64,000 nt of DNA from Candidatus Binatia bacterium. GTDB lineage: Bacteria > Desulfobacterota > Binatia > Bin18. The stretch lies in the NCBI GenBank assembly GCA_963664395.2, contig OY761159.2, positions 736,001 to 800,000 of the forward strand, read 5' to 3'. The position numbers were made by a program, and so were the translations under genes. This document shows, piece by piece, positions 1 to 64,000 of this stretch; positions within the stretch are counted from its first letter, which is position 1, and each line of letters starts with the position of its first letter. The notes below the pieces were generated by a model that saw only the letters and a list, made by a program, of their open reading frames with translations, made no database searches and had not been told where the DNA came from.

Positions 1-2
1 GC

Positions 3-566
3 CTCGCAGAACTGGCCCGAGAGAGTGTCTCCTGGGGCAGCGGGCCTATCATCGGCAAAGGCAGTACAACCCGGATGCAGCCGGCCCACGCGTATGCGGC
101 CCATGTCGCTGATGTCGAGATCGATCCGGATACGGGCAAGGTAACCATCCTGCGCTATACCTGCTTCCAGGATGTCGGCAAAGCCATTAATCCAATCCAG
201 GTTGAAGGGCAGATCCAGGGTGGAGCCGTGCAGGGCATTGGGTGGGCGCTGAATGAAGAATATATTTTTGATAACGGCGAGCTGCAAAACGCCAGTCTGC
301 TGGACTATCGTTGTCCGGTGGCGCTTGACCTGCCCATGATCGAAACCGTTCTGATCGAAGTCCCCGCCTCAGAGGGCCCGTATGGGCTGCGCGGAGTCGG
401 AGAAGTGCCCATCGTTCCACCGGGCGCCGCCCTGGCAAATGCGATCTACCGCGCCACCGGCACCCGGCTGTACGAATTGCCCATGAATCCGGAACGGATT
501 TTTTGGGCTACGCACGGCAATGGCGCAAACGGGTCGCATAAGCCAAATGGATCAGACGGATCGTAG
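3..566 (+). CDS. Xanthine dehydrogenase/CoxL-family molybdopterin-binding subunit, C-terminal part (5' end outside the window)
   Basis: Frame is open from position 3. Motifs DVGKAINP..VEGQIQGG..QGIG.AL.E and G.RGVGE....P..AALANAI..ATG.R...LP are typical of Mo-hydroxylase large-subunit C-termini. Confidence 0.9.
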   Translation, partial: LAELARESVSWGSGPIIGKGSTTRMQPAHAYAAHVADVEIDPDTGKVTILRYTCFQDVGKAINPIQVEGQIQGGAVQGIGWALNEEYIFDNGELQNASLLDYRCPVALDLPMIETVLIEVPASEGPYGLRGVGEVPIVPPGAALANAIYRATGTRLYELPMNPERIFWATHGNGANGSHKPNGSDGS

Positions 567-647
567 AGGTCCGCGGTGTTGCCTTGTAGAGGCGGTCCCG
601 TTTTCCGCTGCCGCCGCCGAGCATCTTGCGGGCGGGAGCGACCGGCA

Positions 648-2009
648 CTACTCCGCGGTACTGTCACTACCCGTGAACACGATGTAGCCGGCCGCCTCTT
701 GGGCTTTGATCCGCTCCTCAAGTATGTCCGAGAGGAGGATCTTGCGCTCTTGGGGGAATTTATCCCGATAGAGATGGGGGCGCAGAAAAAATTCCTCGGG
801 AGTCCGAACCCCGGACTGTGTTTTGAGCGGTGCCGGGAACCAGGTGCGGCGCATAAAGTCGGGGTTAAAAAAGACATCCTTGTCTTCCTGTGTCCAGGCC
901 CGCATTTCCTGCGCATCATGGATTCCGTAGGAATAAAAATCCTGCTGCGGGTCCCACCATAAAGTAATCAGATTGTGATAACCACGTTCTTTGAGGCGCG
1001 GATTCATGAGTGCCGCGAGCCGCTCTTCCAGCAAGACCAGCTCTCCTTTTTTTCCATACAGCTCGGTCCGTAGCGGATAGAAAGCGTGCTGGTCTACCCA
1101 GAACAGGATACGCGGAACGTAGTAATCCGGAATCCAGTCCTGTTTGGCCGTGGCTTCTACCAGGTAGCAGCCTACCCCGCCATCTTCTCTATAGTGAGCA
1201 TACTCATCGCCCATCAGCTTCAACTCATGGGCCGCCACGTCGCGAAAAGACCCGTCCTCATTGCGCAGGGTGATGGACTGCCGTGTTTTCGGAAATCGGG
1301 CGGTCTCATATAAAACGTCAGTGCCCAGCAGCCGCCAGGAAAACTCCCAGGCGTCTCGCCCGAGAAAGTCATCATAGGCCATGGGTTGGTTGGGGAATTT
1401 GTCCTGACGACGGGGTTGGGGGAAACGGCGCACTCTGCGCAGGGTTGGAGAATAGCCGAACACGTCGGCCTTTTTTGTGGTCTGCCGGTCCGTACGGGAC
1501 GTGATGAACAGCAGTTGGTTGCCTCGATTTTCCGGGGGGGCAACATCTTGTGCCAGCCAGCGCGAATAGACCTCGCCCGGTTTGGCGGTGAGTTGTCCGA
1601 CCAGCCCTTCGGGGGCGCGGTGGTGAATCAGGGTGATAATCTGATTGATGAAAAGATAGCCGGTGGGAGTCAGGGTTCCGGAATCCTCAATCTGCACACA
1701 GTCCCAGCGCGGCATGTGAGGGAACTCCATAATCCGATAGCCTATTTCTTCGGCTGTATAGGGTGGCTTGAACGGATAGGGTTCTGCCGGCATATACGGG
1801 AAGCCTGCGTGTCGGGGCGCGTCAGTTGAAAAATCGAGGCGGGCGAGTTCCTCTTCAGAAAGCTCGGCTATTGTTCGCCAGGTCCGACTGTCATTGTCCT
1901 CAGCCGAAACCGCTCTGTCAGGGATACCCCCAAGCCAGACACCCAAGAAGAGTATTCCCCATAGCCAGCGGTGCAGGATGAAGATCGCATCGGTCTTCCC
2001 TCTCGACAT
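648..2009 (-). CDS. DUF1329 / outer-membrane lipoprotein-sorting-like exported protein
   Basis: 453 aa with an N-terminal signal-like segment. Motifs YSPTLRRVRR, YDDFLG, CYLVEA, RILFWVD and LRTELY. RBS ggagg upstream. Confidence 0.7.
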   Translation of the reverse strand: MSRGKTDAIFILHRWLWGILFLGVWLGGIPDRAVSAEDNDSRTWRTIAELSEEELARLDFSTDAPRHAGFPYMPAEPYPFKPPYTAEEIGYRIMEFPHMPRWDCVQIEDSGTLTPTGYLFINQIITLIHHRAPEGLVGQLTAKPGEVYSRWLAQDVAPPENRGNQLLFITSRTDRQTTKKADVFGYSPTLRRVRRFPQPRRQDKFPNQPMAYDDFLGRDAWEFSWRLLGTDVLYETARFPKTRQSITLRNEDGSFRDVAAHELKLMGDEYAHYREDGGVGCYLVEATAKQDWIPDYYVPRILFWVDQHAFYPLRTELYGKKGELVLLEERLAALMNPRLKERGYHNLITLWWDPQQDFYSYGIHDAQEMRAWTQEDKDVFFNPDFMRRTWFPAPLKTQSGVRTPEEFFLRPHLYRDKFPQERKILLSDILEERIKAQEAAGYIVFTGSDSTAE

Positions 2010-2117
2010 ACGTCCCTCCTTTCCAAGGCAGGTAGCCTTACCATACTCAGCATGAGAAGGGGAGAGGTTGAGGAGAATAGTTGTCGAGTTGCGCTCCCCC
2101 GATCTGCAATCTGAGTA

Positions 2118-2711
2118 TTATGCGACAGGAAATGCAGGAAATGCAGGAAATGCAGGAAATATCTGATGCGTAATGAAAATGTCAGCATCCTGCCGAGCAA
2201 AGAAAACCAAATGGATTTCTTTGAGAGAAGCGTTGGCCGCTAAGAGGTCGGCAATTGCCCGCGAGGCAACTGCCGCGGCCTCTTCACGCGGATAGCCGTA
2301 CACGCCGGTGGAGATGGCCGGGAAAGCCAGCGTCGTCAGGGTATGCTGTACGGCCAGCAAGAGCGCATTGCGGTAACAGGCAGCAAGAAGATCAGCCGCC
2401 TGTTCTCCGGCAGCACCATAGACCGGCCCAACCGTATGAATCACATGTTGGGCCGGCATTCGCCCTGCCGTCGTGATGACGGCTTCGCCCGTCGGCAGAC
2501 CATCAGGATAACGAGTCCGCCGCAGTTCCCGACAGGCCGCTACAATATCCGGACCGCCCGCCCGATGAATGGCGCCATCCACACCCCCGCCACCCAGCAA
2601 GGTCGAGTTGGCCGCATTCACCACGGCATCGACCTGCTGTTGGGTAATGTCCCCCACCAGCACGGAAACGCGACCATTAAGAAATGTGGGCAGTATCGAA
2701 TCCTGCGACAT
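2118..2711 (-). CDS. ymdB: Macro-domain O-acetyl-ADP-ribose deacetylase
   Basis: GDIT, VNAAN..LLGGGGVDGAIHRAGG, VIHTVGP and AFPAISTGVYGYP motifs. Confidence 0.9.
   Translation of the reverse strand: MSQDSILPTFLNGRVSVLVGDITQQQVDAVVNAANSTLLGGGGVDGAIHRAGGPDIVAACRELRRTRYPDGLPTGEAVITTAGRMPAQHVIHTVGPVYGAAGEQAADLLAACYRNALLLAVQHTLTTLAFPAISTGVYGYPREEAAAVASRAIADLLAANASLKEIHLVFFARQDADIFITHQIFPAFPAFPAFPVA
2126..2161. repeat. 9-bp tandem repeat (caggaaatg) x4 encoding the FPA repeats at the macro-domain C-terminus
   Basis: Seen directly: three perfect units plus caggaaata. Confidence 0.95.
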
Positions 2712-2744
2712 ACGAGCGGCCTCAAGTAAGGGCCCTCTCTCGAT

Positions 2745-2927
2745 TTAATCTTCCTGAACGGTCAGTGCCCCTGACGGACATTTGGCAACGACTGCCCGGA
2801 CTTCGTCCTCCGGCGCTGCGCTCGGATCGATCACGAACTTCCCGTCTTCGACCTTAAAGACTTGCGGCAGACTCTTCACACAATTCGCCGAATGCGTGCA
2901 GACTTCCTCATCCCAATTCACTTTCAT
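2745..2927 (-). CDS. Small divergent 4Fe-4S mono-cluster protein (YjdI-like)
   Basis: MKVNWDEEVCTHSANCVKSLPQVF...CPSGAL, with RBS ggagg before ATG 2927. Confidence 0.85.
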   Translation of the reverse strand: MKVNWDEEVCTHSANCVKSLPQVFKVEDGKFVIDPSAAPEDEVRAVVAKCPSGALTVQED

Positions 2928-3137
2928 ACTACGCCCTCCCGTATGGTGTTGATTTCCGTACCCTAGCGCTTTCAATAGGCAGTCGGCAAGGCGGCTTTAC
3001 AGCGGCAGGCTGTTTGTGTCACCTCTCACCGCAGGAGCAGATAACAAAAGTCGGCCTTCTGAGGCCCTTGACTGCCTGACTTTTGTGGCATTCCTCGGAC
3101 GAATCTGTTAGAGGAGGGGCAGGAGGGCCAGCACCGT

Positions 3138-3629
3138 ATGAAACAACTCCGCGTGATTACCGATAAATGCACAAGCTGCATGCAGTGCGAGTTGGCTTGT
3201 GCCTTTGTCCAGACCGGGACCTTTCAGCCGTCCCGGTCTGTCATTCGCGTCCACATCTTCGACGAGCAAGCCGTCTACGCGCCCTATACCTGCTTCCAGT
3301 GCGATGAGGCTTGGTGTCTGACGGCCTGTCCGGTGAATGCGATTGCCATTGACCCGGACACAGCAGCGAAAGTCGTGATGGACGATGTGTGTGTCGGCTG
3401 TGCGGTCTGCACGGTTGCCTGCCCCTACGGCACCATGTTCTATAACCCGGATACCCACAAAGCCTTCAAGTGTGACCTGTGTGGCGGCGACCCGGCTTGC
3501 GTCAAGTCCTGCCCGACCGGCGCACTCGAATACGTGGATATGGATCAGCCGGACTGGCTGGCGAGCTGGGCGGACAAAGTCAACCAAGGCTTTCAACATA
3601 TGCAGGACGAAGAAGGAGGCAACGCATGA
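3138..3629 (+). CDS. aorA: 4Fe-4S dicluster electron-transfer subunit of AOR
   Basis: Four CxxC..C/CP clusters; ATGA overlap with the AOR catalytic gene. Confidence 0.85.
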   Translation: MKQLRVITDKCTSCMQCELACAFVQTGTFQPSRSVIRVHIFDEQAVYAPYTCFQCDEAWCLTACPVNAIAIDPDTAAKVVMDDVCVGCAVCTVACPYGTMFYNPDTHKAFKCDLCGGDPACVKSCPTGALEYVDMDQPDWLASWADKVNQGFQHMQDEEGGNA

Positions 3630-5485
3630 GCGCGACGAACATAATGAACGGTTGGGTCGGCACTGTCCTGCGCGTTAATCTGACCACCGGCGCCATCAGC
3701 AAAGAGCCGCTGAATGCCGAATGGGCCAGAGACTATGTCGGCGGCCGCGGGCTCGGCGTCAAATATCTCTACGAAGAGATGGACCCCAGTGTCGATCCGT
3801 TCAGCCCGGATAACAAAATGATCTTTGCCACCGGTCCGCTGACAGGCACCAACGCCTCGTGTGGCGCACGCTATATGGTCGTCACCAAGGGCGCGCTGAC
3901 CAATGCCATTACCACCTCGAATTCCGGCGGCTTCTGGGGACCGGAAATGAAATTCGCCGGCTATGACATGATCATCCTGGAGGGCAAGGCCGAGAAGCCG
4001 TCTTATCTATGGATATATGACGACCGGGTTGAACTGCGTGACGCGACCCACCTGTGGGGCAAGACGGTCTGGCAAACTGAAGAAAAGTTGCGCGTCGAAC
4101 TCGGCGTGCCGGATTCCATCATCGCCAGCATCGGCCCGGCAGGAGAAAATCTAGTCCGCTTTGCCTGCATTATGAACGACCTGCACCGGGCCGCGGGCCG
4201 GTCCGGCGTGGGCGCGGTCATGGGCTCCAAGAATCTCAAGGCGATTGCTCTGCGCGGAACCGGCGGGGTGTCCTTGGCCGACCCGCAAGCCTATATGGAA
4301 GGCCAATGGGCCATGAAGGAGAAGCTGCGGCAGTCGCCCGTGACCGCCGAGGGCCTGCCCATGTACGGTACGGAAGTGCTGGTCAACGTGATTAACGAAC
4401 ACGGCGCACTGCCGACTCGCAATCACCAGGAAACTGTCTTTGCAGAGGCCGAAAACATCAGCGGCGAAACCCTGACCGAGACCCGCCTGGTTGCCAATAA
4501 AGCCTGTTTTGCCTGCACCATCGCCTGTGGCCGGGTCAGTACTCTGCCGGGCGAAGCCGCCTCGAAATACTCGGTCACAACGAATCCGCAGAACTGGAAA
4601 ATCGCCGGGGAAGGCCCCGAATACGAAGCCGCCTGGGCCATGGGCTCCGAATGTGGAATCGGCGACCTGGACGCGCTTATTAAAGCCAACTGGCTGTGTA
4701 ACGATCTGGGTATGGACTCAATCAGCTTTGGGGCCAGCGTGGCCGCGGCCATGGAGTTGTTCGAGAAGGGCGTGATCACACAGAGTGAAACCGAGATTCC
4801 GATTGAGTTCGGCAGTGCGGAAGCCTTGATCGTCATGGCCGAAAAAACGGCCTACCGCCAGGGCTTTGGCGATGCGATTGCCGAAGGCTCCAAACGCATG
4901 ACCGAGACGCTGGGTCGGCCGGAGTTCTTTATGGGCGTTCGCGGGCAGGAGTTTGCCGCGTATGAAGCCCGTGCCATCCAAGGCATGGGACTCGGCTACG
5001 CGACCTCAAACCGCGGCGCGTGTCATCTGAAAGCCTATACCGTTGCTGCCGAGATTCTCGGCCTACCGCGTCAGATGGACCCGCGCGCCACAGAAGAGAA
5101 AGCCGAGATTACCAAAATATTCCAGGACGCGACCTCAACCGTTGACGCCACCGGCCTGTGCCAGTTTCTCACCTTTGGGGTTGGCCTGGAAGAAATGTTG
5201 CCCCAACTGTCAGCCGCCACCGGCGTGCCGTATACGCTTGAAGGACTCATGCAAATCGGCGAACGCATCTGGAACCTGGAGCGGCTGTGGAACGAGCGGG
5301 CGGGCTTCACCGGCAAGGACGATACGTTGCCCAAGCGTATTCTGGAAGAGCCCATCCCGTCCGGCCCGGCCAAGGGCGAGGTCAACCGCCTGGGTGAAAT
5401 GCTGCCCGAGTACTACGAACTGCGAGGCTGGGATAAGGACGGCATCATCTCCGAAGCAAAGAAGAAAGAGTTGGGGCTGGAGTAA
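3626..5485 (+). CDS. aorB: Tungsten-containing aldehyde:ferredoxin oxidoreductase, catalytic subunit
   Basis: LRVNLT, YVGGRGLG, SNSGG, IGPAGENLV, AAGRSGVGAVMGSKNLKAI, CxxCxIxC, GPEYE, DLGMDSI and RGACH motifs. Confidence 0.92.
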   Translation: MSATNIMNGWVGTVLRVNLTTGAISKEPLNAEWARDYVGGRGLGVKYLYEEMDPSVDPFSPDNKMIFATGPLTGTNASCGARYMVVTKGALTNAITTSNSGGFWGPEMKFAGYDMIILEGKAEKPSYLWIYDDRVELRDATHLWGKTVWQTEEKLRVELGVPDSIIASIGPAGENLVRFACIMNDLHRAAGRSGVGAVMGSKNLKAIALRGTGGVSLADPQAYMEGQWAMKEKLRQSPVTAEGLPMYGTEVLVNVINEHGALPTRNHQETVFAEAENISGETLTETRLVANKACFACTIACGRVSTLPGEAASKYSVTTNPQNWKIAGEGPEYEAAWAMGSECGIGDLDALIKANWLCNDLGMDSISFGASVAAAMELFEKGVITQSETEIPIEFGSAEALIVMAEKTAYRQGFGDAIAEGSKRMTETLGRPEFFMGVRGQEFAAYEARAIQGMGLGYATSNRGACHLKAYTVAAEILGLPRQMDPRATEEKAEITKIFQDATSTVDATGLCQFLTFGVGLEEMLPQLSAATGVPYTLEGLMQIGERIWNLERLWNERAGFTGKDDTLPKRILEEPIPSGPAKGEVNRLGEMLPEYYELRGWDKDGIISEAKKKELGLE

Positions 5486-5495
5486 AATATTCAGG

Positions 5496-5527
5496 CCCCC
5501 TAACCCTCTCCCACCAGGGGAGAGGGA
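5496..5527. repeat. REP-like palindrome (CCCTAACCCTCTCCC..GGGAGAGGG family)
   Basis: Hairpin ccctctccc-accag-gggagaggg; related copies at 33519 and 61075-61172. Confidence 0.7.
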
Positions 5528-5563
5528 ATAAGAATCGAAGAGGCGACCGTAGAAAGAAGAGCC

Positions 5564-7012
5564 ATGGCACAACATATCATTATTGGTGGGGGACCGGCCG
5601 GAGTGGCGGCGGCGGAGACGCTCCGCGCCACCGCAGGCCCTGAGGCGGAGATTACGCTCATCTCCAACGAGCCGGCCTACTCGCGCATGGTCCTGCCCTA
5701 CTATCTGGCGAACGATATTCCGGAGCGGCATGTGCTGACCGGAGACGCGGCCTATTTTGAAAAGCATGGCATTGCATCCGTGTCCGGTCAGGTTGAGCAC
5801 CTCGATGCCCAAGCCCGCACAGTCACACTCGGTGACGGCTCAAGCCACGCGTTTGATACCTTACTCATCGCCACCGGCTCTTCGGCCCAGCGTCCTCCCA
5901 TTTCCGGCATTGATCAGGAAGGCGTGTACACATTCTGGACGCTCGCAGATGCAAAACAGGTCATGGCCAAAGCGCAAGGCACGCCCAGGGCGGTACTCGT
6001 AGGTGCCGGCTTTATTGGCTTCATTGTCCTGAACGCCATGGCCAAGTTGGGCTGGAATCTCTCAGTGGTCGAAACCGAGCCGCAGGTCCTCCCGCGCATG
6101 CTCGACGCCACCGGCGCGGAAGCGGTCGGAGGCTGGCTGGCGGACCGGGATGTGGCCGTTCATACCGGCGCCCAAGTCCAAAGCATCACCCGTGAGGACG
6201 AGACCCTCAGCCTGTCGCTGAGCAGCGGTGCAAGCCTGAGTGCGGATATTGTCATTTTGGCCACAGGCATTCAGCCCAACCTGGGATTTCTCAACGGCTC
6301 CGGCATTCACATTGACGGCGGCATTGTGGTGGATGACCGCATGCAAACCAATATCCCCGGCATCTACGCGGCAGGTGATGTCGCGGCCGGACCGGAACTG
6401 TTGAACGGCTCGGCCGCGGTTCATGCGATTCAACCAACCGCCGTGGACCACGGCCGGATTGCCGGCGCCAATATGGCCGGCAAAGAGACGCACTATCCGG
6501 GCAGCCTGCTGCTCAACGTATTGGATGTCATCAATCTGCACTGCGCCAGCTTTGGCCAGTGGCGCACAGATGAGACAGATGCGACAGATGGGAATGACTC
6601 GATCACAACAATCTGGAACCCGACACGACCGATTTATCGCAAATACGTCTGGCACGGGGACCGCATGATCGGGGCGCTGTTTGTCGGACCGATTGACGAC
6701 GTCACCATGCTGAACGACGTTGGTATGGTCAAAGGACTCATTCAGACGAAGCTAGCCCTGGGAAACTGGGCGGACTACGTAAAAGAGAACCCGACCGATG
6801 TGCGTCGAGCCTATGTCGCGACCGGCGTAGCGCAGAAACTGGTCGGTCAAACACTCTTAGGCGCACCCGCCACAGCGCGTGCCTACCGGGTAGACGGTAA
6901 AACGCCCCAAGCCTGGCAAAAAGACTCGCACGCACCCCTCATCGGTTCACGGCCAGACACGCTGGATACGCTCCCGCGAACACCGACCCCAGGCATTGGA
7001 AAGGGTGAATAA
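5564..7012 (+). CDS. FAD/NAD(P)-dependent oxidoreductase (AorC-like)
   Basis: GGGPAG FAD motif, LLIATGS, GAGFIG NAD motif, TNIPGIYAAGD; lies inside the aor operon. Confidence 0.85.
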   Translation: MAQHIIIGGGPAGVAAAETLRATAGPEAEITLISNEPAYSRMVLPYYLANDIPERHVLTGDAAYFEKHGIASVSGQVEHLDAQARTVTLGDGSSHAFDTLLIATGSSAQRPPISGIDQEGVYTFWTLADAKQVMAKAQGTPRAVLVGAGFIGFIVLNAMAKLGWNLSVVETEPQVLPRMLDATGAEAVGGWLADRDVAVHTGAQVQSITREDETLSLSLSSGASLSADIVILATGIQPNLGFLNGSGIHIDGGIVVDDRMQTNIPGIYAAGDVAAGPELLNGSAAVHAIQPTAVDHGRIAGANMAGKETHYPGSLLLNVLDVINLHCASFGQWRTDETDATDGNDSITTIWNPTRPIYRKYVWHGDRMIGALFVGPIDDVTMLNDVGMVKGLIQTKLALGNWADYVKENPTDVRRAYVATGVAQKLVGQTLLGAPATARAYRVDGKTPQAWQKDSHAPLIGSRPDTLDTLPRTPTPGIGKGE

Positions 7013-7015
7013 TCG

Positions 7016-7285
7016 ATGCAGGTCAGTATCAAACTCTTTGCCACTCTTCGGAAAAAACTCCCCAAAGGCTCTATGGGGAAAGCCACGCTTGACCTCGTAG
7101 ATCAGGCAACCATCAACGACCTGATTCAACAACTCGACGTTCCCCTCGACCTGGCCCAGATGGTTCTGGTCAACGGCGAGCAAACCCGGGAGTTCGATCA
7201 GGCGCTTACGGACGGCGACCAGGTCAGCATATTCCCACCGGTGGCGGGGGGAGCGAGTGAAGCCTCTTACGTGAAAAGACGGTAA
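7016..7285 (+). CDS. MoaD/ThiS-family sulfur carrier with a 10-aa extension after the GG motif
   Basis: VSIKLFATLR...VLVNG...LTDGDQVSIFPPVAGG, followed by ASEASYVKRR. Confidence 0.85.
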   Translation: MQVSIKLFATLRKKLPKGSMGKATLDLVDQATINDLIQQLDVPLDLAQMVLVNGEQTREFDQALTDGDQVSIFPPVAGGASEASYVKRR

Positions 7286-7344
7286 GACCTTATTTCTATA
7301 ACCCGCCTTTTCACTGCCCGCCTTCCTTCAGCCAGTTCACCCAC

Positions 7345-9084
7345 TCAGCGGGGAATAACCGGCAACACCACATGCGAGGGATGCGCGTCATCATGAAAGA
7401 CGCGCTGCAGGGCGGGCTCCAGGCGACTGGCCTCGCCACCGGCCTCGCCGGTTTGCGGGTTGCGATCAAAACGCGGAAAGTTTGAACTGGCGATGTCAAG
7501 ACGAATACGGTGACCTGCTTTGAAAACATTGCTGGTCGCCCACAGGTCTAGGGTAAACTCGTAGACCTCACCTGGCTTGAGGAGCGTGGCCTGAGCTTTC
7601 GAGACTCGATAGCGGCCACGCATGATCCCGTCAGTCAGATTCTGGGCGTATCCTTCGGGATGCACATCGACCAGCTTGGCCGTAAAATCCGTATCCACCG
7701 CGCTGGTGGCCGCATACAGCGTCAGCGTGACAGGTCCGGTGACCTCGACATCCTGCTCAAGTACGGGGGTGGTGTACACCAGGACGTCTTCCCGCTCTTC
7801 CACCGAACGTTGATCGAACGCGCCACCGGGTACGGCCGCCGGCCAGCAGCATAGCCCGCCGCCTTTGGTCGGAACGGGGTGACGCGGATCAGACACAAAC
7901 ACGTCAGCCGGTTCGCTCCGCGGAGCCTCGGGACTTAATGTTCCATCACCGCGCAGGCTGTTCGCGTTGCCGGCACTGTGCAAATAGTAGGGCGTGTAGC
8001 GCGTCCGAGCCAGCGGCCATTCGTTTTCATTCCGCCAGGTATTATGACCCATGACAAAAATACGCACCGGCGGCTCTTCCAACAGGCCGTTCTGTTTGCC
8101 CTTGAGCCAGTAGTCAAACCATTTGAGGTGCAGGCCGTCCAGGTCGGCGGCTAATGAAGTACTCGATAACCCGAAATTCGCTTCGCCGACAATATTGCTC
8201 AGCGGCAACGTATGGTGCCACGGGCCGATAACGAGTTTCTGACCGTTTCGAGCCTCTGCCGTAGCGCCCCGCTCACGCATACCCAGATAGTTCCGAATCG
8301 TGCCGCCCAGGAAGATGTCATACCAGCCGCCAACATTACACGCCGGAATGGGAATCGTGTCATGCCGATTTTCGATATTGAGCTGTGCCCAGTAGTCGTC
8401 ATCGTCCGGATGCGCCAGCCAGTCGTAAAAGTACGGCGCCGACTTGCTCAAGAACGGAAAATCCTTAAGCGGGAGATGACGAAACGCCTCACACATATCA
8501 TCAATCCCGGACAGGAGCTGTCCGACGTCGTCCCGCAGTTCGGGCTGTTCCCTGGCAAGACGCATGGCCGTATCGGGCGCCAGGCCGGTCATGGTCCAGC
8601 TCGCATTAAAGCCAAGCGCAAAGGCTCCGCCCTGATAGGTCCAGCCTTCGTGATAATCGGACGCCGTAATCAGCGGGAAGATGGCTTTCAAATGGGGCGG
8701 CTTGCTCAAGGCGGCCAACCATTGGGTGGCACCAACGTAGGACGCGCCATACATACCCACGTTCCCGTCCGACCAGGGCTGTACGGCACACCACTCAACG
8801 GTGTCGTAGCCATCGGCTATGTCATCCCGAAAGGTGTAGAACTCTCCGTCCGAGGCGTAGCGTCCACGCGAGTCCTGGATGACAACGGCATAGCCCTCAC
8901 TGGCTGTCCGGATGACATCAAGCATGAGCATGGAAATAGTCGTCAGCCCTTTGTCGTACGGGGTCCGCTGCAAGATAACCGGATGCGTTCCCGTAGCCGG
9001 GCGATAGACATCGGCTCGCAACAGCGTGCCGTCCCGCATGGGGACGGCCACATCTTTTTCAACAATCAGTGTGGACTCGCTCAT
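7345..9084 (-). CDS. CocE/NonD-family (S15) alpha/beta hydrolase
   Basis: VPMRDG..L.ADVYRP, RTPY, GMYGASY nucleophile, GWYD and GPW.H; RBS aaggagg before ATG 9084. Confidence 0.9.
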   Translation of the reverse strand: MSESTLIVEKDVAVPMRDGTLLRADVYRPATGTHPVILQRTPYDKGLTTISMLMLDVIRTASEGYAVVIQDSRGRYASDGEFYTFRDDIADGYDTVEWCAVQPWSDGNVGMYGASYVGATQWLAALSKPPHLKAIFPLITASDYHEGWTYQGGAFALGFNASWTMTGLAPDTAMRLAREQPELRDDVGQLLSGIDDMCEAFRHLPLKDFPFLSKSAPYFYDWLAHPDDDDYWAQLNIENRHDTIPIPACNVGGWYDIFLGGTIRNYLGMRERGATAEARNGQKLVIGPWHHTLPLSNIVGEANFGLSSTSLAADLDGLHLKWFDYWLKGKQNGLLEEPPVRIFVMGHNTWRNENEWPLARTRYTPYYLHSAGNANSLRGDGTLSPEAPRSEPADVFVSDPRHPVPTKGGGLCCWPAAVPGGAFDQRSVEEREDVLVYTTPVLEQDVEVTGPVTLTLYAATSAVDTDFTAKLVDVHPEGYAQNLTDGIMRGRYRVSKAQATLLKPGEVYEFTLDLWATSNVFKAGHRIRLDIASSNFPRFDRNPQTGEAGGEASRLEPALQRVFHDDAHPSHVVLPVIPR

Positions 9085-9094
9085 ACTCGCCTCC

Positions 9095-10036
9095 TTAATT
9101 TCCAGACACACAATCGACCCGCCCGAACAGGGCGGCCAGTCGCTCGCAGTCTGTCGCGGCCAGCGGCTCTTCGAGCAAAGAGGCAACATTCTCTTTGAGA
9201 TGCCCGACATTGCCGGTTCCGGTCAGGACGCTGTCCATCCCAGGCTCGTGCCGACAGTAGCGGTAGGCCGCCTCGGGAATAGTCCCCGCTTTCCCATTTT
9301 CAGTCAAAAAGCCAAGCAGGTTCTGGGTCTCACACAGGGCTGGATCGATTTGGTTTTTGTCTTTGAGTTCAGCCAGAATCTTTTTCAGGTAATCCGGGCG
9401 GCTGAGCGCGTTCCGCACGGCAAACATGCCCATGGTCCCAATGCGCTTGGCCTGCGTTTTTGGGAACACCCGCTGGCGGGCGGATTGGTTCAAAAAATTA
9501 AACCCGATCATCATCACATCCCAGCAGTCGTCCTGAAGCGCCTGCTCCGCCATCGCGTGCTGCGGGTCGGGAATAAAGGCTTCGGTCACACCGACAAAGC
9601 GTACCTTGCCCTGCTCTTGCAGCCGCAGCAGTACCGGGCAGAGCGTGTCGCGGGCGTATTCATACTGCTCGACCCGGACGCCGTGCAGATAAAAGACATC
9701 CACATAGTCGGTCTGTAAGCGCTTGAGGCTGTGTTCAACCCCGCGCCGGAGTTCACCGCTTGGGTCGTCACTCTCACGGGCCGGACACAGCTTCTTTGTA
9801 GAAATGACGAGGTGATCGCGGACAACGCCCTGTATCGCCTTCCCCACAATGCTCTCAGTCCCATAGGCTTCGGCAGTGTCAATCAGGTTGATTCCCAAAT
9901 CCAATGCCTGGCGAACGACCTCAATAGATTCTTGCTCGGTTCTGCCGGTTTTCTGTCCCAGTCGGCTGTGGCCGCCACAACCCAAGCCGGCCACGCTGAC
10001 ATTGAGACCAGTTCGTCCGAGGGTGGTGTATTGCAT
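9095..10036 (-). CDS. Aldo/keto reductase
   Basis: LGRTGLNVS..GLG, GINLIDTA..YG, SLKRLQTDYVD..YLH and GKVRFVGV motifs. Confidence 0.9.
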   Translation of the reverse strand: MQYTTLGRTGLNVSVAGLGCGGHSRLGQKTGRTEQESIEVVRQALDLGINLIDTAEAYGTESIVGKAIQGVVRDHLVISTKKLCPARESDDPSGELRRGVEHSLKRLQTDYVDVFYLHGVRVEQYEYARDTLCPVLLRLQEQGKVRFVGVTEAFIPDPQHAMAEQALQDDCWDVMMIGFNFLNQSARQRVFPKTQAKRIGTMGMFAVRNALSRPDYLKKILAELKDKNQIDPALCETQNLLGFLTENGKAGTIPEAAYRYCRHEPGMDSVLTGTGNVGHLKENVASLLEEPLAATDCERLAALFGRVDCVSGN

Positions 10037-10249
10037 ATGTATATATTCCCCGCCCAGTGAAGCCGCGCAGCCTGGAGTCTGGAATCCCCAGACCATATGC
10101 TCCCTCCCCTCTTTTCTGCAAGACCGTTCAATGCAGATGTCCAATCAAGATGTTCAATCGAGGAAAGAGAGCGCCTTGCTTTTCGTACGGTCCGGCGCTA
10201 TGGCCAGAGAGAAGATTGGTACACACTCATCAAAGGAGGGAGTCACACC

Positions 10250-10672
10250 ATGGCGAACAAAGATTTTGAAGTGAAACAAATCCTCAAGGCATATCGGCAG
10301 GGGCTGATCTCAGACGAACTGTTCGCAGAACAGATGCAAGAACTTGGGGCAAACGGCGCGACAGGCGGGCTTGATGTTGCCAACGTCTTTGACCACCGGG
10401 GGAGCCTATTCGCGAAGCTGCAGGAAACCCCTATGAGTCAAACCGTCGCATTCACCCTGCCGGCCGGCTATGGCAACGACACGGAGAATACCCACAAGGG
10501 CGACCAGATTATTTATGCCATCGAAGGCTGCGCAACCGCCAAAGTGTCCGGCACAGAGCAAGACATCAAAGCCGGTGATGTGCTCATGATTCCGGCCGGC
10601 GCTCCCCATACTCTTCGAACCGGGAACGAATCGTTCTTTGGCTTGACCATCCTGGCGCCGCCGGAACTGTAG
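10250..10672 (+). CDS. Cupin-domain protein with a SHOCT-like N-terminal helix pair
   Basis: RBS aaggagg. Cupin motifs H..DQIIY..EG and GDVLMIPAGAPH; N-terminal LKAYRQGLISDELF. Confidence 0.8.
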   Translation: MANKDFEVKQILKAYRQGLISDELFAEQMQELGANGATGGLDVANVFDHRGSLFAKLQETPMSQTVAFTLPAGYGNDTENTHKGDQIIYAIEGCATAKVSGTEQDIKAGDVLMIPAGAPHTLRTGNESFFGLTILAPPEL

Positions 10673-10726
10673 CCACTCTCGGACGACCTCTTCGGCAATA
10701 CCGGGGGGCGCAGCCTGCTGCGTCCC

Positions 10727-11350
10727 CTACGCTAACGCCCGGATCACCTCATCCGACGTACATACCGTTGTCAGCCCTCCCAGGGCTGCGCCTAAAATCA
10801 CCCCATGGGCTTCTTCGGTCGTCGCCGCACAGCAGTCTTCGGGAATGAAGATGTGATAGCCGCGGTCAGTTCCGTCCCGGGCTGTGCCTTCGACCACGCC
10901 ATCTGTGGCGATGCCGGTCAGCACCAGGTGGGTGCGCCCTTGGGAATTGAGAATGGCTTCCAAAGGACTGGCGTAAAAGGAACTCACCCGCGTTTTGGTA
11001 ATCACCAAGTCTTCCGGCTCGGGGGTGAGGTCGGCATGGATGTCAGCTCCCCACGTCCCGTCCTGTAAGGCTTCCATTTGCTTGATCACCTGAAAGACCT
11101 TTACGTGCTCCAGTAAGTCGGAGTAATCCGACCGGTAGGCATGTCGAACATGGATGATCGGTACGTGCGCCGTCCTCCCCGCGGCAGCCAGGGCGCTGAT
11201 ATTTCCCAAGATGTTCTTTTCCTTAATAAGCCTGGGCATGGCCCCGCCAGTCAGGTGCCCGCCAAATTTGCCGTCTTCATGCACAATATCGTTCTGGCAG
11301 TCCATTATCAGAATGACGGTTTTCTCTTTTGGCAACGTTAGCGCACTCAT
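10727..11350 (-). CDS. Isochorismatase/cysteine-hydrolase family protein (catalytic Cys absent)
   Basis: IMDCQND, GTWGA, K.RVSSF, GIATDGVVEGTARD..DRGY and DCCA motifs. Confidence 0.85.
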   Translation of the reverse strand: MSALTLPKEKTVILIMDCQNDIVHEDGKFGGHLTGGAMPRLIKEKNILGNISALAAAGRTAHVPIIHVRHAYRSDYSDLLEHVKVFQVIKQMEALQDGTWGADIHADLTPEPEDLVITKTRVSSFYASPLEAILNSQGRTHLVLTGIATDGVVEGTARDGTDRGYHIFIPEDCCAATTEEAHGVILGAALGGLTTVCTSDEVIRALA

Positions 11351-11472
11351 GCGACCCTCCTCCTTTTTGTGTCCTCTAGTGTATCCGGCGTATTCACTCT
11401 GATCCTATATCAATAATATTTTGCTCTGTCGCGCCGGCGTGTGGCAGAGCGGATACATCACCTCATTTCAGA

Positions 11473-11501
11473 TTGACAGACCAGAACATCCTCTATCTAA
11501 T
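11473..11501 (+). promoter_or_regulatory. Sigma70-like promoter for the MFS gene (near-leaderless)
   Basis: TTGACA-17bp-TCTAAT, with the ATG 9 nt downstream and no Shine-Dalgarno sequence. Confidence 0.55.
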
Positions 11502-11509
11502 CGCGGCTG

Positions 11510-12835
11510 ATGAGAGAGCCAGATTCCTTGGACGACCTCAAGAGCGAGGGCGGGCGAGCAGACCGCGGCGAACGGGTCTTCTATGGCTGGCTGATTGTCG
11601 GCGTCCTGTTCTTTATCTCCATCATCGACGGGGGGTTCACCTATACCTTCTCGACCTTTCTGAAGCCGCTCACCCAGGAGTTCGGCTGGTCACGCGCCGA
11701 GACCGCCACGGCTTTCTCCCTGTATTTGTTCGTTGCCGGCCTCGTCCTGCCCGTGTGGGGATGGCTCATCGACCATGTTGGTGCCCGCTGGGTCTTTCTG
11801 CTGAGCGCACTCATTGACGGCGTCGCCCTGCTCTTGCTCAGCACAGTCCACAGCCTTACCGGCTTCTATGCCTTATACCTGTTTTTAGGTGTCGGACTGG
11901 CAGGGATCGGCCCCATGCCCGTGGGTAAGGTCATTACCCAATGGTTTGTGGCCAAGCGGGGCCTGGCCATGGGCATCGCCCTGGTCGGCGCGAGTGGTGG
12001 CGGGCTGGTGCTCGTACCGCTGTGCGGTTTTTTGATCGCTGAATTTAGTTGGCGGCTGGGCTACCAGGTCCTGGCCGCCTTGTCCCTGTTCGGAATGCTG
12101 CCCCTGGTCTGGTTCTTTGTCATCAATACCCCAGAGGAAAAGGGACTCAAGCCGTTGGGGCAAAATAGTCCGCAAAATAGTCCGACAAAGAATCACACGC
12201 CGGTAACGCCTGAGCAAAAGCAAGAACCAAAACAGGACGCTCGGGACTGGACACTCAGACAAGCGCTGTCCACGCCAACCTTTTGGCTCTTAGGGGTCGC
12301 ATTCTGTCTGGGGCTGATGGCGGCTGGGGCTGTGCATGCCCACCAGGTCGCATTTTTTCAGGATGCCGGTTACAGCCTCGAGTTGGCTTCAACGATTACC
12401 GGCATCTCTTTAGGCATGAGTATGGCCGGGCGGTTTCTGGCCGGCTGGGTCAGCGAACACGTCCGCCACCCGCACGCCCTCCTCGCCGAGTGTCTGTGCA
12501 TGCAGGCGGTCGGCATCGGGGCCTTACTCTATCTGGAGAGCCTCGGGTTCTGGGCGCTGGCGCTGTTCGTGACGCTCTTTGGACTGGGGTATGGCGGCAT
12601 GATTGTGCTGTGGCCTTTGACGGTCGGACATGATTTTGGGCGGCAGTCTTTTGGGGCAATTGCCGGTGTACTGGGTACGTTGGGGCTGAGCCTTGGAGGC
12701 GCGCTGGGACCCATCGTTGCCGGTGCGTTTTATGATAACACCGGCAGTTATGACTGGGCGTTTGTGTCTTGCGTGGGCGTGTTTTTCGTGGGCGCAGGGG
12801 CCGCGGTCATGGCTCCGGAGCCGCGGGCTGTGTAG
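11510..12835 (+). CDS. MFS transporter (OFA/monocarboxylate-porter-like)
   Basis: FYGW start, GWLIDHVGAR motif A, WF.AKRGLAMGI and about 12 hydrophobic segments. Confidence 0.9.
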   Translation: MREPDSLDDLKSEGGRADRGERVFYGWLIVGVLFFISIIDGGFTYTFSTFLKPLTQEFGWSRAETATAFSLYLFVAGLVLPVWGWLIDHVGARWVFLLSALIDGVALLLLSTVHSLTGFYALYLFLGVGLAGIGPMPVGKVITQWFVAKRGLAMGIALVGASGGGLVLVPLCGFLIAEFSWRLGYQVLAALSLFGMLPLVWFFVINTPEEKGLKPLGQNSPQNSPTKNHTPVTPEQKQEPKQDARDWTLRQALSTPTFWLLGVAFCLGLMAAGAVHAHQVAFFQDAGYSLELASTITGISLGMSMAGRFLAGWVSEHVRHPHALLAECLCMQAVGIGALLYLESLGFWALALFVTLFGLGYGGMIVLWPLTVGHDFGRQSFGAIAGVLGTLGLSLGGALGPIVAGAFYDNTGSYDWAFVSCVGVFFVGAGAAVMAPEPRAV

Positions 12836-12942
12836 GGCAATCTGGCTTAGAGCAAATTACGATGCTGTGGAGCCGCCCGCTGGATGCCGGATCACGTCCG
12901 GCATGACGGAAGCTACATGGCTAGAGCCTAGCGTAAAACGCT

Positions 12943-14652
12943 CTAGCCGGAAGCCCGCGGACCCCGCAGCAGCTGACCGGGCAACGCGCCGGTGTGTTCG
13001 TTGTGACGCAACACAACCTCGCCGTTCACGACTGTGGCCAGAAAGCCCTGAGCCTTTTGCTTGAGTCGCCTCGCGCCAGCCGGCAGATCATACACGACCT
13101 CGGGTAACTGGGGTGCGACGGTCTGGGGATCAAAGATCACCACATCGGCGTTCCAGCCCTCACGCAACAACCCTCGTCCGCTCAGACCCCAGTGAGAGGC
13201 AGGAATGAAACTCAACTGGCGCACCGTCTCTTCCAGCGTCAGCGCCTGCTTCTCCCGAACCCAATGGCCCAGGACATGGGTTTGGAGTGAGGAGTCCATG
13301 ATCTGTGAGACATGCGCGCCGGAGTCTGAAAAAGTGATGACCGAGCGCGGGTGGCGCATCATTTCCAGCACGTGATCTTGATTCTGGTTGACGAGCGGTT
13401 GGAGGAAAAATTGTTTCAAGCCCTTCTCCAACGCCAAGTCAATAAACACCTCGACCGGATCTTGCTGACGCTCCTCAGCAATCTCGGCGATTGAACGATA
13501 CGGTGGAGTGGCGGAGTCCATGACAAACAGCCACTTAAAATTCGCCGCGCGCGGCTCCGCGCCGACCCCACTGTTCGGATTGCGCGGCTTGTGGTGGGCG
13601 GCTTCAACAAGCTTCTGGCGTGTTTGCGGATTACGCAGCGCGGCTTCCTGGGCGGCCAATGGGAGTTTTCTGATATCGCACCACACCGGCAAGGTATCGA
13701 ACGGCGTGGCCGTCTCGAATGACAGCACAACATTCAGCGGACGACTATGCACCTGGATGAACATCCGCCCACCCGCCGCGGCTGTTTCGTCGGCCAGGCT
13801 AAAAAACGGCTGCCACATATTGGGCGCTTGGCGGCTGCTGAACATACCAAACGTGACCGGCACGCCGGTATCAACGGCAAGCGCTTTGAGCCGACCGAGA
13901 TATTCATCAATCCGTTCGGGGTCGAACCGGGCGTCTTCGTTGGCAATTTCAAACACACCGGCGTTCAGCTCACCCATGACGCCCACCAGTTGGCGTACCT
14001 CCTCCCAGGTCGCCAGCCGGCTGGCAACCGGTTGACCGTCCGGCGTCTGATGGTTGTGGGTGCGTGAAGTGCTCAGTCCGATAGCACCAGCCTGAATAGC
14101 GGCCCGCACTTCGCGCTGCATGGCTTCCAGGTCTGTCGCACTCGCTGCTTGGGTAAATGCGCGCTCACCCATGATATAGGTACGCAGCGCCGAGTGACCG
14201 ATATAAGCGGCATAGTTAATGCCCTTCGGTAGCGCCTCAACCGCATCCAGATATTCCGGGTAGGTGGTCCAACTCCACGCAATACCCGCTTCCATTGCTT
14301 CCGGGGCAATATCTTCTGCCCGTTCAAGATTGCGCATCACCAGCAGTTTGTCCTGCTCGGCACACGGCGCGAGAGAAAAACCACAATTCCCCATCACCAC
14401 ACTGGTGACACCGTGCCAGCAGGAACACGTCCCCAGCGGGTCCCAGAACACCTGGGCATCCATATGGGTGTGGGCATCGACAAAGCCCGGAGCGACCACA
14501 TGCCCCTCGGCGTCAATCACCTCGTGCGCACTGTCGCGGATTCTGCCGATAGCCGCGATTTTTCCGTGGCTGATACCGACGTCAGCCTGAAAGCGGGGCA
14601 GTCCCGAACCGTCAATAAGCGTACCGTTTTTGATAAGCAGATCGTATTGCAT
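12943..14652 (-). CDS. N-acyl-D-amino-acid deacylase family amidohydrolase
   Basis: DLLIKNG.LIDGSG, PGFVDAHTHMD, HGVTSVVMGNCG, SDSGAH and RGLL..G.NADVVIFDP; RBS aaggagg. Confidence 0.9.
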   Translation of the reverse strand: MQYDLLIKNGTLIDGSGLPRFQADVGISHGKIAAIGRIRDSAHEVIDAEGHVVAPGFVDAHTHMDAQVFWDPLGTCSCWHGVTSVVMGNCGFSLAPCAEQDKLLVMRNLERAEDIAPEAMEAGIAWSWTTYPEYLDAVEALPKGINYAAYIGHSALRTYIMGERAFTQAASATDLEAMQREVRAAIQAGAIGLSTSRTHNHQTPDGQPVASRLATWEEVRQLVGVMGELNAGVFEIANEDARFDPERIDEYLGRLKALAVDTGVPVTFGMFSSRQAPNMWQPFFSLADETAAAGGRMFIQVHSRPLNVVLSFETATPFDTLPVWCDIRKLPLAAQEAALRNPQTRQKLVEAAHHKPRNPNSGVGAEPRAANFKWLFVMDSATPPYRSIAEIAEERQQDPVEVFIDLALEKGLKQFFLQPLVNQNQDHVLEMMRHPRSVITFSDSGAHVSQIMDSSLQTHVLGHWVREKQALTLEETVRQLSFIPASHWGLSGRGLLREGWNADVVIFDPQTVAPQLPEVVYDLPAGARRLKQKAQGFLATVVNGEVVLRHNEHTGALPGQLLRGPRASG

Positions 14653-14758
14653 CCTCCTTCTATAAACGAGGCGGAAGCTCGAAAGCAAGGCATGGAAAAC
14701 CGGCCGAATCTGACGTAGAGTATGCACGACAAATGGTAACCATAAGGAGGGAAATCCC

Positions 14759-15871
14759 ATGTCAGAGTATAAACTCATTTCAGCAGACTCACATTTCGTT
14801 GAGCCACCCAGCATGTGGGCCGAACGTATGGATAAAAAGTTTCGCGACCGCGCCCCCCGCACCGTCAAAGGACTGAACGGCCGCGACGGGGAGTGGTTCG
14901 TGTGTGAGAATATCACCCCGATGTCAGTCGCCGGCTTCTTTGGTGCCGGCGTGCCCTCGCCAGACCTTCCTGAGCACAGCAAAAAGGGCTTTGATGAAGC
15001 GCCCAAGAGTGTCTGGGACGCCGCCTATCGGATCGCGGATCAGGATCGGGACGGCGTACAGGCAGAGGTGATTTATACCTCCATGGGGATGCCGCTGTTC
15101 GGGTTGGACGACGCGGAACTCCGCTATTCCTGCTTTCGGGCCTTTAACGGCTGGGCGACCGAGTATTGCAGCTACGACCCGAAACGTCTCGTCCCACTCG
15201 GCCTTATCACGCTGGAAGACATTCCACTGGCCGTGGACGAACTGCAACGTATTGCCAAACAGGGCATGCGGGGCGCCATGATCTGGGCCGAGCCGCCGGA
15301 CGACCGGCCCTATAGTCATCCCGACTATGAGCCTTTTTGGGCCGCCGCCCAGGACCTCAATATGCCGCTCTCGCTCCACATTCTCACCGCCCGGAGCGGC
15401 ACGGGCGCAAACCAGGCGAGTGGCAAGGGTTTTCTGCTTTCCCTGGCGACCCTGCATCACCAGATTGAACGCTCGATTTCCGAGATGGTCTATGGCGGTG
15501 TGCTTGAGAAGTTTCCCAGCCTCAAGATCGTCTCGGCTGAAAACGATGTCGGCTGGATGGCTTATCTGATGTACCGCCTTGATATCGTGCAGCGGCGGCT
15601 CGGTGCGCTGGGAAACATGGACCTACCGCTACGTGCCAGTGATTATATCAAGCGGCAAGTCTACGCGACCTTTATCGCCGACCCGGTGTTTGTGGATTCT
15701 CTCCATCGCTACGGCCCGGACAACACCATGTGGTCGTCCGACTATCCGCATACGGCCGCAACCTTCCCACGTTCGCAGGAGATCGTGAAAAAACGGCTGG
15801 GCGCACTTCCCGAAGAAGATTTGCACAAGATCGTGTATGGAACGGCCGCACGCGTATACGGCTTGGAGTAA
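14759..15871 (+). CDS. Amidohydrolase_2 family protein
   Basis: ISADSHFVEP, DQDRDGV.AEVIY, PLSLH and MWSSDYPH motifs. Confidence 0.9.
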   Translation: MSEYKLISADSHFVEPPSMWAERMDKKFRDRAPRTVKGLNGRDGEWFVCENITPMSVAGFFGAGVPSPDLPEHSKKGFDEAPKSVWDAAYRIADQDRDGVQAEVIYTSMGMPLFGLDDAELRYSCFRAFNGWATEYCSYDPKRLVPLGLITLEDIPLAVDELQRIAKQGMRGAMIWAEPPDDRPYSHPDYEPFWAAAQDLNMPLSLHILTARSGTGANQASGKGFLLSLATLHHQIERSISEMVYGGVLEKFPSLKIVSAENDVGWMAYLMYRLDIVQRRLGALGNMDLPLRASDYIKRQVYATFIADPVFVDSLHRYGPDNTMWSSDYPHTAATFPRSQEIVKKRLGALPEEDLHKIVYGTAARVYGLE

Positions 15872-15916
15872 AACATATCGTCTCCAGTCCTGTTGACGAC
15901 GCCGTATAAACAAGAC

Positions 15917-15941
15917 AGGGCCGAGGAAAATCCTCGGCCCT
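15917..15941 (+). terminator. Strong intergenic hairpin (possible terminator or mRNA-stability element)
   Basis: agggccgagga-aaa-tcctcggccct, an 11-bp perfect stem with only a weak U tract. Confidence 0.45.
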
Positions 15942-15972
15942 CGTTCATACATTTGTTCATAAAGAGGAGTCT

Positions 15973-16524
15973 ATGAAACTCTCACAGCCCCGCATCACAC
16001 CAATCGGAGAAGATGAATGGACGGACGAACAACGCGAGTCACTAGAAGCCCGCTCCCGGGCGGGACATGTCTATAATGTCATTGGCACTATGGCTCGCCA
16101 CTGGGAAGCCTCAAAAAAGTTTCAGGTCTGGGCTTACCACGTCATGGGTGACACCTCGGCCTTGGTCCCGAGAGAGCGGGAGCTGTTAATCCTGCGCATC
16201 GGCTGGCAGTGTCAGGCCGAATATGAATGGGGTCAGCATGTGATTTTCGGTAAAGAAGCCGGCCTGACCGATGAAGAAATCGCACGGATTAAAACCGGCC
16301 CGGACGCCGCCGGCTGGGACCTATTTGATGCCACCCTCCTACGTGCCGCAGACGAACTGCACGCAGACGCGTTTATCAGCGACGCCACCTGGGCAGCCTT
16401 GAGCGAGCGCTATACGACCCAACAACTCATGGACGTGGTCTTTACCGTCGGACAGTACAATATGGTGTCCATGGCGCTCAACTCCTTTGGGGTGCAACTG
16501 GACGACGGCGTCAAAGGCTTCTGA
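15973..16524 (+). CDS. Carboxymuconolactone decarboxylase/AhpD-like protein
   Basis: RERELLILR......AEYEWGQH and LLRAADELH motifs. Confidence 0.88.
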   Translation: MKLSQPRITPIGEDEWTDEQRESLEARSRAGHVYNVIGTMARHWEASKKFQVWAYHVMGDTSALVPRERELLILRIGWQCQAEYEWGQHVIFGKEAGLTDEEIARIKTGPDAAGWDLFDATLLRAADELHADAFISDATWAALSERYTTQQLMDVVFTVGQYNMVSMALNSFGVQLDDGVKGF

Positions 16525-16591
16525 CAGTGCCCTGCCCTGGGAAGAATAGGCCAAGTAACAAGACTCTCACCCGGACACCGGTCGCCTTGCC

Positions 16592-19500
16592 GTGGATTTT
16601 CTCGCACTAGACCTCGAAGTCGGACGGCACGACAACCGCATCCATGCCTTTGGCGCAGTGCGGTCGTGGAGCGGCAAGGCCCAAACATTTCAGGGGGGCG
16701 ACCTAAACGCGGCCCTGGAAAACCTGGACACGTTTGCCAAGGGCGCGGATTACCTGCTGGGCCATAATCTGATCGCGTTCGACCTGCCTCATCTGACCGC
16801 GGCAAAACCCGGCCTGCGGCTGTTGCGCCTACCCGCAGTGGATACCTTGCGGCTCAATCCCCTGGCCTTCCCCCGCCATCCCTACCACCATCTGGTCAAG
16901 CACTATCAGGACGGACAACTCAAACGCGGACGTATAAACGACCCGGAGTTGGACGCCCGGCTCTGTCTGGACGTTTTCGGCGATCAGCAAAAAGCGCTGA
17001 GTGAAACGGACCCCGACTTGCTGACCGCCTGGCACTGGCTGACCGGCGCGGACGACGCCGGGGCCGGCTTTGACGCTTTCTTTGCGGCCCTGCGAGGGGC
17101 GGCCCGACCGTCCCACGTGGATGCCTATGGGGCGATCCGCGACCGGCTCGCGGACACGACCTGTCTCACCCAGAGCCGCACGGTGCTGCAAGAAGTCCTG
17201 GCGGATACGGCCGGCAACGGCTGGGGGCTGGCCTATGCGCTGGCTTGGCTGTCGGTAGCCGGCGGGAACTCGGTCATGCCGCCCTGGGTGCGGCATCAGT
17301 TCCCCGAAGCCGGGGTGCTGGTACGCCGGTTGCGCGACACGGCCTGCACCAGTCCCGCCTGCGAGTGGTGTCGGGAACGGCACGACGCCCGCAAGGAACT
17401 GACCCGCTGGTTCGGGTTTGCCGACTTTCGTCCGGAGCCCCACGACAAGGACGGCCAGCCCATGCAGCAGGCCATTGTTGAGGCGATCATGGCCGGACAG
17501 CACGTGCTGGGCATTTTGCCGACCGGCACCGGCAAATCACTGTGCTATCAAATCCCGGCCCTGTCCCGGTACGACAAGACCGGCGCGCTGACCGTGGTCA
17601 TCTCACCGCTGGTGGCGCTCATGGCCGACCAAGTCTCCGGCCTGGAATCCCACGGCGTCGTGTCCGGCGTGACCATCAACGGCATGCTGTCCATGCCCGA
17701 GCGCTCCGCGGCCCTGGAGCGGGTGCGCCTGGGCGATGCCAGCATCCTCATTGTCTCACCCGAGCAACTGCGCAGCCGTACCGTGCGCCGGGTCCTGGAA
17801 CAGCGTGAGATCAGCCTCTGGGTGCTGGACGAGGCGCATTGCCTGTCACGCTGGGGCCACGACTTCCGGCCCGACTACCGCTACGTGGCACGCTTCATCC
17901 GCGAGAAGGCACCCGACGGACAAATAGTCTGCCTGACGGCAACGGCCAAGCCCGAGGTGCGGGAAGACATACTCACCCACTTTCGTGACAAGCTCGGCGT
18001 TGACCTCAGCGTCTTTGACGGCGGCGCTCAACGCACCAATCTGGAATTCGTGGTCGTGCCGACGACGGGCGGTGAGAAGTTCGCTCATATTCACCAAATC
18101 CTGACCGCGGACCTGCCGTCGGGCAGGCCCGGCGGCGCCATCGTCTACTGCGCGACACGCGCCCAAACCGAATACATCGCCCAGTATCTCCGCGCCAAGC
18201 ATATCGACGCGGCTCACTTCCACGCCGGCCTGTCACCGGAGACCAAGAAGAACGTGCAGCAGCGCTTCATCTACGGCGACCTCCGGGTGATCGTCGCCAC
18301 CAACGCCTTCGGCATGGGCATAGACAAACCGGACGTGCGCTTGGTCATTCACGCCGATATCCCCGGCTCGCTGGAGAACTATGTGCAGGAAGCGGGCCGG
18401 GCCGGACGCGACCGGGAAACGGCGCGCTGTGTGCTGCTCTACACGACCGACGATATCGAGCGACAGTTCGGTATGTCGGCCCGCTCGCGGCTGACTCGGC
18501 CAGAAATCCACGCCATCCTGAAGGCGCTGCGCAACCTGGACCGCAAGAAGCGCATGGACGGCCAAGTCGTTGCCACCGTGGGGGAGATACTTGGCGAGGA
18601 CGAAGACGCCGCGTTCGAGCGCGACTCCGCGACCGACGATACGCGCGTGCGCACCGCCATATCCTGGCTGGAGGAAGCGAAATTATTGACCCGCGAGGAG
18701 GACCGCGTGCAGGTATTCCCCTCCTCCCTGCGGGTCGGCTCACTGGAAGAAGCCCGAGCCAAGCTGGCCAAGACCACCGTTACAGCCGACTATCGCCGGC
18801 GGTTGCTAGCTATTACCGAGAGCGTGATCGACGCCGACCCCGACGAGGGCATCTCCACCGACGAGTTGATGACAGTCTCCGGGTTGCCGGCGGAACAGGT
18901 GCGCCGCGCCCTGCACGACCTGGAGCGGCTGGGGATCGCCAACAACGACACTGTGCTGACCGCCTTTGTCCACACCGGGGTCCAGCACGCCTCGCCAAAA
19001 CGCTTGGACGAGGCCGCAGACCTGGAGCACGCCCTCATCGTCGCCCTGCAAGAGGCGGCCCCGGACATGGGGAAAGATGAAACCTCAACGCTACACGTGC
19101 GCCTCGTCACCCAACGGCTCAAGGACACCGGCCATACATCCGCCCTGCCGGAACGCGTAGTGCGCATTCTGCGCGGTCTTGCCCTGGACGGACGCGGCGA
19201 GGAGGGTGGCAAGGGCAGCCTGGGCTTACGCGGCCTGGGCCGCGAGGCCGTACAGATCACGCTTCAGCGCGAGTGGGCCGCGCTGATAGAGACCGCGGAG
19301 CGGCGCCGGGCCGCGGCCCGGGTGCTGCTGAACCACCTGCTCGACAGCCTGCCTTCGGGGAGTCGAGGCACGGACCTGTTAGCCGAAACAACCCTCGGCA
19401 AGCTGTTGAACGCGATCCGGTCTGACCTGGAGTTAAAGACCTCGGTCAGGAATCCCGAACGACTGCTGGACCGTGCCTTGCTGTGGCTGCACGAACAGGA

Positions 19501-21673
19501 AATCATCCGCCTCAATAAGGGACTGGCCATATTCCGCCCCGCCATGTCCATCCGTCTGAGTCAGGAACAGCGCCGCTTCACTAACGCCGACTTCACACCG
19601 CTCAAGCTCCATTACCAGGACCAAGTGCTCCAGATTCACGTCATGGCGGAGTACGTCCAGCGCGGCTTGCAGGCCATGGCCGACGCATTGGCTCTCGTCA
19701 TGGACTATTTCAGCCTGAAGCAGCAGGATTTTTTGCGCCGCTGGCTGCCCACCCGCGACAAGGAAATTACACGCCAGACCACGCCGGAGTCGTGGCGGTC
19801 CATTGTGGAAGACCTGAAGAATCCCGTCCAGCAACGCATTGTCGCCGACGACCGAGAACAGACCAGCGTCCTGGTACTGGCCGGCCCCGGCTCTGGCAAG
19901 ACGCGGGTCCTGGTCCATCGAATCGCCTATTTATTGCGCGTGCGGCGCGAAAACCCGCGTGGCATTCTGGCACTTGCCTATAATCGCCATGCCGCGGTAG
20001 AAATTCGTCGCCGTCTGGCCGAACTGCTCGGCGACGACGCCCGAGGCGTGACCGTGCTCACCTGTCACGGCTTTGCCATGCGGCTGGTGGGTGCCAGCTT
20101 CAGCGGGCGCGCGGAACGCCTGGACAACGACGCCTTCCGAGAGATACTCCGGCAGGCGGTGGACCTGCTGCGGGGCGCCGGGCTGCCGGCGGACGACGCC
20201 GATGAGCAGCGGGCGCGGCTGCTGGCCGGTTTCCGCTGGATACTCGTGGACGAATACCAGGACATCGGTCCGGAGCAGTACGAGTTGATCTCGGCCCTGG
20301 CCGGCCGTACCCTGGCCGACGAGGACGACAAACTCAGCCTGTTTGCCGTGGGTGACGACGACCAGAACATCTACGCTTTCGACGGGGCGTCGGTCGAGTT
20401 TATCAAGCGTTTCGAGGCGGACTATCGGGCCAGACCGGCCTTCCTGACGGACAATTACCGCTCCACGGCCCATATTATTGCCGCGGCCAACACGGTTATT
20501 GAGCCGGCCGCACGGCGCATGAAATCCGACCATTCTATCCATATTGACCGGGCACGCGCCCGGCAGCCGCTCGGCGGAGTCTGGGAGGAGTTGGACCTCG
20601 TGTCGCGCGGACGGGTGCAGATTATCCCCATACGGCGAGACCCGATCGCACAGGCCCAGGCGGCCATAGCGGAATTGCAGCGTCTGTCCGCCCTGTCAGC
20701 GGACTGGGACTGGTCCGGCTGCGCGGTCATTGCCCGCGAGTGGCGACACCTGGAGCCGGTACGGGCCGGCTGCGAAGTCTACGGCATTCCGGTCCAGATG
20801 GGCAACGAGGAAATCCCAGGGTTTTGGCGGCTGCGGGAGACCCAGACATTGCTTGTCTGGCTACGCCGGGGCGAAACCGACCTCGTGGACAGGAGCGTCC
20901 TCAGCGCTTGGTTGGACGCCCAAGTCTCGGGCCGCTGGACCCAACTGCTGCGAGAAGCCATAGACGAATACGCCCTGGAAACCGGCGGGACGGAAACTCC
21001 GCTGGATCACTTCATCGAGTGGCTGGCGGAGTGGGGGCGAGACGTGCGCCGTCGGCAGCGCGGCCTGTTACTGTTGACCGCACATCGCGCCAAAGGGCTG
21101 GAGTTCGACCACGTGGTCGTTCTGGACGGCGGCTGGAACAGCGTCGGCCGCGGCGAAGACGCAGACGCACCACGCCGGCTCTACTACGTGGCCATGACCC
21201 GTGCCCGGCAGACCTTGGCGCTGACCTGCTTTGAAAGACCCCATTCGTTACAGACAATGCTGCACGCTCACCCTTCGGTCCTGCACCGGCCCCCGGTCGC
21301 ACTGCCACCCTACCCCCCGGAGATGACAACCCGCTACCAGCGGCTCAGCCTGCGCGATGTTGATCTAGGCTTCGCGGGACGCCAACCGGCCAGCAACCCG
21401 GTGCAGCGCGCTATTACCGCTCTTTCGCCTGGCGGCCCGCTTCGAGTCCGTACCACGCAGCAGCCGTGGGCCTTGCTGGATCGCGCCGATAACGTGGTGG
21501 GCCGCCTGGCCAAAGGGTATACGCCACCGGACGCAATGCGGCTCCAATCGGCAACGGTTCTGGCCGTTGTGACGCGCAGTCGGGCCGACTCTGAACCACA
21601 ATACCAAGACGCTCTCAAATGCGAGGAGTGGGAGGTGGTCGTGCCGGAACTGGTGTTTCAACGCGCGGGCTAA
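16592..21673 (+). CDS. Multidomain protein: DEDD-like exonuclease + RecQ SF2 helicase + UvrD SF1 helicase + HIRAN-like C-terminus
   Basis: Exonuclease: DLEV/GHN..FD/DTL. RecQ: PTGTGKS, DEAHC.S.WGHDFRPDY, QEAGRAGRD. UvrD: AGPGSGKT, VDEYQD, VGDDDQNIY, NYRS, HRAKGLEF, YVAMTRA. Confidence 0.88.
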   Translation: MDFLALDLEVGRHDNRIHAFGAVRSWSGKAQTFQGGDLNAALENLDTFAKGADYLLGHNLIAFDLPHLTAAKPGLRLLRLPAVDTLRLNPLAFPRHPYHHLVKHYQDGQLKRGRINDPELDARLCLDVFGDQQKALSETDPDLLTAWHWLTGADDAGAGFDAFFAALRGAARPSHVDAYGAIRDRLADTTCLTQSRTVLQEVLADTAGNGWGLAYALAWLSVAGGNSVMPPWVRHQFPEAGVLVRRLRDTACTSPACEWCRERHDARKELTRWFGFADFRPEPHDKDGQPMQQAIVEAIMAGQHVLGILPTGTGKSLCYQIPALSRYDKTGALTVVISPLVALMADQVSGLESHGVVSGVTINGMLSMPERSAALERVRLGDASILIVSPEQLRSRTVRRVLEQREISLWVLDEAHCLSRWGHDFRPDYRYVARFIREKAPDGQIVCLTATAKPEVREDILTHFRDKLGVDLSVFDGGAQRTNLEFVVVPTTGGEKFAHIHQILTADLPSGRPGGAIVYCATRAQTEYIAQYLRAKHIDAAHFHAGLSPETKKNVQQRFIYGDLRVIVATNAFGMGIDKPDVRLVIHADIPGSLENYVQEAGRAGRDRETARCVLLYTTDDIERQFGMSARSRLTRPEIHAILKALRNLDRKKRMDGQVVATVGEILGEDEDAAFERDSATDDTRVRTAISWLEEAKLLTREEDRVQVFPSSLRVGSLEEARAKLAKTTVTADYRRRLLAITESVIDADPDEGISTDELMTVSGLPAEQVRRALHDLERLGIANNDTVLTAFVHTGVQHASPKRLDEAADLEHALIVALQEAAPDMGKDETSTLHVRLVTQRLKDTGHTSALPERVVRILRGLALDGRGEEGGKGSLGLRGLGREAVQITLQREWAALIETAERRRAAARVLLNHLLDSLPSGSRGTDLLAETTLGKLLNAIRSDLELKTSVRNPERLLDRALLWLHEQEIIRLNKGLAIFRPAMSIRLSQEQRRFTNADFTPLKLHYQDQVLQIHVMAEYVQRGLQAMADALALVMDYFSLKQQDFLRRWLPTRDKEITRQTTPESWRSIVEDLKNPVQQRIVADDREQTSVLVLAGPGSGKTRVLVHRIAYLLRVRRENPRGILALAYNRHAAVEIRRRLAELLGDDARGVTVLTCHGFAMRLVGASFSGRAERLDNDAFREILRQAVDLLRGAGLPADDADEQRARLLAGFRWILVDEYQDIGPEQYELISALAGRTLADEDDKLSLFAVGDDDQNIYAFDGASVEFIKRFEADYRARPAFLTDNYRSTAHIIAAANTVIEPAARRMKSDHSIHIDRARARQPLGGVWEELDLVSRGRVQIIPIRRDPIAQAQAAIAELQRLSALSADWDWSGCAVIAREWRHLEPVRAGCEVYGIPVQMGNEEIPGFWRLRETQTLLVWLRRGETDLVDRSVLSAWLDAQVSGRWTQLLREAIDEYALETGGTETPLDHFIEWLAEWGRDVRRRQRGLLLLTAHRAKGLEFDHVVVLDGGWNSVGRGEDADAPRRLYYVAMTRARQTLALTCFERPHSLQTMLHAHPSVLHRPPVALPPYPPEMTTRYQRLSLRDVDLGFAGRQPASNPVQRAITALSPGGPLRVRTTQQPWALLDRADNVVGRLAKGYTPPDAMRLQSATVLAVVTRSRADSEPQYQDALKCEEWEVVVPELVFQRAG

Positions 21674-21702
21674 GCCGCCCCGTTGTTTCGTTATGCGGAG
21701 AG

Positions 21703-21766
21703 CAAGCCGATTTGTCAGAGGCCGTGGAGCCTTTCGGCTTTCATCAACATAAGCCCGCAACGCCGG
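21703..21766. repeat. Left copy of a ~65-bp imperfect direct repeat (degenerate duplicate of the LLM gene 3' end)
   Basis: Shares caagccgatttgtc, gctttcatcaacata and cgccgg with 23500-23564; the minus strand reads ILPALRAYVDES versus VLPALRKYVDES. Confidence 0.85.
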
Positions 21767-21824
21767 CAAAATCCGCGTTCCTTAAAAAAGACTATGGCCT
21801 TTAGGCTTTCCTCCTGTCGCCCGT

Positions 21825-22226
21825 TTACGGAGCCGGTTTTCTGATCGACCGCTCTGCGGCTGTATAGTATCGAACATCTTCATTCTTTATTCGGATGATT
21901 TTTCCCATGCGTTGTGCTTTTGTTCGGAACTCATCGTGCCGGACTAACACTCGTAAAGACTGTGGAATTTCGCGGACTCGGCTATCCGGTATGGCAAAGC
22001 ACACGATACAAAAGCGTGGGTCTGCCCGGACCTTTCGCCAAAAATCCTGCTCGTTGATCGTGACAAATGTTGGCTGGGGCTGTTGCCGTAGTAAGTCAGG
22101 AATAGCGTCGTCTTTGATGATGCTGTTCGGACGCAAATCCAGGATGTATTGAACCGCTCCTCGATACCATTTTGCGATGTCTCGCTCAATATCTCGTCCT
22201 AATAACTGTTCGTCCAGAACAATCAT
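21825..22226 (-). CDS. PIN-like toxin (DUF5615/VapC45-like), partner of DUF433
   Basis: MIVLDEQL, D..I, FVTIN.QDF motifs; TGATG coupling to the DUF433 gene. Confidence 0.7.
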   Translation of the reverse strand: MIVLDEQLLGRDIERDIAKWYRGAVQYILDLRPNSIIKDDAIPDLLRQQPQPTFVTINEQDFWRKVRADPRFCIVCFAIPDSRVREIPQSLRVLVRHDEFRTKAQRMGKIIRIKNEDVRYYTAAERSIRKPAP

Positions 22227-22507
22227 CAGGCAGATGCTAAGTGGGGGAGGGTCTTGATGAACTGATCTGTTACCAAGCGGACCGCCTCCATTATTGCAGC
22301 CTGGGAGACACGACCGCGATAACCTTCGACGATCTCATCGATATTTTCTCCCGCCGCTAGCCGCTCGAGCGTGCCGGTGATCTCAACACGCGTGTATTTG
22401 AAAGTGGGACGGCCCCCACATACGCCCGCCGCTCGTACGACATAGTCCCCAAGCGGGTAATAGTGGTAGGGTTCTCCAGCAACTATTTCGGTCACGAAAG
22501 CTGACAT
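22226..22507 (-). CDS. DUF433-domain antitoxin
   Basis: VCGGRPTF..TRV....LERLAAGE.IDEI...Y motif. Confidence 0.85.
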   Translation of the reverse strand: MSAFVTEIVAGEPYHYYPLGDYVVRAAGVCGGRPTFKYTRVEITGTLERLAAGENIDEIVEGYRGRVSQAAIMEAVRLVTDQFIKTLPHLASA

Positions 22508-22611
22508 AAAAGGGACTCCTTACCGGCCAGTTCCGCCGCTATTATGCACCGGGGAAACTGCTGAAAACAAGACAAGGTATTCTAGCGCAATTCACCATTA
22601 TGTGTCGCCTT

Positions 22612-22684
22612 GTAGGTCGGGTGAGCTGCAGGCGTAAGCCGACAGCCCGGACTTGTCGGATTACGCTCCGCTAATCCGACCTAC
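22612..22684. repeat. GTAG-family REP doublet (REPIN)
   Basis: GTAGGTCGGGTGAGCTGCAGGCGTAAGCCGACA and an inverted copy GTAGGTCGGATTAGCGGAGCGTAATCCGACA, separated by 9 bp. Confidence 0.8.
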
Positions 22685-22728
22685 TTACTGGTGTTCCAGC
22701 GCGCGGACTGAGCCGCCCCATTGTTCCG

Positions 22729-23157
22729 TTATACGGAGGACAGACGCCGGAAATGCTCCCAGGCGATACGTGGTGACCGGACAGTCACCGGCCCGCGGCA
22801 GTTCGACGGAAAATGTTTCAGGTTACCGCTCACCAGCGTTCGTGGGGTTGTCAGGAGGGCAACCTCCAGGAATACCGAGTCATCCGCGTCAGGCGGGTCC
22901 CGGTGCGACCAGGGCAGCGCGGTGACGTGTTCCTGGAATTGCAAGATAGCAAAAAAGGCATCCTGCCAAGCTCGTACTATGCCAAGCCGTGGTCGGGCTA
23001 AGACCTCCCGGTATTCCAACTCAATACGGTCGTCAAACGCAAGCCGCAACCGACGCGCCAAGAGCATATCAACGAGGCGACCCGGTGGCCCAAGAGGCGA
23101 GAGGAGGCCCGACACAAGGACGTTGGTATCCAGCACCCAGACAGGAGCCTCAGCCAC
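22729..23157 (-). CDS. PIN-domain putative toxin (VapC/PIN_3 type)
   Basis: VLDTNVLVSGLL, EY.EVL.RP, D.DD..FLEVA and LVSGNLKHF motifs. Confidence 0.88.
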   Translation of the reverse strand: MAEAPVWVLDTNVLVSGLLSPLGPPGRLVDMLLARRLRLAFDDRIELEYREVLARPRLGIVRAWQDAFFAILQFQEHVTALPWSHRDPPDADDSVFLEVALLTTPRTLVSGNLKHFPSNCRGPVTVRSPRIAWEHFRRLSSV

Positions 23158-23452
23158 GCCGTACTCTTTTTTTCCGTGCCCGTCGTGCGGCTCTGATCTC
23201 CCGCTCTAGGTCTGCGGGCGTGACGGCCTCCGCGTCGTTTTGGGAGGATCGTGTCCGCATCGCGCGCACTGCCCGGCGGGCACGGGCAAACACGATTTCG
23301 CCGATATCCTCAAATAGTGTGGCGTCACTGGTGGGAATCATGATGCTGCGGGGGACCCCGTCTTTGGTGACTACCAGCGCCCCTTCCCGTTCAAGTTCCG
23401 CCCACACCTTCCCTGGCGCTGCGGTTAACATTCGTGAGGCGATTGTCTTCAT
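23150..23452 (-). CDS. Phd/YefM-like antitoxin
   Basis: MKTIASR.L......VW..L..EG..VVTKDGVP; 8-bp overlap with the PIN gene. Confidence 0.75.
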   Translation of the reverse strand: MKTIASRMLTAAPGKVWAELEREGALVVTKDGVPRSIMIPTSDATLFEDIGEIVFARARRAVRAMRTRSSQNDAEAVTPADLEREIRAARRARKKRVRRG

Positions 23453-23487
23453 GCACGACATCTACTCAATGTAATGTCGTGCGTCAA
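23453..23487 (-). promoter_or_regulatory. Leaderless TA promoter with a palindromic operator
   Basis: TTGACG-17bp-TAGATG with the ATG 7 nt downstream; inverted repeat gcacgacat-N12-atgtcgtgc overlaps the -10 element. Confidence 0.65.
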
Positions 23488-23499
23488 GTCAGCTCAGGA

Positions 23500-23564
23500 C
23501 AAGCCGATTTGTCGGAGACCGCTAAACCCCCTCAGCTTTCATCAACATACTTTCGCAGCGCCGG
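23500..23564. repeat. Right copy of the ~65-bp imperfect direct repeat (native LLM gene 3' end)
   Basis: Aligns to 21703-21766. Confidence 0.85.
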
Positions 23565-24545
23565 TAGCACTCGCTCGCCCAATAAACGTAGACCCTGTGC
23601 GGTTGTGAGGCCGTGGGGGGTGCCGAACTCGACCCGTCGGGCGCCAGCTTCGAATAGCGCCGCGGCTTGATTGGCTACTTGGTCCGGCGTTCCGGCAAAA
23701 GCCAGACGCTGGAGCAAGTCGTCGGAAATATAGCTTCCGGCTTGCTCAAAATCGTAGGCGTCGGTCGCTTCCTTAAGTCGGGCCAATAACTCGGGCTCAA
23801 TGGCTAAGCTGTGGTCCAGCGTGGCGATAATCGGCAGATAGAGCGCGGCTTCTCGCCGGGCGAGAGCGCGGGCGGCTTTGCCGTCCGTATCAACCACTGT
23901 GACCGCTCCGACCACTAAGCCAATTTCGTCAGCCTGCCGTCGGACCTGCCCAGCACCCTTGGCTATGGCAGCGCGCATCTGAGACACTGCGGTCGGGTTC
24001 GTTGTCCCGCCGAGTTTAACCTCCGCGATGTCTTCAATACACGCCGCAAGCGTCTTCTGCCCCCACGTTCCCAACAGAAAAGGAAGCTCTGACCGGTGTA
24101 TCTTCCAGCGCAGAGCCTCGCCGCCGGCTAAGGAAAACGCCTCTCCTCGATAGGGTTGGGTCGATTGGCTAAGCAGATGCCGAATGCAACCAAACGCCTC
24201 CCGGAGTGCGGTGATGGGTCGCCGGGGGCGCAGACCGACAAAATCCAGCCAAGCCCCACGCGCCAAGCCCAAATAGGCCCGTCCATGTGACGCTTCATCA
24301 AGAAGAGCGATATTGCCGGCAATATTGATGGGGTGACAGGTAAACGGATTGACCGCCGCGGGGCCGATACGGACGCGGCTCGTGTGTCGCGCGATTTCCA
24401 GCAGCGGCAGCCAGGCCGGCTGATACAGCATGTCATTATAGACGCTCACGCCGGCAAAGCCGAAGTCTTCAACGGTTTTCGCCAGCGGCCCGTAGGCCGA
24501 GAGGGGCTTATCCGTCTGAAAGGCAATGCTGACCGAACGGGTCAT
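23532..24545 (-). CDS. LLM-class flavin/F420-dependent oxidoreductase (Mer-like)
   Basis: RIGPAAVNPFT.HP..IA...A.LDE.S.GRA.LGL.RG and AFAGTP motifs. Confidence 0.85.
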   Translation of the reverse strand: MTRSVSIAFQTDKPLSAYGPLAKTVEDFGFAGVSVYNDMLYQPAWLPLLEIARHTSRVRIGPAAVNPFTCHPINIAGNIALLDEASHGRAYLGLARGAWLDFVGLRPRRPITALREAFGCIRHLLSQSTQPYRGEAFSLAGGEALRWKIHRSELPFLLGTWGQKTLAACIEDIAEVKLGGTTNPTAVSQMRAAIAKGAGQVRRQADEIGLVVGAVTVVDTDGKAARALARREAALYLPIIATLDHSLAIEPELLARLKEATDAYDFEQAGSYISDDLLQRLAFAGTPDQVANQAAALFEAGARRVEFGTPHGLTTAQGLRLLGERVLPALRKYVDES

Positions 24546-24611
24546 GACGAGTCTATGAAAGAGCGACCGGCGCCACGTTGCGACCGGCCGCTCCTGCGCT
24601 TCCTGTTCGAC

Positions 24612-25490
24612 CTACGCACCGGGCGCAAACGCCTCAACCGTGCGCATATCGGGTAAGGACTCATCGTCGGCCTTGACCGGCAGAAAGCAGACATGCGTGG
24701 CGCCGGCTTTGAGATGGGCGTCGATACGGTCCTGAATCTGCTCTTCGCTGCCCCAGGCAACGATGGCGTCCACCAGGGCATCGCTGCAACCGTCCTCAAA
24801 GTCCGCGTCCTGCCAGCCCAGGTTTTTCAGGTTGTTGGTGTAATTGGGCAGCCGAGGAACATAGGTCTTCATATACTGCCGCGCGGCGGCGCGGGCCTTG
24901 GTCGCATCCTTTTCGAGGATGACGGCTTGGGCGGCGCAGATCCAGGCGTCGGGGCCGATCTGCTCGCGCACCTTGGCTGTATGTTCCGGCGGCACGAAAT
25001 AGGTGTGCGTCCCTTGGGTCTGTTCTGCGGACAACGCAAGCATCTTGGGATGCAGAGCCGCAATCACGATGGGGGCCGGCTCTTTGGGTTTCGGCGCCTG
25101 GTAAAAGACGTCTTTCAGTTTCGGCAGGTATTCCTTCATATAGCTATACGGCTTGTTATAGTCGTGACCACGCAGGTTGGACACAATCGGCTTGTGACTG
25201 ACACCAATGCCGAGCACAAACCGACCGCCGGACAGCTCGGCCACCGTATTCGTTGCCGCGGCCATGGTATAGGCGTCACGCGCCCAGATATTGGCAATCC
25301 CGGTCGCGATAGACAACTTCTCGGTATTGTTCAGCAGATACGCAGCATGCGCAAACGGCTCACGTCCGACCGCTTCGGGTATCCACAGCGTCTTATAGCC
25401 GGCCTGCTCAACCGTCTGGGCAAATTGGGCGCTCTGCGGAGCCGTCATACCGTCCAGAAAAAACCATACCCCTACTTTTCCGATATCCAT
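24612..25490 (-). CDS. LLM-class F420-dependent oxidoreductase (MSMEG_4141-like)
   Basis: ATGIANIW.RD, GRFVLGIGVSH, AALHPKML and AGATHV motifs; RBS gaggagg. Confidence 0.85.
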   Translation of the reverse strand: MDIGKVGVWFFLDGMTAPQSAQFAQTVEQAGYKTLWIPEAVGREPFAHAAYLLNNTEKLSIATGIANIWARDAYTMAAATNTVAELSGGRFVLGIGVSHKPIVSNLRGHDYNKPYSYMKEYLPKLKDVFYQAPKPKEPAPIVIAALHPKMLALSAEQTQGTHTYFVPPEHTAKVREQIGPDAWICAAQAVILEKDATKARAAARQYMKTYVPRLPNYTNNLKNLGWQDADFEDGCSDALVDAIVAWGSEEQIQDRIDAHLKAGATHVCFLPVKADDESLPDMRTVEAFAPGA

Positions 25491-25674
25491 ACAAACCTCC
25501 TCAGACAAAGTCTCGCAAAAATCTGGTATTTGCAACGAACCGCACCATATGCCGGGCGTTATTGGGCTGTCAATCTTGGAGCTGCTTGAGAGCCGCTCTC
25601 CCTCGTCAAGACTCGCTCGGATGTGGTATAGCAGCAGGCAGGAGAAATCTCGCTAGACAAAGAAGGAGGCAGCT

Positions 25675-26547
25675 ATGAAATTCGGCATCCATTATTCTCT
25701 GGGTGTTGGCATGAATCCAAGCATGGACGATTATGTGCGCGTGGCCGTAAAGGCCGAAGAACTCGGCTATCACTCAGCCTGGTTGGGCGACCACGTTGTC
25801 ATCCCGGAAAAAATTGAATCTACCTATCCGTATACGCCCGATGGCTCAGCCAGCTTTCCTCGGCGCTTGCCCTTTCCAGATACCTTTGTCGTCCTGGCTG
25901 CCCTGGGCGCTCATACCAAAACCATCAAACTCGGCACCAGCGTAATCGTCGTCCCGTACCGCAATCCGCTCCCGGTGGCCAAGGCGGTGGCGACGGTCGA
26001 TATGGCGACCAATGGCCGCTATCTTTTTGGCGTTGGGGTGGGCTGGCTGGCGGAAGAGTTTGAGGCGTTGGGAGAGAAATTCTCTGAACGGGGCAGCCGC
26101 ACCAGAGAGTATCTTCAGGTCATGAAAGCCGTCTGGCAGGAAGAGGCCGCCAGCTTTGAGGGCAAATATTTTTCCTTTCCCGACCTGTACGCCCTGCCGC
26201 TGCCGGTCCAAAAGCCTCACCCGCCCATCATCTTTGGTGGCGAGAGTATGCCGGCCCTCAAGCGCGTAGCCGACCTGGGCGACGGCTGGCAGCCCGGTCC
26301 GGTCCCGCTCGAAACCTTGAGAAAACGTATGGGACAACTGAGAGAGCTTATGGCCGAACGTGGCCGGGATTTTTCGCAGTTGTCAATCTCCATGCTGGGC
26401 GATGTCAAAGACCTTCAGGAAAATCCCGATACGCTGGCCGCACTCGGTGAACTCGGCGTCCAAGAGATGGTGTTATTTATGGCAACCCTGGACACGGATA
26501 AGACGCTGGCACAGATGGAAGAAGCTGCGAACGCATTTATGTCCTAG
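25675..26547 (+). CDS. LLM-class F420-dependent oxidoreductase (Rv2161c-like)
   Basis: AEELGY.SAWLGDHVV.P, RNPL..AK..ATVD, G.GW..EEF and P.PVQKPHPPI..GG motifs. Confidence 0.88.
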   Translation: MKFGIHYSLGVGMNPSMDDYVRVAVKAEELGYHSAWLGDHVVIPEKIESTYPYTPDGSASFPRRLPFPDTFVVLAALGAHTKTIKLGTSVIVVPYRNPLPVAKAVATVDMATNGRYLFGVGVGWLAEEFEALGEKFSERGSRTREYLQVMKAVWQEEAASFEGKYFSFPDLYALPLPVQKPHPPIIFGGESMPALKRVADLGDGWQPGPVPLETLRKRMGQLRELMAERGRDFSQLSISMLGDVKDLQENPDTLAALGELGVQEMVLFMATLDTDKTLAQMEEAANAFMS

Positions 26548-26573
26548 GCTTCTTTAAGGGAGGACCGCTGCCC

Positions 26574-27467
26574 ATGTCCCTGATATTTCGCAAACTCCAT
26601 CCCCATTTCGTGGCCGAGGTCGGCCCCATTGATCTCCGCCAGGCGACTGACCCTGAGACGCTGCTGGAAATTCGCGCCGGCATGGACGAGCACGCCCTGC
26701 TCGTCTTCCGCAATCAGCACTTCACGGACGAGGAGCAGCTGGCCTTTGCGCAGCGCCTGGACGGCCGCTTGCACACCAAGACCGGTATCAGCGCGTTCCA
26801 AAAGAGCCGCCTGGGCAACGAGGCCCTGGCCGATGTCTCCAACCTCAACGCGAGCGGGCAAGTCTATCAGGCCGACGACCGCAAGCGCATGTACGGCCTG
26901 GGCAATCGGCTGTGGCACACCGACGCGTCTTTCCAGGACCCGCCCGGACGCTACTCCATGCTGTTTGCCCGAGTCGTCCCACCGGTCAGCGCGGACACGG
27001 AATACGCCGACATGCGAGCGGCCTATGACCGCTTATCGGACGAGATGAAAGCCCGGCTTGAGGGGTTGCGCGTGCATCACTCGATTGCCCATTCGCGTGA
27101 AATTCTTGGTTTTGAATTTTCCGAAGAAGAACAGGACATCCTCAAGGGCGCGATTCAGCCGCTGGTCCGCACCCTGCCACGCACGGGCCGCAAGTCGCTG
27201 TACATCGCGGCGCATGCCTCCAAAATCATCGACTGGCCGATTCCCGAAGGGCGGCTGCTGCTGCTCGAACTGATTGAGCACGCCACCCAACCGGAGTTTG
27301 TCTACCGCCACTCCTGGCGCGTCGGCGACCTGGTGATCTATGACAACCGGGCGACCATGCACCGGGCCCGGCCGTATGCAGACACGAGCTACCGGCGCGA
27401 GCTGCGGCGGGTGACGACGCTTGACGTCGACCACGCTATCGAGCAGGCTGGAGCGGCCCATCACTAA
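26574..27467 (+). CDS. TauD/TfdA-family 2-oxoglutarate-dependent dioxygenase
   Basis: WHTD.SF (HxD), TEYADMRAAYD and DNRATMHR motifs. Confidence 0.9.
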   Translation: MSLIFRKLHPHFVAEVGPIDLRQATDPETLLEIRAGMDEHALLVFRNQHFTDEEQLAFAQRLDGRLHTKTGISAFQKSRLGNEALADVSNLNASGQVYQADDRKRMYGLGNRLWHTDASFQDPPGRYSMLFARVVPPVSADTEYADMRAAYDRLSDEMKARLEGLRVHHSIAHSREILGFEFSEEEQDILKGAIQPLVRTLPRTGRKSLYIAAHASKIIDWPIPEGRLLLLELIEHATQPEFVYRHSWRVGDLVIYDNRATMHRARPYADTSYRRELRRVTTLDVDHAIEQAGAAHH

Positions 27468-27502
27468 GCAACACACAAGGAGAGAGGAAAGGAGATTCAC
27501 CT

Positions 27503-28474
27503 ATGGCCAATGTCCAGACCGTACTCGGCGACCGTTCCACTGACGATTTGGGATTCACCCTGATCCACGAACATTTAACCGTGGGCTTCCCTGGCTATGA
27601 ATGGGACAACACCAGTTTTGACCGTAAAAAGGAAATCGCCGGCGCCGTGGAAAAGCTCAAAGAGATCAAAGAACTCGGCGTCACCTCGTTTGTTGATCCC
27701 TGTCCGATGGAATTGGGTCGCGACCCGGAATTTGCCGCGGAATGCGCGGACAAATCCGGCCTGAATGTCGTGGTCGCCACCGGCTTATACAACGAAGCCC
27801 TCGGTATTCCGCCCCATTTCCGGAGCCTGCCCGCAGACGATATCGCCGAGATTTATGTGCGGGAGATTACGGACGGGATTGATAAAACGGGCATCAAAGC
27901 CGGTATCATCAAAACGGCTACCGGCGGTATTCCAGGTATGACCGAGACCGCTACAGCGATCGGCCCGCACGAAGAAACCTGTCTGCGTGCTGCGGCTCGA
28001 GCCCACAAAGCTACGGGGATGCCCATTTTATGCCACAATGATGAGCTTGGTCCGTTCGGGCGCGAGACCCTGGACGTGTTTGAAGAGGAAGGCGTGGATT
28101 TCAACCGCGTGCTCATCGGCCACGCCTGTGGTGTGGGAGATATGCGCTATTATTTTGACGTTCTGGAGCGCGGCGCGTGGATTGGTTTTGACCGCTTTGG
28201 CATTGATGTGATTGCCCCGGATAAAATGCGCCTGGCCTCGCTGATTGGTTTACTGGCCGTGGGTTATGATCGGATTATGCTCTCGCACGATGCCGTCCAT
28301 TGCCTAATGGGCCGCCCCAGCAAGGCCTGGGAGAAGTTTGTTGAAGCCTGCCCAAACAACAATTACTCGCATATTCTGAAAAACATCATTCCTACCCTGG
28401 CCAAAGCCGGTGTGAGCGAAGGAACCATTCACACCCTGATGGTCGAAAACCCCAAGAGCTATTTTGGCGGGTAA
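27503..28474 (+). CDS. Phosphotriesterase-like lactonase/hydrolase
   Basis: LG.TLIHEH, GIKAGIIK (carboxylated Lys position), ILCH, IGH and LSHD motifs. Confidence 0.9.
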   Translation: MANVQTVLGDRSTDDLGFTLIHEHLTVGFPGYEWDNTSFDRKKEIAGAVEKLKEIKELGVTSFVDPCPMELGRDPEFAAECADKSGLNVVVATGLYNEALGIPPHFRSLPADDIAEIYVREITDGIDKTGIKAGIIKTATGGIPGMTETATAIGPHEETCLRAAARAHKATGMPILCHNDELGPFGRETLDVFEEEGVDFNRVLIGHACGVGDMRYYFDVLERGAWIGFDRFGIDVIAPDKMRLASLIGLLAVGYDRIMLSHDAVHCLMGRPSKAWEKFVEACPNNNYSHILKNIIPTLAKAGVSEGTIHTLMVENPKSYFGG

Positions 28475-28484
28475 GTCTCGCTCC

Positions 28485-28514
28485 GAGCGGTTGCGCTGTC
28501 CGAGGCAACCGCTC
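28485..28514 (+). terminator. Intergenic hairpin downstream of the phosphotriesterase gene
   Basis: gagcggttgc-N10-gcaaccgctc; no U tract. Confidence 0.35.
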
Positions 28515-28558
28515 AGCCCACCGTTCGATACGACAGGCCCGGAGAGTAGCCCTCAGCC

Positions 28559-29671
28559 ATGTCTTCCCAGCCAGCTAGCGACCTCGACCAAGTCCGCACC
28601 TACTTCCGTAACTTCGGCCTGAAACAGGCACCGGAAAACGGCTCGCCCCTCTATCACGCCTTATCGTTAGGCGTGCTGGATGACCCCGACATGCTGCGCC
28701 TTGCCGCAAGCTGTCCGCCCTCGCAACCGTCGGCCAACCTGCTGTTCGGCGCGGTGCATTATCTCCTACTGGGCGGAGTCCAGCATCCCTTGCGTGATTT
28801 CTACCCAGACGTAGTTGCTTCAGAAAAAATGCCGCGCCCACCCGCCCAGGAGACCTATCCACTGTTTCAAGACTTTGTCCGGCAGCACACCCAGACCATC
28901 GGACGGCTCATCACAAGCCGTTTGGTCCAAACCAACGTCGTCCGCCGCACGACCTGTCTCCTGCCGGTCTTTGCTCAGTTGGCGCGAGAGGCCGGGAGTC
29001 AGCCACTCTCGATGATCGAGGTCGGCAGCAGTGCCGGCCTGAACCTGCATTGGGACCGCTATTACCATCGCTATGAGTATCCGTCCGGTACAAGCATAGC
29101 GTGGGGAGCCAGGGACTCAGCCGTTCAGCTCTCAACACAGGTCAGAGGAACAGTCCCCCTCCCTACCCTGCCTGAATATCTCAGAATCGCCTGGCGCGCG
29201 GGGATCGACCTCAACCCTATCGACGTGACTGACGCGGATGCCATGCGCTGGCTGCGGGCGCTTATTTTTCCCGAACATCTGGAACGTCACCAGGAAATTG
29301 AAGCCGCGGCCCGCGTCGCCCGCGCTCATCCGGTTCCGATTGTGACAGGCGATGCCCTGACGCACTTGCCAGACCTGTTGTCCCAAGCCCCCCAGGATTC
29401 ACGCCTGTGTCTGTACGCATCTATGGTACTCTACCAATTCTCCCCTGAAGCCCGCAAAGATTTGTGGAGGATGTTAGCCGCATTCTCAGCAACCCGACCC
29501 GTCTCCGTCGTCATTCTGGACGGCGTCCCCGAAGGCTGGGCCCAACTCCTCATCAGAGACTTCAAAAACGGTCGCTATACCAAACGCCACATGGCCGCTG
29601 CCCATGCCCACGGGCGTTGGCTGGAGTGGCGGGAAAGCGGAGAACAGACCGAGACGCCGGCGGTCGGATGA
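28559..29671 (+). CDS. DUF2332-family protein (SAM-methyltransferase-like fold)
   Basis: SPLY..L, LLFGAVH.LLL, QTN.V.R, IEVGSSAGLNL.WD, GIDLNPID and HAHG.W motifs. Confidence 0.85.
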   Translation: MSSQPASDLDQVRTYFRNFGLKQAPENGSPLYHALSLGVLDDPDMLRLAASCPPSQPSANLLFGAVHYLLLGGVQHPLRDFYPDVVASEKMPRPPAQETYPLFQDFVRQHTQTIGRLITSRLVQTNVVRRTTCLLPVFAQLAREAGSQPLSMIEVGSSAGLNLHWDRYYHRYEYPSGTSIAWGARDSAVQLSTQVRGTVPLPTLPEYLRIAWRAGIDLNPIDVTDADAMRWLRALIFPEHLERHQEIEAAARVARAHPVPIVTGDALTHLPDLLSQAPQDSRLCLYASMVLYQFSPEARKDLWRMLAAFSATRPVSVVILDGVPEGWAQLLIRDFKNGRYTKRHMAAAHAHGRWLEWRESGEQTETPAVG

Positions 29672-29689
29672 GCGGAACGTAACCCGACA
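29662..29689. repeat. Degenerate single GTAG-family REP copy overlapping the DUF2332 stop codon
   Basis: ggtcggatgagcggaacgtaacccgaca resembles the REP at 22654-22684. Confidence 0.65.
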
Positions 29690-29750
29690 ACATCCGGCTT
29701 CATTATACGGTACGCTCACAAGCAATGGGCTCCTTCTACTCTATGAGGCT

Positions 29751-30050
29751 CTACGCTGCCCGAGAGAAGGTCACCTTGGCCCGGTATCCTAAGCTTGCCA
29801 GGACACGCAACATCAAATCCGTAGAAACGTCTTTGGTATTACGGTTAAGAATAGCCGTAATTCGCGAACGAGACGTCCGCGCCAGCTTAGCGACCTGAAC
29901 ATGAGTGAGTCCTGCCTTCCGGACAGCATCAATGATCTTGTCGTTCAGATCACTCCTGAGCTGTATTTCCACGCCAGTGGCTGGAGAAAGACCAAGCACC
30001 CTGGCAAGCTCAGCGGCATCTTTTACGACAATCGGTTTAGACCTTCTCAT
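29751..30050 (-). CDS. XRE-family HTH antitoxin (HigA-like)
   Basis: LTH.QVA.LA.TSRSRITAILN..T..VS.DL..RVL..LG motif; downstream of a RelE/Gp49 toxin. Confidence 0.85.
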   Translation of the reverse strand: MRRSKPIVVKDAAELARVLGLSPATGVEIQLRSDLNDKIIDAVRKAGLTHVQVAKLARTSRSRITAILNRNTKDVSTDLMLRVLASLGYRAKVTFSRAA

Positions 30051-30369
30051 CAAGCATTTCCTTTATCCGCTTCCGGCCAAGTCCGATATCTTGCAACGAT
30101 GTTTTCTGAGTCTTCTTAACGAAAGCGTAAAAGATCAACACACCACGATCTGATTTAGCGTAATAAAGCGTTCTGTAGATTCCAGCACGATCCCTCATTC
30201 TTAATTCCTCTACTCCAGCGGCAATAGACGGCATTGGTCGGGAGAGCGGCAGGCTTAACGCATGACCTTTCTGCAAATCGAGGATAGCCTTCCCTAGCTC
30301 CCTTCTTACCCCTTCTGGAAAAGCTCGGATCTCGTCCCGAGCTTTCGGATGGAAAAGAGCCGGTTTCAC
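30037..30369 (-). CDS. RelE/ParE (Gp49/HigB-like) toxin
   Basis: GVEELR.RD..GIYR..Y and AF.KKTQKT motifs; GTG start. Confidence 0.88.
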   Translation of the reverse strand: MKPALFHPKARDEIRAFPEGVRRELGKAILDLQKGHALSLPLSRPMPSIAAGVEELRMRDRAGIYRTLYYAKSDRGVLIFYAFVKKTQKTSLQDIGLGRKRIKEMLDEKV

Positions 30370-30377
30370 GGAACTGA

Positions 30378-30405
30378 ATGTCCCATATATGAGACATATT
30401 ATCAA
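30378..30405 (-). promoter_or_regulatory. HigBA promoter with a 20-bp palindromic operator
   Basis: Near-perfect palindrome atgtcccata|tatgagacat within TTGATA-17bp-GACATT, just upstream of the GTG. Confidence 0.65.
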
Positions 30406-30527
30406 TAACTGTACAGAAACCCAAGAAGTGCAGAGATGACAGTAAAGGAAGGAAGGGTTGGTGGATACTTCTGCATGGCAGCATCGAGGTCCATCAGCTC
30501 AGCGACCTCCCGATCAATCTCAGCCTG

Positions 30528-31022
30528 ATGGTCGTCCATACGAGGCTTATTGCTTTTCCATCGCTCGATTCTCATCAATTAACTGCCCTACGGGCGGAGC
30601 TTCAACCTTCCCGTTTGAGCTTCATCGAGGGCGTACCACCGGCTTCCCACAATCACTGGCGACGTGAAGCAATCGCTAAGGCAAATGGTCTCCATGAGCT
30701 TCAGGCTGATCAGGCTGAAACGCATCAGACCTGTACGCTTGATTATCGGGAAACTCTAGCTGAACTTCTCAGGATTTATGCTGAACATGGTATCTATGAG
30801 CGTTTGGTAATTTCGCCAACAGGCAGTAAAATGCAGGCTGTTGCTGTTGGTCTCTTACGGTCTTTTATGGAGGATATTCAAATTGTATATCCCACCCCGC
30901 GCGATTTTCTTAAGCCAGAAAGATATACGGACGGAGTCGGCAAGATGCATCTCTTAGCACCAGAACCTTTTGCGGTTAATAATTTTTCTGGCAGAGCAGC
31001 TGCACCTACTTCAGCGACATAG
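30528..31022 (+). pseudogene. 5'-truncated remnant of a CARF-like Rossmann-domain protein
   Basis: LVISPTGSKMQAVAV...IQIVYPTP....Y..G.G resembles the CARF strand-loop-helix motif. There is no RBS and the ORF appears to start mid-domain. Confidence 0.5.
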
Positions 31023-31523
31023 CCGCAGCGAATCTTCGAGGGCAACCCCCGCCCCTCCGCTCCTACTCCTCCAGTTCAAGCCGGGCAGTCATCGGGTGTG
31101 AGAAATATCGTATATACAGGTCAGACCAATGCTTCTCCGCCTCGGCTATCTCAGGGGTTTGGATGACCCGTACATGGTCGAACCGCTGTCCCACTATCTT
31201 GATAGAGAAATCGGGCTTCCAGTGTAGATTCATTGCTAAACCGCCCCCAGCCTTGCCCCTCAGCTGCCGAAGCACTGAGACTCAACCCAACGAGGACTAT
31301 TAAAAACCCCCAAAGCCTTAGCCGCTGATGTGTAAAAAGTCGTATACTCCTTCCCTACAGTGCGTCATATCCGCAACAGTCTTGCCGATTTACATGAAAT
31401 TCAGCACCGTGACTGTATATTTTCACGCATATTGAGGTCGAAGTGATCCCAATCGAAGCTCGTCCTGTTTCCAATGCTGCTACGGCTCATCGCAGGGTGA
31501 GTTGATGACGAGAGAGGTTCGTG

Positions 31524-32096
31524 TCATGGAATTGTCTCAGGTTGTAACATATCGCTAATAGAGAGAAATGGCGTTTCCGCGAAGGTCGTAACATTGATTG
31601 ACTTGTACGTTTCTTGTTCTCCTTCCTCGGGAATGAGAACCCCTTGCTTGGCGAGCATTGCGCTCAGTTGATCTGCTATAAGGACATATCGAAGCGTCAG
31701 ATCAGCCTTCCAGTCGCTAAAATCGCGTTCGGCTTCAATTTCACACACAGAAAACAGGTATTTCAAAATCGGCAGTGAGCGTAATAATTGCTCCCTGGGC
31801 TTTTCCTCTCCTCTCAACGTCTTTTTCAACTCGACAAAGACAGCGTAAGCTTTACCATCTGATCGACCAATCAGCAGATAGTCACAAATTTGCTTCCACC
31901 CCCCGTCTTTCAAAGCAGACAGGTGGCTGAGCTTGTTCAGGCGTATCGCCAGAAAAGGCTTGGAAATCCCTGTGACCTCAACCTTCATCTTTGCCTGTGC
32001 ATCACGCTCTTTGAGGATGACAGCATCATCCGTTTCTTCTAACCGCTCAATACAATGCTGCTTCAGAATAGTCTCCAGTTGAGCAATCAACTCCAC
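31524..32096 (-). CDS. Putative PD-(D/E)xK nuclease-fold protein
   Basis: ICDYLLI...AVFVELK and EQL..S motifs; GTG start 1 nt after the ATPase stop. Confidence 0.6.
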   Translation of the reverse strand: MELIAQLETILKQHCIERLEETDDAVILKERDAQAKMKVEVTGISKPFLAIRLNKLSHLSALKDGGWKQICDYLLIGRSDGKAYAVFVELKKTLRGEEKPREQLLRSLPILKYLFSVCEIEAERDFSDWKADLTLRYVLIADQLSAMLAKQGVLIPEEGEQETYKSINVTTFAETPFLSISDMLQPETIP

Positions 32097-32097
32097 C

Positions 32098-33468
32098 TCA
32101 CTTTTCCCCCTTATGCTTCAGTCGGAATCCGAGTTCATTGGAAACCTTATTGATCTCGTGAATCGTCGTGTCAAAGACCGGCATATCAATGCCGTATTTT
32201 TCAATCGTACACCGGGTCAGGCTGTTGTTTTCCGCTACATATGCCCGAACCGAATCGGGTTTCAGAAAGTCGTGCTCTGAATACTTGTATTTTTTCAGCA
32301 CCTTGGGTTTGTCTTTGAAGGACTCGCTCAGCATGAGCAGGTTGTTGATTTCCTTGACGATGTAGTCGCTGTGGGTCGTAATCAGGACTTTCAGCCCGGC
32401 GTGTACTGCGTGCGCTAATAGGCGCGTGAACTGAATCTGATTGGCTGTGTCCAGATGGCTTTCCGGCTCGTCTATGATGAGAAGCTGATTCTCCTCCGCG
32501 ACGTGGCGCAGAAAGAAGTATAAATCGGACAGGCCACGGACTGAGGAAGACGCGATATGCAGAGGAATATCAAAGCCGCCTTTCCGTGCCTTTGACTTGA
32601 AGCGGATATCGTCATCGGAGGCCGTATAAGAGCCTCCCAGCATATCTCTAATATCGTTGAACAATTTAGAATCGTATATTTTACTTCGGTTCTTTTTCAA
32701 ATCGGGAATGCTTCTGGTGTAGTCGATATTGTCCTTGATCGGCAGAGCATATCGACTGGCCATCTTGTCGATTATCGAGAATGGAAGGAACCTATCCCTT
32801 TCCCTGTCTTTTCCGATTTCCTGAAGTGCCTCCACCAAGCGATTCTTTGTAAAGTCGAGCTCCTTATAGAAGAGCGAGATGCCAAAACGCTCGGTAGAGA
32901 GAATGAACGGTTCGAGAAATTCTGGAAAAAGAAACGAAAAATAAAAATGTGATAAAGCCAGGGAAAGGAGATTCTTGGGAAGAGGTTTTCTGCCTCCCTT
33001 GATTCTCTCTATAAACATATTACTGCCGATATATTTTAGCGCAAATTCATCTTCCGTAATAAATTCGAGAGTTTTACTCGGTAATTCGAGAAATCTGTCT
33101 TCGATCACGACTTCAATGGACGCGTCTTCAAAGTCATCGGAAGAAGAGCTGAACACTTCCGGCAAGACTTCTTTTGAGAATGCCTGAGCCACTTTAGGAG
33201 TCATTTCTCGACGTATCTCGTTAATCATCTCTTGATTCATGGGCGATATCGCCCGGTCATTTTCTACGACCGTCTTGGCAAGCTCTTCCATTCCCTCTTC
33301 CGCCCCTGGAGGGTGGAGCCGCCCTAACGACCACGCCCTAAGAAACCCATACAACGCATACGCCACATACGTCTTACCGGTGTTATTCCGACCGGCAATG
33401 ATCGTCAGATCGCCCAATTCCAATTCGGCTTCGTTTATGGGGCCGAGATTCTTGAATATGAACTTCAT
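32098..33468 (-). CDS. ABC-type (AAA_15/AAA_21) ATPase
   Basis: FKNLGPI, Walker A GRNNTGKT, signature-like SSSVRG, Walker B IIDEPESHL and H-loop ITTHS; RBS ggag. Confidence 0.88.
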   Translation of the reverse strand: MKFIFKNLGPINEAELELGDLTIIAGRNNTGKTYVAYALYGFLRAWSLGRLHPPGAEEGMEELAKTVVENDRAISPMNQEMINEIRREMTPKVAQAFSKEVLPEVFSSSSDDFEDASIEVVIEDRFLELPSKTLEFITEDEFALKYIGSNMFIERIKGGRKPLPKNLLSLALSHFYFSFLFPEFLEPFILSTERFGISLFYKELDFTKNRLVEALQEIGKDRERDRFLPFSIIDKMASRYALPIKDNIDYTRSIPDLKKNRSKIYDSKLFNDIRDMLGGSYTASDDDIRFKSKARKGGFDIPLHIASSSVRGLSDLYFFLRHVAEENQLLIIDEPESHLDTANQIQFTRLLAHAVHAGLKVLITTHSDYIVKEINNLLMLSESFKDKPKVLKKYKYSEHDFLKPDSVRAYVAENNSLTRCTIEKYGIDMPVFDTTIHEINKVSNELGFRLKHKGEK

Positions 33469-33518
33469 GGTGGTATCTCCACGGTGTAGTTTGCGTGTTT
33501 CCCTCTCTCTAAGGAAGA

Positions 33519-33552
33519 CCCTCACCCTAGCCCTCTCCCAGAGGAAGAGGGG
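33519..33552. repeat. REP-like palindrome (CCCTCACCCTAGCCCTCTCCC family)
   Basis: ccctcaccctagccctctcccagaggaagagggg, at the right boundary of the low-GC islet. Confidence 0.7.
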
Positions 33553-33651
33553 ATAGGAGCCTAGTTTCAATCTACCGAGCGTACAGAACAAGCTTCTCTC
33601 TTGGCCCCAGCGACCCAAGATGCTATGGCCCAAGAAAAAGGAGGATACTGT

Positions 33652-34044
33652 ATGAGCGCATCTGACGCGGCCTCAGCGGCACGAGTGGCTACGAGTTCGT
33701 ACGCCGAAGCCGACCCGCAACTGTACGCCTTTCTCGACTGGATGGAGCAGCAAGACCCCGACTATGCCAAGGCGTTCCGAGCCTATGGCGAGAAGGGCAC
33801 CGGCGAGGGTCAGGCCCTTGCGGTCAAATACCGTGAAATGGTCATGACCGCCATTCTGGTGTTCGCGGGCCGCAAGGAAGGAGCCGTGGCCCATCTCAAA
33901 CGGGCCATCGAACACGGAGCCACAAAGCGTGAACTGTTCGAGGCCGGCCAATCCGCGGCCATTCCCGGCGGCGGCATCACCTTGGGCCTGTGGATGCAAA
34001 TCCTCACCCAACTCGATAGCGAAGGCGCTTTTATCAACGGCTAG
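33652..34044 (+). CDS. Carboxymuconolactone decarboxylase-family protein
   Basis: L..KYRE.V..AIL and HLKRAIEHGATKREL.E motifs; RBS aggagg. Confidence 0.8.
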   Translation: MSASDAASAARVATSSYAEADPQLYAFLDWMEQQDPDYAKAFRAYGEKGTGEGQALAVKYREMVMTAILVFAGRKEGAVAHLKRAIEHGATKRELFEAGQSAAIPGGGITLGLWMQILTQLDSEGAFING

Positions 34045-34060
34045 GTAAGGAGGGAGTCCT

Positions 34061-34576
34061 ATGGCACAAGCAGTGACAGCACCGTCCGAGCCGGTCCACC
34101 CCCAGACCCGCATCGGCCATATTCATCTGACGGTGACCGACCTGGAGCGCTCCTTAGCCTTTTACCGCGATCTGTTGGGCTTTGAGGAGACCATGCGTTA
34201 CAAGGATTCGGCCGTGTTTCTGTCCGCCGGCGGCTATCATCACCACCTGGCGCTGAATACCTGGGCCGGACCGGAGGCCAGCCCACCCCCGCCCGGACAT
34301 ACCGGGCTGTACCACTTTGCCATTCTCTACCCCAGCCGTCGGGAACTGGCCCGGGCGGTAAAGGCGCTGCAACAGGCTGACTACCCGCTGCAAAATACCT
34401 CCGACCACGGCGTATCCGAGTCCGTCTACCTGGCTGACCCGGACGGCAATGGGGTGGAACTGTCGGTTGACCGGCCGCCCGAGACCTGGCCCCGCGACAC
34501 GCAGGGCAATATTCAGGCCGGTCGCGGGAAGGTAGACCTGGACGCCTTACTGGCCGAGCTGGAAGAAAGGGCCTAG
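34061..34576 (+). CDS. VOC/glyoxalase-family protein (catechol 2,3-dioxygenase-like)
   Basis: IGHIHL.V.DLERS..FY, GGYHHHLALN.W, GLYHFAI and DHGVSES.YL.DPDGNGVEL motifs. Confidence 0.88.
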   Translation: MAQAVTAPSEPVHPQTRIGHIHLTVTDLERSLAFYRDLLGFEETMRYKDSAVFLSAGGYHHHLALNTWAGPEASPPPPGHTGLYHFAILYPSRRELARAVKALQQADYPLQNTSDHGVSESVYLADPDGNGVELSVDRPPETWPRDTQGNIQAGRGKVDLDALLAELEERA

Positions 34577-34578
34577 GC

Positions 34579-35766
34579 ATGGATTTCAAATTCAGCCCGG
34601 AAGACGAAGCCTTTCGGCAGGAATGCAGAAGCTGGCTCGAACACAACATCCCCCACGACTGGCGGGACGACGAGGAATTACACGACCCCGACACCAGGGA
34701 AGAATTCGAGCGTCGCCGTGCCTGGCATCGTCAGTTATATGACGACGGCTGGATGTGTATTCACTGGCCCCAAGAGTATGGCGGACGCGGCGCCAGCCTC
34801 ATCCAGCAAGTCATTTACAATCAGGAACTCGACCGCGCCAAGGCGCCGCCCACGGTCAATTTTCAGGGCATCGCGCGGGTGGGACCGACGCTGATGCAGT
34901 GGGGCACGCCGGAACAGAAGCAGCGCTATATCCCCAGGATTCCGCCGGCTGAAGAAATCTGGTGCCAGGGCCTGTCCGAGCCCGACCACGGCTCCGACCT
35001 GGCCGCGGTGGAGACGCGGGCGGTTGACCGGGGCGACCACTTCCTGGTCAACGGTTCCAAGGTCTGGACCTCCAACGCTCACCGCGCCGACTTCACCACC
35101 CTGCTGTGTCGGACCGATCCCGACGCGCCCAAGCATAAGGGCCTCAGCTATCTGCTGGTCGATATGAAAAGCCCCGGCATCACCGTGCGGCCGCTGGTCC
35201 AGATGACCGGCGAGAGCGGCTTCAACCAGGTGTTTTTTGATGATGTCCAGGTCCCGATGGCCAATCTCGTCGGCGAGAAGAACCGGGGCTGGATGGTCGC
35301 CATGACCAATATGATGTTCGAGCGCACGATACACGGCGGGCGCACCGACATGATGGTCGAGGTCAGACAGCTCACCGAACTGGCAAAAAAAGTAGACCGG
35401 GGCGGTCGCCCGGCCTGGCAGGATAGCTATGTGCGGCAACGCCTGGCCGGCTTCGCCTGCGAGGCCGCCGCGCTCAAGTACACCAGTTTCCGGCAGCTCA
35501 CCAGCCAGCTCAAAGGGCTGCCGCCCGGGCCGGAAGGCTCGATGATGAAGCTCGGCACGAGCGGCCTGAACCTGCGCATGCAGGACTTTGCCATGGAGCT
35601 GCTGGGCCCCTATAGCCAGCTCGAATATCAGGCCAGCGGCGCTATTGACCGCGGCAAATGGTCACATCGCATGCTGGCGGCGCGGCGCGGCACCATCGCG
35701 GCCGGGACCAATGAAATTCAGCACAACATCATCGGCGAGCGGGTGCTCGGGCTGCCCAAGGGCTGA
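34579..35766 (+). CDS. Acyl-CoA dehydrogenase-family protein
   Basis: WCQGLSEP.HGSDLA, NGSK.WTS, FNQVFFDDV and GTNEIQ.NIIGERVLGLP motifs. Confidence 0.9.
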   Translation: MDFKFSPEDEAFRQECRSWLEHNIPHDWRDDEELHDPDTREEFERRRAWHRQLYDDGWMCIHWPQEYGGRGASLIQQVIYNQELDRAKAPPTVNFQGIARVGPTLMQWGTPEQKQRYIPRIPPAEEIWCQGLSEPDHGSDLAAVETRAVDRGDHFLVNGSKVWTSNAHRADFTTLLCRTDPDAPKHKGLSYLLVDMKSPGITVRPLVQMTGESGFNQVFFDDVQVPMANLVGEKNRGWMVAMTNMMFERTIHGGRTDMMVEVRQLTELAKKVDRGGRPAWQDSYVRQRLAGFACEAAALKYTSFRQLTSQLKGLPPGPEGSMMKLGTSGLNLRMQDFAMELLGPYSQLEYQASGAIDRGKWSHRMLAARRGTIAAGTNEIQHNIIGERVLGLPKG

Positions 35767-35856
35767 CTTGCCCCCTACTCCCGTGATGACAGAGGTGATA
35801 CCACACAACAGCCTGAGCAGCGATGAAAAAGCAGCACAAATCGGAGGGAGCTGACT

Positions 35857-36975
35857 ATGCGTGACGGATATAAAATTGTTGATACCGATTCTCATATGAT
35901 GGAGCCGGACTGGCTGTGGGAGCGGCATATGGAAGACGCGTATAAGTCCGAGGCGCCCCGGATGGGTGATGCGCCAGGGTCGGGACGCCGCACCTTTCTG
36001 GTTGAAGGCGAGTCGTTTACGCGCGAAAAGGGCAAATACCCGATGGCCGCCAAGGCGTTTCTGAAGGCGGCGTATAAGGCCATGGATCGCTTTGAGCGCG
36101 CCAAAGACACCGGCTTTAGCGCCAAAAGCCGGATCATGGACATGGACGAGCAAGGCGTAGATGTCCAGATTCTCTACCCGACCTATACCGGCCAGATGCT
36201 TGGCCGCGAGTTCCGCGACACCAAACTGCTGGCGGCCTGCTGCCGGGCCTATAATAACTGGGCCGCCGACTACACCTCCGAAGCGCCCGAGCGCCTGCGC
36301 TGGGCCGCGGCCCTGCCCATGCAGGAGCCGGAGGAGGCGATCAAAGAGGCCGAACGCGCCGCGGCAAACGGCTGCGTCAGTTATTATATGCGGCCCAACC
36401 CGGTCGGCGGCCGCACCCTGTGGCATGAGGACTATCATCCGCTGTGGGCAACCATCGAAAGGCTGGGCCGCCCGCTCTCAACCCATGACTCGGCTTCGGC
36501 CTCGGTGCCCTCGTTTGGCGATCGCATGGACACGCATACCAGCGGCCATATTTTATCCCATCCGTTTGAGGCCATGGCGGCCATGGCCGGTCTGATCTGG
36601 TTCGGTATCTTTGAAAAATTCCCCCAACTCAAAGTCATCCACGTTGAGGGCGACGGCGGCTGGACCCCGTACTGGCTGCAACGCATGGAGCAGCACTGGG
36701 AATTCAGCGGCAACGCTGAACATGAATATCTCACCCGGCCGCCGACGGAGTATTTTCGCAGCAATGTCTGCGTGGGCTTCCGGGGCGACGAGCCGACCAT
36801 GAAAGCCGCGGTCGAGCTGGTCGGCGACGATAATTTTACCTGGGACTCCGACTATCCACACCCGGACGGCACCTATCCCTGGGGCGTGCAAGCCATGCTC
36901 GATCAGCCCATTCCCGAAGAGTCGAAGCGCAAGATGTTCTGGGATAATGGGGCGCGCATTTTTAATTTAGCGTAG
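35857..36975 (+). CDS. Amidohydrolase_2 family protein
   Basis: VDTDSHMMEP, MDEQGVD..ILYPT and WDSDYPHPD motifs. Confidence 0.88.
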   Translation: MRDGYKIVDTDSHMMEPDWLWERHMEDAYKSEAPRMGDAPGSGRRTFLVEGESFTREKGKYPMAAKAFLKAAYKAMDRFERAKDTGFSAKSRIMDMDEQGVDVQILYPTYTGQMLGREFRDTKLLAACCRAYNNWAADYTSEAPERLRWAAALPMQEPEEAIKEAERAAANGCVSYYMRPNPVGGRTLWHEDYHPLWATIERLGRPLSTHDSASASVPSFGDRMDTHTSGHILSHPFEAMAAMAGLIWFGIFEKFPQLKVIHVEGDGGWTPYWLQRMEQHWEFSGNAEHEYLTRPPTEYFRSNVCVGFRGDEPTMKAAVELVGDDNFTWDSDYPHPDGTYPWGVQAMLDQPIPEESKRKMFWDNGARIFNLA

Positions 36976-36997
36976 CGGCTGCTGAGGAGAAATACAC

Positions 36998-37801
36998 ATG
37001 GATTTTAGCGGTAAAGTCGGACTGGTGACGGGCGCGGCCTCGGGCATTGGACGCGCGACCGCACTGGGATTTGCCCAGCGTGGCGGTGCGGTTGCGGTCG
37101 CGGACATCAACGAAGAGAACGCCAACGCGGTGGTTGCCGAGATCACGGCAGCGGGCGGAAGGGCCATGGCGGTTATCGCCGATGTGACCCAACAGGCCGA
37201 CCTCGACCGGATGATTGCGACCACGACGGATGCCTTTGGCCGGCTCGATTTTCTGCATAATAATGCCTTTGGGCTGCCCGCGGCCCGGCCTGACAGTACG
37301 GTCATGGCCCGCACAGCCGACCTGGAAGATCGCGTCTGGGACAATACGATAGACCTGGGTTTGTCGTCGGTCTTTCACGCCATGAAGAAGGCGATTCCGG
37401 TCATGCGCCAGAACGGCGGCGGGGCCATCGTCAACACCGCCTCCATCTCGGGTCTGCGGGCCGATTACGGCATTGCCGCGTATAATGCCGCCAAGGCCGG
37501 CGTGATCAATCTCACCCGGGTGGTTGCCGTTGAGTATGCCCGCCACGGCATTCGGGCGAATTGCATTTGCCCAGGCGTCATCGATACCCCGCTGAATGCG
37601 TCTATGTTGGAACAGCCAGGATTTGCGGCGCGATTCAAGGCGGCTATTCCGCTGGGCCGACTTGGTACGCCGGAAGAAATGGCGAACGTTATTTTGTTCC
37701 TGGCCTCCGACTTGGCCTCGTTTGTGACGGGCGCGGCGTTTGTCGCCGACGGAGGGCAGACGGCAAAGACGGGCAGTCCATCGTTTCTGCCGGAGGGATG
37801 A
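36998..37801 (+). CDS. SDR-family oxidoreductase
   Basis: TGAASGIG, NNA, YNAAK and CPGVIDT motifs. Confidence 0.92.
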   Translation: MDFSGKVGLVTGAASGIGRATALGFAQRGGAVAVADINEENANAVVAEITAAGGRAMAVIADVTQQADLDRMIATTTDAFGRLDFLHNNAFGLPAARPDSTVMARTADLEDRVWDNTIDLGLSSVFHAMKKAIPVMRQNGGGAIVNTASISGLRADYGIAAYNAAKAGVINLTRVVAVEYARHGIRANCICPGVIDTPLNASMLEQPGFAARFKAAIPLGRLGTPEEMANVILFLASDLASFVTGAAFVADGGQTAKTGSPSFLPEG

Positions 37802-37852
37802 AAAAGCCCTGGCCCTCGCCCAAAAAAGGAAGGAATAAAAAAGGAGGACAAC

Positions 37853-38290
37853 ATGGCAGACAAGAGTATTGAGGCGCAGATGCAGGACATGATAGACCGC
37901 GAGGCGATTCGCAACCTGCCCTTGCAGTATTGTCACTGCGTGTGGCAACAGGATTTGGACGGGTACGTCAATCTCTTTACCGCAGACGGCTCGTTCTCGA
38001 TCGACGACCCCAGCCTGCCGGGCGCACAGGGCCACGCTGGCTTGCGCACCATGATCCAGGGTGGCCTGGCGATGCAGCCCCGGCCCTTCATCCATAACCA
38101 CGTCATTGAGCTGAGTGGGCCGGATCAGGCCACGGGGACGTGTTATGTAGAAGTCCACATGAACCGCGAGGGCAAAAAGTGGGAAATGAAGGGCTGGTAT
38201 AACGACGAGTACGCCAAGGTTGACGGCGAGTGGAAGTTCAAGTCGCGCCGGATCACGACCGACTCCTTTGGCCCCAAAGACGCAGCCTAG
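37853..38290 (+). CDS. NTF2/SnoaL-like protein
   Basis: DREAIRNL...Y, LFT.DG, Y.DEY....GEWKF..R motifs. Confidence 0.85.
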   Translation: MADKSIEAQMQDMIDREAIRNLPLQYCHCVWQQDLDGYVNLFTADGSFSIDDPSLPGAQGHAGLRTMIQGGLAMQPRPFIHNHVIELSGPDQATGTCYVEVHMNREGKKWEMKGWYNDEYAKVDGEWKFKSRRITTDSFGPKDAA

Positions 38291-38303
38291 CGGAATCGAC
38301 AGC

Positions 38304-39137
38304 TCAGTCTCTGGGCACCTCAGCATACACGCGCTGCATGGTGTCCAGATGACCCTGCGCATCCAGACCGCCCCCGAGCGTGCGTAAACATATATGGCTC
38401 AGGCCGGCCCGTCGCCACCCGGACACCCGGTCGCGCCATTCCGCCTCTCGGGGACCGACCACAGCCACGCCGGCTTCGGTGCCGATATCCTGCGGACTCC
38501 GGCCGGCCGTCTCGGCGGCGCGCAGAATATCGGCCTGTATGGCCGGGAACTCTTCCGGCGTACACAGCACAAACCAACCATCGGCCAGACATCCGACCCG
38601 ACGCCGAATGCGCGGGATGGGCACACTCTGCGCGCCTATCCAGAGCGGGATCGGCCTTTGAATCGGCAACGGATTCAGACCGGCCCCTGACACTGTGTCC
38701 CAACGTCCGTCAAAGTCTACCGTGGGTTGCGTCCAGAGTTGCTTGAGGAGGGTCATCTGCTCCTCGCAGCGAGCCCCCCGCGTCTGAAAGTCCGCACCCA
38801 GGGCGCGGTATTCCTCAGCGCTGGGACCGACGCCTATCCCGAGACGCAGACGGCCGCCGGACAGCACGTCCAACTCCGCGGCCTGCTTGGCGACCAGCAC
38901 GGTTTGGCGCGAGGGCAGAACTATAACCGAAGGCACCAACTCGATCTTCTGCGTGATGGCCGCAACATAGGCCAGCAGCGTCAGCGGCTCATGCACATAG
39001 CCGCTATCGGGCCGGAGAACCTGATCCGGGACGCGCAAATGGGTGTAGCCCAACTCGTCGGCAGTCTGGGCAAATGCCTTGATCGCTCCTAAATCTCCCT
39101 GAAGTTCTCTTACCGGCAGTGAAATCCCAATCCGCAT
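38304..39137 (-). CDS. LLM-class F420-dependent oxidoreductase
   Basis: HEPL.LL.Y.AA.T, LVAKQAAELD.LS.GRLRLG.GVG and P.PIQRPIP.WIG motifs. Confidence 0.88.
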   Translation of the reverse strand: MRIGISLPVRELQGDLGAIKAFAQTADELGYTHLRVPDQVLRPDSGYVHEPLTLLAYVAAITQKIELVPSVIVLPSRQTVLVAKQAAELDVLSGGRLRLGIGVGPSAEEYRALGADFQTRGARCEEQMTLLKQLWTQPTVDFDGRWDTVSGAGLNPLPIQRPIPLWIGAQSVPIPRIRRRVGCLADGWFVLCTPEEFPAIQADILRAAETAGRSPQDIGTEAGVAVVGPREAEWRDRVSGWRRAGLSHICLRTLGGGLDAQGHLDTMQRVYAEVPRD

Positions 39138-39161
39138 AGCTCTCTCCTACGCATTCAACAC

Positions 39162-39579
39162 TTATAGACACAATTCCGCCAGGACGCGCAGGGCTTCAAC
39201 CTGATTCGTGCCAATAATCATGGTCGTAACGGGTGACGCTTTCCAGCGTGTGAGCTGCTCGGCGATACGCTCCTTGGGGCCGACCAGGGCGACGGCATCA
39301 ACCAGCTCATCGGGCACGGCCTCTTGCGCTTCTGCCTTCCGGCCCGAGAGATACAAATCTTGTAGTGATGTCGCCAGATCCGCATACCCAAAGTTCCGTA
39401 TATAGCTATTATAGAAATTCTTGCTGCGCGCCAACAAAGGCCAGAAAAGAGACGACATCCGACCCCCAGGCCTCACCGGTCCGGACCGAGTCAAACCCGA
39501 GCCGTTCGGCTTCAAGGACCACCTCCATGGTGTGTTGCATCTTCGGGCCTGAGTATCCGGTGACTAATCCGAGTCGCAT
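39162..39579 (-). pseudogene. LLM F420-dependent oxidoreductase (Rv3520c-like) with a large internal deletion and frameshift
   Basis: N-terminus MRLGLVTGYSG...AERLGFDSV.TGEAWGSD..SFLAFVGA is joined out of frame to C-terminus ARSKNFYN...VPDELVD..ALVGPKERI at ~39425. Confidence 0.85.
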
Positions 39580-39653
39580 CGCACTCCCTCCTGTGGGTTC
39601 GGACTATAGCGTTCACCCGCCGAAGAGACAAAGGGAGACTGTGGAGAGACTAC

Positions 39654-40517
39654 TTACACCCGTACGTCTTCGACCGTGCTGCGGCGCAACTCACGCCGCT
39701 GGGAAAGATCGTAACGGCGGCCGCGATGCAGCACAGCCCGGTTGTCCCAGATCACCAAATCGCCCGGACGCCAGGTATGGCGATACACAAATTGACGTTG
39801 CGTCGCATGCTCTAAAAGATCAGCGAGTAAGAGCCGCCCTTCCGGGACGGGCCGTTCCAGAATGCGAGCGGCATGCGCCCCGATAAAGAGTGTCTTCCGC
39901 CGGGAGCCCGGATGAGTACGGACGACGGGCCATTCCACGCTCGGATACTTGGCCAGATCTTCCGGCGTGTATTGCCGGTCGCCGAGCCGGACACGCGAAT
40001 GAAAGGCGGAGTGTTCGGCTATAAGCCCCTCGATCTCAGCCGTGACCTCGTCCGGCAAAGCAGCGTAGGCCGCACGCATATCAGCGAACTCGGTTTCGCC
40101 TCCTTGTTCGGGGAGGATACAAGCCAACAAGAGCGAATACTTCGCGGATGGTTGCTTGAACGAGCTGTCGCTGTGCCAGAGCTGATTGGCAAGCATAGTA
40201 ATCAGGCGAGGATCGTCCCGCGCCAGGATTTGGCTTTCGAGATCAACGTTGGAGATGTCGATCATTCCGGCCTCTTTGAATCGACTCCGCCGCTGCAACA
40301 CCTTGAGCAGCCCCATATCAACGGGACCGAGCGCGCGGGTAAACGCCATCTGCTGGGATTCATCCAGGACTTGATCGCGGAAGACCAGAACAGCGAACTC
40401 ATCCATGGCAGCCTCTATCTCGGCTGCTAAGTCTGCATCAGTTGGTTGCCGCAGGTCCAGCCCTTGGGCTTCAGCAACGAACAGTGGATGCAATGGAGAC
40501 AAGGTTAGGGTTTGCAT
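39654..40517 (-). CDS. TauD/TfdA-family dioxygenase
   Basis: LWHSDSSF, TEFADMRAAY and DNRAVLHRG motifs. Confidence 0.9.
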   Translation of the reverse strand: MQTLTLSPLHPLFVAEAQGLDLRQPTDADLAAEIEAAMDEFAVLVFRDQVLDESQQMAFTRALGPVDMGLLKVLQRRSRFKEAGMIDISNVDLESQILARDDPRLITMLANQLWHSDSSFKQPSAKYSLLLACILPEQGGETEFADMRAAYAALPDEVTAEIEGLIAEHSAFHSRVRLGDRQYTPEDLAKYPSVEWPVVRTHPGSRRKTLFIGAHAARILERPVPEGRLLLADLLEHATQRQFVYRHTWRPGDLVIWDNRAVLHRGRRYDLSQRRELRRSTVEDVRV

Positions 40518-40625
40518 GGGATTCCCCTCCTGAAGAACACCCGGCCCTGCCTGGTGGGGTCCGGGGCCGCCTTTTGCCCGACCAGGTCGAGTATGCCCGC
40601 CCGAGATCGGTTTGAGAAGCGGTCC

Positions 40626-41483
40626 CTACTCCACGTCCGTGATGACAAAATTCTGTTTATTCTGTTGCCACTCCAGTGTGACCGTCTCGCCCAGCATGGG
40701 GAAGTCCTCGACCACACATTCCCCCTCAGCGTCCAGCACAAACTCCTGTCCCAGCGTCGTCACCCGTACCGTGGCCCGGCCTAACTCTTCGCCATCCACG
40801 AACGCCACCACCTCATGTTCCCCCTCGCCCAACAGGTTCCAGTTGAACAACAGCCCAAAGCCGTTGGCCGTGTCCCCACACGCACCTTGGGTATCCAGCC
40901 GCTCGGTGCCATACGCCGCCACCTGTCGCCCGGCGGTCCCAATCGCAAGCTCGACCGTGTCGGCGTCACACACCCAGCCCGACAGCACCCCGATGCCGCT
41001 CTGAAACGAGTTCGGCCCCGGGTTTTCCAGATAGCCCTCGCCGGGGGTGCCCATCCGGTTGGTGGGGCCGGCAGGAGCCGGACCGTCCACAATCACAAAG
41101 CTCTGTTGTGTCTGTTGCCACACCAGCGTGACCGTCTCGTCCATGGTCGGGAAATCCGCGGCGGTACACGTGCCCGTCACGTCGCGCAGAAACTCCGTCC
41201 CCAACGTCGTGACCATCACGGTCGCCCGGTCGAGTTCGACTCCATCGACCAGGGCCACCACCTCATGCTCCCCGTCGCTCAACAGATTCCAGTTGAACAG
41301 CAACCCAAAGCCGTTGTCCGTGTCGCCGCATACGCTGGCTGTGTCCAGCCGCTCCGTCCCATACGCCGCCTCCTGCGGCATCCCGTTCAACTCAATCTCC
41401 ACCACCTCCGCCTCACACACCCAGCCCGAGAGAATGCCCACACCACTTTGAAACGAATCAGCGCCGGGGTTCTCCAGATAGCC
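40626..41483 (-). repeat. Two tandem ~135-aa C-terminal domains within the giant protein
   Basis: Both copies read GYLENPG..SFQSG.G.LSGWVC.A..AAYGTERLDT...CGDT.NGFGLLFNWNLL..GEHEVVA.VDG..DFP...ETVTL.WQQ..Q.FVI (~41084-41483 and 40626-41036). Confidence 0.9.
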
Positions 41484-44400
41484 CTGCACGAAGGTGATCT
41501 CGATGGCATACGTCCCCGTCGCTCCCCCCTGCCCTTGCACGGCTACGACGACTGGGCCGGCCTGCACGCGGGCACCGAGGCGCTCGTTCTGCTGTCCCCC
41601 CGTGGAGCCGGACGCCAAGGCCACGTCGTTCTGCCAGATGCTCCCGCGGGTTTGCACGCCGCCGGTGGTGTCCACAAAGACGAGACCTTGGCCGGGGGCG
41701 GTGACGGTAAAATAATCCACGTCGGCGGCCGGACAGATGGCCCCAGCAGTCACCGCAGACAACGCACTGTCAGTGGCTTGTGCAGCGGTGTCGGCGTGCA
41801 CGTCATCCTGCATACAGGCGGGAGCACCCCCGCCACCACCACCGCCGCCGCCACCGCCACGACCAGGCGGAGGCGGCGGGGGTGGCGGCTGGTCCGAGAC
41901 CGTCCCGGTCGTGTCTCTCACGACCGGCTCCGTCTTGGCCGTCTCCTGCTTGTCGGTATAGAGTGCCGTGGCCCGCAGATAGTGGCCGAGATCGGTATCC
42001 ACTGGCGTGTAGGTCGCCGTCGTGGTCAGGCTGGTAGAGAGGCAGGTCTCAGTGGTATCCGGCGAGGAGGGAAAGTCTCGGAAGGGAGACCGCGCCCAGC
42101 ACCACCGGGTAACTTCCTTCACCCCGTCCACCTGGTCGCTCACCGTCGCGGTCAGCGATGACCCGACTCGGGGCCGCGACGAGGACAGCCTCACCTCGCC
42201 CAGGGCATCCCGCACCGTGACGGTGACAGTTCGTTCACCTGTGAGGGTCTCGCCGGGAATACTCGTTGTGTCGGCGGCTTGCACCGTCACCTGATAGTCC
42301 TTGTCCGCCCTCGCCTCGTAGTCCGGTGAGTTCCGGAAGTGTAGCGCCACCCTGGTCCGGTCGATCCGGTCAATCCGGAACAGGGTGGCATCCGGCCCGG
42401 CCAGCAACCACTCCAGCTGGACATCGGCCGGATTCGTCGCCGTGTACTCGGCCACCGGCCTCGTGTCGCCCTCCGTGTAATCTTTTTGAGTATCACCACT
42501 CACCTCGGGTGGGTCGTCATCGGTGATGGTCAGCTGCACCTGCGCGGGGCTCCGGCTACCCGAAAGGTTGATCACCCGTCCACTCACCGTCACCGGCTGG
42601 TGCGCCCCGTCCACCGCGTTCCCCACTGCGGTCAGCGTCACCGTCCCGCTCGGTTCCTCTGCCGGGATCGTCAGCTCCCGCTGGCTGAGCCTGACCGCTG
42701 CCGCCCCCACCGGCACTGTCAGCCCGACCACCGTCTCGCTGCTCGACGGATGACTCAGCGTCACTGTCACGGTGGCCTCCCCGCCATCCTCAAGGATCGG
42801 GATCGAAGCATTCAACACATCCAGTCGCGTTACCGTCGGCGGACCGTCGGTGTCCGTGATGGTCAGCGTCGCCGGGGTCACCGTCAGACCCGTCACCTCG
42901 CCGCGCACCGTCACCGTCTCGGCCGGCTCATATATGTTGTCGCCCTTCGTCGTCAGGGTGAAGTCCGCCGTCCCGCTCTTCGCCCCCGCCGGGATCGTCA
43001 GCTCGGTGATGTTCGCCACCGTAAAGTCCGTATCCAGCGTGGCCGTATCCGCCGTGACCGTCACGGTCACCACAACGTCATTCTGATCACTATTCGGGTC
43101 CGGCGAGGGTTGAAACGGCGCCCCATTGAGCGTGCCGGTCACCCCCACGACCGTCCCACTACTGCTCTCTCGCACCGTCTTCGGACTCACACTCAGGGTC
43201 ACGGCCGTGGACGGACTCTCGTCATCGGTCACGGTCACGGCTACCGTCGCCGTCTCCCCATCGTAATCCCCCCCGCGTGCCGTGTGGGTCAGGGTCACGC
43301 GGTCATCCGCGTCGTCCGCGTCGTCCGCCGTGCTGACCGTCACCTTCTGCGTCGTGTTCCAGTTGGTCGGTGTGAACGTCAGGGTGGCCGAGGACGGGGT
43401 CAGGGTCACGTCCGTGCCCGCGTGCCCGGTGACCGTCAGCGTCACATTCGCCGTCGGCTCTGAGTTTAATTTTACCTCGTATTCGTCCGTGTCCTCCTCC
43501 CGGATTGACAGCGTGGCCTCACTCACCCTCACCCCGCGTTCATCGTCGTCCGTGATCGTCAGTGTGACCGGGTCTGGGGCTATCATTAGGGTATTGGTCG
43601 TCGTCCCCGTCACCGTCACTTCTTTGGTCTCCGGTCCGTCCACCTTGTTGTCCTTGGCCGTCAGCGTTACCTCGTTGCTCTCTGTGCCTCCCGGCGGGAT
43701 CGTCAGCGTGGTTCCGCTCAGCGTGTAGTGCGCCGGCATCTCTGTGAGCCGTACCTCTACTGTCCCGACACCGGCCCCACCCTGCAGTGCGGCCGTCACC
43801 TGAAGCGTCTCGCCCTCACTGATCGAATGATCCGTATCCGACAGCCGCAGCGTCACCTTTGGCGCCGCCCGCACCACGGCGGTCGTGGTCGCCGACGCCT
43901 CCTTCTCCATATCGTGGCCGTCGGTGTAGGAGGCGGTCGCCCGTAAATACTGCCCCACGTCGTCTGTCTCCGGCGTGTAGCGCGCCGTCGCTGCGCCGCT
44001 GGACGCCGCCTCAGTGATCTCGGTCCCGAGATCGGTGCGGGTGGCGGACCGGAACCACTGCCAGGAAATCTCGCTCAGGTGCCCATCGGGATCGCTCAGC
44101 GTAGCCGTCAGTGCCTGTTTTTCCTGCGGTGTGCTCGACGGCAGCAGCTCGACCATGCCCGCTTCGTCCACGTTGACGACATCGATCATTACGCGGAGGG
44201 TGGCGTCCGCCGTGGAGTCTTCTACGCCAGCGGCATTCTTGCCGTCACTGACCGACACCTCCACCTGATAGGAATGAGGCTGGCTCTCGTAGTCCAGGGC
44301 CTTCCGGAGTATCAATTCCCCGGTTCCAGGCTCAAGGAAGAACACCTCAGACCCGCGCAGGCTGTAGGTCAGGCCGGAGTAGTCCGGCGTCAGGGTGTCC

Positions 44401-47400
44401 GGGTCCGTGGCGGAAAAGTCGCCGAGGACCCGACCCGTCGGGGTGTCCTCGTCCACGTTGAGGCTGACCGGCCCGGTCACAGAGAACATCGGCGGCTCGT
44501 TCACGTCGGTGACGGTGATGGTCACGTCGATGGTGGCGTCGGCGTCCTCATCCATGTCATCCGCGTTGTTCACGTTCTTGCCGTCCCGGACCGACACGGT
44601 GACGTTGTAGGTGCTCCGGTCTTCGTAGTTCAGCGCGGTATTCGTCCGTAACTGGCCGGTGCTTTCGGTGATGGTAAAGACGGCCGCACTCGCGGCGTCC
44701 AGGCTGTAGTACAAGGTGCGGTCGTCGGGGTCGGGGGCCGTCACCGGGTTGCCGATGTTCCCCGTCTTGTTCTCCGCGATGGTACGCGTGGTCCTGGCGT
44801 CGTCGAACGCCGGCGGCTGGTTGGGCGCGGTCACCGTCACCAGCTCGCTACGCGTCGCTTCGCCACCGTCAACCACCGCTGCCACTTGATAGGTGTATCT
44901 GATGCTGCGGGTCACGGCGCGGTCGGTGTACTCACGGTCGGGGGGGTCTTCCGCAATGGCCTCCACGGTTGAGCCGGTGTTGCGGTAGACGGTGTAGGTC
45001 ACGTCCGGCGGGGGCGTCCAATGGGGCGTCACTGCCGGCCAACTCAGCTCGACGAGGCCCGTATCGGTCGCCACCGTCAGGGTCGGCCCGACTCTGAGCT
45101 GAGAGCCGAACTCCTGCCAGGTCGCCGCCCCTTGGCCGTCGAAGTCCGCCTTCAGCACCGGATACTGGCTGCTCATGCCGAAGTCCCAGGGATCATTGCC
45201 CATTGGATCGCCGTCCGGGTCCACGTTCCAGTCCGCATAAATGCTGCCGGTGGTATAGTCGGTGGGGGTTTGTAACTCCCTGGTAATCTTCGCGGTCCCC
45301 CCGGCGCTACTCGTCTGGCCCGAGGTGCGCGTGTCCCAGTAGCTGGCGGTGAACGTCGTGCTAGCCAGGTTTTCCCCGACCAAGCCTCCAAAAGCACTCC
45401 CTCTGCTTGATACTCGCCTTGATACTCGCCCCGTGGCGTAACTGGCGCGAATCGTGCCGCCAGCGAGGGACCCAAGCAGCCCCCCGGCATGGTTGTTGCC
45501 CGACACGTGTCCAGTAGCGTAGCTGGCCGTGATGTCGCCGTTCTCACCCATACGGCCGACCAGCCCGCCAATCCCGCTCGTTCCCGACACTCGCCCAGTG
45601 GCATAGCTGGTGTATATGCCACCGTTGTTCAAGCCGACTAGCCCTCCGGCATGGAAGCCACCTATGACCCGTCCCGTGGTGTAACTGGCGTGAATCTTGC
45701 CTCCGATGCCGTTGCCACCGATCAAACCCCCGACCCAGGCGGCTCCTTCTACCCGCCCGGTCGCATAGCTCCCTGTGATATCGCTATCGCTCAACCCGAC
45801 CAGCCCGCCGACATAGCGAGCCCCCGTCACTCTGATATCAAGCAGCCCGACGCGGCTGATGGCACTGGACACGCCCGCAAGGCCGAACAGGCCCACCTTG
45901 TTGGTGCTGCTCCGATCAACGAACAGATTGCTGATGGTGTAGCCGTTGCCCTCGAAGGTCGTTTCGAACCAGTTTGATCCAGCCCCGATGGGCATCCAGC
46001 CGGCCCCGGCGTTCCAGTAGGTCGTGTTATCTTCCGCATCGACCCGCCCGTCTCCGTTGGTATCGTCGTTCGTATCGACCTGACCGTCCCCGTTGGTCCC
46101 GTTGGTATCGAAGAAGTCCAGGTCCGCCATCAGCTCATACCCCTCGCACTCCCCGTTGCTACGAGCGCCGCACACCACCCGCGTCACATTGCGAAACACG
46201 GCGGCATACGCCGGCGCCCCGTCGGTTGTCGGACGGCCATCGCCGTTCAGGTCGTGCCGCATCGCATCGAGCTGCGCCAGGGTCGAAATCTCAATCAGCC
46301 CGTCATCGTCCGTGTCGTAGATCGGCATTGGGGTATTGTTCGTCAGGGTCCGGCTGGAGAGGTCGGCGGCTGCGTTACCAGCCACGTCCTGAAGCGGCGG
46401 GGTCCCTGATAGTGGTGAGTAGGCCAGGGTAACGACCAGATCGTGGGTGATATTGGAGACCAGTGTCAGTGTCACCACCGACCCGGACACCTGGACGAAG
46501 GTAATCAACGCCGTCGCGCCACCTGCCGTCACCGTGAACGCGTTCGCCCGCGGAATCGAGGTCTCGTCCAGTGCCTTGTCATACGTCAGCGTCACGGTGT
46601 CGGCGTCCACGACCGCGCCCGACATGGCCAGCAACTCCGGCGTGTCGCCATCCACGGTGTGGCCGCTGTTGGCTGCCACGGCAGCATGGGTAAAGTCCGT
46701 GGCGGGTCGGTTATCGGCGTCCTGGATCGTCCCGCCGTTCGGATTCAGGCTGTTCGCGGCGATGCTGACCCCGTCGGTGTCACTCTCGTCAGCCACCACG
46801 GTGTAGGTGCACGTCAGTACCTCGCTCGCGACGGTTTGACAAAGCGCCTGCCGCGTGTTCGCACCGACCATCAGCTCGATGCTGGGCGTGCCAGTCACCA
46901 TTATGGGCTTGGTGAAAACCACCGCTACCTTGATCTCCTCGCCTGCCGCATAGGCCACCCCTGGGTCCGAGATGATCGCCACCGTGCTGACGCTCGGTAC
47001 GCTCGCACGGTGTAAGTCTGCGTCGTTGGCGGTCAGGGTCACCGTGGCCGTGGCCTGACTGCCCACCGTCACCCCTGCGGGCAGCGGTGCGCCAAAACCC
47101 AGGATCACCGTCTCTTCGCCCTCTTGGCGGGTGTCCTGCACGGCCCTGAAGGTGAAGGTTTTTGAGGTCTGACCCGCCCCAAATGTTATGCTCGCCGGGA
47201 GGGTATAGTCGCCGGGCCAGGCGCCGTCCGTACTCGTCGCGGTGAGTGGAATGGGCATGTCGAGAGTGCGACCCGGTGCGGCATCCAGCCGCACCGTGAC
47301 CGTCACCGACCCGCCTTCGTTCACCATGTATGGCCCTACATCGAAGGCCACCTGCACGGCCCGGCCCTGCCGAAAGTTCGCCACGGTCGTGCGGGTTTCG

Positions 47401-48308
47401 TTGAGGGTCCGCGCCGCGTCGGCTGGCCCGTCCACATCGGTTGTGTTCTGGGTGCCGGACTTGCCCATGGGATCGCCGGTAGTGGGATCGGGATAGCGTT
47501 GGTTCGGATTCGAGAAACGGAGCAGGGCCGTGCCGCAGGGCGACAAGCCAGCATCGTTGCACTGATTAAAGTACGCCATAACCGTGCGCCAGCGTGCGGT
47601 CGCCGGCGCATCCGGATCGGCCGTTGTGGACCCCTCCGGGTCAAACATCTTCTGGTTTACATAGCCATACGCGTAGGGCTTCACCGTAGTGGGACATTGA
47701 GGACTGTCGGTATCGTGCTTGCAGTTTGCATACCGGTCGTGGGCAAGCCCCATGATGTGGCCCATTTCATGGGCAAAAAGGCCGGCGTGGACGGTAGAAA
47801 CGCCGAAGGCGCCGACGGCGAAGTCCGCCGACAGCACCGTCATCCTGAACGCTTGCCCACCGCCCTCCGAACGGAGGAGCATGACGATGTCCGCCCCGAC
47901 TCGGTCACGGAAGGTGTGGACGTCGTCCATATAGCCGTCCGACGGTTTCCTGAGACGATCAAGGTCTATATTCTTCCCGGTCCTATTTGCCGTGGCCGTC
48001 GCCTGGATGTATCCCTCCACCTCCTCCACGGCCACCAGTTTAATGGTCTGATTCACATCGCTGTTCGTGTAGGCCAGGTTGGTCTCCGTGACCAGGGCTT
48101 CGATCGCGGCCTCGGCCTGCTGTTTGCTGGTCCAGCCGTTGGCGGTTTTGGCCTGGGGCGTGTAGAAGACGGCCACGTCAATCACCGAGGGGTCGGTCGC
48201 CGACTGCGCGTGTACGCTCCCCCCAAACAAAAAGGGCAAAAGCGCCAGTACGGAGAGCAGCAAGCGCCGGATGGGTGGAGAGAGACTCCAGGACTCTGGC
48301 GGAGACAT
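40626..48308 (-). CDS. ~2560-aa secreted reprolysin (M12B)-like zinc metalloprotease-adhesin with Calx-beta, SwmB-like, GLUG, FN3, cadherin, PPC-like and duplicated C-terminal domains
   Basis: Signal peptide ending VHA|Q. Catalytic domain starts directly at VIDVAVFYT, with HEMGHIMGLAH and Met-turn TVMAY. Cadherin LNYE/LDYE and DVNEPP motifs, repeated GGLVG, and a poly-P/poly-G linker. Confidence 0.85.
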   Translation of the reverse strand: MSPPESWSLSPPIRRLLLSVLALLPFLFGGSVHAQSATDPSVIDVAVFYTPQAKTANGWTSKQQAEAAIEALVTETNLAYTNSDVNQTIKLVAVEEVEGYIQATATANRTGKNIDLDRLRKPSDGYMDDVHTFRDRVGADIVMLLRSEGGGQAFRMTVLSADFAVGAFGVSTVHAGLFAHEMGHIMGLAHDRYANCKHDTDSPQCPTTVKPYAYGYVNQKMFDPEGSTTADPDAPATARWRTVMAYFNQCNDAGLSPCGTALLRFSNPNQRYPDPTTGDPMGKSGTQNTTDVDGPADAARTLNETRTTVANFRQGRAVQVAFDVGPYMVNEGGSVTVTVRLDAAPGRTLDMPIPLTATSTDGAWPGDYTLPASITFGAGQTSKTFTFRAVQDTRQEGEETVILGFGAPLPAGVTVGSQATATVTLTANDADLHRASVPSVSTVAIISDPGVAYAAGEEIKVAVVFTKPIMVTGTPSIELMVGANTRQALCQTVASEVLTCTYTVVADESDTDGVSIAANSLNPNGGTIQDADNRPATDFTHAAVAANSGHTVDGDTPELLAMSGAVVDADTVTLTYDKALDETSIPRANAFTVTAGGATALITFVQVSGSVVTLTLVSNITHDLVVTLAYSPLSGTPPLQDVAGNAAADLSSRTLTNNTPMPIYDTDDDGLIEISTLAQLDAMRHDLNGDGRPTTDGAPAYAAVFRNVTRVVCGARSNGECEGYELMADLDFFDTNGTNGDGQVDTNDDTNGDGRVDAEDNTTYWNAGAGWMPIGAGSNWFETTFEGNGYTISNLFVDRSSTNKVGLFGLAGVSSAISRVGLLDIRVTGARYVGGLVGLSDSDITGSYATGRVEGAAWVGGLIGGNGIGGKIHASYTTGRVIGGFHAGGLVGLNNGGIYTSYATGRVSGTSGIGGLVGRMGENGDITASYATGHVSGNNHAGGLLGSLAGGTIRASYATGRVSRRVSSRGSAFGGLVGENLASTTFTASYWDTRTSGQTSSAGGTAKITRELQTPTDYTTGSIYADWNVDPDGDPMGNDPWDFGMSSQYPVLKADFDGQGAATWQEFGSQLRVGPTLTVATDTGLVELSWPAVTPHWTPPPDVTYTVYRNTGSTVEAIAEDPPDREYTDRAVTRSIRYTYQVAAVVDGGEATRSELVTVTAPNQPPAFDDARTTRTIAENKTGNIGNPVTAPDPDDRTLYYSLDAASAAVFTITESTGQLRTNTALNYEDRSTYNVTVSVRDGKNVNNADDMDEDADATIDVTITVTDVNEPPMFSVTGPVSLNVDEDTPTGRVLGDFSATDPDTLTPDYSGLTYSLRGSEVFFLEPGTGELILRKALDYESQPHSYQVEVSVSDGKNAAGVEDSTADATLRVMIDVVNVDEAGMVELLPSSTPQEKQALTATLSDPDGHLSEISWQWFRSATRTDLGTEITEAASSGAATARYTPETDDVGQYLRATASYTDGHDMEKEASATTTAVVRAAPKVTLRLSDTDHSISEGETLQVTAALQGGAGVGTVEVRLTEMPAHYTLSGTTLTIPPGGTESNEVTLTAKDNKVDGPETKEVTVTGTTTNTLMIAPDPVTLTITDDDERGVRVSEATLSIREEDTDEYEVKLNSEPTANVTLTVTGHAGTDVTLTPSSATLTFTPTNWNTTQKVTVSTADDADDADDRVTLTHTARGGDYDGETATVAVTVTDDESPSTAVTLSVSPKTVRESSSGTVVGVTGTLNGAPFQPSPDPNSDQNDVVVTVTVTADTATLDTDFTVANITELTIPAGAKSGTADFTLTTKGDNIYEPAETVTVRGEVTGLTVTPATLTITDTDGPPTVTRLDVLNASIPILEDGGEATVTVTLSHPSSSETVVGLTVPVGAAAVRLSQRELTIPAEEPSGTVTLTAVGNAVDGAHQPVTVSGRVINLSGSRSPAQVQLTITDDDPPEVSGDTQKDYTEGDTRPVAEYTATNPADVQLEWLLAGPDATLFRIDRIDRTRVALHFRNSPDYEARADKDYQVTVQAADTTSIPGETLTGERTVTVTVRDALGEVRLSSSRPRVGSSLTATVSDQVDGVKEVTRWCWARSPFRDFPSSPDTTETCLSTSLTTTATYTPVDTDLGHYLRATALYTDKQETAKTEPVVRDTTGTVSDQPPPPPPPPGRGGGGGGGGGGGAPACMQDDVHADTAAQATDSALSAVTAGAICPAADVDYFTVTAPGQGLVFVDTTGGVQTRGSIWQNDVALASGSTGGQQNERLGARVQAGPVVVAVQGQGGATGTYAIEITFVQGYLENPGADSFQSGVGILSGWVCEAEVVEIELNGMPQEAAYGTERLDTASVCGDTDNGFGLLFNWNLLSDGEHEVVALVDGVELDRATVMVTTLGTEFLRDVTGTCTAADFPTMDETVTLVWQQTQQSFVIVDGPAPAGPTNRMGTPGEGYLENPGPNSFQSGIGVLSGWVCDADTVELAIGTAGRQVAAYGTERLDTQGACGDTANGFGLLFNWNLLGEGEHEVVAFVDGEELGRATVRVTTLGQEFVLDAEGECVVEDFPMLGETVTLEWQQNKQNFVITDVE

Positions 48309-48961
48309 CACTGCTGGTGGTCCATCTCGGTATGGGGCTCCTCAACCCCACAGTTAAGCGGCGGCTCTTCCACCTCGCTGATGGCATACAGGCCGTCACC
48401 CACGGAGCGAATGTGATACACCTCTCCCAACGTCCGCACCGTGCCGGCCACGGCCTCCCCGTTGACCACCAGCGTCATCGTGCCGAGCGGCTCTTCGACC
48501 AGATGGCCCGCCACGGAATAGCCGCCTGAAAACGTCGGCGCGGTCTGTTCGACAATGCCCGTGACCACGACGTCGTCGAACAGATTAAAGGTCAGGGTCG
48601 TGCCCGGCGGGGGGGCCGTACTGGACTTGTCCCGGCGGGCGGACACATCTCTGGTGTGAACGCGCTGGCCGGGGGACTCCACCGCCGCCCGCGCCTGCTG
48701 GACTTGCCCCAGGTCCATGGCCACCACCCGGCTACGCAGCGTCAGCTCGGCGGCGGGGAGGGATGCCGGGGGCGGTTCAGCGACCGGCGTAAAGAGGTCG
48801 GCGGCCTGCGCGCTGCCCGACAGGCCGACCACGATCAGTAGCCAGAGCGTGACGGTGGGGCGCCACCGGGGGGCGGCGGCCCAGTGGGCTCCCAGAATGT
48901 CATCAATCCTATACATTGCTTCCCTCGCCGCCTGGGACCATACACCATTGCGTCGCGTCAT
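48308..48961 (-). CDS. Stand-alone secreted reprolysin pro-domain with a cysteine-switch motif
   Basis: RBS ggagg, signal peptide ending SAQA|A, beta-rich body (L.FNLFDD, G.V.T....Y.I) and C-terminal PLNCGV. Stop overlaps the protease start (TGATG). Alternative start at 48916. Confidence 0.75.
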   Translation of the reverse strand: MTRRNGVWSQAAREAMYRIDDILGAHWAAAPRWRPTVTLWLLIVVGLSGSAQAADLFTPVAEPPPASLPAAELTLRSRVVAMDLGQVQQARAAVESPGQRVHTRDVSARRDKSSTAPPPGTTLTFNLFDDVVVTGIVEQTAPTFSGGYSVAGHLVEEPLGTMTLVVNGEAVAGTVRTLGEVYHIRSVGDGLYAISEVEEPPLNCGVEEPHTEMDHQQ

Positions 48962-49191
48962 ATACCTCCAAAATGGGAGGAAATTTACATATAGGCGGCA
49001 GGTTCCACGGGAGGGGAGTCCCGTGGCGCGGCGGGCACGTGCGCGGGGAGACGCTCCGCGTGTCACCGCGCTACCAGGCAGGCCCCGCTCATCCGACGCA
49101 ACGTATTGATTCTTCCTGCCTCAGCGTTTACGATTCGGACACATTTTTTCCGCTGTAGCCCTGCATAACCATTTCGCAAAGGAGTGAACTC

Positions 49192-51117
49192 ATGGCGACC
49201 GCCAGCCGCATTGATGCCATCCCCCTGCCACCGCTGGAGGTCTCTTTCGACCCCATCACTTTCAGTGTGATCCGCAACCGTTTTGAAGCCATCGGTCAGG
49301 AGATGACCCTGGCGATGGAGCAGACGGCCTGGACCTCGGTCATCGCCCTGGCGCGCGACTACTCGTGCATGATCTACGACGCCCATTCGAGCGGTCCGCG
49401 GCAGGTCACCATGGCCGATTGCCTGCCCATCCACTGCAACAGCATTCGGACCCTGCTGATGGAAATCGTCGCCGTATTCAAAGACGAAATCCACGACGGC
49501 GACGTGTATATGTCGAACGATCCCTATCGGGGCAACACCCACATCCCGGACCTGGTAACGGCCCAGCCGGTCTTCGTTGACGGCGAGCAGGTGTTCTGGA
49601 CGGTGGCGCGCGGCCATCAGCTCGATACCGGTGCCATCGAAGCGTCGAGCATCGTGCCTGCGGCAAAGACCATCTTCCAGGAAGGCATCGTCATTCCGCC
49701 GACCAAGCTGATCGACCGCGGCGTCGAACGCCACGATATCGTCGAGCTGTATCTCTCCAATGTACGCTACCGGGACGCGCTGCACGGAGACCTGCGCGCC
49801 CAACTCGGCGCCTGCGGCGTGGCCCGCAAGGGCCTGATCGAACTGTGCCAGCAGTACGGTCGCGATGAGGTGATGCGCTATAGCGACGGTCTCATGGACT
49901 ACGCCGACCAGCGCGCGACAGAGGAGTTTCTGAAAATTCCCGACGGCGTCTACCACGGCGAGACCTGGACGGACACCGACGGCAACGGCGCCACGGACAT
50001 TCCGATTCGAGCCACGATCACCAAGAAGGGCGCGGATATCCACGTGCACTACAGCGGCGGGCCGCCGTCCACCGGCTCGTTCAACGGGACCTATGCGGTC
50101 ATGATGGCGACCTCGACCATCCCCTTCCTGTACTACATTGATTCGGACATTCCGCATAACCACGGCGTGCTACAACACATCAGCGCCGACGCCGACGACA
50201 ACACCATCTGCCTGGCCAAGTGGCCGGCTGCGGTTGCAGGCGCAACCCAGAATCCGGCCGACCCCATGCACGACGTCATCAATATCGCCATGGCCGAAGC
50301 CATTCCCGATCGTGTTCCTGCCGGCGGGGCGCATACCGCCCACATCCCGAACTTCAACGGGGTCGATTCGAGAACCGGCAAGGAGTGGGGCTGCATGCTG
50401 TTCAACAGCGGCGGCGGCCAGGGCGCGGCAAAGGACGCCGATGGCTGGCCGGTCCTGTGTACCATTGCCGGCATGGGCGGGCTCACCTCGGCCTCGGTCG
50501 AGCAGTTGGAGCTGCTGTATCCGCTCCGCGTCGATCAGAATGAAATCGAGACCGACGCCCTGGGCATGGGGAAATGGATCGGCGGCCCCGGACTGCGCAC
50601 CTGCTATCGCCCGATCGCCGGAGATATGGAATGCGTCGGCTTTGGCGAGGGCTTGAAGAACCCGCCGCACGGGGTGAACGGCGGCACCATGAGCCCAGGC
50701 GGCGGCATTTATATCGAGCACGCGGACGGCCGGCGGACCTTTACCTCTTCCGCGGGACAGCTTCTGATTCGCGAAGGCGAGACCTGGAATGGCGTGTCCG
50801 CGGGCGGCGGCGGCTGGGGCAATCCGCTCGACCGCGACCCGGAACAAGTGCGCCGCGACCTGCGGGACGAGTGGATCAGCGCTGACGCCGCCCGCAATGT
50901 GTTCGGCATAGTCGTCAAGGACGATCTTGAGCGCAGCCTCGACGTTGCCGCAACCGAGCAACTCCGAGCCGAACTGCGCAAGACCGAGCGCCCGATGATC
51001 GAACCGACCATCCCCGCCGCGGGGACCTGGACCAAGGAGAACATGCGCCCCGGCGACCGCTATCTCGAAGCCCCGACTATCGCCCGGAACTTCAGCGACA
51101 TGCCGAAGGAGGCGTAA
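49192..51117 (+). CDS. Hydantoinase B/5-oxoprolinase-family subunit
   Basis: DPITF.VI, SNDPY.GNTH.PD, GHQLD.G, EQLE..YP, G...GGPG and GGGGWGNP motifs. Confidence 0.9.
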   Translation: MATASRIDAIPLPPLEVSFDPITFSVIRNRFEAIGQEMTLAMEQTAWTSVIALARDYSCMIYDAHSSGPRQVTMADCLPIHCNSIRTLLMEIVAVFKDEIHDGDVYMSNDPYRGNTHIPDLVTAQPVFVDGEQVFWTVARGHQLDTGAIEASSIVPAAKTIFQEGIVIPPTKLIDRGVERHDIVELYLSNVRYRDALHGDLRAQLGACGVARKGLIELCQQYGRDEVMRYSDGLMDYADQRATEEFLKIPDGVYHGETWTDTDGNGATDIPIRATITKKGADIHVHYSGGPPSTGSFNGTYAVMMATSTIPFLYYIDSDIPHNHGVLQHISADADDNTICLAKWPAAVAGATQNPADPMHDVINIAMAEAIPDRVPAGGAHTAHIPNFNGVDSRTGKEWGCMLFNSGGGQGAAKDADGWPVLCTIAGMGGLTSASVEQLELLYPLRVDQNEIETDALGMGKWIGGPGLRTCYRPIAGDMECVGFGEGLKNPPHGVNGGTMSPGGGIYIEHADGRRTFTSSAGQLLIREGETWNGVSAGGGGWGNPLDRDPEQVRRDLRDEWISADAARNVFGIVVKDDLERSLDVAATEQLRAELRKTERPMIEPTIPAAGTWTKENMRPGDRYLEAPTIARNFSDMPKEA

Positions 51118-51119
51118 AC

Positions 51120-53186
51120 ATGGGGCATCGAGTCGGCATCGATATCGGCGGCACCTTCACAGATGTAGTCCTGCTGCGCGACGACGGGACATTCCATGTC
51201 TATAAAGAAGACTCGACTCCCGACCAGCCGCTGCTGGCAATTACGCGGGGGCTCAGCGGGCTGGCCGAGGAAGCCGGGACCACGGTCGCAGAGCTTTTGC
51301 GCGAGACGGAATTTCTGGTCCATGGCCAGACCATGGCAACCAATGCGCTGATCCAGCGCAACGGTCCGGTCATCGGACTGCTGTGCACCCAGGGCTTTCG
51401 CGACATCATGTATCTGGGCCGCGGCGGCAAGCCCGAGCGGTTCAACATCCATCTCCAGAAGCCCGAGGACTTTATTCCCCGCTATTTGCGCCTGGGCATT
51501 CCCGAACGCATCAGCGCGGACGGCTCCGAAATCCTGCCGCTCGACGAAGAGGCCATTCGCAACGCGGCCCGGCGCTTCGGTGCCCACGGCGTCAAAGCGG
51601 TTGCCGTTGCGTACTTGTGGTCCATCGTCGATTCGAGCCACGAAAAGCGCACCGCCGAGATCGTGCGCGAGGAGCTGCCCGGCGTCGATGTGCTGTGCTC
51701 CTGTGATGTCCTGCCCGAGATTCGGGAATGGGAGCGCACCTCGGCAACCGTACTGTCGGCCTATATCGCGCCCATCATCGGCGACTATCTGCGCGCCTTT
51801 GAAAAAGAGATGGCAGCCGGCGGCCTGCCCCACCCGCCGCAGATCATGCAGGTCAACGGCGGCTGTGCCTCGGTTGAGGACCTTTTGGCGCGGCCTGTCA
51901 ACGCGGTGGCCTCGGGTCCCGCGGCTGGCCCGGCGGCGGGTGCGCACTACGCCTCGGATACCAAAGCCCCCGACCGGCTGATCATTATCGACATGGGCGG
52001 AACCAGCTTCGACGTTTGCATGCTGCGCGACAGCGAACCGGTCATGTCAACCGATATTCGGGTCGCACATCAGCCCATCGGGGTGAACGGGGTCGAGGTG
52101 CTGTCGATCGGCGCCGGCGGCGGCTCCATTGCCTGGCTCGACAGCGGCAAGGCGCTGCGGGTCGGGCCGCAGAGCGCGGGTTCCCAGCCGGGGCCGGCCT
52201 GTTACGGCCGGGGTGGTCGTGCGCCCGCAGTCACCGACGCCAACCTGGCCGTCGGGCGAATGTCGTCCGGGGCGTTTCTGGGCGGGCGGCGTTCTCTCAG
52301 CGAGCACCTGGCGCAGCGAGCCATTGCCGAGCATATTGCCACGCCGCTGGGGCTGTCGGTCCGCGAGGCCGCGGCCGGTATCCTGACCATTGTGAACTCG
52401 AATATGGCCTCGGCCATCCGGGCGGTCTCGATTGAGCGCGGCATCGATCCCCGCGACTATGTCATGGTCGCGGGCGGTGGGGCCGGTGGCCTGCACGCGG
52501 CCGAGCTGGCCCGTATGCTTGAGATCGGCGAGGTGCTGATTCCGCGTTCCGCGGGCGGCCTGTGCGCGTTCGGCATGGCGGTCACCCCGGTGCGGCACGA
52601 CTACGTGCGCCTGCACCACTGCTATACAAATCGGCCGGACGCGGCCACGAGCATCGCTCAGGTGTTTGACGAGCTGATCGCCCAGGGTGGCTCCCATCTT
52701 AAGGAGGAGGGCTTCAAGCCCGAGGAGATTCGTTTTGCCCGGCATCTTGAAGGACGCTATCCGGGTCAGGTGCACAACCTGACTGTGCCGCTGCCCGAAG
52801 GACCGATTGACGCCGATCTCTTGCGGCGACTCGAAGCCGACTTTCATGACGAGCACGAGCGGCGCTTTACCTATTCGATGCGCGACCAGCCCATCGAGTG
52901 CCTGCACTGGCGCATCGCCGCCACGGGCAACCGACCTGCTCCTGAAGGACGGCTGGCCACGCAGTCCGGGGGTGGGTCAAAATCCACCAGCCGGCGCAGG
53001 GCCTATATGGCCGGGGTCAATGCCGAGGTGGAAACCGAGATTTATCAGGGCGACGCGCTGGCGGCGGGTGACCGGCTGACCGGCCCGGCCATCGTTGAGT
53101 TCGCCACAACCACGGTGGTCGTCAATCCGGATGACCGACTGACCGTCCAGGCCGACGGCAGCTCTCTGCTGACGATTGCCCTCTAA
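51120..53186 (+). CDS. Hydantoinase A/5-oxoprolinase-family ATP-binding subunit
   Basis: GIDIGGTFTD, HG.T.ATNA, SGPAAG, DMGGTSFD, IGAGGGS and GGAGGLH motifs. Confidence 0.92.
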   Translation: MGHRVGIDIGGTFTDVVLLRDDGTFHVYKEDSTPDQPLLAITRGLSGLAEEAGTTVAELLRETEFLVHGQTMATNALIQRNGPVIGLLCTQGFRDIMYLGRGGKPERFNIHLQKPEDFIPRYLRLGIPERISADGSEILPLDEEAIRNAARRFGAHGVKAVAVAYLWSIVDSSHEKRTAEIVREELPGVDVLCSCDVLPEIREWERTSATVLSAYIAPIIGDYLRAFEKEMAAGGLPHPPQIMQVNGGCASVEDLLARPVNAVASGPAAGPAAGAHYASDTKAPDRLIIIDMGGTSFDVCMLRDSEPVMSTDIRVAHQPIGVNGVEVLSIGAGGGSIAWLDSGKALRVGPQSAGSQPGPACYGRGGRAPAVTDANLAVGRMSSGAFLGGRRSLSEHLAQRAIAEHIATPLGLSVREAAAGILTIVNSNMASAIRAVSIERGIDPRDYVMVAGGGAGGLHAAELARMLEIGEVLIPRSAGGLCAFGMAVTPVRHDYVRLHHCYTNRPDAATSIAQVFDELIAQGGSHLKEEGFKPEEIRFARHLEGRYPGQVHNLTVPLPEGPIDADLLRRLEADFHDEHERRFTYSMRDQPIECLHWRIAATGNRPAPEGRLATQSGGGSKSTSRRRAYMAGVNAEVETEIYQGDALAAGDRLTGPAIVEFATTTVVVNPDDRLTVQADGSSLLTIAL

Positions 53187-53216
53187 CAATTTTTCTCTAA
53201 CAAAAGGAGAGCCTGC

Positions 53217-53963
53217 ATGTCGGGTGTCATGATCGTGACGGGAGGCAGTCGCGGCATTGGAGCCGCTATTGCACGCCGGGCGGCGCGGGCCGGGTTTGAC
53301 GTGTGCGTCAATTATGCGCGCGCCAAAGACCGGGCCGAAGAGGTGGTCCACGACGTGATACAGGCCGGGCAACGGGCTATTGCCGTGCAGGCCGACGCGG
53401 GAACGGAAGCCGGTGTCGTTGAGCTGTTTCGCCGAACCGATGCCGAGCTCGGCCCGGTCACCGCCCTGGTGAATAATGCCGCGATCGATTATGAGACCGC
53501 GGTCGTCGACGCCGAGTTGGAGCGCGTCCGGGGCGTTTTTGATCTCAATATCTTTGGCGTGTTCGTGAGCGCCCGCGAGGCCATCAAGCGCATGTCCACC
53601 AAACGCGGTGGCACCGGCGGCGTGATCGTCAACGTCGGCTCCGTTTCCTCGCGCTACGGCGGGCTGCCCGGCGACGTGGTCTACGCCTCAAGCAAGGGCG
53701 CGCTTGATTCCTTTACCCTGGGCCTGTCCAGAGAAGTCGGGCCTGAGGGGATTCGGGTCTGTTGCGTGCGGCCTGGGATTACCCGGACGGAAATTTTTGA
53801 GGCGAGTATCGGCATTGAACGCGCCGAAGCCATCGCCAAGGCACAGACGGTCCTGGGACGCATCTGCGAACCCGAAGAGGTGGCTAATCTGGTGGTCTGG
53901 ATCTGCACGGATGAGGCCTCGTACGTCACCACGACGATCTACGATATTTCGGGCGGACGCTGA
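53217..53963 (+). CDS. SDR-family oxidoreductase
   Basis: TGGSRGIG, NNAA and YASSK motifs. Confidence 0.9.
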   Translation: MSGVMIVTGGSRGIGAAIARRAARAGFDVCVNYARAKDRAEEVVHDVIQAGQRAIAVQADAGTEAGVVELFRRTDAELGPVTALVNNAAIDYETAVVDAELERVRGVFDLNIFGVFVSAREAIKRMSTKRGGTGGVIVNVGSVSSRYGGLPGDVVYASSKGALDSFTLGLSREVGPEGIRVCCVRPGITRTEIFEASIGIERAEAIAKAQTVLGRICEPEEVANLVVWICTDEASYVTTTIYDISGGR

Positions 53964-53994
53964 ACAGGTCACGTTAATATAAGGAGAAACCAGC

Positions 53995-55944
53995 ATGACC
54001 AGCGCCATACAGGACATACAGGCAGACCACGCGCAGACCCTCCCGACGCATCCCCTGGAGCCGCTGAGCCGGAGCGAGATTGAGCGCGGCGTGGCCATCC
54101 TCAGCGGCTCGGGCGAGCTGAGCGGCCAGCTCGCCTTCTCCAGCGTCAGTCTGGTCGAGCCGCCCAAAGATGAGGTCAAGACCTTTACCCCAGGCGCGCC
54201 GTTTACTCGGGTGCTGCGCTTTCTGGGGGTGGACGAATCTGCCAACGGGAGGCAGGCGGGCAGTTTTGACGCACGGGTCAATATCACGACCGGAGAGCTG
54301 CTTGAGGTGCAGCGCCTTAGCGGCGGACAGGCCCCATTTGGGGGGCGAGACTTGGTGCAATCGATCAAGCTCACCAAAGCCGACCCGGCCTGGCAGGCCG
54401 CGGTCAGACGGCGCGGCGTCGAGGATATGGGCCGGGTGCAAATCGATATGTGGCCGGGCAGCGGTCCCCTGCCCGACGGCGTGGACGCCACCCACCGTCT
54501 GGCCCGGACGATTGCTTTTGTGCGCGAAGACAAGACCGACAACGGCTATGCCCGCCCGCTCCAGGGTCTGATTGCCCATGTGGATTTGACCGAAGGACGG
54601 GTGGCTCATCTGGAAGATCATGGCGTGACAGCCATACCGCCGGAGAGCGGACGCTACGAGGCCACTCATCAGCCTGCGCTGCGGACCGATTTGAAACCGA
54701 TTGCCATTACCCAGCCCGAGGGGCCGAGTTTCCGCGTCGATGGGCACGCGGTGGAATGGCAGAAGTGGTCGTTCCGGGTCGGCATGCACCCCCAGCACGG
54801 CCTGGTCCTGCATACCCTGAGTTATGACGATGCCGGGCAGCGGCGGTCGATCCTGTATCGCGCCTCGCTGGCGGACATGGTGGTGCCCTATGGCGACCGC
54901 GACCCCATGCACACCTGGAAACACGTGCTGGATGCCAGCGAGGCGAGTGTGGGCAATCTGGCCAATTCGCTCAGCCTGGGCTGCGATTGTCTGGGCGAAA
55001 TCCATTATTTTGATATGCCCACACTGCTGGCCGACGGGTCCGTCTATACAATCGAAAACGCCATCTGCATGCATGAAGAAGATTACGGCGTGCTGTGGAA
55101 GCATCGCGACCTGCTGTCCGCGACCACGGAAGTCCGGCGCTCGCGGCGTTTGGTGGTCAGCTCGTTCTTTACGGTCGGGAATTATGAGTATGGCTTCTTC
55201 TGGTATTTATACCTGGACGGCACGATTCAGATGGAGGTCAAGCTGACCGGCATCGTCGGCGTCAGCGCGGTTGAAACCGGGGCCGAGCAGCCCGAGTTCG
55301 CTCCGCTCATTGCGCCCAACCTGGCCTCCCCGATTCACCAGCATCTGTTCTGTTTCCGGCTCGATTTCGATGTGGACGGTGAGAACAACTCGGTCTACGA
55401 GGTCGAGGTCGAACCCGTGCCGCACGGGCCGGACAATCCGCACGGGACGCAGTTCCGGGCCAAGACCACGCTCTTAGCATCCGAGGATGTCGCCCGGCGG
55501 AACATTAACCCGCAGGCCGGCCGGAGCTGGAAGATCGTCAACCCACAGCGGACCAACCGGCTGGGGGTGCCGGTCGGCTATAAGCTGCTTGCCGGCGCAA
55601 CACCGACCCTGTTTGCCCAGGCGGACTCCTATGTGGGGCAACGGGCCGGGTTTGGCCAGCATAATCTATGGGTCACCGCGTTTACGCCGGACGAACTCAG
55701 CGCGGCTGGCGACATCACGCTCCAGAGTCCCGGCGGAGAGGGCCTGCTACGCTATTCACGCGGACGCGATATCGAGAACACCGACATCGTTGTCTGGCAT
55801 ACCTTTGGCCTCACGCATATTCCGCGGCCTGAAGATTGGCCGGTGATGCCGGTCGAGTATGCCGGCTTCAGCCTGATGCCGGTCGGCTTTTTTGAACGCA
55901 ACCCCGCCCTGGACGTGCCGCCCAGTCCGCACGCGTGCAAATAA
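53995..55944 (+). CDS. tynA: Copper/TPQ primary-amine oxidase (cytoplasmic, AGAO-like)
   Basis: HPL.PLS..EI, catalytic Asp in VLDASE, TPQ motif TVGNYEY, and Cu ligands HQH and TH.PRPEDWPVMP. Confidence 0.9.
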   Translation: MTSAIQDIQADHAQTLPTHPLEPLSRSEIERGVAILSGSGELSGQLAFSSVSLVEPPKDEVKTFTPGAPFTRVLRFLGVDESANGRQAGSFDARVNITTGELLEVQRLSGGQAPFGGRDLVQSIKLTKADPAWQAAVRRRGVEDMGRVQIDMWPGSGPLPDGVDATHRLARTIAFVREDKTDNGYARPLQGLIAHVDLTEGRVAHLEDHGVTAIPPESGRYEATHQPALRTDLKPIAITQPEGPSFRVDGHAVEWQKWSFRVGMHPQHGLVLHTLSYDDAGQRRSILYRASLADMVVPYGDRDPMHTWKHVLDASEASVGNLANSLSLGCDCLGEIHYFDMPTLLADGSVYTIENAICMHEEDYGVLWKHRDLLSATTEVRRSRRLVVSSFFTVGNYEYGFFWYLYLDGTIQMEVKLTGIVGVSAVETGAEQPEFAPLIAPNLASPIHQHLFCFRLDFDVDGENNSVYEVEVEPVPHGPDNPHGTQFRAKTTLLASEDVARRNINPQAGRSWKIVNPQRTNRLGVPVGYKLLAGATPTLFAQADSYVGQRAGFGQHNLWVTAFTPDELSAAGDITLQSPGGEGLLRYSRGRDIENTDIVVWHTFGLTHIPRPEDWPVMPVEYAGFSLMPVGFFERNPALDVPPSPHACK

Positions 55945-56096
55945 GAGGGAGCAGAAAACTATCCCCTCTTGGGAGGGAATTATATACAATTTTACCCGCC
56001 GCAAGGGGGCGGCCCCTATCTTCTCCCCGCTCGCACCTCTTCAAGCGCAACCAGGATTTGGCGCGTTACCAGTTCTTCCATAGGGAGGAGAATAAA

Positions 56097-56122
56097 AAAG
56101 CCCGGCTGATTGACCGGGCTTT
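56097..56122 (-). terminator. Rho-independent terminator for the cassette passenger genes
   Basis: aaagcccgg-N8-ccgggcttt with a T run on the minus strand, just after the 55-aa ORF. Confidence 0.7.
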
Positions 56123-56151
56123 AGACAGGGACGGATTATCGGACTACTTGA

Positions 56152-56319
56152 TTAAATTAGGCCCTTCTTATGCATCTCTTTTACTAAGCTGACCATTTCT
56201 TCAGCAGAATCTGCCGCCTCCTCCAGTCCTTTTCTCATGTTAGTCGTTTCATTCTTGAGGTCTTCAAAACTCTTGTCTGTTTCCAATTCAAGTGAGGAAA
56301 TTTCCCTTATTGTGCTCAT
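56152..56319 (-). CDS. 55-aa helical hypothetical protein (cassette passenger)
   Basis: MSTIREISSLELETDKSF...KKGLI; RBS aggagg; ATGA overlap with the upstream ORF. Confidence 0.55.
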   Translation of the reverse strand: MSTIREISSLELETDKSFEDLKNETTNMRKGLEEAADSAEEMVSLVKEMHKKGLI

Positions 56320-56620
56320 ATAGGACCTCCTGCCTGATTGACGTATCCTTTCAATAGTCCCGTAACCTCTCCGAGGGCATTATTCATTCTAAGAATGTTG
56401 TCATTGGCCTTTCTAAGGTCATCTCGGACTTCATCAATCCGCTCGTTCAGTCTCTTCTCGATAGCTTCTATCCGTTCTTTTTGTTGTTTCTCAGTGGCTT
56501 CATTCGCTTGGTGCATTTCACGCCGATAGTTAGCCATAATTCTCCAAAACAACCCGCCCCCGGAATTAGTAATGCAATGATAGGAATCGCCCAGTCTGCG
56601 AGAAGATCACCACCTGTCAT
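56316..56620 (-). pseudogene. Small membrane-anchored coiled-coil protein with a frameshift near 56560
   Basis: MTGGDLLADWAIPIIALLI continues in another frame as GLFWRIMANYRRE...coiled coil, across a ccggggcggg run. Confidence 0.5.
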
Positions 56621-57201
56621 GTTTTTACTTCTTCATACCGCCACTGCTTCTTAGGTGGTCCCATCATAGCAGCGCGGGCTATATTCTCCGGTGTGTCCAG
56701 GATAGGATCAGGCATGGGTCGGGCAGGACGCCCACCCACATTAGACGCAGGGGGTACGCTTGTGTGGCTCCTTTTTTTGAGTTTTCATTTTACACCTCCA
56801 AAAATAGCTGTAGCTATTTCTAGCATCGACATTAGCGCAAGCTGTTGGGAATTACAATTCCTGCTGAAGGAAGTGGGAAAGCCGGGAAAATTGGAAGAAT
56901 GGCAAGCGGAGACGTATGGGTGCGCATCTCCGTAGAGTGGGTAAAATTGTATATAATTCCCTCAGCGGCGGGGTGGGTTGTCCCCCGCCTGGCGGCCACC
57001 GCGCGTCTGGCGAGCGCGGGTTCCTGGGAATGTGCATCACACGTCCCAGGAGGGGAAGCGGAGAGCGCCTGGCGTACCGCTTCTGGCTCTCGGTCGATAA
57101 CGACCAGATGACGTTTTGCCTCCTCTTTATAAGCCGAAGCAATTTCCGCCGAGATGGCTCGCAGTTCATTCCGTTCGTCCTCGTCCGTCACACTCCTATG
57201 C

Positions 57202-57230
57202 TTGACAGACGATTTGTGGTCTTTCAAGCT
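57202..57230 (+). promoter_or_regulatory. Possible sigma70 promoter for the Mo-hydroxylase/sox operon
   Basis: TTGACA-17bp-CAAGCT upstream of the RBS aaggag. Confidence 0.35.
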
Positions 57231-57268
57231 ATGCGGGAAAGCGTGTTTCCGAGGAAAAAGGAGACGGC

Positions 57269-57742
57269 ATGATTGCACTGACCGTGAACGGAACGGAACA
57301 CCGCGTAGATGTCAGCTCAGACATGCGGCTGCTGTGGGTTTTACGTGACATCCTGGGGCTGACCGGGACGAAATTCGGCTGCGGCATGTCCTTGTGTGGG
57401 GCCTGCACCGTCCATCTGGATGGCGAACCGGTACGCTCGTGCGTTATGCCGGTCTCCATTGCCGCGGGCAAGAAAATTACGACTATAGAAGGGCTCTCCC
57501 CAGACGGCAGCCACCCTTTACAGCAGGCCTGGGTTGCTCATCAAGTGCCGCAGTGCGGGTATTGTCAGACAGGTATGATTATGTCGGCCGCCGCGCTGCT
57601 GAAAAAAAAGCCACACCCAACCGATGCCGACATCAACGAAGCCGTGACGAATATTTGCCGGTGTGGGACGTATACGCGTATTCGGGCCGCCATTCATACG
57701 GCCGCCAAAAAATCCGGCTCGAACGACGGGATGAAGGGATAA
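57269..57742 (+). CDS. 2Fe-2S small subunit of an isoquinoline 1-oxidoreductase-like Mo-hydroxylase
   Basis: GTKFGCG..LCGACTV, QCGYCQ and NICRCGTY motifs. Confidence 0.92.
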
Positions 57743-57752
57743 GGACACGCCG

Positions 57753-59933
57753 ATGAAACAGACAGCGAATATATCCCGTCGTTCGTTTTTGTTGCGCTCG
57801 GCTGCGGTCGGGGGCGGACTGATGTTGGAGGTGACGCTCCCGAAGTCTCGTGTGGCCGCGGCGGAACAGGCGAGTCCCGCGGACACCAGCCCTGAGGTGA
57901 CCGCCTGGGTCCTGATTCGGCCGGATGACACCATCGTCATCCGCGTTGCGCGGGTGGAAATGGGCCAAGGCAGTTTTACCGGTCTGCCCATGCTGGTTGC
58001 CGAAGAACTAGGCTGTGACTGGAGCAAAGTGCAGGCCGAGTATGCTTCAACGAGCGAACACCTGAGGCGCAATCGTATTTTTCGCACCATGCTCACCGGC
58101 GGCAGCCGGTCGATCCGTGACAGCCAGGAGTACTTACGCACGGCAGGGGCCGCGGCCCGCCTGATGCTCACCACCGCGGCCGCGCGGCGCTGGGGCGTGC
58201 CGGTCGCGGAATGTGTCGCTGCAAACAGCCTCATCACCCATACCCCAACCGAGCGACAGCTCAGCTTTGGAGCGGTAGCGGCTGAGGCGGCCGCGCTCGA
58301 CATCCCCGAAAATCCGCCGCTCAAAGACCCCGCGGACTGGACCATTTTGGGCCAACCGGCCGCCCGGTTTGACATCCCGGATAAGGTGACGGGCAAGACC
58401 GCCTTTGCCATTGATACCCGGCTGCCCGGCATGGTCTATGCCGCGATTGCCCAGTGCCCGGTGTTCGGCGGCAGCCTGAAAAGCGTAGACGCAAAAAAAA
58501 TTGCCGACATGCGTGGGGTGGTCAAGGTTGTGCGCCTGGAAGACGCGGTCGTCGTCGTTGCCAAAGAAAGCTGGTGGAACGCGCAGCAGGCTGTCCGCGC
58601 ATTACCGATTGAGTGGGATTTTGGGGAGCACGCGAACGTCAGCAGCGACAGCATCATGGAGTTTTTACGTGAGGGCATACAACTCGAAAAGGCGCCGGTC
58701 TCGCGCCATGAGGGCGATATCGACAGCGCGTTTGCCGGCGCGGCCACAACCATTGAAGCCGACTATTACGCCCCCTATCTTGAGCACGCCACCATGGAAC
58801 CCCAGAACTGCACGGCGCTGTATACGGAGCAGCGGGTGGATGTCTGGGCACCGGCCCAGAACAGCGAGGCCACCGCGGCCGTGACCGCTGAGACCGCGGA
58901 CGTGCCGGTGAGTCGGGTCGAGGTCCACAAAGTCCATCTGGGGGGGGGCTTTGGGCGGCGTGGGCTGTATATTGAGTTTGTGCGCCAGGCTGTCAGGATT
59001 GCCAAGACTATGCCCGGCACGCCGGTGCAATTGATCTGGTCCAGAGAAGAGGATATTCAGCACGGCCGCTATCGGCCGGTGGCTTTGGTCCGCATGAGAG
59101 CCGCGCTCAACGCCTCCGGGGAACCAACCGCCTGGTCCGTGCGCCAGGCCGAGCAGTCGATTTTCAGTGCAGTCCGCCCCCATCTGATTCGGGACGGGGT
59201 TGATATCGTCGGGGTGCGGACCTTTGTCGACGCGCCGTACGCCTTTCCAAACATGCATATGGAATACGCCATGCGCAACACCCACGTGCCGCCAGGGCCG
59301 TGGCGGGCGGTGGCGCATACTCATAATCCGTTCTTTCGGGAGAGCTTCATTGACGAGTTGGCCCACGCTGCCGGGCAGGACCCGTATCAGTTTCGACGCA
59401 CACTCTTGCAGGAACCCCAGGCGTCGAAGGACCTGGCCATTCTGGACGCGGTCGCCGAGGCTGCCGGATGGGATAGCCCGCTGCCGGAAGGCGTCCACCG
59501 TGGGATTGCCGTACAGGACGCCTACGGGAGCTATACTGCGGCGGTGATTGAAGCGTCAGTTAATGGTGAAGGTGAGTTGACTATCCAGCGCGTGGTTGTT
59601 GGTATTGATTGCGGCTATGTAGCCAACCCCGATTCGGTCCGGGCTCAGCTCGAAGGCAGCGTCGTCTACGGTCTGACCGCCGCGTTGTACGGGGAGATCA
59701 CCATTAAGGCGGGCCGGGTTGAACAGTCGAATTTCCATGACTACCAGATGATGCGGCTGGCCGAGATGCCCACGGTTGAGGTTGTCCTCAGGCCGACAGG
59801 CGGTTTTTGGGGCGGCGCGGGTGAGCCCGGCATGGCCCCGCTTGCGCCGGCGCTGTGTAATGCCATCTTTGCAGCAACCGGCAAACGTATTCGTTCGTTG
59901 CCGTTAAAGAACCATGATTTACGCCCGGCCTAA
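57753..59933 (+). CDS. Tat-exported molybdopterin large subunit (IorB-like)
   Basis: SRRSFL Tat motif; EMGQG..TGL, TGGSRS, H..MEP.NC, LGGGFGRR and GGAGEPG motifs. Confidence 0.92.
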   Translation: MKQTANISRRSFLLRSAAVGGGLMLEVTLPKSRVAAAEQASPADTSPEVTAWVLIRPDDTIVIRVARVEMGQGSFTGLPMLVAEELGCDWSKVQAEYASTSEHLRRNRIFRTMLTGGSRSIRDSQEYLRTAGAAARLMLTTAAARRWGVPVAECVAANSLITHTPTERQLSFGAVAAEAAALDIPENPPLKDPADWTILGQPAARFDIPDKVTGKTAFAIDTRLPGMVYAAIAQCPVFGGSLKSVDAKKIADMRGVVKVVRLEDAVVVVAKESWWNAQQAVRALPIEWDFGEHANVSSDSIMEFLREGIQLEKAPVSRHEGDIDSAFAGAATTIEADYYAPYLEHATMEPQNCTALYTEQRVDVWAPAQNSEATAAVTAETADVPVSRVEVHKVHLGGGFGRRGLYIEFVRQAVRIAKTMPGTPVQLIWSREEDIQHGRYRPVALVRMRAALNASGEPTAWSVRQAEQSIFSAVRPHLIRDGVDIVGVRTFVDAPYAFPNMHMEYAMRNTHVPPGPWRAVAHTHNPFFRESFIDELAHAAGQDPYQFRRTLLQEPQASKDLAILDAVAEAAGWDSPLPEGVHRGIAVQDAYGSYTAAVIEASVNGEGELTIQRVVVGIDCGYVANPDSVRAQLEGSVVYGLTAALYGEITIKAGRVEQSNFHDYQMMRLAEMPTVEVVLRPTGGFWGGAGEPGMAPLAPALCNAIFAATGKRIRSLPLKNHDLRPA

Positions 59934-60405
59934 TCGCCTGTCACGGCGGCGACTGCTCGTCGGCCTGCTCAGCTGCCTGGGCGGCCTGGGCTCTATGGTT
60001 GCGCCGCTCAGGAAGGCGCGCCCGGCAGACGCACTTCCCGAGAAACTCGCGCCGCTCATTCGCCAGGCAACCGGAGGGGTCATGCCCCAGGTCGGCCGTG
60101 TCACGCTCACGCTGCCAACCCTGGCCGAGAGCGGCAATTCCGTGCGGCTTCAGGTCCGGGTCGAGAGCCCGATGACGCCGGAAGCCCATGTAAAGCAGAT
60201 TCATATTTTTTCAGAAAAGAACCCCAGACCAGTTATTGCCCGCTTCTCGCTGGGGCCGCGCGCCGGACGGGCCGAAATACACACCCGGATTCGACTGGCC
60301 GGCACCCAGCAGGTTGTGGCGGTTGCGGTCATGAACGACGGTACGGCCTGGATGGCGAGCGCGGAAGTCGTTGTCACGGCCGCAGCCTGTGTTGAGGGAA
60401 GCTGA
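59914..60405 (+). CDS. SoxY-related sulfur carrier with an AAC(I/V)E arm
   Basis: SRRRLL Tat motif; P.LAESGNSV, KNP.P and TRIRLA..Q.V.AVA motifs. C-terminus is TAAACVEGS rather than GGCGG. Confidence 0.85.
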   Translation: MIYARPNRLSRRRLLVGLLSCLGGLGSMVAPLRKARPADALPEKLAPLIRQATGGVMPQVGRVTLTLPTLAESGNSVRLQVRVESPMTPEAHVKQIHIFSEKNPRPVIARFSLGPRAGRAEIHTRIRLAGTQQVVAVAVMNDGTAWMASAEVVVTAAACVEGS

Positions 60406-60421
60406 CGCGACTGGAATCGGG

Positions 60422-60745
60422 ATGGCCAAAGCGAGAATCAAAGTCCCTGAGGTTGTCACACGCGGAGCGGTCTTTGAGGTGCGTTTGCTCATCCGTCATC
60501 CCATGGAAACCGGCTTCCGGTATAACAACGTGGGACAGAAGATTCCCAAAAACATCGTGCATACCGTTCGGTGTGTGTATAACGGGGCGGAGGTTTTCCA
60601 TGCGGAGTTATTTCCCGGTATTGCTGCCAACCCGTATTTTTCGTTTTTCACCACAGCGGAAGTGTCGAGTGAGTTGGAGTGTGTGTGGACAGACGACACT
60701 GGGGTCACGACATCCGAGCGCGTCGCGCTCACGGTCAGCGAATGA
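60422..60745 (+). CDS. soxZ: Thiosulfate-oxidation carrier complex protein SoxZ
   Basis: LIRHPMETGFR, GIAANPY..F and W.DD.G motifs. Confidence 0.88.
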   Translation: MAKARIKVPEVVTRGAVFEVRLLIRHPMETGFRYNNVGQKIPKNIVHTVRCVYNGAEVFHAELFPGIAANPYFSFFTTAEVSSELECVWTDDTGVTTSERVALTVSE

Positions 60746-61047
60746 AACGTTTTGTTGTTCTGCTTGCCAGCCTGCTGGCGGTCCCGGCCCTCGCGAGCGC
60801 GGCCCCCATCACGGCAGGCGGCCCGGCATTGGCCCAGGCGTGTGCGGCCTGTCATGGTCCCGGCGGGCGTAGTCAGGGAGCAATTCCGTCACTCGATAGG
60901 CTGCCACCTGAGGATTTCAGGGCAGCCATGCAGGCGTTTCGGACCGAAGAACGTCGGGGGACTGTGATGAATTATATTGCCAGGGGGCTGAGTGAGGCGA
61001 GTATTGAGGCAGTGGCGGCGTATTTCGCAGGGGCGCAGGCACGTTGA
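60742..61047 (+). CDS. Monoheme c-type cytochrome (FccA/SoxE-like)
   Basis: Signal peptide, CAACH, IPSL and TVMN.IA.G motifs; ATGA overlap with soxZ. Confidence 0.85.
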   Translation: MKRFVVLLASLLAVPALASAAPITAGGPALAQACAACHGPGGRSQGAIPSLDRLPPEDFRAAMQAFRTEERRGTVMNYIARGLSEASIEAVAAYFAGAQAR

Positions 61048-61074
61048 AATGGGGACTTGTGTTCATATCCTTTT

Positions 61075-61172
61075 CCCCCTCGCCCCCTTGGGGGAGAGGG
61101 CTAGGGTGAGGGGGAATCTTCGTATCGAACAACGCCCCTCACCCCGCCCCTCTCCCTAGCCTGGGAGAGGGA
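61075..61172. repeat. Inverted REP doublet (CCCTC..GGGAGAGGG.TAGGGTGAGGG family)
   Basis: cccctcgcccccttgggggagagggctagggtgagggg plus an inverted partner cccctcaccccgcccctctccctagcctgggagaggga. Confidence 0.8.
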
Positions 61173-61182
61173 GCAAAAATAT

Positions 61183-62460
61183 ATGTCTCGGTATGTAACC
61201 CGCCGTCAATTCTTCAGCTTGGCCGGGAGTCTCTCTTTTGCCAGTGTGCTGACGCGCCGGGTGCGAGCGAATACACGCGCCAGGGTAGTCGTCGTTGGCG
61301 GTGGTTTTGGCGGGGCGACCTGCGCAAAGTATTTACGCCTGGCCGACCCCAGCCTTGAGGTCACGCTGGTGACACCGCAGCGTCAGTTTATCACCTGTCC
61401 ATTCAGCAACGCGGCCCTGGTCGGGCTTCGTCCGCTCACCTCGTTGACCCATACCTACCAACGGCTCCGGGAAGGCTATGGCGTGCAGATTATCCAGGCG
61501 CAGGCAGACCAACTCGATCCGACCACGCAGAGGATCACACTCAGTGATGGGTGTACTTTGGCCTATGACAAACTTGTTTTATCCCCTGGTGTTGAACTGC
61601 GCTGGGACGCGATAGCGGGCTACGATGCTGAAGCCTGTGCAGTGTTCCCGCACGCCTGGCAGGCCGGTTCACAAACGCGGCTGCTACGTCGCCAACTGGA
61701 ATCTATGGAAGACGGCGGGCTGGTGGTGATCAGCGCGCCGGAGACGCCCTACCGCTGTCCGCCGGGGCCGTACGAGCGGGCCAGTTTGATCGCCCACTAT
61801 CTCAAAACCCATAAGCCAAAATCAAAAGTCTTGCTGCTCGATGCCAAGGACAGCTTTACCAAGGACAAGCTGTTTCTAGCCGCGTGGGAGCGGCTGTATC
61901 CCGGCCTGCTCGAATGGGTGTCGGGCGCGCAGGGCGGGCGGGTCACCCAGGTCGATACACGGACCGGCATCGTTCGCACGGAGTTTGACGAGTATAAACC
62001 AGCCGTGGCCAATATCATTGCCCCACAGCGCGCGGCGGCGATTGCGCGGGCGGGCGGCATCGATGCCGGCACGGGCTGGTGCCCCGTATACGGCGGCACA
62101 TTCGAATCCCGCGTACACCCCAACATTCACATTATTGGCGACGCAGCGATCGCCAGCCCCATGCCCAAATCCGCCTTTAGCGCCAATAATCAGGCCAAGG
62201 TCTGCGCCGCGGCCATTGTGGCACTGCTCCGGGGCGAGCCGGTTGCACAGCCAGCGTTGATGAATACCTGTTACAGTCTGGTCGCGCCCGATTACGGCAT
62301 CTCTATTAGTGCTGTGTATTCCGTTGAAAACGACGCGATTCAGGTTGTTCCAGGGTCGAGCGGCACGAGCCCGCTTGACGCGCCGGAGACAACGCGCGCG
62401 CTCGAAGCAGCCTATGCGCGCTCGTGGTACGCCAATATTACCGCCGATACGTTTGGGTAA
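61183..62460 (+). CDS. fccB: Flavocytochrome c sulfide dehydrogenase flavoprotein (FccB/SoxF)
   Basis: TRRQFF Tat motif; VVVVGGGFGGAT.A, CPFSN, HAW.AG, YRCPPGPYERA, MPKSAFSAN.QAK and NTCYS motifs. Confidence 0.9.
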   Translation: MSRYVTRRQFFSLAGSLSFASVLTRRVRANTRARVVVVGGGFGGATCAKYLRLADPSLEVTLVTPQRQFITCPFSNAALVGLRPLTSLTHTYQRLREGYGVQIIQAQADQLDPTTQRITLSDGCTLAYDKLVLSPGVELRWDAIAGYDAEACAVFPHAWQAGSQTRLLRRQLESMEDGGLVVISAPETPYRCPPGPYERASLIAHYLKTHKPKSKVLLLDAKDSFTKDKLFLAAWERLYPGLLEWVSGAQGGRVTQVDTRTGIVRTEFDEYKPAVANIIAPQRAAAIARAGGIDAGTGWCPVYGGTFESRVHPNIHIIGDAAIASPMPKSAFSANNQAKVCAAAIVALLRGEPVAQPALMNTCYSLVAPDYGISISAVYSVENDAIQVVPGSSGTSPLDAPETTRALEAAYARSWYANITADTFG

Positions 62461-62473
62461 AGGCGACGCTACG

Positions 62474-63712
62474 ATGCACGGAAGCTATTGGAAAGCTCTT
62501 GTCATTCAGGTGTGGGTCGGACTTCTGGTGCTGAGCGATCTCTGCGCCCAGGGGAATCAGCAACTCGACGATTCGCAGACCCGGCATGAAGGGATTCCCA
62601 CCCCGTTGACCGACCAGCCCGGTGATGCGGAGCGGGGGCGGCATATTGTGCTCGACCGGGAGCGCGGCGATTGTGTGGTATGTCATGCCCTGCCACTGCC
62701 CGAACGTCGGTTCCACGGTACGGTGGGGCTGCCCTTGGACAACGTTGGGAGTCGCTATACCGCCGCGGAGTTGCGCCTGCGGCTGCTAGACCCCAAAGCG
62801 CCAAATCCCCACTCCATCATGCCGGCGTATCATACGGTGGAAGGTCGGCATTCCGTACTCGAAGCCTACCGGGGCAAGCCGATCCTCACCGCGCAGGAAA
62901 TCGAAGATGTTGTGGCTTATCTCTTGACCCTTCGTCAGGACGCTCCACAGGCTGCACAGGCTCTCCAAACTCCGAGCAGTTCGCAGCACGAGACTTCCCC
63001 ATACAGCGTCGAAGGCCGTCGCTCCGGCTATACCTATCTGTCGGAGGAACACAGACAGTTACAGGACGACGTGTTTGGCAATCCGGGGATGTTATGGGTC
63101 GAACGCGGTCGCGCGTTATGGGACCAGCCCCAGGGCGACCGCCAACAGGCCTGCGCCAGTTGTCATGGAGACGCGGCAACCAGCCTGCGCGGGGTGCGTA
63201 CCCGCTATCCGCAATTCGATCCACGCACAAAAAAACTCATCAATCTGGAGCAACGGATTAACCACTGCCGCACCGAGCAGCTCCGGGTCGAAGCCTACCC
63301 GTATGAATCCGAAGCCCTGTTGGCGCTCAGCACCTTTGTAAGTTTTCAGTCACGCGGGATGCCGCTTAGCGTAGATATCAAGGGACCGGCCGCACCGTTT
63401 TTCGAGGCGGGCAAAGCGTTCTTCATGCGCCGCCGCGGCCAACTCGACATGGCGTGTAGCCATTGCCATGATGAGTACGCCGGGCAACGCCTGCGGGGTG
63501 AGGTCGTCAGCCAGGGACAGACCAACGGTTTCCCTGTCTATCGGCTGAGCTGGCAAACGCTGGGATCAACGCACCGCATGTTTGCCCGGTGCAACACCGC
63601 AATCCGTGCCCAACCCCTGGCCTACGGGGCGGACGACTACGTGAATCTGGAATTGTATATGGCCTGGCGTGGTCGTGGCTTGCCGGTAGAAACACCGGGC
63701 GTGCGCCGGTAA
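62474..63712 (+). CDS. Single-chain SoxX-SoxA fusion cytochrome (three CxxCH motifs)
   Basis: SoxX part: GD.ERG, CVVCH, G.VG.PL..VGSR, SIMPAY. Q/S-rich linker. SoxA part: NPGMLWV..G, CASCH, LEQRIN.C, CSHCH, FPVYRL.W...C, LE.Y..WR..GL.VE.PGVR. Confidence 0.85.
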   Translation: MHGSYWKALVIQVWVGLLVLSDLCAQGNQQLDDSQTRHEGIPTPLTDQPGDAERGRHIVLDRERGDCVVCHALPLPERRFHGTVGLPLDNVGSRYTAAELRLRLLDPKAPNPHSIMPAYHTVEGRHSVLEAYRGKPILTAQEIEDVVAYLLTLRQDAPQAAQALQTPSSSQHETSPYSVEGRRSGYTYLSEEHRQLQDDVFGNPGMLWVERGRALWDQPQGDRQQACASCHGDAATSLRGVRTRYPQFDPRTKKLINLEQRINHCRTEQLRVEAYPYESEALLALSTFVSFQSRGMPLSVDIKGPAAPFFEAGKAFFMRRRGQLDMACSHCHDEYAGQRLRGEVVSQGQTNGFPVYRLSWQTLGSTHRMFARCNTAIRAQPLAYGADDYVNLELYMAWRGRGLPVETPGVRR

Positions 63713-63798
63713 AGGAAGGAACGGGGAAAGGTATTAAGCTTACCTAACCTACTGCGATAGAGCCATGACCCTTTATCTCTCGCTATCTCTATTCAGAG

Positions 63799-64000
63799 TT
63801 AGCCTTTTATGACTGCAAGTAGGATGATTCGCGTCGTTCGACAAAACCGTTCCAATAGAAGCGGTGAGAAACGACTGGACAGCAACATTTTCCCGGGTGT
63901 TATGGCGTTAACATTCGCCCCATAGTACTTGCGCACCACTTCATCGAACCTGCGTCTTGTCCCAGTATTACCGTGAGCGATGTGATTCCTCACTTTTCTC
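63799..64000 (-). CDS. HEPN-domain protein, C-terminal part (5' end outside the window)
   Basis: Frame is open to the window edge; RNHIAH matches the Rx4H HEPN motif; AT-richer sequence. Confidence 0.55.
   Translation of the reverse strand, partial: RKVRNHIAHGNTGTRRRFDEVVRKYYGANVNAITPGKMLLSSRFSPLLLERFCRTTRIILLAVIKG

Follow-up and report, generated by a model that had tools for sequence, protein, structure and literature searches.

According to the available excerpts of the published accounts, BamI of Pseudomonas aeruginosa is encoded on one transcript with Mep72; it binds this protease and alleviates the toxicity that Mep72 has in E. coli (PMC4334185). In those excerpts BamI is called partly unfolded and is not described as a detached pro-domain (PMC4334185, PMC4222646). 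In a second system, the tail of CpaB lies in the catalytic site of the adamalysin-like protease CpaA, an arrangement termed 'similar to zymogens' (PMC7542363). The pro-domain of ADAM33 is predicted, in the available part of the report, to form a lipocalin-like barrel, after which comes an extension bearing the switch cysteine (PMC7612213). We analysed two adjoining genes in the window, i.e. the entire 64,000-nucleotide stretch of DNA under study. The most likely explanation for our results is that these genes form a coupled operon encoding a reprolysin-like protease-adhesin together with its own detached pro-domain, which would act in trans as an inhibitor-chaperone.

The small, BamI-like gene lies on the minus strand (48308..48961) and its ORF translates to 217 aa. 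The gene directly downstream (40626..48311, minus strand; ORF translation and Pfam) encodes a secreted protease-adhesin of 2561 aa. The original prediction of a two-gene layout with two signal peptides proved to be real in that the translations and the Pfam matches agree with it, the signal peptides being read from the sequence only. The junction sequence is cagcagTGATGtct. Here the stop and start overlap as GTGATG (48308..48311, minus strand; sequence and ORF list), such that the TGA stop of the small gene overlaps a protease start that is either the ATG at 48308 (with a shared A) or the GTG at 48311; the ORF list sets the start at the GTG. Contigs from an RNA library (X17) cover 47900-48098 and 48461-48700, and the junction falls between them. 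A scan of 40300-49300 for promoters and terminators returned a single promoter-like site, located on the wrong strand, and no terminator-like site; neither number exceeded the shuffle expectation.

Translation of the small gene may begin at 48961 or at 48916 (M16, 202 aa). The latter start was inferred from the seven closest homologue clusters among those listed, which are 202 aa long, cover 93% of the query and are 93-99% identical to the small protein. The signal peptide is kept whichever of the two starts is used. This export signal (aa 1-53; 48803..48961, minus strand), as read from the sequence, includes at residues 35-53 a hydrophobic run (about 13 residues) up to SAQA↓AD, and an AQxADLF junction is found in the consensus of the alignment of small-protein homologues (alignment A1). 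The SAQA↓A end of this N-terminus looks cleavable; a CpaB-like membrane anchor may be present instead. The body of the protein (aa 54-199; 48365..48802, minus strand) was modelled with AlphaFold2 and is predicted to contain a strand and a helix (74-95), a low-confidence loop and a seven-strand barrel-like sheet (122-197), with pLDDT values of 95-98 across residues 121-200. The segments NLFDD, TFSGGY, LVVNG and VxGTVR are invariant or near-invariant in the family alignment. When the small protein (P0001) was compared with the Pfam library, no family was found at E <= 1, the animal M12B propeptide family included. An NCBIfam search of the protein gave no match, and the same search with all 92 members of alignment A1 gave matches at chance level only (best E 0.015). 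The family profile had no sequence match among PDB chains at E <= 10. Nine of the ten clusters of NCBI-sourced homologues are nameless and the tenth is called 'zinc-dependent metalloprotease'.

The downstream protein carries a signal peptide of its own (aa 1-35, ...RRLLLSVLALLPFLFGGSVHA↓Q; 48207..48311, minus strand, from the sequence), the N-terminus reading ...IRRLLLSVLALLPFLFGGSVHA↓QSATDPSVIDVAVFYT. Similar signal-bearing N-termini are present on two paralogous split proteases of the genome and on the downstream proteases of related loci. The reprolysin-like metzincin catalytic domain occupies aa 42-316 (47364..48188, minus strand; Pfam and NCBIfam). Reprolysin_4 matches aa 42-264 with 41.2 bits (cut-off 22), and Reprolysin_3 (41.7 versus 22.4 bits) and Reprolysin_5 (39.5 versus 27 bits) also exceed their cut-offs. 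As the three matches start at residue 42 or 43, only about six residues lie between the predicted cleavage site and the catalytic domain, indicating that the protease has no cis pro-region. Positions 1-234 of the NCBIfam Mep72 model (NF052434, an equivalog) match aa 43-316 with 59 bits, compared to a cut-off of 645. The genome has four Mep72 matches, all limited to the catalytic domain and all under that cut-off. Among PDB entries, the catalytic-domain profile matches snake-venom metalloproteinases, ADAMs, fragilysin and CpaA. The zinc-binding motif HEMGHIMGLAHD (aa 181-192, with H181, E182, H185, H191 and D192; 47736..47771, minus strand) is well preserved, with no variation at E182, H185 or H191 and very little at H181 and D192 across an 88-sequence alignment. 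The Met-turn methionine M245, within TVMAY (47577..47579, minus strand), is near-invariant in alignment A2. With the HEXXHXXGXXHD motif, the Met-turn and Pfam scores above the gathering cut-off, the protein is a reprolysin-like metzincin. Its other Pfam domains are GLUG, Cadherin (three stretches) and Ig-like. A genome search placed two tandem modules of about 135 aa (GYLENPG...SGWVC...) at its C-terminus (40629..41486, minus strand), for which Pfam gave no match. This module has 139 matches genome-wide, including those at 41085-41486 and 40629-41042, and is common to many secreted proteins.

The same genome contains a fused paralogue, in which aa 29-177 align with residues 50-199 of the small protein (48% identity) and aa 235-499 align with residues 42-327 of the protease (43% identity), in the same order. 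In place of the 57-aa linker of the fused paralogue, the split pair has 18 + 41 residues. By sequence comparison, the fused forms carry at their N-terminus a domain that is homologous to the small protein. At the level of predicted fold, the best PDB match of the small-protein model is CpaB (6o38, E 1.3e-3, TM 0.64 normalised to the target); the top matches are six 6o38 chains with E values of 1.3e-3 to 6.3e-3, a probability of 1.00 and target-normalised TM scores of 0.61-0.65. ADAM17 zymogen chains come next, as weak matches (E 0.06-0.12). A model of the fused paralogue (pTM 0.81) placed ADAM17 zymogens first, above structures comprising the catalytic domain only, with both domains aligned over 359-449 columns at an rmsd of 8-13.5 A; CpaA was also among its best matches. 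The anticipated likeness to M12B pro-domains is seen in structure, where the ADAM17 zymogen matches are weak for the small protein alone and have a high rmsd for the fused model, and fails as a Pfam sequence match to the animal M12B propeptide.

Prediction of a complex between the small protein and the protease yielded scores of 0.83, 0.83 and 0.85, and the best control reached 0.21. The score mark applied is attained by 58 of 80 solved complexes and by 2 of 110 mismatched pairs. The runs share at least 78% of their contacts and the partner pLDDT is at least 77. On the protease side, the predicted interface comprises residues 150-156, 175-178, 181-182, 185, 190-191, 244 and 247-248. Residues 198-208 of the small-protein tail and the zinc-site residues H181, E182, H185 and H191 both belong to this interface, as judged from residue lists rather than distances. 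The body of the small protein is predicted to pack against protease residues 61-83, and the largest and most confident contacts are those between the barrel and helix 61-83, not those between the tail and the cleft. The complex that the original prediction called for therefore passes its controls and brings the cysteine-bearing tail to the zinc-site residues, from which we infer ligation of the zinc by the cysteine. The pass may partly reflect memorised structures, as solved look-alikes exist in the CpaA-CpaB complex and the ADAM17 zymogen.

The C-terminal tail of the small protein (aa 200-217; 48311..48364, minus strand, from the sequence) ends in the His/acid-rich stretch PHTEMDHQQ. It follows the last strand and includes C204 (codon 48350-48352) within PPLNCGV. 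Because C204 is the sole cysteine of an exported protein, a free thiol ligand is a more fitting role for it than a disulfide. Of the 141 family representatives, 69 share a cysteine at the equivalent place; the other 72 have LPPLGEP-type tails without the cysteine, indicating that this residue is not essential to the family. Near relatives of the small protein keep the tail cysteine, and among the paralogues in the genome the surrounding motif varies such that only the cysteine is common to them. A cysteine switch of the PKMCGV type had been proposed; the cysteine itself is found in about half of the family, and the CGV motif is not conserved.

The presence of a fused paralogue in the same genome, and a split point that corresponds to the linker of that fused form, would also fit a single fused zymogen gene that is split by an artefact or by a recent pseudogenising mutation. 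We regard this explanation as almost certainly wrong. Contigs from three studies cross the junction at 48308-48311 with no inserted or deleted letters, the PHxExDHxH C-terminus belongs to the A1 consensus, and the 202-aa clusters closest to the small protein are as numerous and as similar as described above. Furthermore, the genome holds three independent split pairs (two besides the one studied), in all of which the downstream protein bears a signal peptide, and the paralogous pairs have an equal stop/start overlap. The earlier argument that a second signal peptide speaks against a frameshift or assembly artefact is borne out by these contigs and pairs. Recurrence of the two-gene arrangement was checked as well: among 80 related loci, the split form occurs in 24 and the fused form in 31, so the relatives do not all carry one fused gene. 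Of 24 further species in the genus that were surveyed with the small-protein query, only 5 gave a match, and none of 16 genomes outside the genus did. The family is thus patchy in its distribution, as accessory or transferred genes would be. All three split proteases in the genome have an adjoining small gene of their own, and the suggestion that one inhibitor serves several paralogous proteases was therefore rejected for this genome.

Two other accounts accept the split and differ on what the small protein does. It could be a periplasmic protein of the lipocalin-like type that binds a ligand or serves as an adaptor, shares the operon by chance and does not regulate the protease. The small-protein model does have weak fold matches to lipocalins and fatty-acid-binding proteins, and in 17 of the 80 related loci the small gene has no protease within 3 kb, from which it follows that the small module is not always a cognate partner. 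However, the lipocalin match probabilities are low (mostly 0.07-0.41), the domain is fused to a reprolysin-like catalytic domain in 31 + 3 of the 80 loci and in eight of nine long homologues scanned (directly N-terminal to the Reprolysin catalytic domain in six), and the complex prediction passes its controls. A chance association is consequently very unlikely. A better candidate, which we still judge to be improbable, is that the small protein is mainly a CpaB-like secretion or folding chaperone, on which the giant protease would depend for its stability and export, its occupancy of the active site being incidental and not a latency switch. That CpaB is the best fold match, and that the strongest predicted contacts join the barrel to helix 61-83 and not the tail to the cleft, both agree with this possibility. 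However, a chaperone role is compatible with the detached pro-domain, as the CpaB tail blocks the site too. In addition, the small-protein N-terminus has a cleavage-like AQA↓A site and no long anchor, near relatives keep the tail cysteine, and the module in the fused forms sits at the position of a zymogen pro-domain.

The detached pro-domain acting in trans is the reading that we favor. As originally predicted, the pro-domain and its cysteine switch would be a separate, co-exported protein, and this proposal is supported computationally by homology, fold and the modelled complex. The two genes would be expressed as a translationally coupled operon, and the small protein and the protease would be exported separately, each led by a signal peptide of its own. 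Once in the periplasm, the barrel of the small protein would dock on the catalytic domain of the protease and its C-terminal tail would occupy the active-site cleft, with Cys204 probably ligating the catalytic zinc. The protease would presumably be inhibited, i.e. kept latent until secretion or surface display, and then be released from the small protein, which probably also aids protease folding. In evolutionary terms, such an arrangement would have arisen when a zymogen was cut in its linker, whose downstream portion became the second signal peptide.

Modules of the BamI_lipocalin type occur in N-terminal and C-terminal positions, as coupled separate genes and as orphan genes. A broader proposal, which we offer tentatively and at somewhat less than an even chance, is that the BamI_lipocalin family is a pro-domain that has repeatedly been detached from and re-joined to reprolysin-like proteases. 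It would use two chemically distinct types of plug, a cysteine switch acting in trans (PPLxCGV) and a Cys-less, acidic one (LPPLGEP), with release in the split forms by dissociation or thiol chemistry instead of proteolysis, and its orphan members would be free inhibitors of several proteases. The locus opens no new class of mechanism. It offers a clean natural case in which a zymogen is divided between two genes and the fused and split forms coexist in one genome, and it makes testable both a cysteine-switch pro-domain acting in trans and an end of latency that involves no cleavage of a peptide bond. The locus further suggests that, in evolutionary terms, the P. aeruginosa protein BamI and the Acinetobacter protein CpaB are detached pro-domains. 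The literature searched, as far as its available portions extend, contained no statement to this effect, and a search for bacterial metzincins whose pro-domain has a gene of its own gave nothing relevant among titles and the beginnings of abstracts. For annotation, hundreds of 'hypothetical' genes of 190-210 aa in Binatia, Acidobacteriota and relatives could be named as partners of surface proteases.

One of the closest known systems is BamI-Mep72. PF27177.1, named BamI_lipocalin in the Atlas, is a precomputed hit on 36 of the 120 homologues listed (56-78% identical) and is absent from the nearest ones (93-99%), and in an Atlas feature search a BamI cluster ranked fifth (score 0.92, 165 shared features), a result that we take as a lead only. 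Through the PF27177 hits of its homologues, the small protein probably belongs to the BamI/Mep72-type inhibitor-chaperones in trans. The arrangement is consequently less novel than was assumed, since relatives are filed as BamI_lipocalin and the BamI-Mep72 operon is published. As far as described in the available excerpts, the P. aeruginosa pair (PA2782-PA2783) likewise has the small gene directly upstream of a signal-bearing reprolysin-like metzincin; here the small gene is co-oriented with a secreted metzincin devoid of a pro-domain, and the Mep72 model, like our protease, begins at the catalytic domain. The two loci differ in that the genes overlap here and are 78 bp apart in PAO1 (PMC4222646), and in that the protease studied here, at 2561 aa, carries GLUG, cadherin and further modules, whereas Mep72, at 599 aa, carries carbohydrate-binding domains (PMC4334185). 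With its 59 bits, our protease also falls far below the Mep72 equivalog cut-off. BamI/Mep72-type inhibitors look like detached cysteine-switch pro-domains.

The partner of the adamalysin-like protease is separately encoded in the Acinetobacter CpaB-CpaA system (PDB 6O38) as well. The available text describes CpaB as anchored by an N-terminal transmembrane domain, in contrast to the cleavage-like AQA↓A of the small protein, and the construct name pWH-cpaA-his-cpaB suggests that cpaA precedes cpaB, whereas the small gene comes first here (PMC7542363). The likeness to CpaB is one of fold only, as the small-protein family has no sequence similarity to any PDB chain. The ADAM/reprolysin zymogens and our protease have HEXXHXXGXXHD and the Met-turn in common, and the small protein, from its AlphaFold2 model and sequence, appears to share with M12B pro-domains a barrel followed by an extension with an unpaired cysteine, set in PPLNCGV rather than the PKMCGV of animals. 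ADAM pro-domains are covalently N-terminal, as in the fused paralogue, whereas the small protein is a separate ORF with its own signal peptide; unlike a cis pro-domain, it would need no furin-type cleavage step. Finally, AprI/Inh of serralysins, as compared in the available part of PMC4334185, are small exported beta-barrels encoded beside a metzincin that protect the cell before secretion. AprI/Inh and the small protein belong to different families. In AprI it is the N-terminal trunk, and not a C-terminal tail, that enters the protease cleft.

The small protein is encoded at 48308–48961 on the minus strand by an ORF specifying 217 aa, as identified by ORF calling and translation. On inspection its N-terminus is basic and hydrophobic and ends in SAQA|AD, followed by a body that is conserved and by a tail, ...EVEEPPLNCGVEEPHTEMDHQQ; the protein's sole cysteine is C204. 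The seven closest homologues among the 120 listed (93–99% identical) are each 202 aa long with 93% query coverage, which fits a start at M16, so the gene may begin at 48916 instead of 48961. Its TGA stop shares one base with the ATG at 48308, within cagcagTGATGtct. The protease ORF (40626–48311, minus strand, 2561 aa), with its start called at the GTG at 48311, opens with a second signal-peptide-like stretch, ...RRLLLSVLALLPFLFGGSVHA|QS, and the reprolysin-like catalytic domain begins six residues past the predicted end of this signal peptide. Pfam Reprolysin_4 matched residues 42–264 with 41.2 bits (cut-off 22), and the scores for Reprolysin_3 and Reprolysin_5 exceeded both of their cut-offs; the zinc motif HEMGHIMGLAHD occupies residues 181–192 and the Met-turn TVMAY residues 243–247. 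The original prediction had described two ORFs, two putative signal peptides, a stop/start overlap, a PLNCGV tail and a catalytic domain that follows at once, and our reading of the sequence agreed with it in every detail.

The rest of the protease contains GLUG motifs, cadherin stretches (x3) and Ig-like domains (Pfam), followed by a Pro/Gly linker and, at the C-terminus, by two modules of ~135 aa each. These modules lie in tandem (40629–41486, minus strand) with the pattern GYLENPG..SFQSG.G.LSGWVC...LEWQQ..QNF.I. A Pfam scan of the module gave no match, and in the Atlas it fell only into 'hypothetical' clusters, some with weak Big_7. The 5-Mb source genome contained 139 matches to it at E ≤ 1e-5, in most cases C-terminal in open frames that are 250–4118 aa long, and it has the look of a C-terminal module specific to the lineage, for sorting, anchoring or lectin function, that scores of secreted proteins have in common. 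Genes for the hydantoinase/oxoprolinase B and A subunits (49192–53186, plus strand) are divergent from the protease operon, and those for a TauD-family dioxygenase (39654–40517, minus strand) and a luciferase-like monooxygenase (38304–39137, minus strand) lie downstream of the protease. As the flanking genes are unrelated, the gene layout was read as a two-gene operon of small protein and protease; the surroundings are of an ordinary metabolic kind, and no genes of a secretion system adjoin it.

A frameshift or assembly artefact was excluded as the source of the split because three separate studies each supplied contigs that span the junction free of insertions and deletions. Record 5 of contig set X1, which may be the source sample, covered 48009–48700 with 0 differences, and record 16 of X4 (48054–48463) and record 21 of X5 (48009–48434) contained no indel. 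The small-protein domain occurs four times in the genome. Two of the other copies belong to further split pairs, in which stop and start overlap in the same way and the downstream protease again has a signal peptide; the small proteins of these pairs carry the tails PPLNCEV and PPLDCGA. The remaining copy is part of a fused protein that runs from a signal peptide through this domain and a linker to the catalytic domain HEIGHLMGLRHD. The two-gene arrangement therefore recurs in this genome, as it does at related loci elsewhere, and we conclude that the module is real and conserved.

Comparison with the fused paralogue related the small protein to a pro-domain encoded in cis. Residues 29–177 of the paralogue are 48% identical to residues 50–199 of the small protein, and residues 235–499 are 43% identical to residues 42–327 of the protease, in the same order as the split genes. 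The 57-residue linker of the paralogue has as its counterpart, in the split pair, 18 residues of the small-protein tail and 41 at the N-terminus of the protease, placing the break within the linker, the downstream half of which is now a signal peptide.

Modelled with AF2 (mean pLDDT 79.6; 95–98 for residues 121–200), the small protein consisted of a strand-helix unit (74–95), a seven-strand sheet (122–197) and a tail past the last strand. Foldseek against the PDB returned nothing at E ≤ 1e-3, and the family sequence profile matched zero PDB chains. The top structural matches were six 6o38 chains of the chaperone CpaB (E 1.3e-3 to 6.3e-3, probability 1.00, TM 0.61–0.65 normalised to the target), followed by ADAM17 zymogen chains (E 0.06–0.12, probability 0.69–0.96) and, at low probability, lipocalins and fatty-acid-binding proteins. 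The fused-paralogue model (pTM 0.81, linker 186–231 disordered) best matched structures of ADAM17 as zymogen or as pro-domain plus protease (E 8e-9 to 2e-8; 359–449 columns, rmsd 8–13.5 Å); CpaA (241 columns, rmsd 3.4 Å) ranked after these and before structures of catalytic domains only, and more than 320 columns aligned with profragilysin. At the level of sequence, membership in the animal M12B propeptide family failed, the small protein having no match to that family in Pfam.

Complex prediction with protease residues 36–335, small-protein residues 54–217 and Zn gave scores of 0.83, 0.83 and 0.85 (best control, 0.21). Of 80 solved complexes 58 attained that mark, as did 2 of 110 mismatched pairs; a pass can stem from resemblance to complexes already solved, some of which exist for this case. 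The runs had at least 78% of contacts in common and partner pLDDT was at least 77. The confident predicted interface places the small-protein barrel on protease helix 61–83. To it also belong tail residues 198–208, protease strand 150–156, H181, E182, H185, H191 and the Met-turn region 244–248, so that in the model the tail lies against zinc-site residues.

Among 1.84 billion cluster representatives searched, 889 were relatives at E ≤ 1e-3, and the best 150 of these included both stand-alone proteins of ~130–280 aa and long proteins. Among nine long homologues scanned, the domain was directly N-terminal to the Reprolysin domain in six and C-terminal to an LRR-plus-Reprolysin region in two, and the scan found no protease domain in one. 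We also tallied, by HMM, the arrangement at 80 reference-genome loci found with the family profile (Binatia, Acidobacteriota, Chloroflexota, Methylococcaceae and others). The domain was fused ahead of the catalytic domain at 31 loci and behind it at three; it was split with the protease gene downstream at 24, with a separate protease gene upstream at four and with the protease on the opposite strand at one, and 17 had no protease within ~3-kb flanks. Among the 24 split loci, a first-start rule gives seven with a stop/start overlap of 1 or 4 bases, and the downstream-protease N-termini inspected were signal-peptide-like. The closest reference-genome relative, from a Candidatus Binatia MAG (L015), likewise has a 4-base overlap and a signal peptide. 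Its downstream protease frame is open for just 120 aa (first-start rule), with a catalytic-domain match after it, and may be a frameshift or pseudogene in that assembly. LRR-plus-Reprolysin relatives with a C-terminal domain in one frame comprise the long homologues P0227 and P0238 and loci L071, L074 and L080. Such C-terminal placements often have a WRCGT-type cysteine tail, and the domain apparently could function at either terminus of the protease. Seventy-five domain sequences were placed in a quick maximum-likelihood tree (midpoint root only; six loci with too-short matches excluded), in which all-fused clades form the base, split and orphan forms fall inside a single 55-row clade (SH-aLRT 96) and at least seven fused/unfused changes are required. 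This midpoint-rooted tree suggests, without proving, that fusion is ancestral.

Tail alignment of the 141 of 151 representatives that match as far as query residue 195 identified a tail cysteine in 69, which marks a subfamily rather than the whole family. It was present in 52 of 85 proteins shorter than 300 aa (metagenomic ones may include fragments), 12 of 46 N-terminal or internal fusions and 5 of 10 C-terminal placements; representatives lacking it have an LPPLGEP(L/I)-type tail. The small protein also has a His/acid-rich end (residues 208–217; 48311–48340, minus strand). Stand-alone cysteine-type proteins end in a conserved motif of this kind, PHxExDHxH followed by the stop, which is missing from the fused forms in the tail alignment. 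This motif could serve as another metal-binding site, or its conservation could stem from the protease gene, whose start region overlaps it.

The protease-less loci, mostly of Vicinamibacterales, contain a small BamI-like gene with the cysteine-less LPPLGEP tail (among them L036, L040, L047, L049, L051, L057, L059, L060, L063, L066, L067, L075 and L078); their products may be orphan inhibitors, or they may partner proteases whose genes lie elsewhere. The suggestion that one inhibitor serves several paralogous proteases was unsupported in this genome, although, given these orphan genes, it may hold elsewhere. We consider it likely that the small protein is a pro-domain which has become detached and serves its cognate protease-adhesin, of the reprolysin-like type, as an inhibitor-chaperone in trans.

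In the literature searched, with supplements and the CpaAB structure paper outside its scope, we found no explicit statement that BamI/CpaB-type partners are detached pro-domains, with the fused form and the split form side by side in a genome and a trans cysteine switch. Precomputed PF27177.1 hits occur on 36 of the 120 listed relatives, an assignment made via relatives and not on the small protein itself. In the Atlas PF27177 is BamI_lipocalin, and a nearby cluster is named 'biofilm-associated metzincin protease inhibitor BamI'. The ADAM33 pro-domain is reported as a predicted lipocalin-like barrel with the switch cysteine in a post-barrel extension (PMC7612213). According to the BamI reports, bamI (PA2782) of P. 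aeruginosa lies upstream of mep72 and is co-transcribed with it, and BamI relieves Mep72 toxicity in E. coli, forms a complex with Mep72 in vitro and was likened by its authors to AprI and described as partly unfolded (PMC4334185; PMC4222646). Acinetobacter CpaB is described as a membrane-bound chaperone whose gene adjoins that of the adamalysin-like CpaA and whose C-terminal tail fills CpaA's catalytic site in a zymogen-like way (PMC7542363; PMC6299215). The four loci with the small gene downstream of the protease have the gene order inferred for cpaA-cpaB. Given these precedents, the mechanism put forward in the original prediction is of the known BamI/CpaB kind.

Follow-up and report, generated by a model that had tools for sequence, protein, structure and literature searches.

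A seven-gene cluster combines an exported molybdenum enzyme with Sox-type proteins

The window analysed here, a 64,000-nt stretch of the genome of a Candidatus Binatia bacterium, carries seven contiguous open reading frames (ORFs) on its plus strand, whose gene identities are all borne out by Pfam and NCBIfam profiles (Table 1). A previous sequence-only reading had described these genes as contiguous on one strand, with a soxY-like gene overlapping the iorB stop and an ATGA-coupled cytochrome c gene, and this description holds: from iorA to soxXA, the intergenic gaps are +10, -20 (soxY over the iorB stop), +16, -4 (ATGA, coupling soxZ and the cytochrome c gene), +135 and +13 nt. Beyond that reading, we observed that soxX and soxA form a single fused ORF. 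Twin-arginine motifs are found in the translations of IorB (SRRSFL), SoxY (SRRRLL) and FccB (TRRQFF), and no signal peptide was seen in IorA, which is likely co-exported together with IorB.

Table 1. Features of the cluster, with coordinates as positions in the 64,000-nt window.
Feature	Position	Strand	Profile or other support
iorA-like 2x[2Fe-2S] small subunit, 157 aa	57269..57742	+	Pfam Fer2, Fer2_2
iorB-like xanthine-oxidase-family Mo subunit, 726 aa, twin-arginine signal	57753..59933	+	Pfam MoCoBD_1/2
SoxY paralogue, 163 aa, twin-arginine signal, carrier arm AAAC-VEGS	59914..60405	+	TIGR04487 score, tree
SoxZ, 107 aa	60422..60745	+	PF08770; TIGR04490 79.8 bits, cut-off 76
Monoheme cytochrome c (FccA-like), 101 aa, CAACH, hydrophobic N-terminus	60742..61047	+	Pfam Cytochrom_C
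FccB/SoxF-type sulfide dehydrogenase flavoprotein, 425 aa, twin-arginine signal	61183..62460	+	Pfam FCSD_central (PF21706), FCSD-flav_bind (PF09242), over cut-off
SoxX-SoxA fusion, 412 aa, three CxxCH	62474..63712	+	TIGR04484 230.9 bits (cut-off 110), TIGR04485 73 bits, over cut-off

The gene order is kept in 14 of 14 related loci and per-gene median dN/dS values range from 0.07 to 0.21 across 13 relatives (0.074 for iorA), showing that the arrangement is not due to chance and that the seven-gene cluster is intact and under purifying selection. The five Sox/Fcc genes are each present in one copy in the whole genome. Contigs from an RNA library span most of the cluster and one of them (416 nt) crosses the iorB-soxY junction without mismatch; since a non-coding insertion upstream is covered at a similar depth in the same run, DNA carry-over into this library is possible. 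Scanning the cluster for regulatory sites revealed 6 promoter-like sites (2.7 +/- 1.8 by chance), none of them just upstream of iorA, and terminators at chance level only. In Bradyrhizobium, bll2737-bll2732 may correspond to an iorAB-Sox module under RegR control. The bll2737-bll2736 pair is given as a predicted Irr target and nothing more in one study (PMC1698941), and the main text of another (PMC4064962) does not mention the bll2737-bll2732 module.

The module is conserved far beyond the Binatia and lacks SoxB

The cluster had been noted to contain neither soxB nor soxCD, and this absence extends to the whole genome (95.9% complete), where SoxB gave 0 matches and SoxC none, so that there is no SoxB acting in trans. 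Among 55 genomes of the same Binatia family, SoxB exceeded its cut-off in none and SoxC in only two, and neither soxB nor soxC was found in any of 80 metagenome loci. The variant SoxY is present in 42 of these 55 genomes, every one of which (42/42) also encodes this IorB. Among metagenome loci, the 21 whose upstream sequence extends over 3 kb or more all show iorB, and 3 of them have the cytochrome c gene: the monoheme cytochrome c is an optional part of the module in other lineages. The linked iorB/Sox set occurs in several orders, with iorB followed by soxY, soxX, the cytochrome c gene or fccB, and no case of a variant SoxY without IorB was found among the genomes and loci examined. Thus, the iorAB-Sox linkage is kept far beyond the Binatia lineage, in genomes and metagenome loci, and the module appears from this conservation to be a widespread, conserved periplasmic redox unit. 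Genomes with soxXAYZ are routinely called thiosulfate oxidisers; such calls can be wrong for the whole Binatia family, and also for many other bacteria.

Inspection of 28 loci revealed no conserved hydrolase, lyase, transporter or regulator flanking the cluster and no conserved xdhC flank at Sox-linked loci, and conserved neighbour genes were therefore rejected as a clue to the substrate. A methanethiol oxidase and a YeeE transporter were not found in the genome under study.

The SoxY carrier is a variant and SoxA has lost its thiosulfate-binding arginine

In the translation, the SoxY arm reads AAACVEGS, confirming that it carries AAACVE rather than the GGCGG of canonical Sox systems. This AAC-hydrophobic-acidic arm fits the spectrum of the TIGR04487 family (SoxY-related, AACIE arm), which is also the best of three SoxY models with 168.5 bits, just below its cut-off of 172; the GGCGG model TIGR04488 gave 108.4 bits (cut-off 125) and TIGR04557 gave 61 bits (cut-off 140). 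Two close relatives (G347 and G512) pass the TIGR04487 cut-off, and SoxY shares one clade with passing members and falls in the module SoxY clade (SH-aLRT 96). Wherever the AAC-x-acidic arm was found, IorAB and SoxXA were present too, and nine SoxYZ + Fcc loci without IorAB/SoxXA (L020, L109, L125, L131 and L144-L148) carry other arms. Alignments showed that the arm cysteine of SoxY and the cysteines of FccB are retained. FccB displays both FCSD domains (PF21706 and PF09242) and the three characteristic cysteine motifs (FITCPF, YRCPPG and NTCYS), whose cysteines presumably have the roles described for FCSD.

Alignment of SoxA to 1H31, 2C1D and 3OA8 showed that the catalytic cysteine is retained (Cys373, corresponding to C222 of 1H31), as it is in 66/66 module copies, while Met369 occupies the site of the thiosulfate-binding arginine four residues before it (Cys-4; R218 of R. 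sulfidophilum SoxA). This position is Met or Ile in 24/24 Binatia copies and Arg in 6/6 canonical loci, 3/3 PDB SoxA and 43/43 non-Binatia module SoxAs, so that within the module the loss is specific to Binatia. The same arginine (TsdA R119 / SoxA R218) was described as invariant in SoxA/TsdA; in TsdA it binds thiosulfate, and the R119A change increased Km values of 0.22 and 2.2 mM to 17 and 47 mM, respectively (PMC4423706). The lost arginine might be made up for by a second one at Cys-5, which 65/66 module SoxAs have, or by Arg372 of this strain. The loss of such a key residue suggests that another sulfur compound, probably an organic one, is likely oxidised, and this natural swap of an 'invariant' arginine makes the cargo range of SoxA and SoxY directly testable. 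The Binatia form of the module is also its cleanest test case, being the cell's only Sox-type system with SoxXA encoded by one gene. The soxX-soxA fusion was found in 23/23 Binatia loci, compared to 0/28 other module loci with both parts, and also in one canonical locus (L016); the predicted fold of the fusion matches SoxA + SoxX (model pLDDT 65). A Glu at Cys-14 of SoxA was considered as a module signature and rejected, being weak evidence since one canonical SoxA (L129) also has Glu there; another (L126) has Ala.

The variant SoxY was seen only together with IorB, which can occur without Sox genes

IorB has intact EMGQG (69), TGGS (115), GGGFGRR (397) and catalytic-type GEPG (690) motifs. 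With these molybdenum cofactor motifs, the catalytic Glu and the 2x[2Fe-2S] partner, IorAB belongs to the xanthine-oxidase-family Mo hydroxylases of the IorB/AldH type, and it reached no NCBIfam equivalog for isoquinoline 1-oxidoreductase or aldehyde dehydrogenase activity. Its best solved relative is the aldehyde dehydrogenase 8GY3_C, by sequence (E 1.6e-69) and by fold (TM 0.77).

A quick tree showed that five Sox-less IorBs from three lineages nest within the Sox-linked IorB clade, which is hence not exclusive; their Sox-less status was judged from their plasmids only, and 2 of these 5 plasmids carry another SoxY type elsewhere. In alignments, these nested IorBs share their active-site motifs with their Sox-linked neighbours; His511, invariant in 19 Sox-linked copies and a candidate contact residue, is Pro in 4 of the 5. 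A c-type cytochrome gene adjoins iorB in all 4 annotated Sox-less cases, 2 of which also have xdhC and a nucleotidyltransferase gene beside it. The dependence is therefore one-way: no variant SoxY was seen without IorB, while nested IorBs occur without Sox genes. Together with the unchanged motifs, this suggests that the Mo enzyme probably acts on a free substrate, with the Sox parts in its service. Several active-site loops differ between Binatia and alphaproteobacterial IorBs, so that one common substrate for all of them is not assured.

Comparison with known systems

The closest published gene set is the 'second sox cluster' of Starkeya novella, described in 2013 as soxX2Y2Z2A2F2 (Snov_1982-1977) next to a xanthine-oxidase-family Mo enzyme (Snov_1975/1976) and expressed at very low levels on thiosulfate, glucose or methanol (PMC3797975), as might be expected of a unit awaiting its own substrate. 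By published gene content, both clusters have SoxX, Y, Z, A, a SoxF-like protein and a two-subunit Mo enzyme of this family and lack SoxB/SoxCD, and our IorB and SoxY trees support orthology to alphaproteobacterial clusters of this type. However, S. novella has a complete Sox system as well, whereas the Binatia module is the sole Sox-type system of its cell, has another gene order and combines a fused soxX-soxA with the loss of the SoxA arginine. The gene set is thus already published, without a function, and we found no functional study of the module in the literature outside subscription journals and supplements. New here are the 42/55 family genomes with SoxY, each with IorB, while none of the 55 has SoxB; the one-way dependence of the variant SoxY on IorB; and the replacement of the thiosulfate-binding arginine in 24/24 Binatia SoxAs with the catalytic cysteine kept.

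The module shares with canonical Sox systems (Paracoccus pantotrophus / Rhodovulum sulfidophilum) the SoxXA fold, hemes and catalytic cysteine, the SoxYZ carrier with its arm cysteine and the SoxF-type flavoprotein, but it differs in lacking SoxB/SoxCD, in its AAACVE arm, in the Met replacing R218 and in its linkage to a Mo enzyme from a different family. The membrane-bound aldehyde dehydrogenase of Gluconobacter oxydans (8GY3) matches IorB over its whole length, including the signal region, but with 26% identity in the structural alignment, different substrate loops and no Sox partners; it presumably has its own cytochrome subunit, which is absent from the Binatia cluster. Stand-alone SoxYZ + FccAB units (Sinorhizobium meliloti pSymA, Phyllobacterium, other Binatia families, SAR324) share four of the seven genes and also lack SoxB, but they have neither SoxXA nor IorAB and carry TNGC, VGGCG or SGC arms; in SAR324, SoxYZ, cytochrome c and FccB form such a unit (PMC4782131). 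The quinoprotein-dehydrogenase-associated SoxYZ-like carrier (TIGR04557) offers a precedent for the recruitment of a SoxYZ fold to carbon-oxidising dehydrogenase loci (PMC11237559), although it is a fused SoxYZ associated with a PQQ enzyme.

Possible function of the module

The reading that we favour, tentatively and with less than even confidence, is that the module oxidises an organosulfur compound in the periplasm, the Mo enzyme acting on the carbon and SoxYZ/SoxXA/FccB on the sulfur. As one exported unit, IorAB would oxidise carbon at the aldehyde level while the SoxY arm, SoxXA and FccB would capture and oxidise the sulfur. SoxXA would couple a neutral thiol or HS-/polysulfide, rather than thiosulfate, onto a SoxY persulfide; C-S cleavage would then release an aldehyde and sulfide. 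IorAB may convert the aldehyde to the acid, with its [2Fe-2S] centres relaying the electrons to SoxX or the cytochrome c, and FccB may turn the sulfide into sulfane on SoxY, with polysulfide or S0 as the probable end product. The cleavage is the weakest step, having no assigned gene since no conserved hydrolase, lyase, transporter or regulator accompanies the 28 loci. The reverse order suggested by the sequence-only reading, with Mo hydroxylation (there of a thio-substituted heterocycle or aldehyde) followed by sulfur release, would fit about equally well and is included in the same estimate. The aldehyde dehydrogenase nature of IorB's closest solved relative and the retained sulfur chemistry (SoxA, SoxY and FccB cysteines) argue for organosulfur oxidation, whereas the restriction of the arginine loss to Binatia (43/43 other module SoxAs retain it) argues against. 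An organosulfur role had been proposed in the sequence-only reading, and part of it stands: neither of the two refutations offered with it held, as the iorAB-Sox linkage is conserved and SoxB is missing, and the loss of the arginine fits a substrate other than thiosulfate, but no hydrolase or transporter is conserved alongside. It is also conceivable, if unlikely, that the xanthine-oxidase-family enzyme acts on cargo of the SoxY arm (sulfane or a tethered organic thiol), with the SoxXA pocket rebuilt for a non-thiosulfate substrate; if true, this would be a sulfur pathway not described before, with chemistry new to both the SoxA and the Mo-hydroxylase families, and it would operate in many other bacteria besides the sponge-associated Binatia.

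Compared with organosulfur oxidation, we consider it a less probable but serious alternative that the Mo enzyme replaces SoxCD/SoxB, with FccB and SoxXA loading sulfide-derived sulfane and IorAB oxidising the arm sulfur to sulfite or thiosulfate, which would make the set a complete inorganic route for oxidising sulfide. An exported Mo enzyme indeed stands where SoxC, itself an exported Mo enzyme, would be (soxB/soxC in 0/80 metagenome loci), the six core genes are self-contained without any conserved flanking gene, and the AAC-x-acidic arm is restricted to loci with IorAB and SoxXA. Against this, the nested IorBs keep their motifs where Sox genes are lacking, enzymes of the xanthine oxidase family hydroxylate carbon, and the loss of the oxyanion-binding arginine from Binatia SoxA would hamper thiosulfate release too.

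Somewhat more doubtful is that the two halves work independently of each other, with a common regulation and electron outlet, IorAB being a plain periplasmic aldehyde dehydrogenase and SoxYZ/SoxXA/FccB detoxifying sulfide to polysulfide. A free-standing unit of SoxYZ, cytochrome c and FccB is found repeatedly, IorB can occur alone, and co-loss is explicable by physical linkage alone. A copper amine oxidase gene, a potential aldehyde source, also precedes iorA by 13-33 nt in 9/15 close relatives, but it is absent from this position in the other genera examined, and being confined to the closest relatives it was rejected as a core part. Moreover, the linkage outlives several gene orders and no variant SoxY was seen without IorB.

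The other suggestion of the first reading, in which the Sox parts would provide or renew IorB's terminal Mo=S ligand in the periplasm, with SoxY persulfide sulfurating the desulfo enzyme, is weakened to the point of being improbable. The one-way dependence fits it, as does the presence of xdhC and a nucleotidyltransferase gene beside iorB in 2/4 annotated Sox-less relatives, where Sox-linked loci showed no conserved xdhC flank. However, the genome encodes a full XdhC elsewhere, nested IorB relatives manage without Sox genes, and two separate sulfur oxidases seem too much for repair; periplasmic PaoABC and AldFGH are not known to need a Sox-type sulfur supply either.

That thiosulfate is oxidised in the usual way, by means of a SoxB/SoxCD encoded elsewhere, is nearly refuted: SoxA, SoxX and SoxZ exceed canonical-family NCBIfam cut-offs and one quick tree puts the Binatia and canonical type I SoxA together (SH 94, long-branch root), but SoxB (0/55) and SoxC (2/55) are essentially missing from the family, SoxY scores below the GGCGG-model cut-off, SoxA has lost its thiosulfate-binding arginine and the S. 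novella copy shows no induction on thiosulfate (PMC3797975).

Gene content and setting of the cluster

The sequence-only reading had placed a periplasmic Mo-hydroxylase and a SoxB-less Sox set in seven contiguous ORFs on one strand, and this arrangement was confirmed by the intergenic distances (+10, -20, +16, -4, +135 and +13 nt) and by the Pfam and NCBIfam assignments: a 2x[2Fe-2S] subunit (IorA), a xanthine-oxidase-family Mo subunit (IorB), SoxY, SoxZ, a monoheme cytochrome c, an FCSD flavoprotein (FccB) and SoxX and SoxA encoded as a single 412-aa ORF. Twin-arginine motifs are visible in the sequences of IorB, SoxY and FccB. The top NCBIfam model for SoxY was the AACIE-arm HMM (168.5 bits versus a cut-off of 172), and the GGCGG-arm model was not reached. 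Purifying selection acts on every gene of the cluster (dN/dS medians of 0.07-0.21 in comparisons with 13 relatives), and near-identical pieces of the cluster are found in a sequencing run labelled sponge metagenome. The cytochrome c gene and fccB are separated by a REP-like palindromic repeat, for which the genome gives 17 BLAST matches.

In nine of the 15 close relatives compared, 13-33 nt lie between the end of the copper amine oxidase gene and iorA; insertions part the two in another four and in the window. The gene is missing upstream of iorA in the last two relatives and in the other genera examined; its product is a possible aldehyde source. The insertion seen in the window is partly bounded by a 44-nt inverted repeat and contains a 78-aa ORF. 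Further upstream lies a 2,561-aa protein that, judged by eye, combines a zinc-metallopeptidase-like N-terminus with adhesin-type repeats.

Locations of the features discussed (window coordinates unless a locus or contig is named)
Feature	Location	Strand	Remark
2,561-aa protein	40626-48311	-
Hydantoinase/oxoprolinase B and A, SDR, copper amine oxidase	49192-55944	+	upstream of cluster, same strand
Insertion, ~1.3 kb, amine oxidase to iorA	55945-57268		skipped by contigs of related strains
Inverted repeat	55954-55997 / 56939-56982
78-aa ORF	56316-56552	-
iorA to soxXA	57269-63712	+
REP-like repeat	61070-61175
SoxXA codon 372	63587	+
soxY with in-frame TAG	L001 (one relative) 8001-8483
Sox-less iorB locus	L025 (Methylosinus plasmid) 2251-10763
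SoxYZ with arm VSGCGD	L125 (genome G291) 9548-14832
Sulfite-oxidase-family fragment	G000:C1:550103-550228 (source genome)	-

Canonical Sox partners are missing

Each Sox gene is single-copy in the source genome (95.9% complete), and the search of this whole genome for SoxB and SoxC, both absent from the cluster, found neither. Across the 55 family genomes, SoxB exceeded the cut-off in none and SoxC in two. Sulfite-oxidase-family matches in the source genome comprise two short ORFs and one protein that, from its sequence, appears MsrP-like. Since many close relatives carry a full-length family protein (~200 bits), a short fragment on contig C1 may be a decayed sulfite dehydrogenase.

The variant SoxY was not seen without IorB

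The proposed linkage of iorAB with this Sox set holds in other genomes. Gene order is identical in all 14 related loci, 13 of them labelled Candidatus Binatia. The variant SoxY is present in 42 of 55 family genomes and all 42 encode this IorB: in 41 the two genes are neighbours on one contig, and in the other (G350) they are split over contigs. Among the 13 family genomes that lack the variant SoxY, IorB is missing in 11, a fragment in one assembly only 84% complete and a distant homolog in one; five near-complete family genomes have neither protein. Outside the family, the module was found in one further genome of the class, which belongs to the same taxonomic order. Plasmids of Neorhizobium, Methylobacterium and Roseomonas carry the gene set in different arrangements. 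Scanning metagenomes for the arm motif gave 569 confirmed matches; among the best 80, iorB was seen in 21/21 loci that extend 3 kb or more upstream, and soxB or soxC in 0/80, on contigs that are mostly short and many of them close kin. No conserved flanking gene was found among 28 loci examined. One relative has an in-frame TAG in soxY, the remaining cluster genes being intact, reflecting a recent pseudogene or an assembly error.

The dependence runs in one direction. A quick tree of 55 IorBs places the Binatia clade together with a second clade, to which the alphaproteobacterial plasmid copies belong, in a single group (SH-aLRT 100). Nested in this group, at three positions, are five IorBs that have no Sox neighbours (two from Sinorhizobium and one each from Rhizobium, Agrobacterium and Methylosinus); their active-site motifs are those of the Sox-linked IorBs next to them in the tree. 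The four annotated ones adjoin a c-type cytochrome, two of them also xdhC. No AACxE SoxY was found on the plasmids of the five, to which the search was confined, and two of these plasmids carry another SoxY type. SoxYZ, cytochrome c and FccB stand alone in several loci, every time with a different arm. We infer that the Mo enzyme can act on a substrate in free form, with the variant Sox set in its service. Among solved structures, IorB is closest to the large subunit of the Gluconobacter aldehyde dehydrogenase.

Two loci offer further settings. On the Methylosinus plasmid, genes for an arylsulfatase and a multiheme cytochrome precede the Sox-less iorB and xdhC stands opposite, which gives this clade one more sulfur-related context. 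In G291, a different SoxYZ occurs with a YeeE/YedE-like gene, a divergent fccB and a diheme cytochrome c. Immediately after these comes a signal-less XdhA-type Mo subunit; here SoxYZ/Fcc may have been paired independently with a xanthine-oxidase-family enzyme.

SoxA is altered in Binatia

The heme-ligating catalytic Cys is retained in 66/66 module SoxAs. The Arg at Cys-4 has been described as invariant in TsdA and SoxA; the TsdA structure shows it binding thiosulfate, and replacement of the residue by Ala raises Km 21- to 77-fold (PMC4423706). This Arg is present in 6/6 canonical loci, 3/3 solved SoxAs and 43/43 non-Binatia module SoxAs, and is Met or Ile in 24/24 Binatia SoxAs, which are remodelled at this site. 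Two caveats attach to the loss: 65/66 module SoxAs have a second Arg one residue before this position, which would face differently on a helix predicted there with low confidence, and SoxXA codon 372 encodes Arg in this strain and Trp in 22 relatives. Both codon-372 alleles were found in one sequencing run, and Arg372 is a real allele. soxX and soxA are fused in 23/23 Binatia loci.

Possible function

The module is real and conserved, and its gene content has been on record since 2013: Kappler and Nouwens (PMC3797975) reported that Starkeya novella has a second cluster, soxX2Y2Z2A2F2, which includes neither SoxB nor SoxCD, forms an operon with the genes of a xanthine-oxidase-family Mo enzyme, was hardly expressed in the tested conditions and was assigned no role. 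New in the Binatia form are its status as the cell's sole Sox-type system, the fused SoxXA and the lost invariant Arg. A SoxY survey suggested that divergent arms have roles with organosulfur or C1 compounds (PMC11237559); 'xanthine' and 'molybd' are absent from its main text. In the canonical system, the carrier is active as a SoxY persulfide (PMC5336275). A full-text literature search, with subscription journals and supplements outside its coverage, returned no functional study.

We tentatively favor, at somewhat less than even chances, a periplasmic unit oxidising an organosulfur compound, as the sequence-only reading had suggested. IorAB would oxidise the substrate carbon at the aldehyde or heteroaromatic C-H level, SoxXA, SoxYZ and FccB would oxidise the sulfur, and electrons would pass to c-type hemes. 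Such a unit would explain why the dependence runs one way, why sulfur chemistry is retained and the oxyanion site lost, and why the module is silent on thiosulfate; it leaves the C-S cleavage step with no gene to perform it. Alternatively, the Mo enzyme may replace the missing SoxCD and oxidise SoxY-bound sulfur; with Sox-less IorBs in the same clade, we consider this unlikely. That IorAB and the Sox parts are co-regulated but chemically independent neighbours, as Sox-less IorBs could suggest, is rather improbable given IorB in 42/42 genomes with the variant SoxY. Slightly less probable still is a Sox set that supplies or repairs Mo=S for IorB, since XdhC is encoded elsewhere in the genome. 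Canonical thiosulfate oxidation is very improbable in a family with no SoxB over the cut-off.
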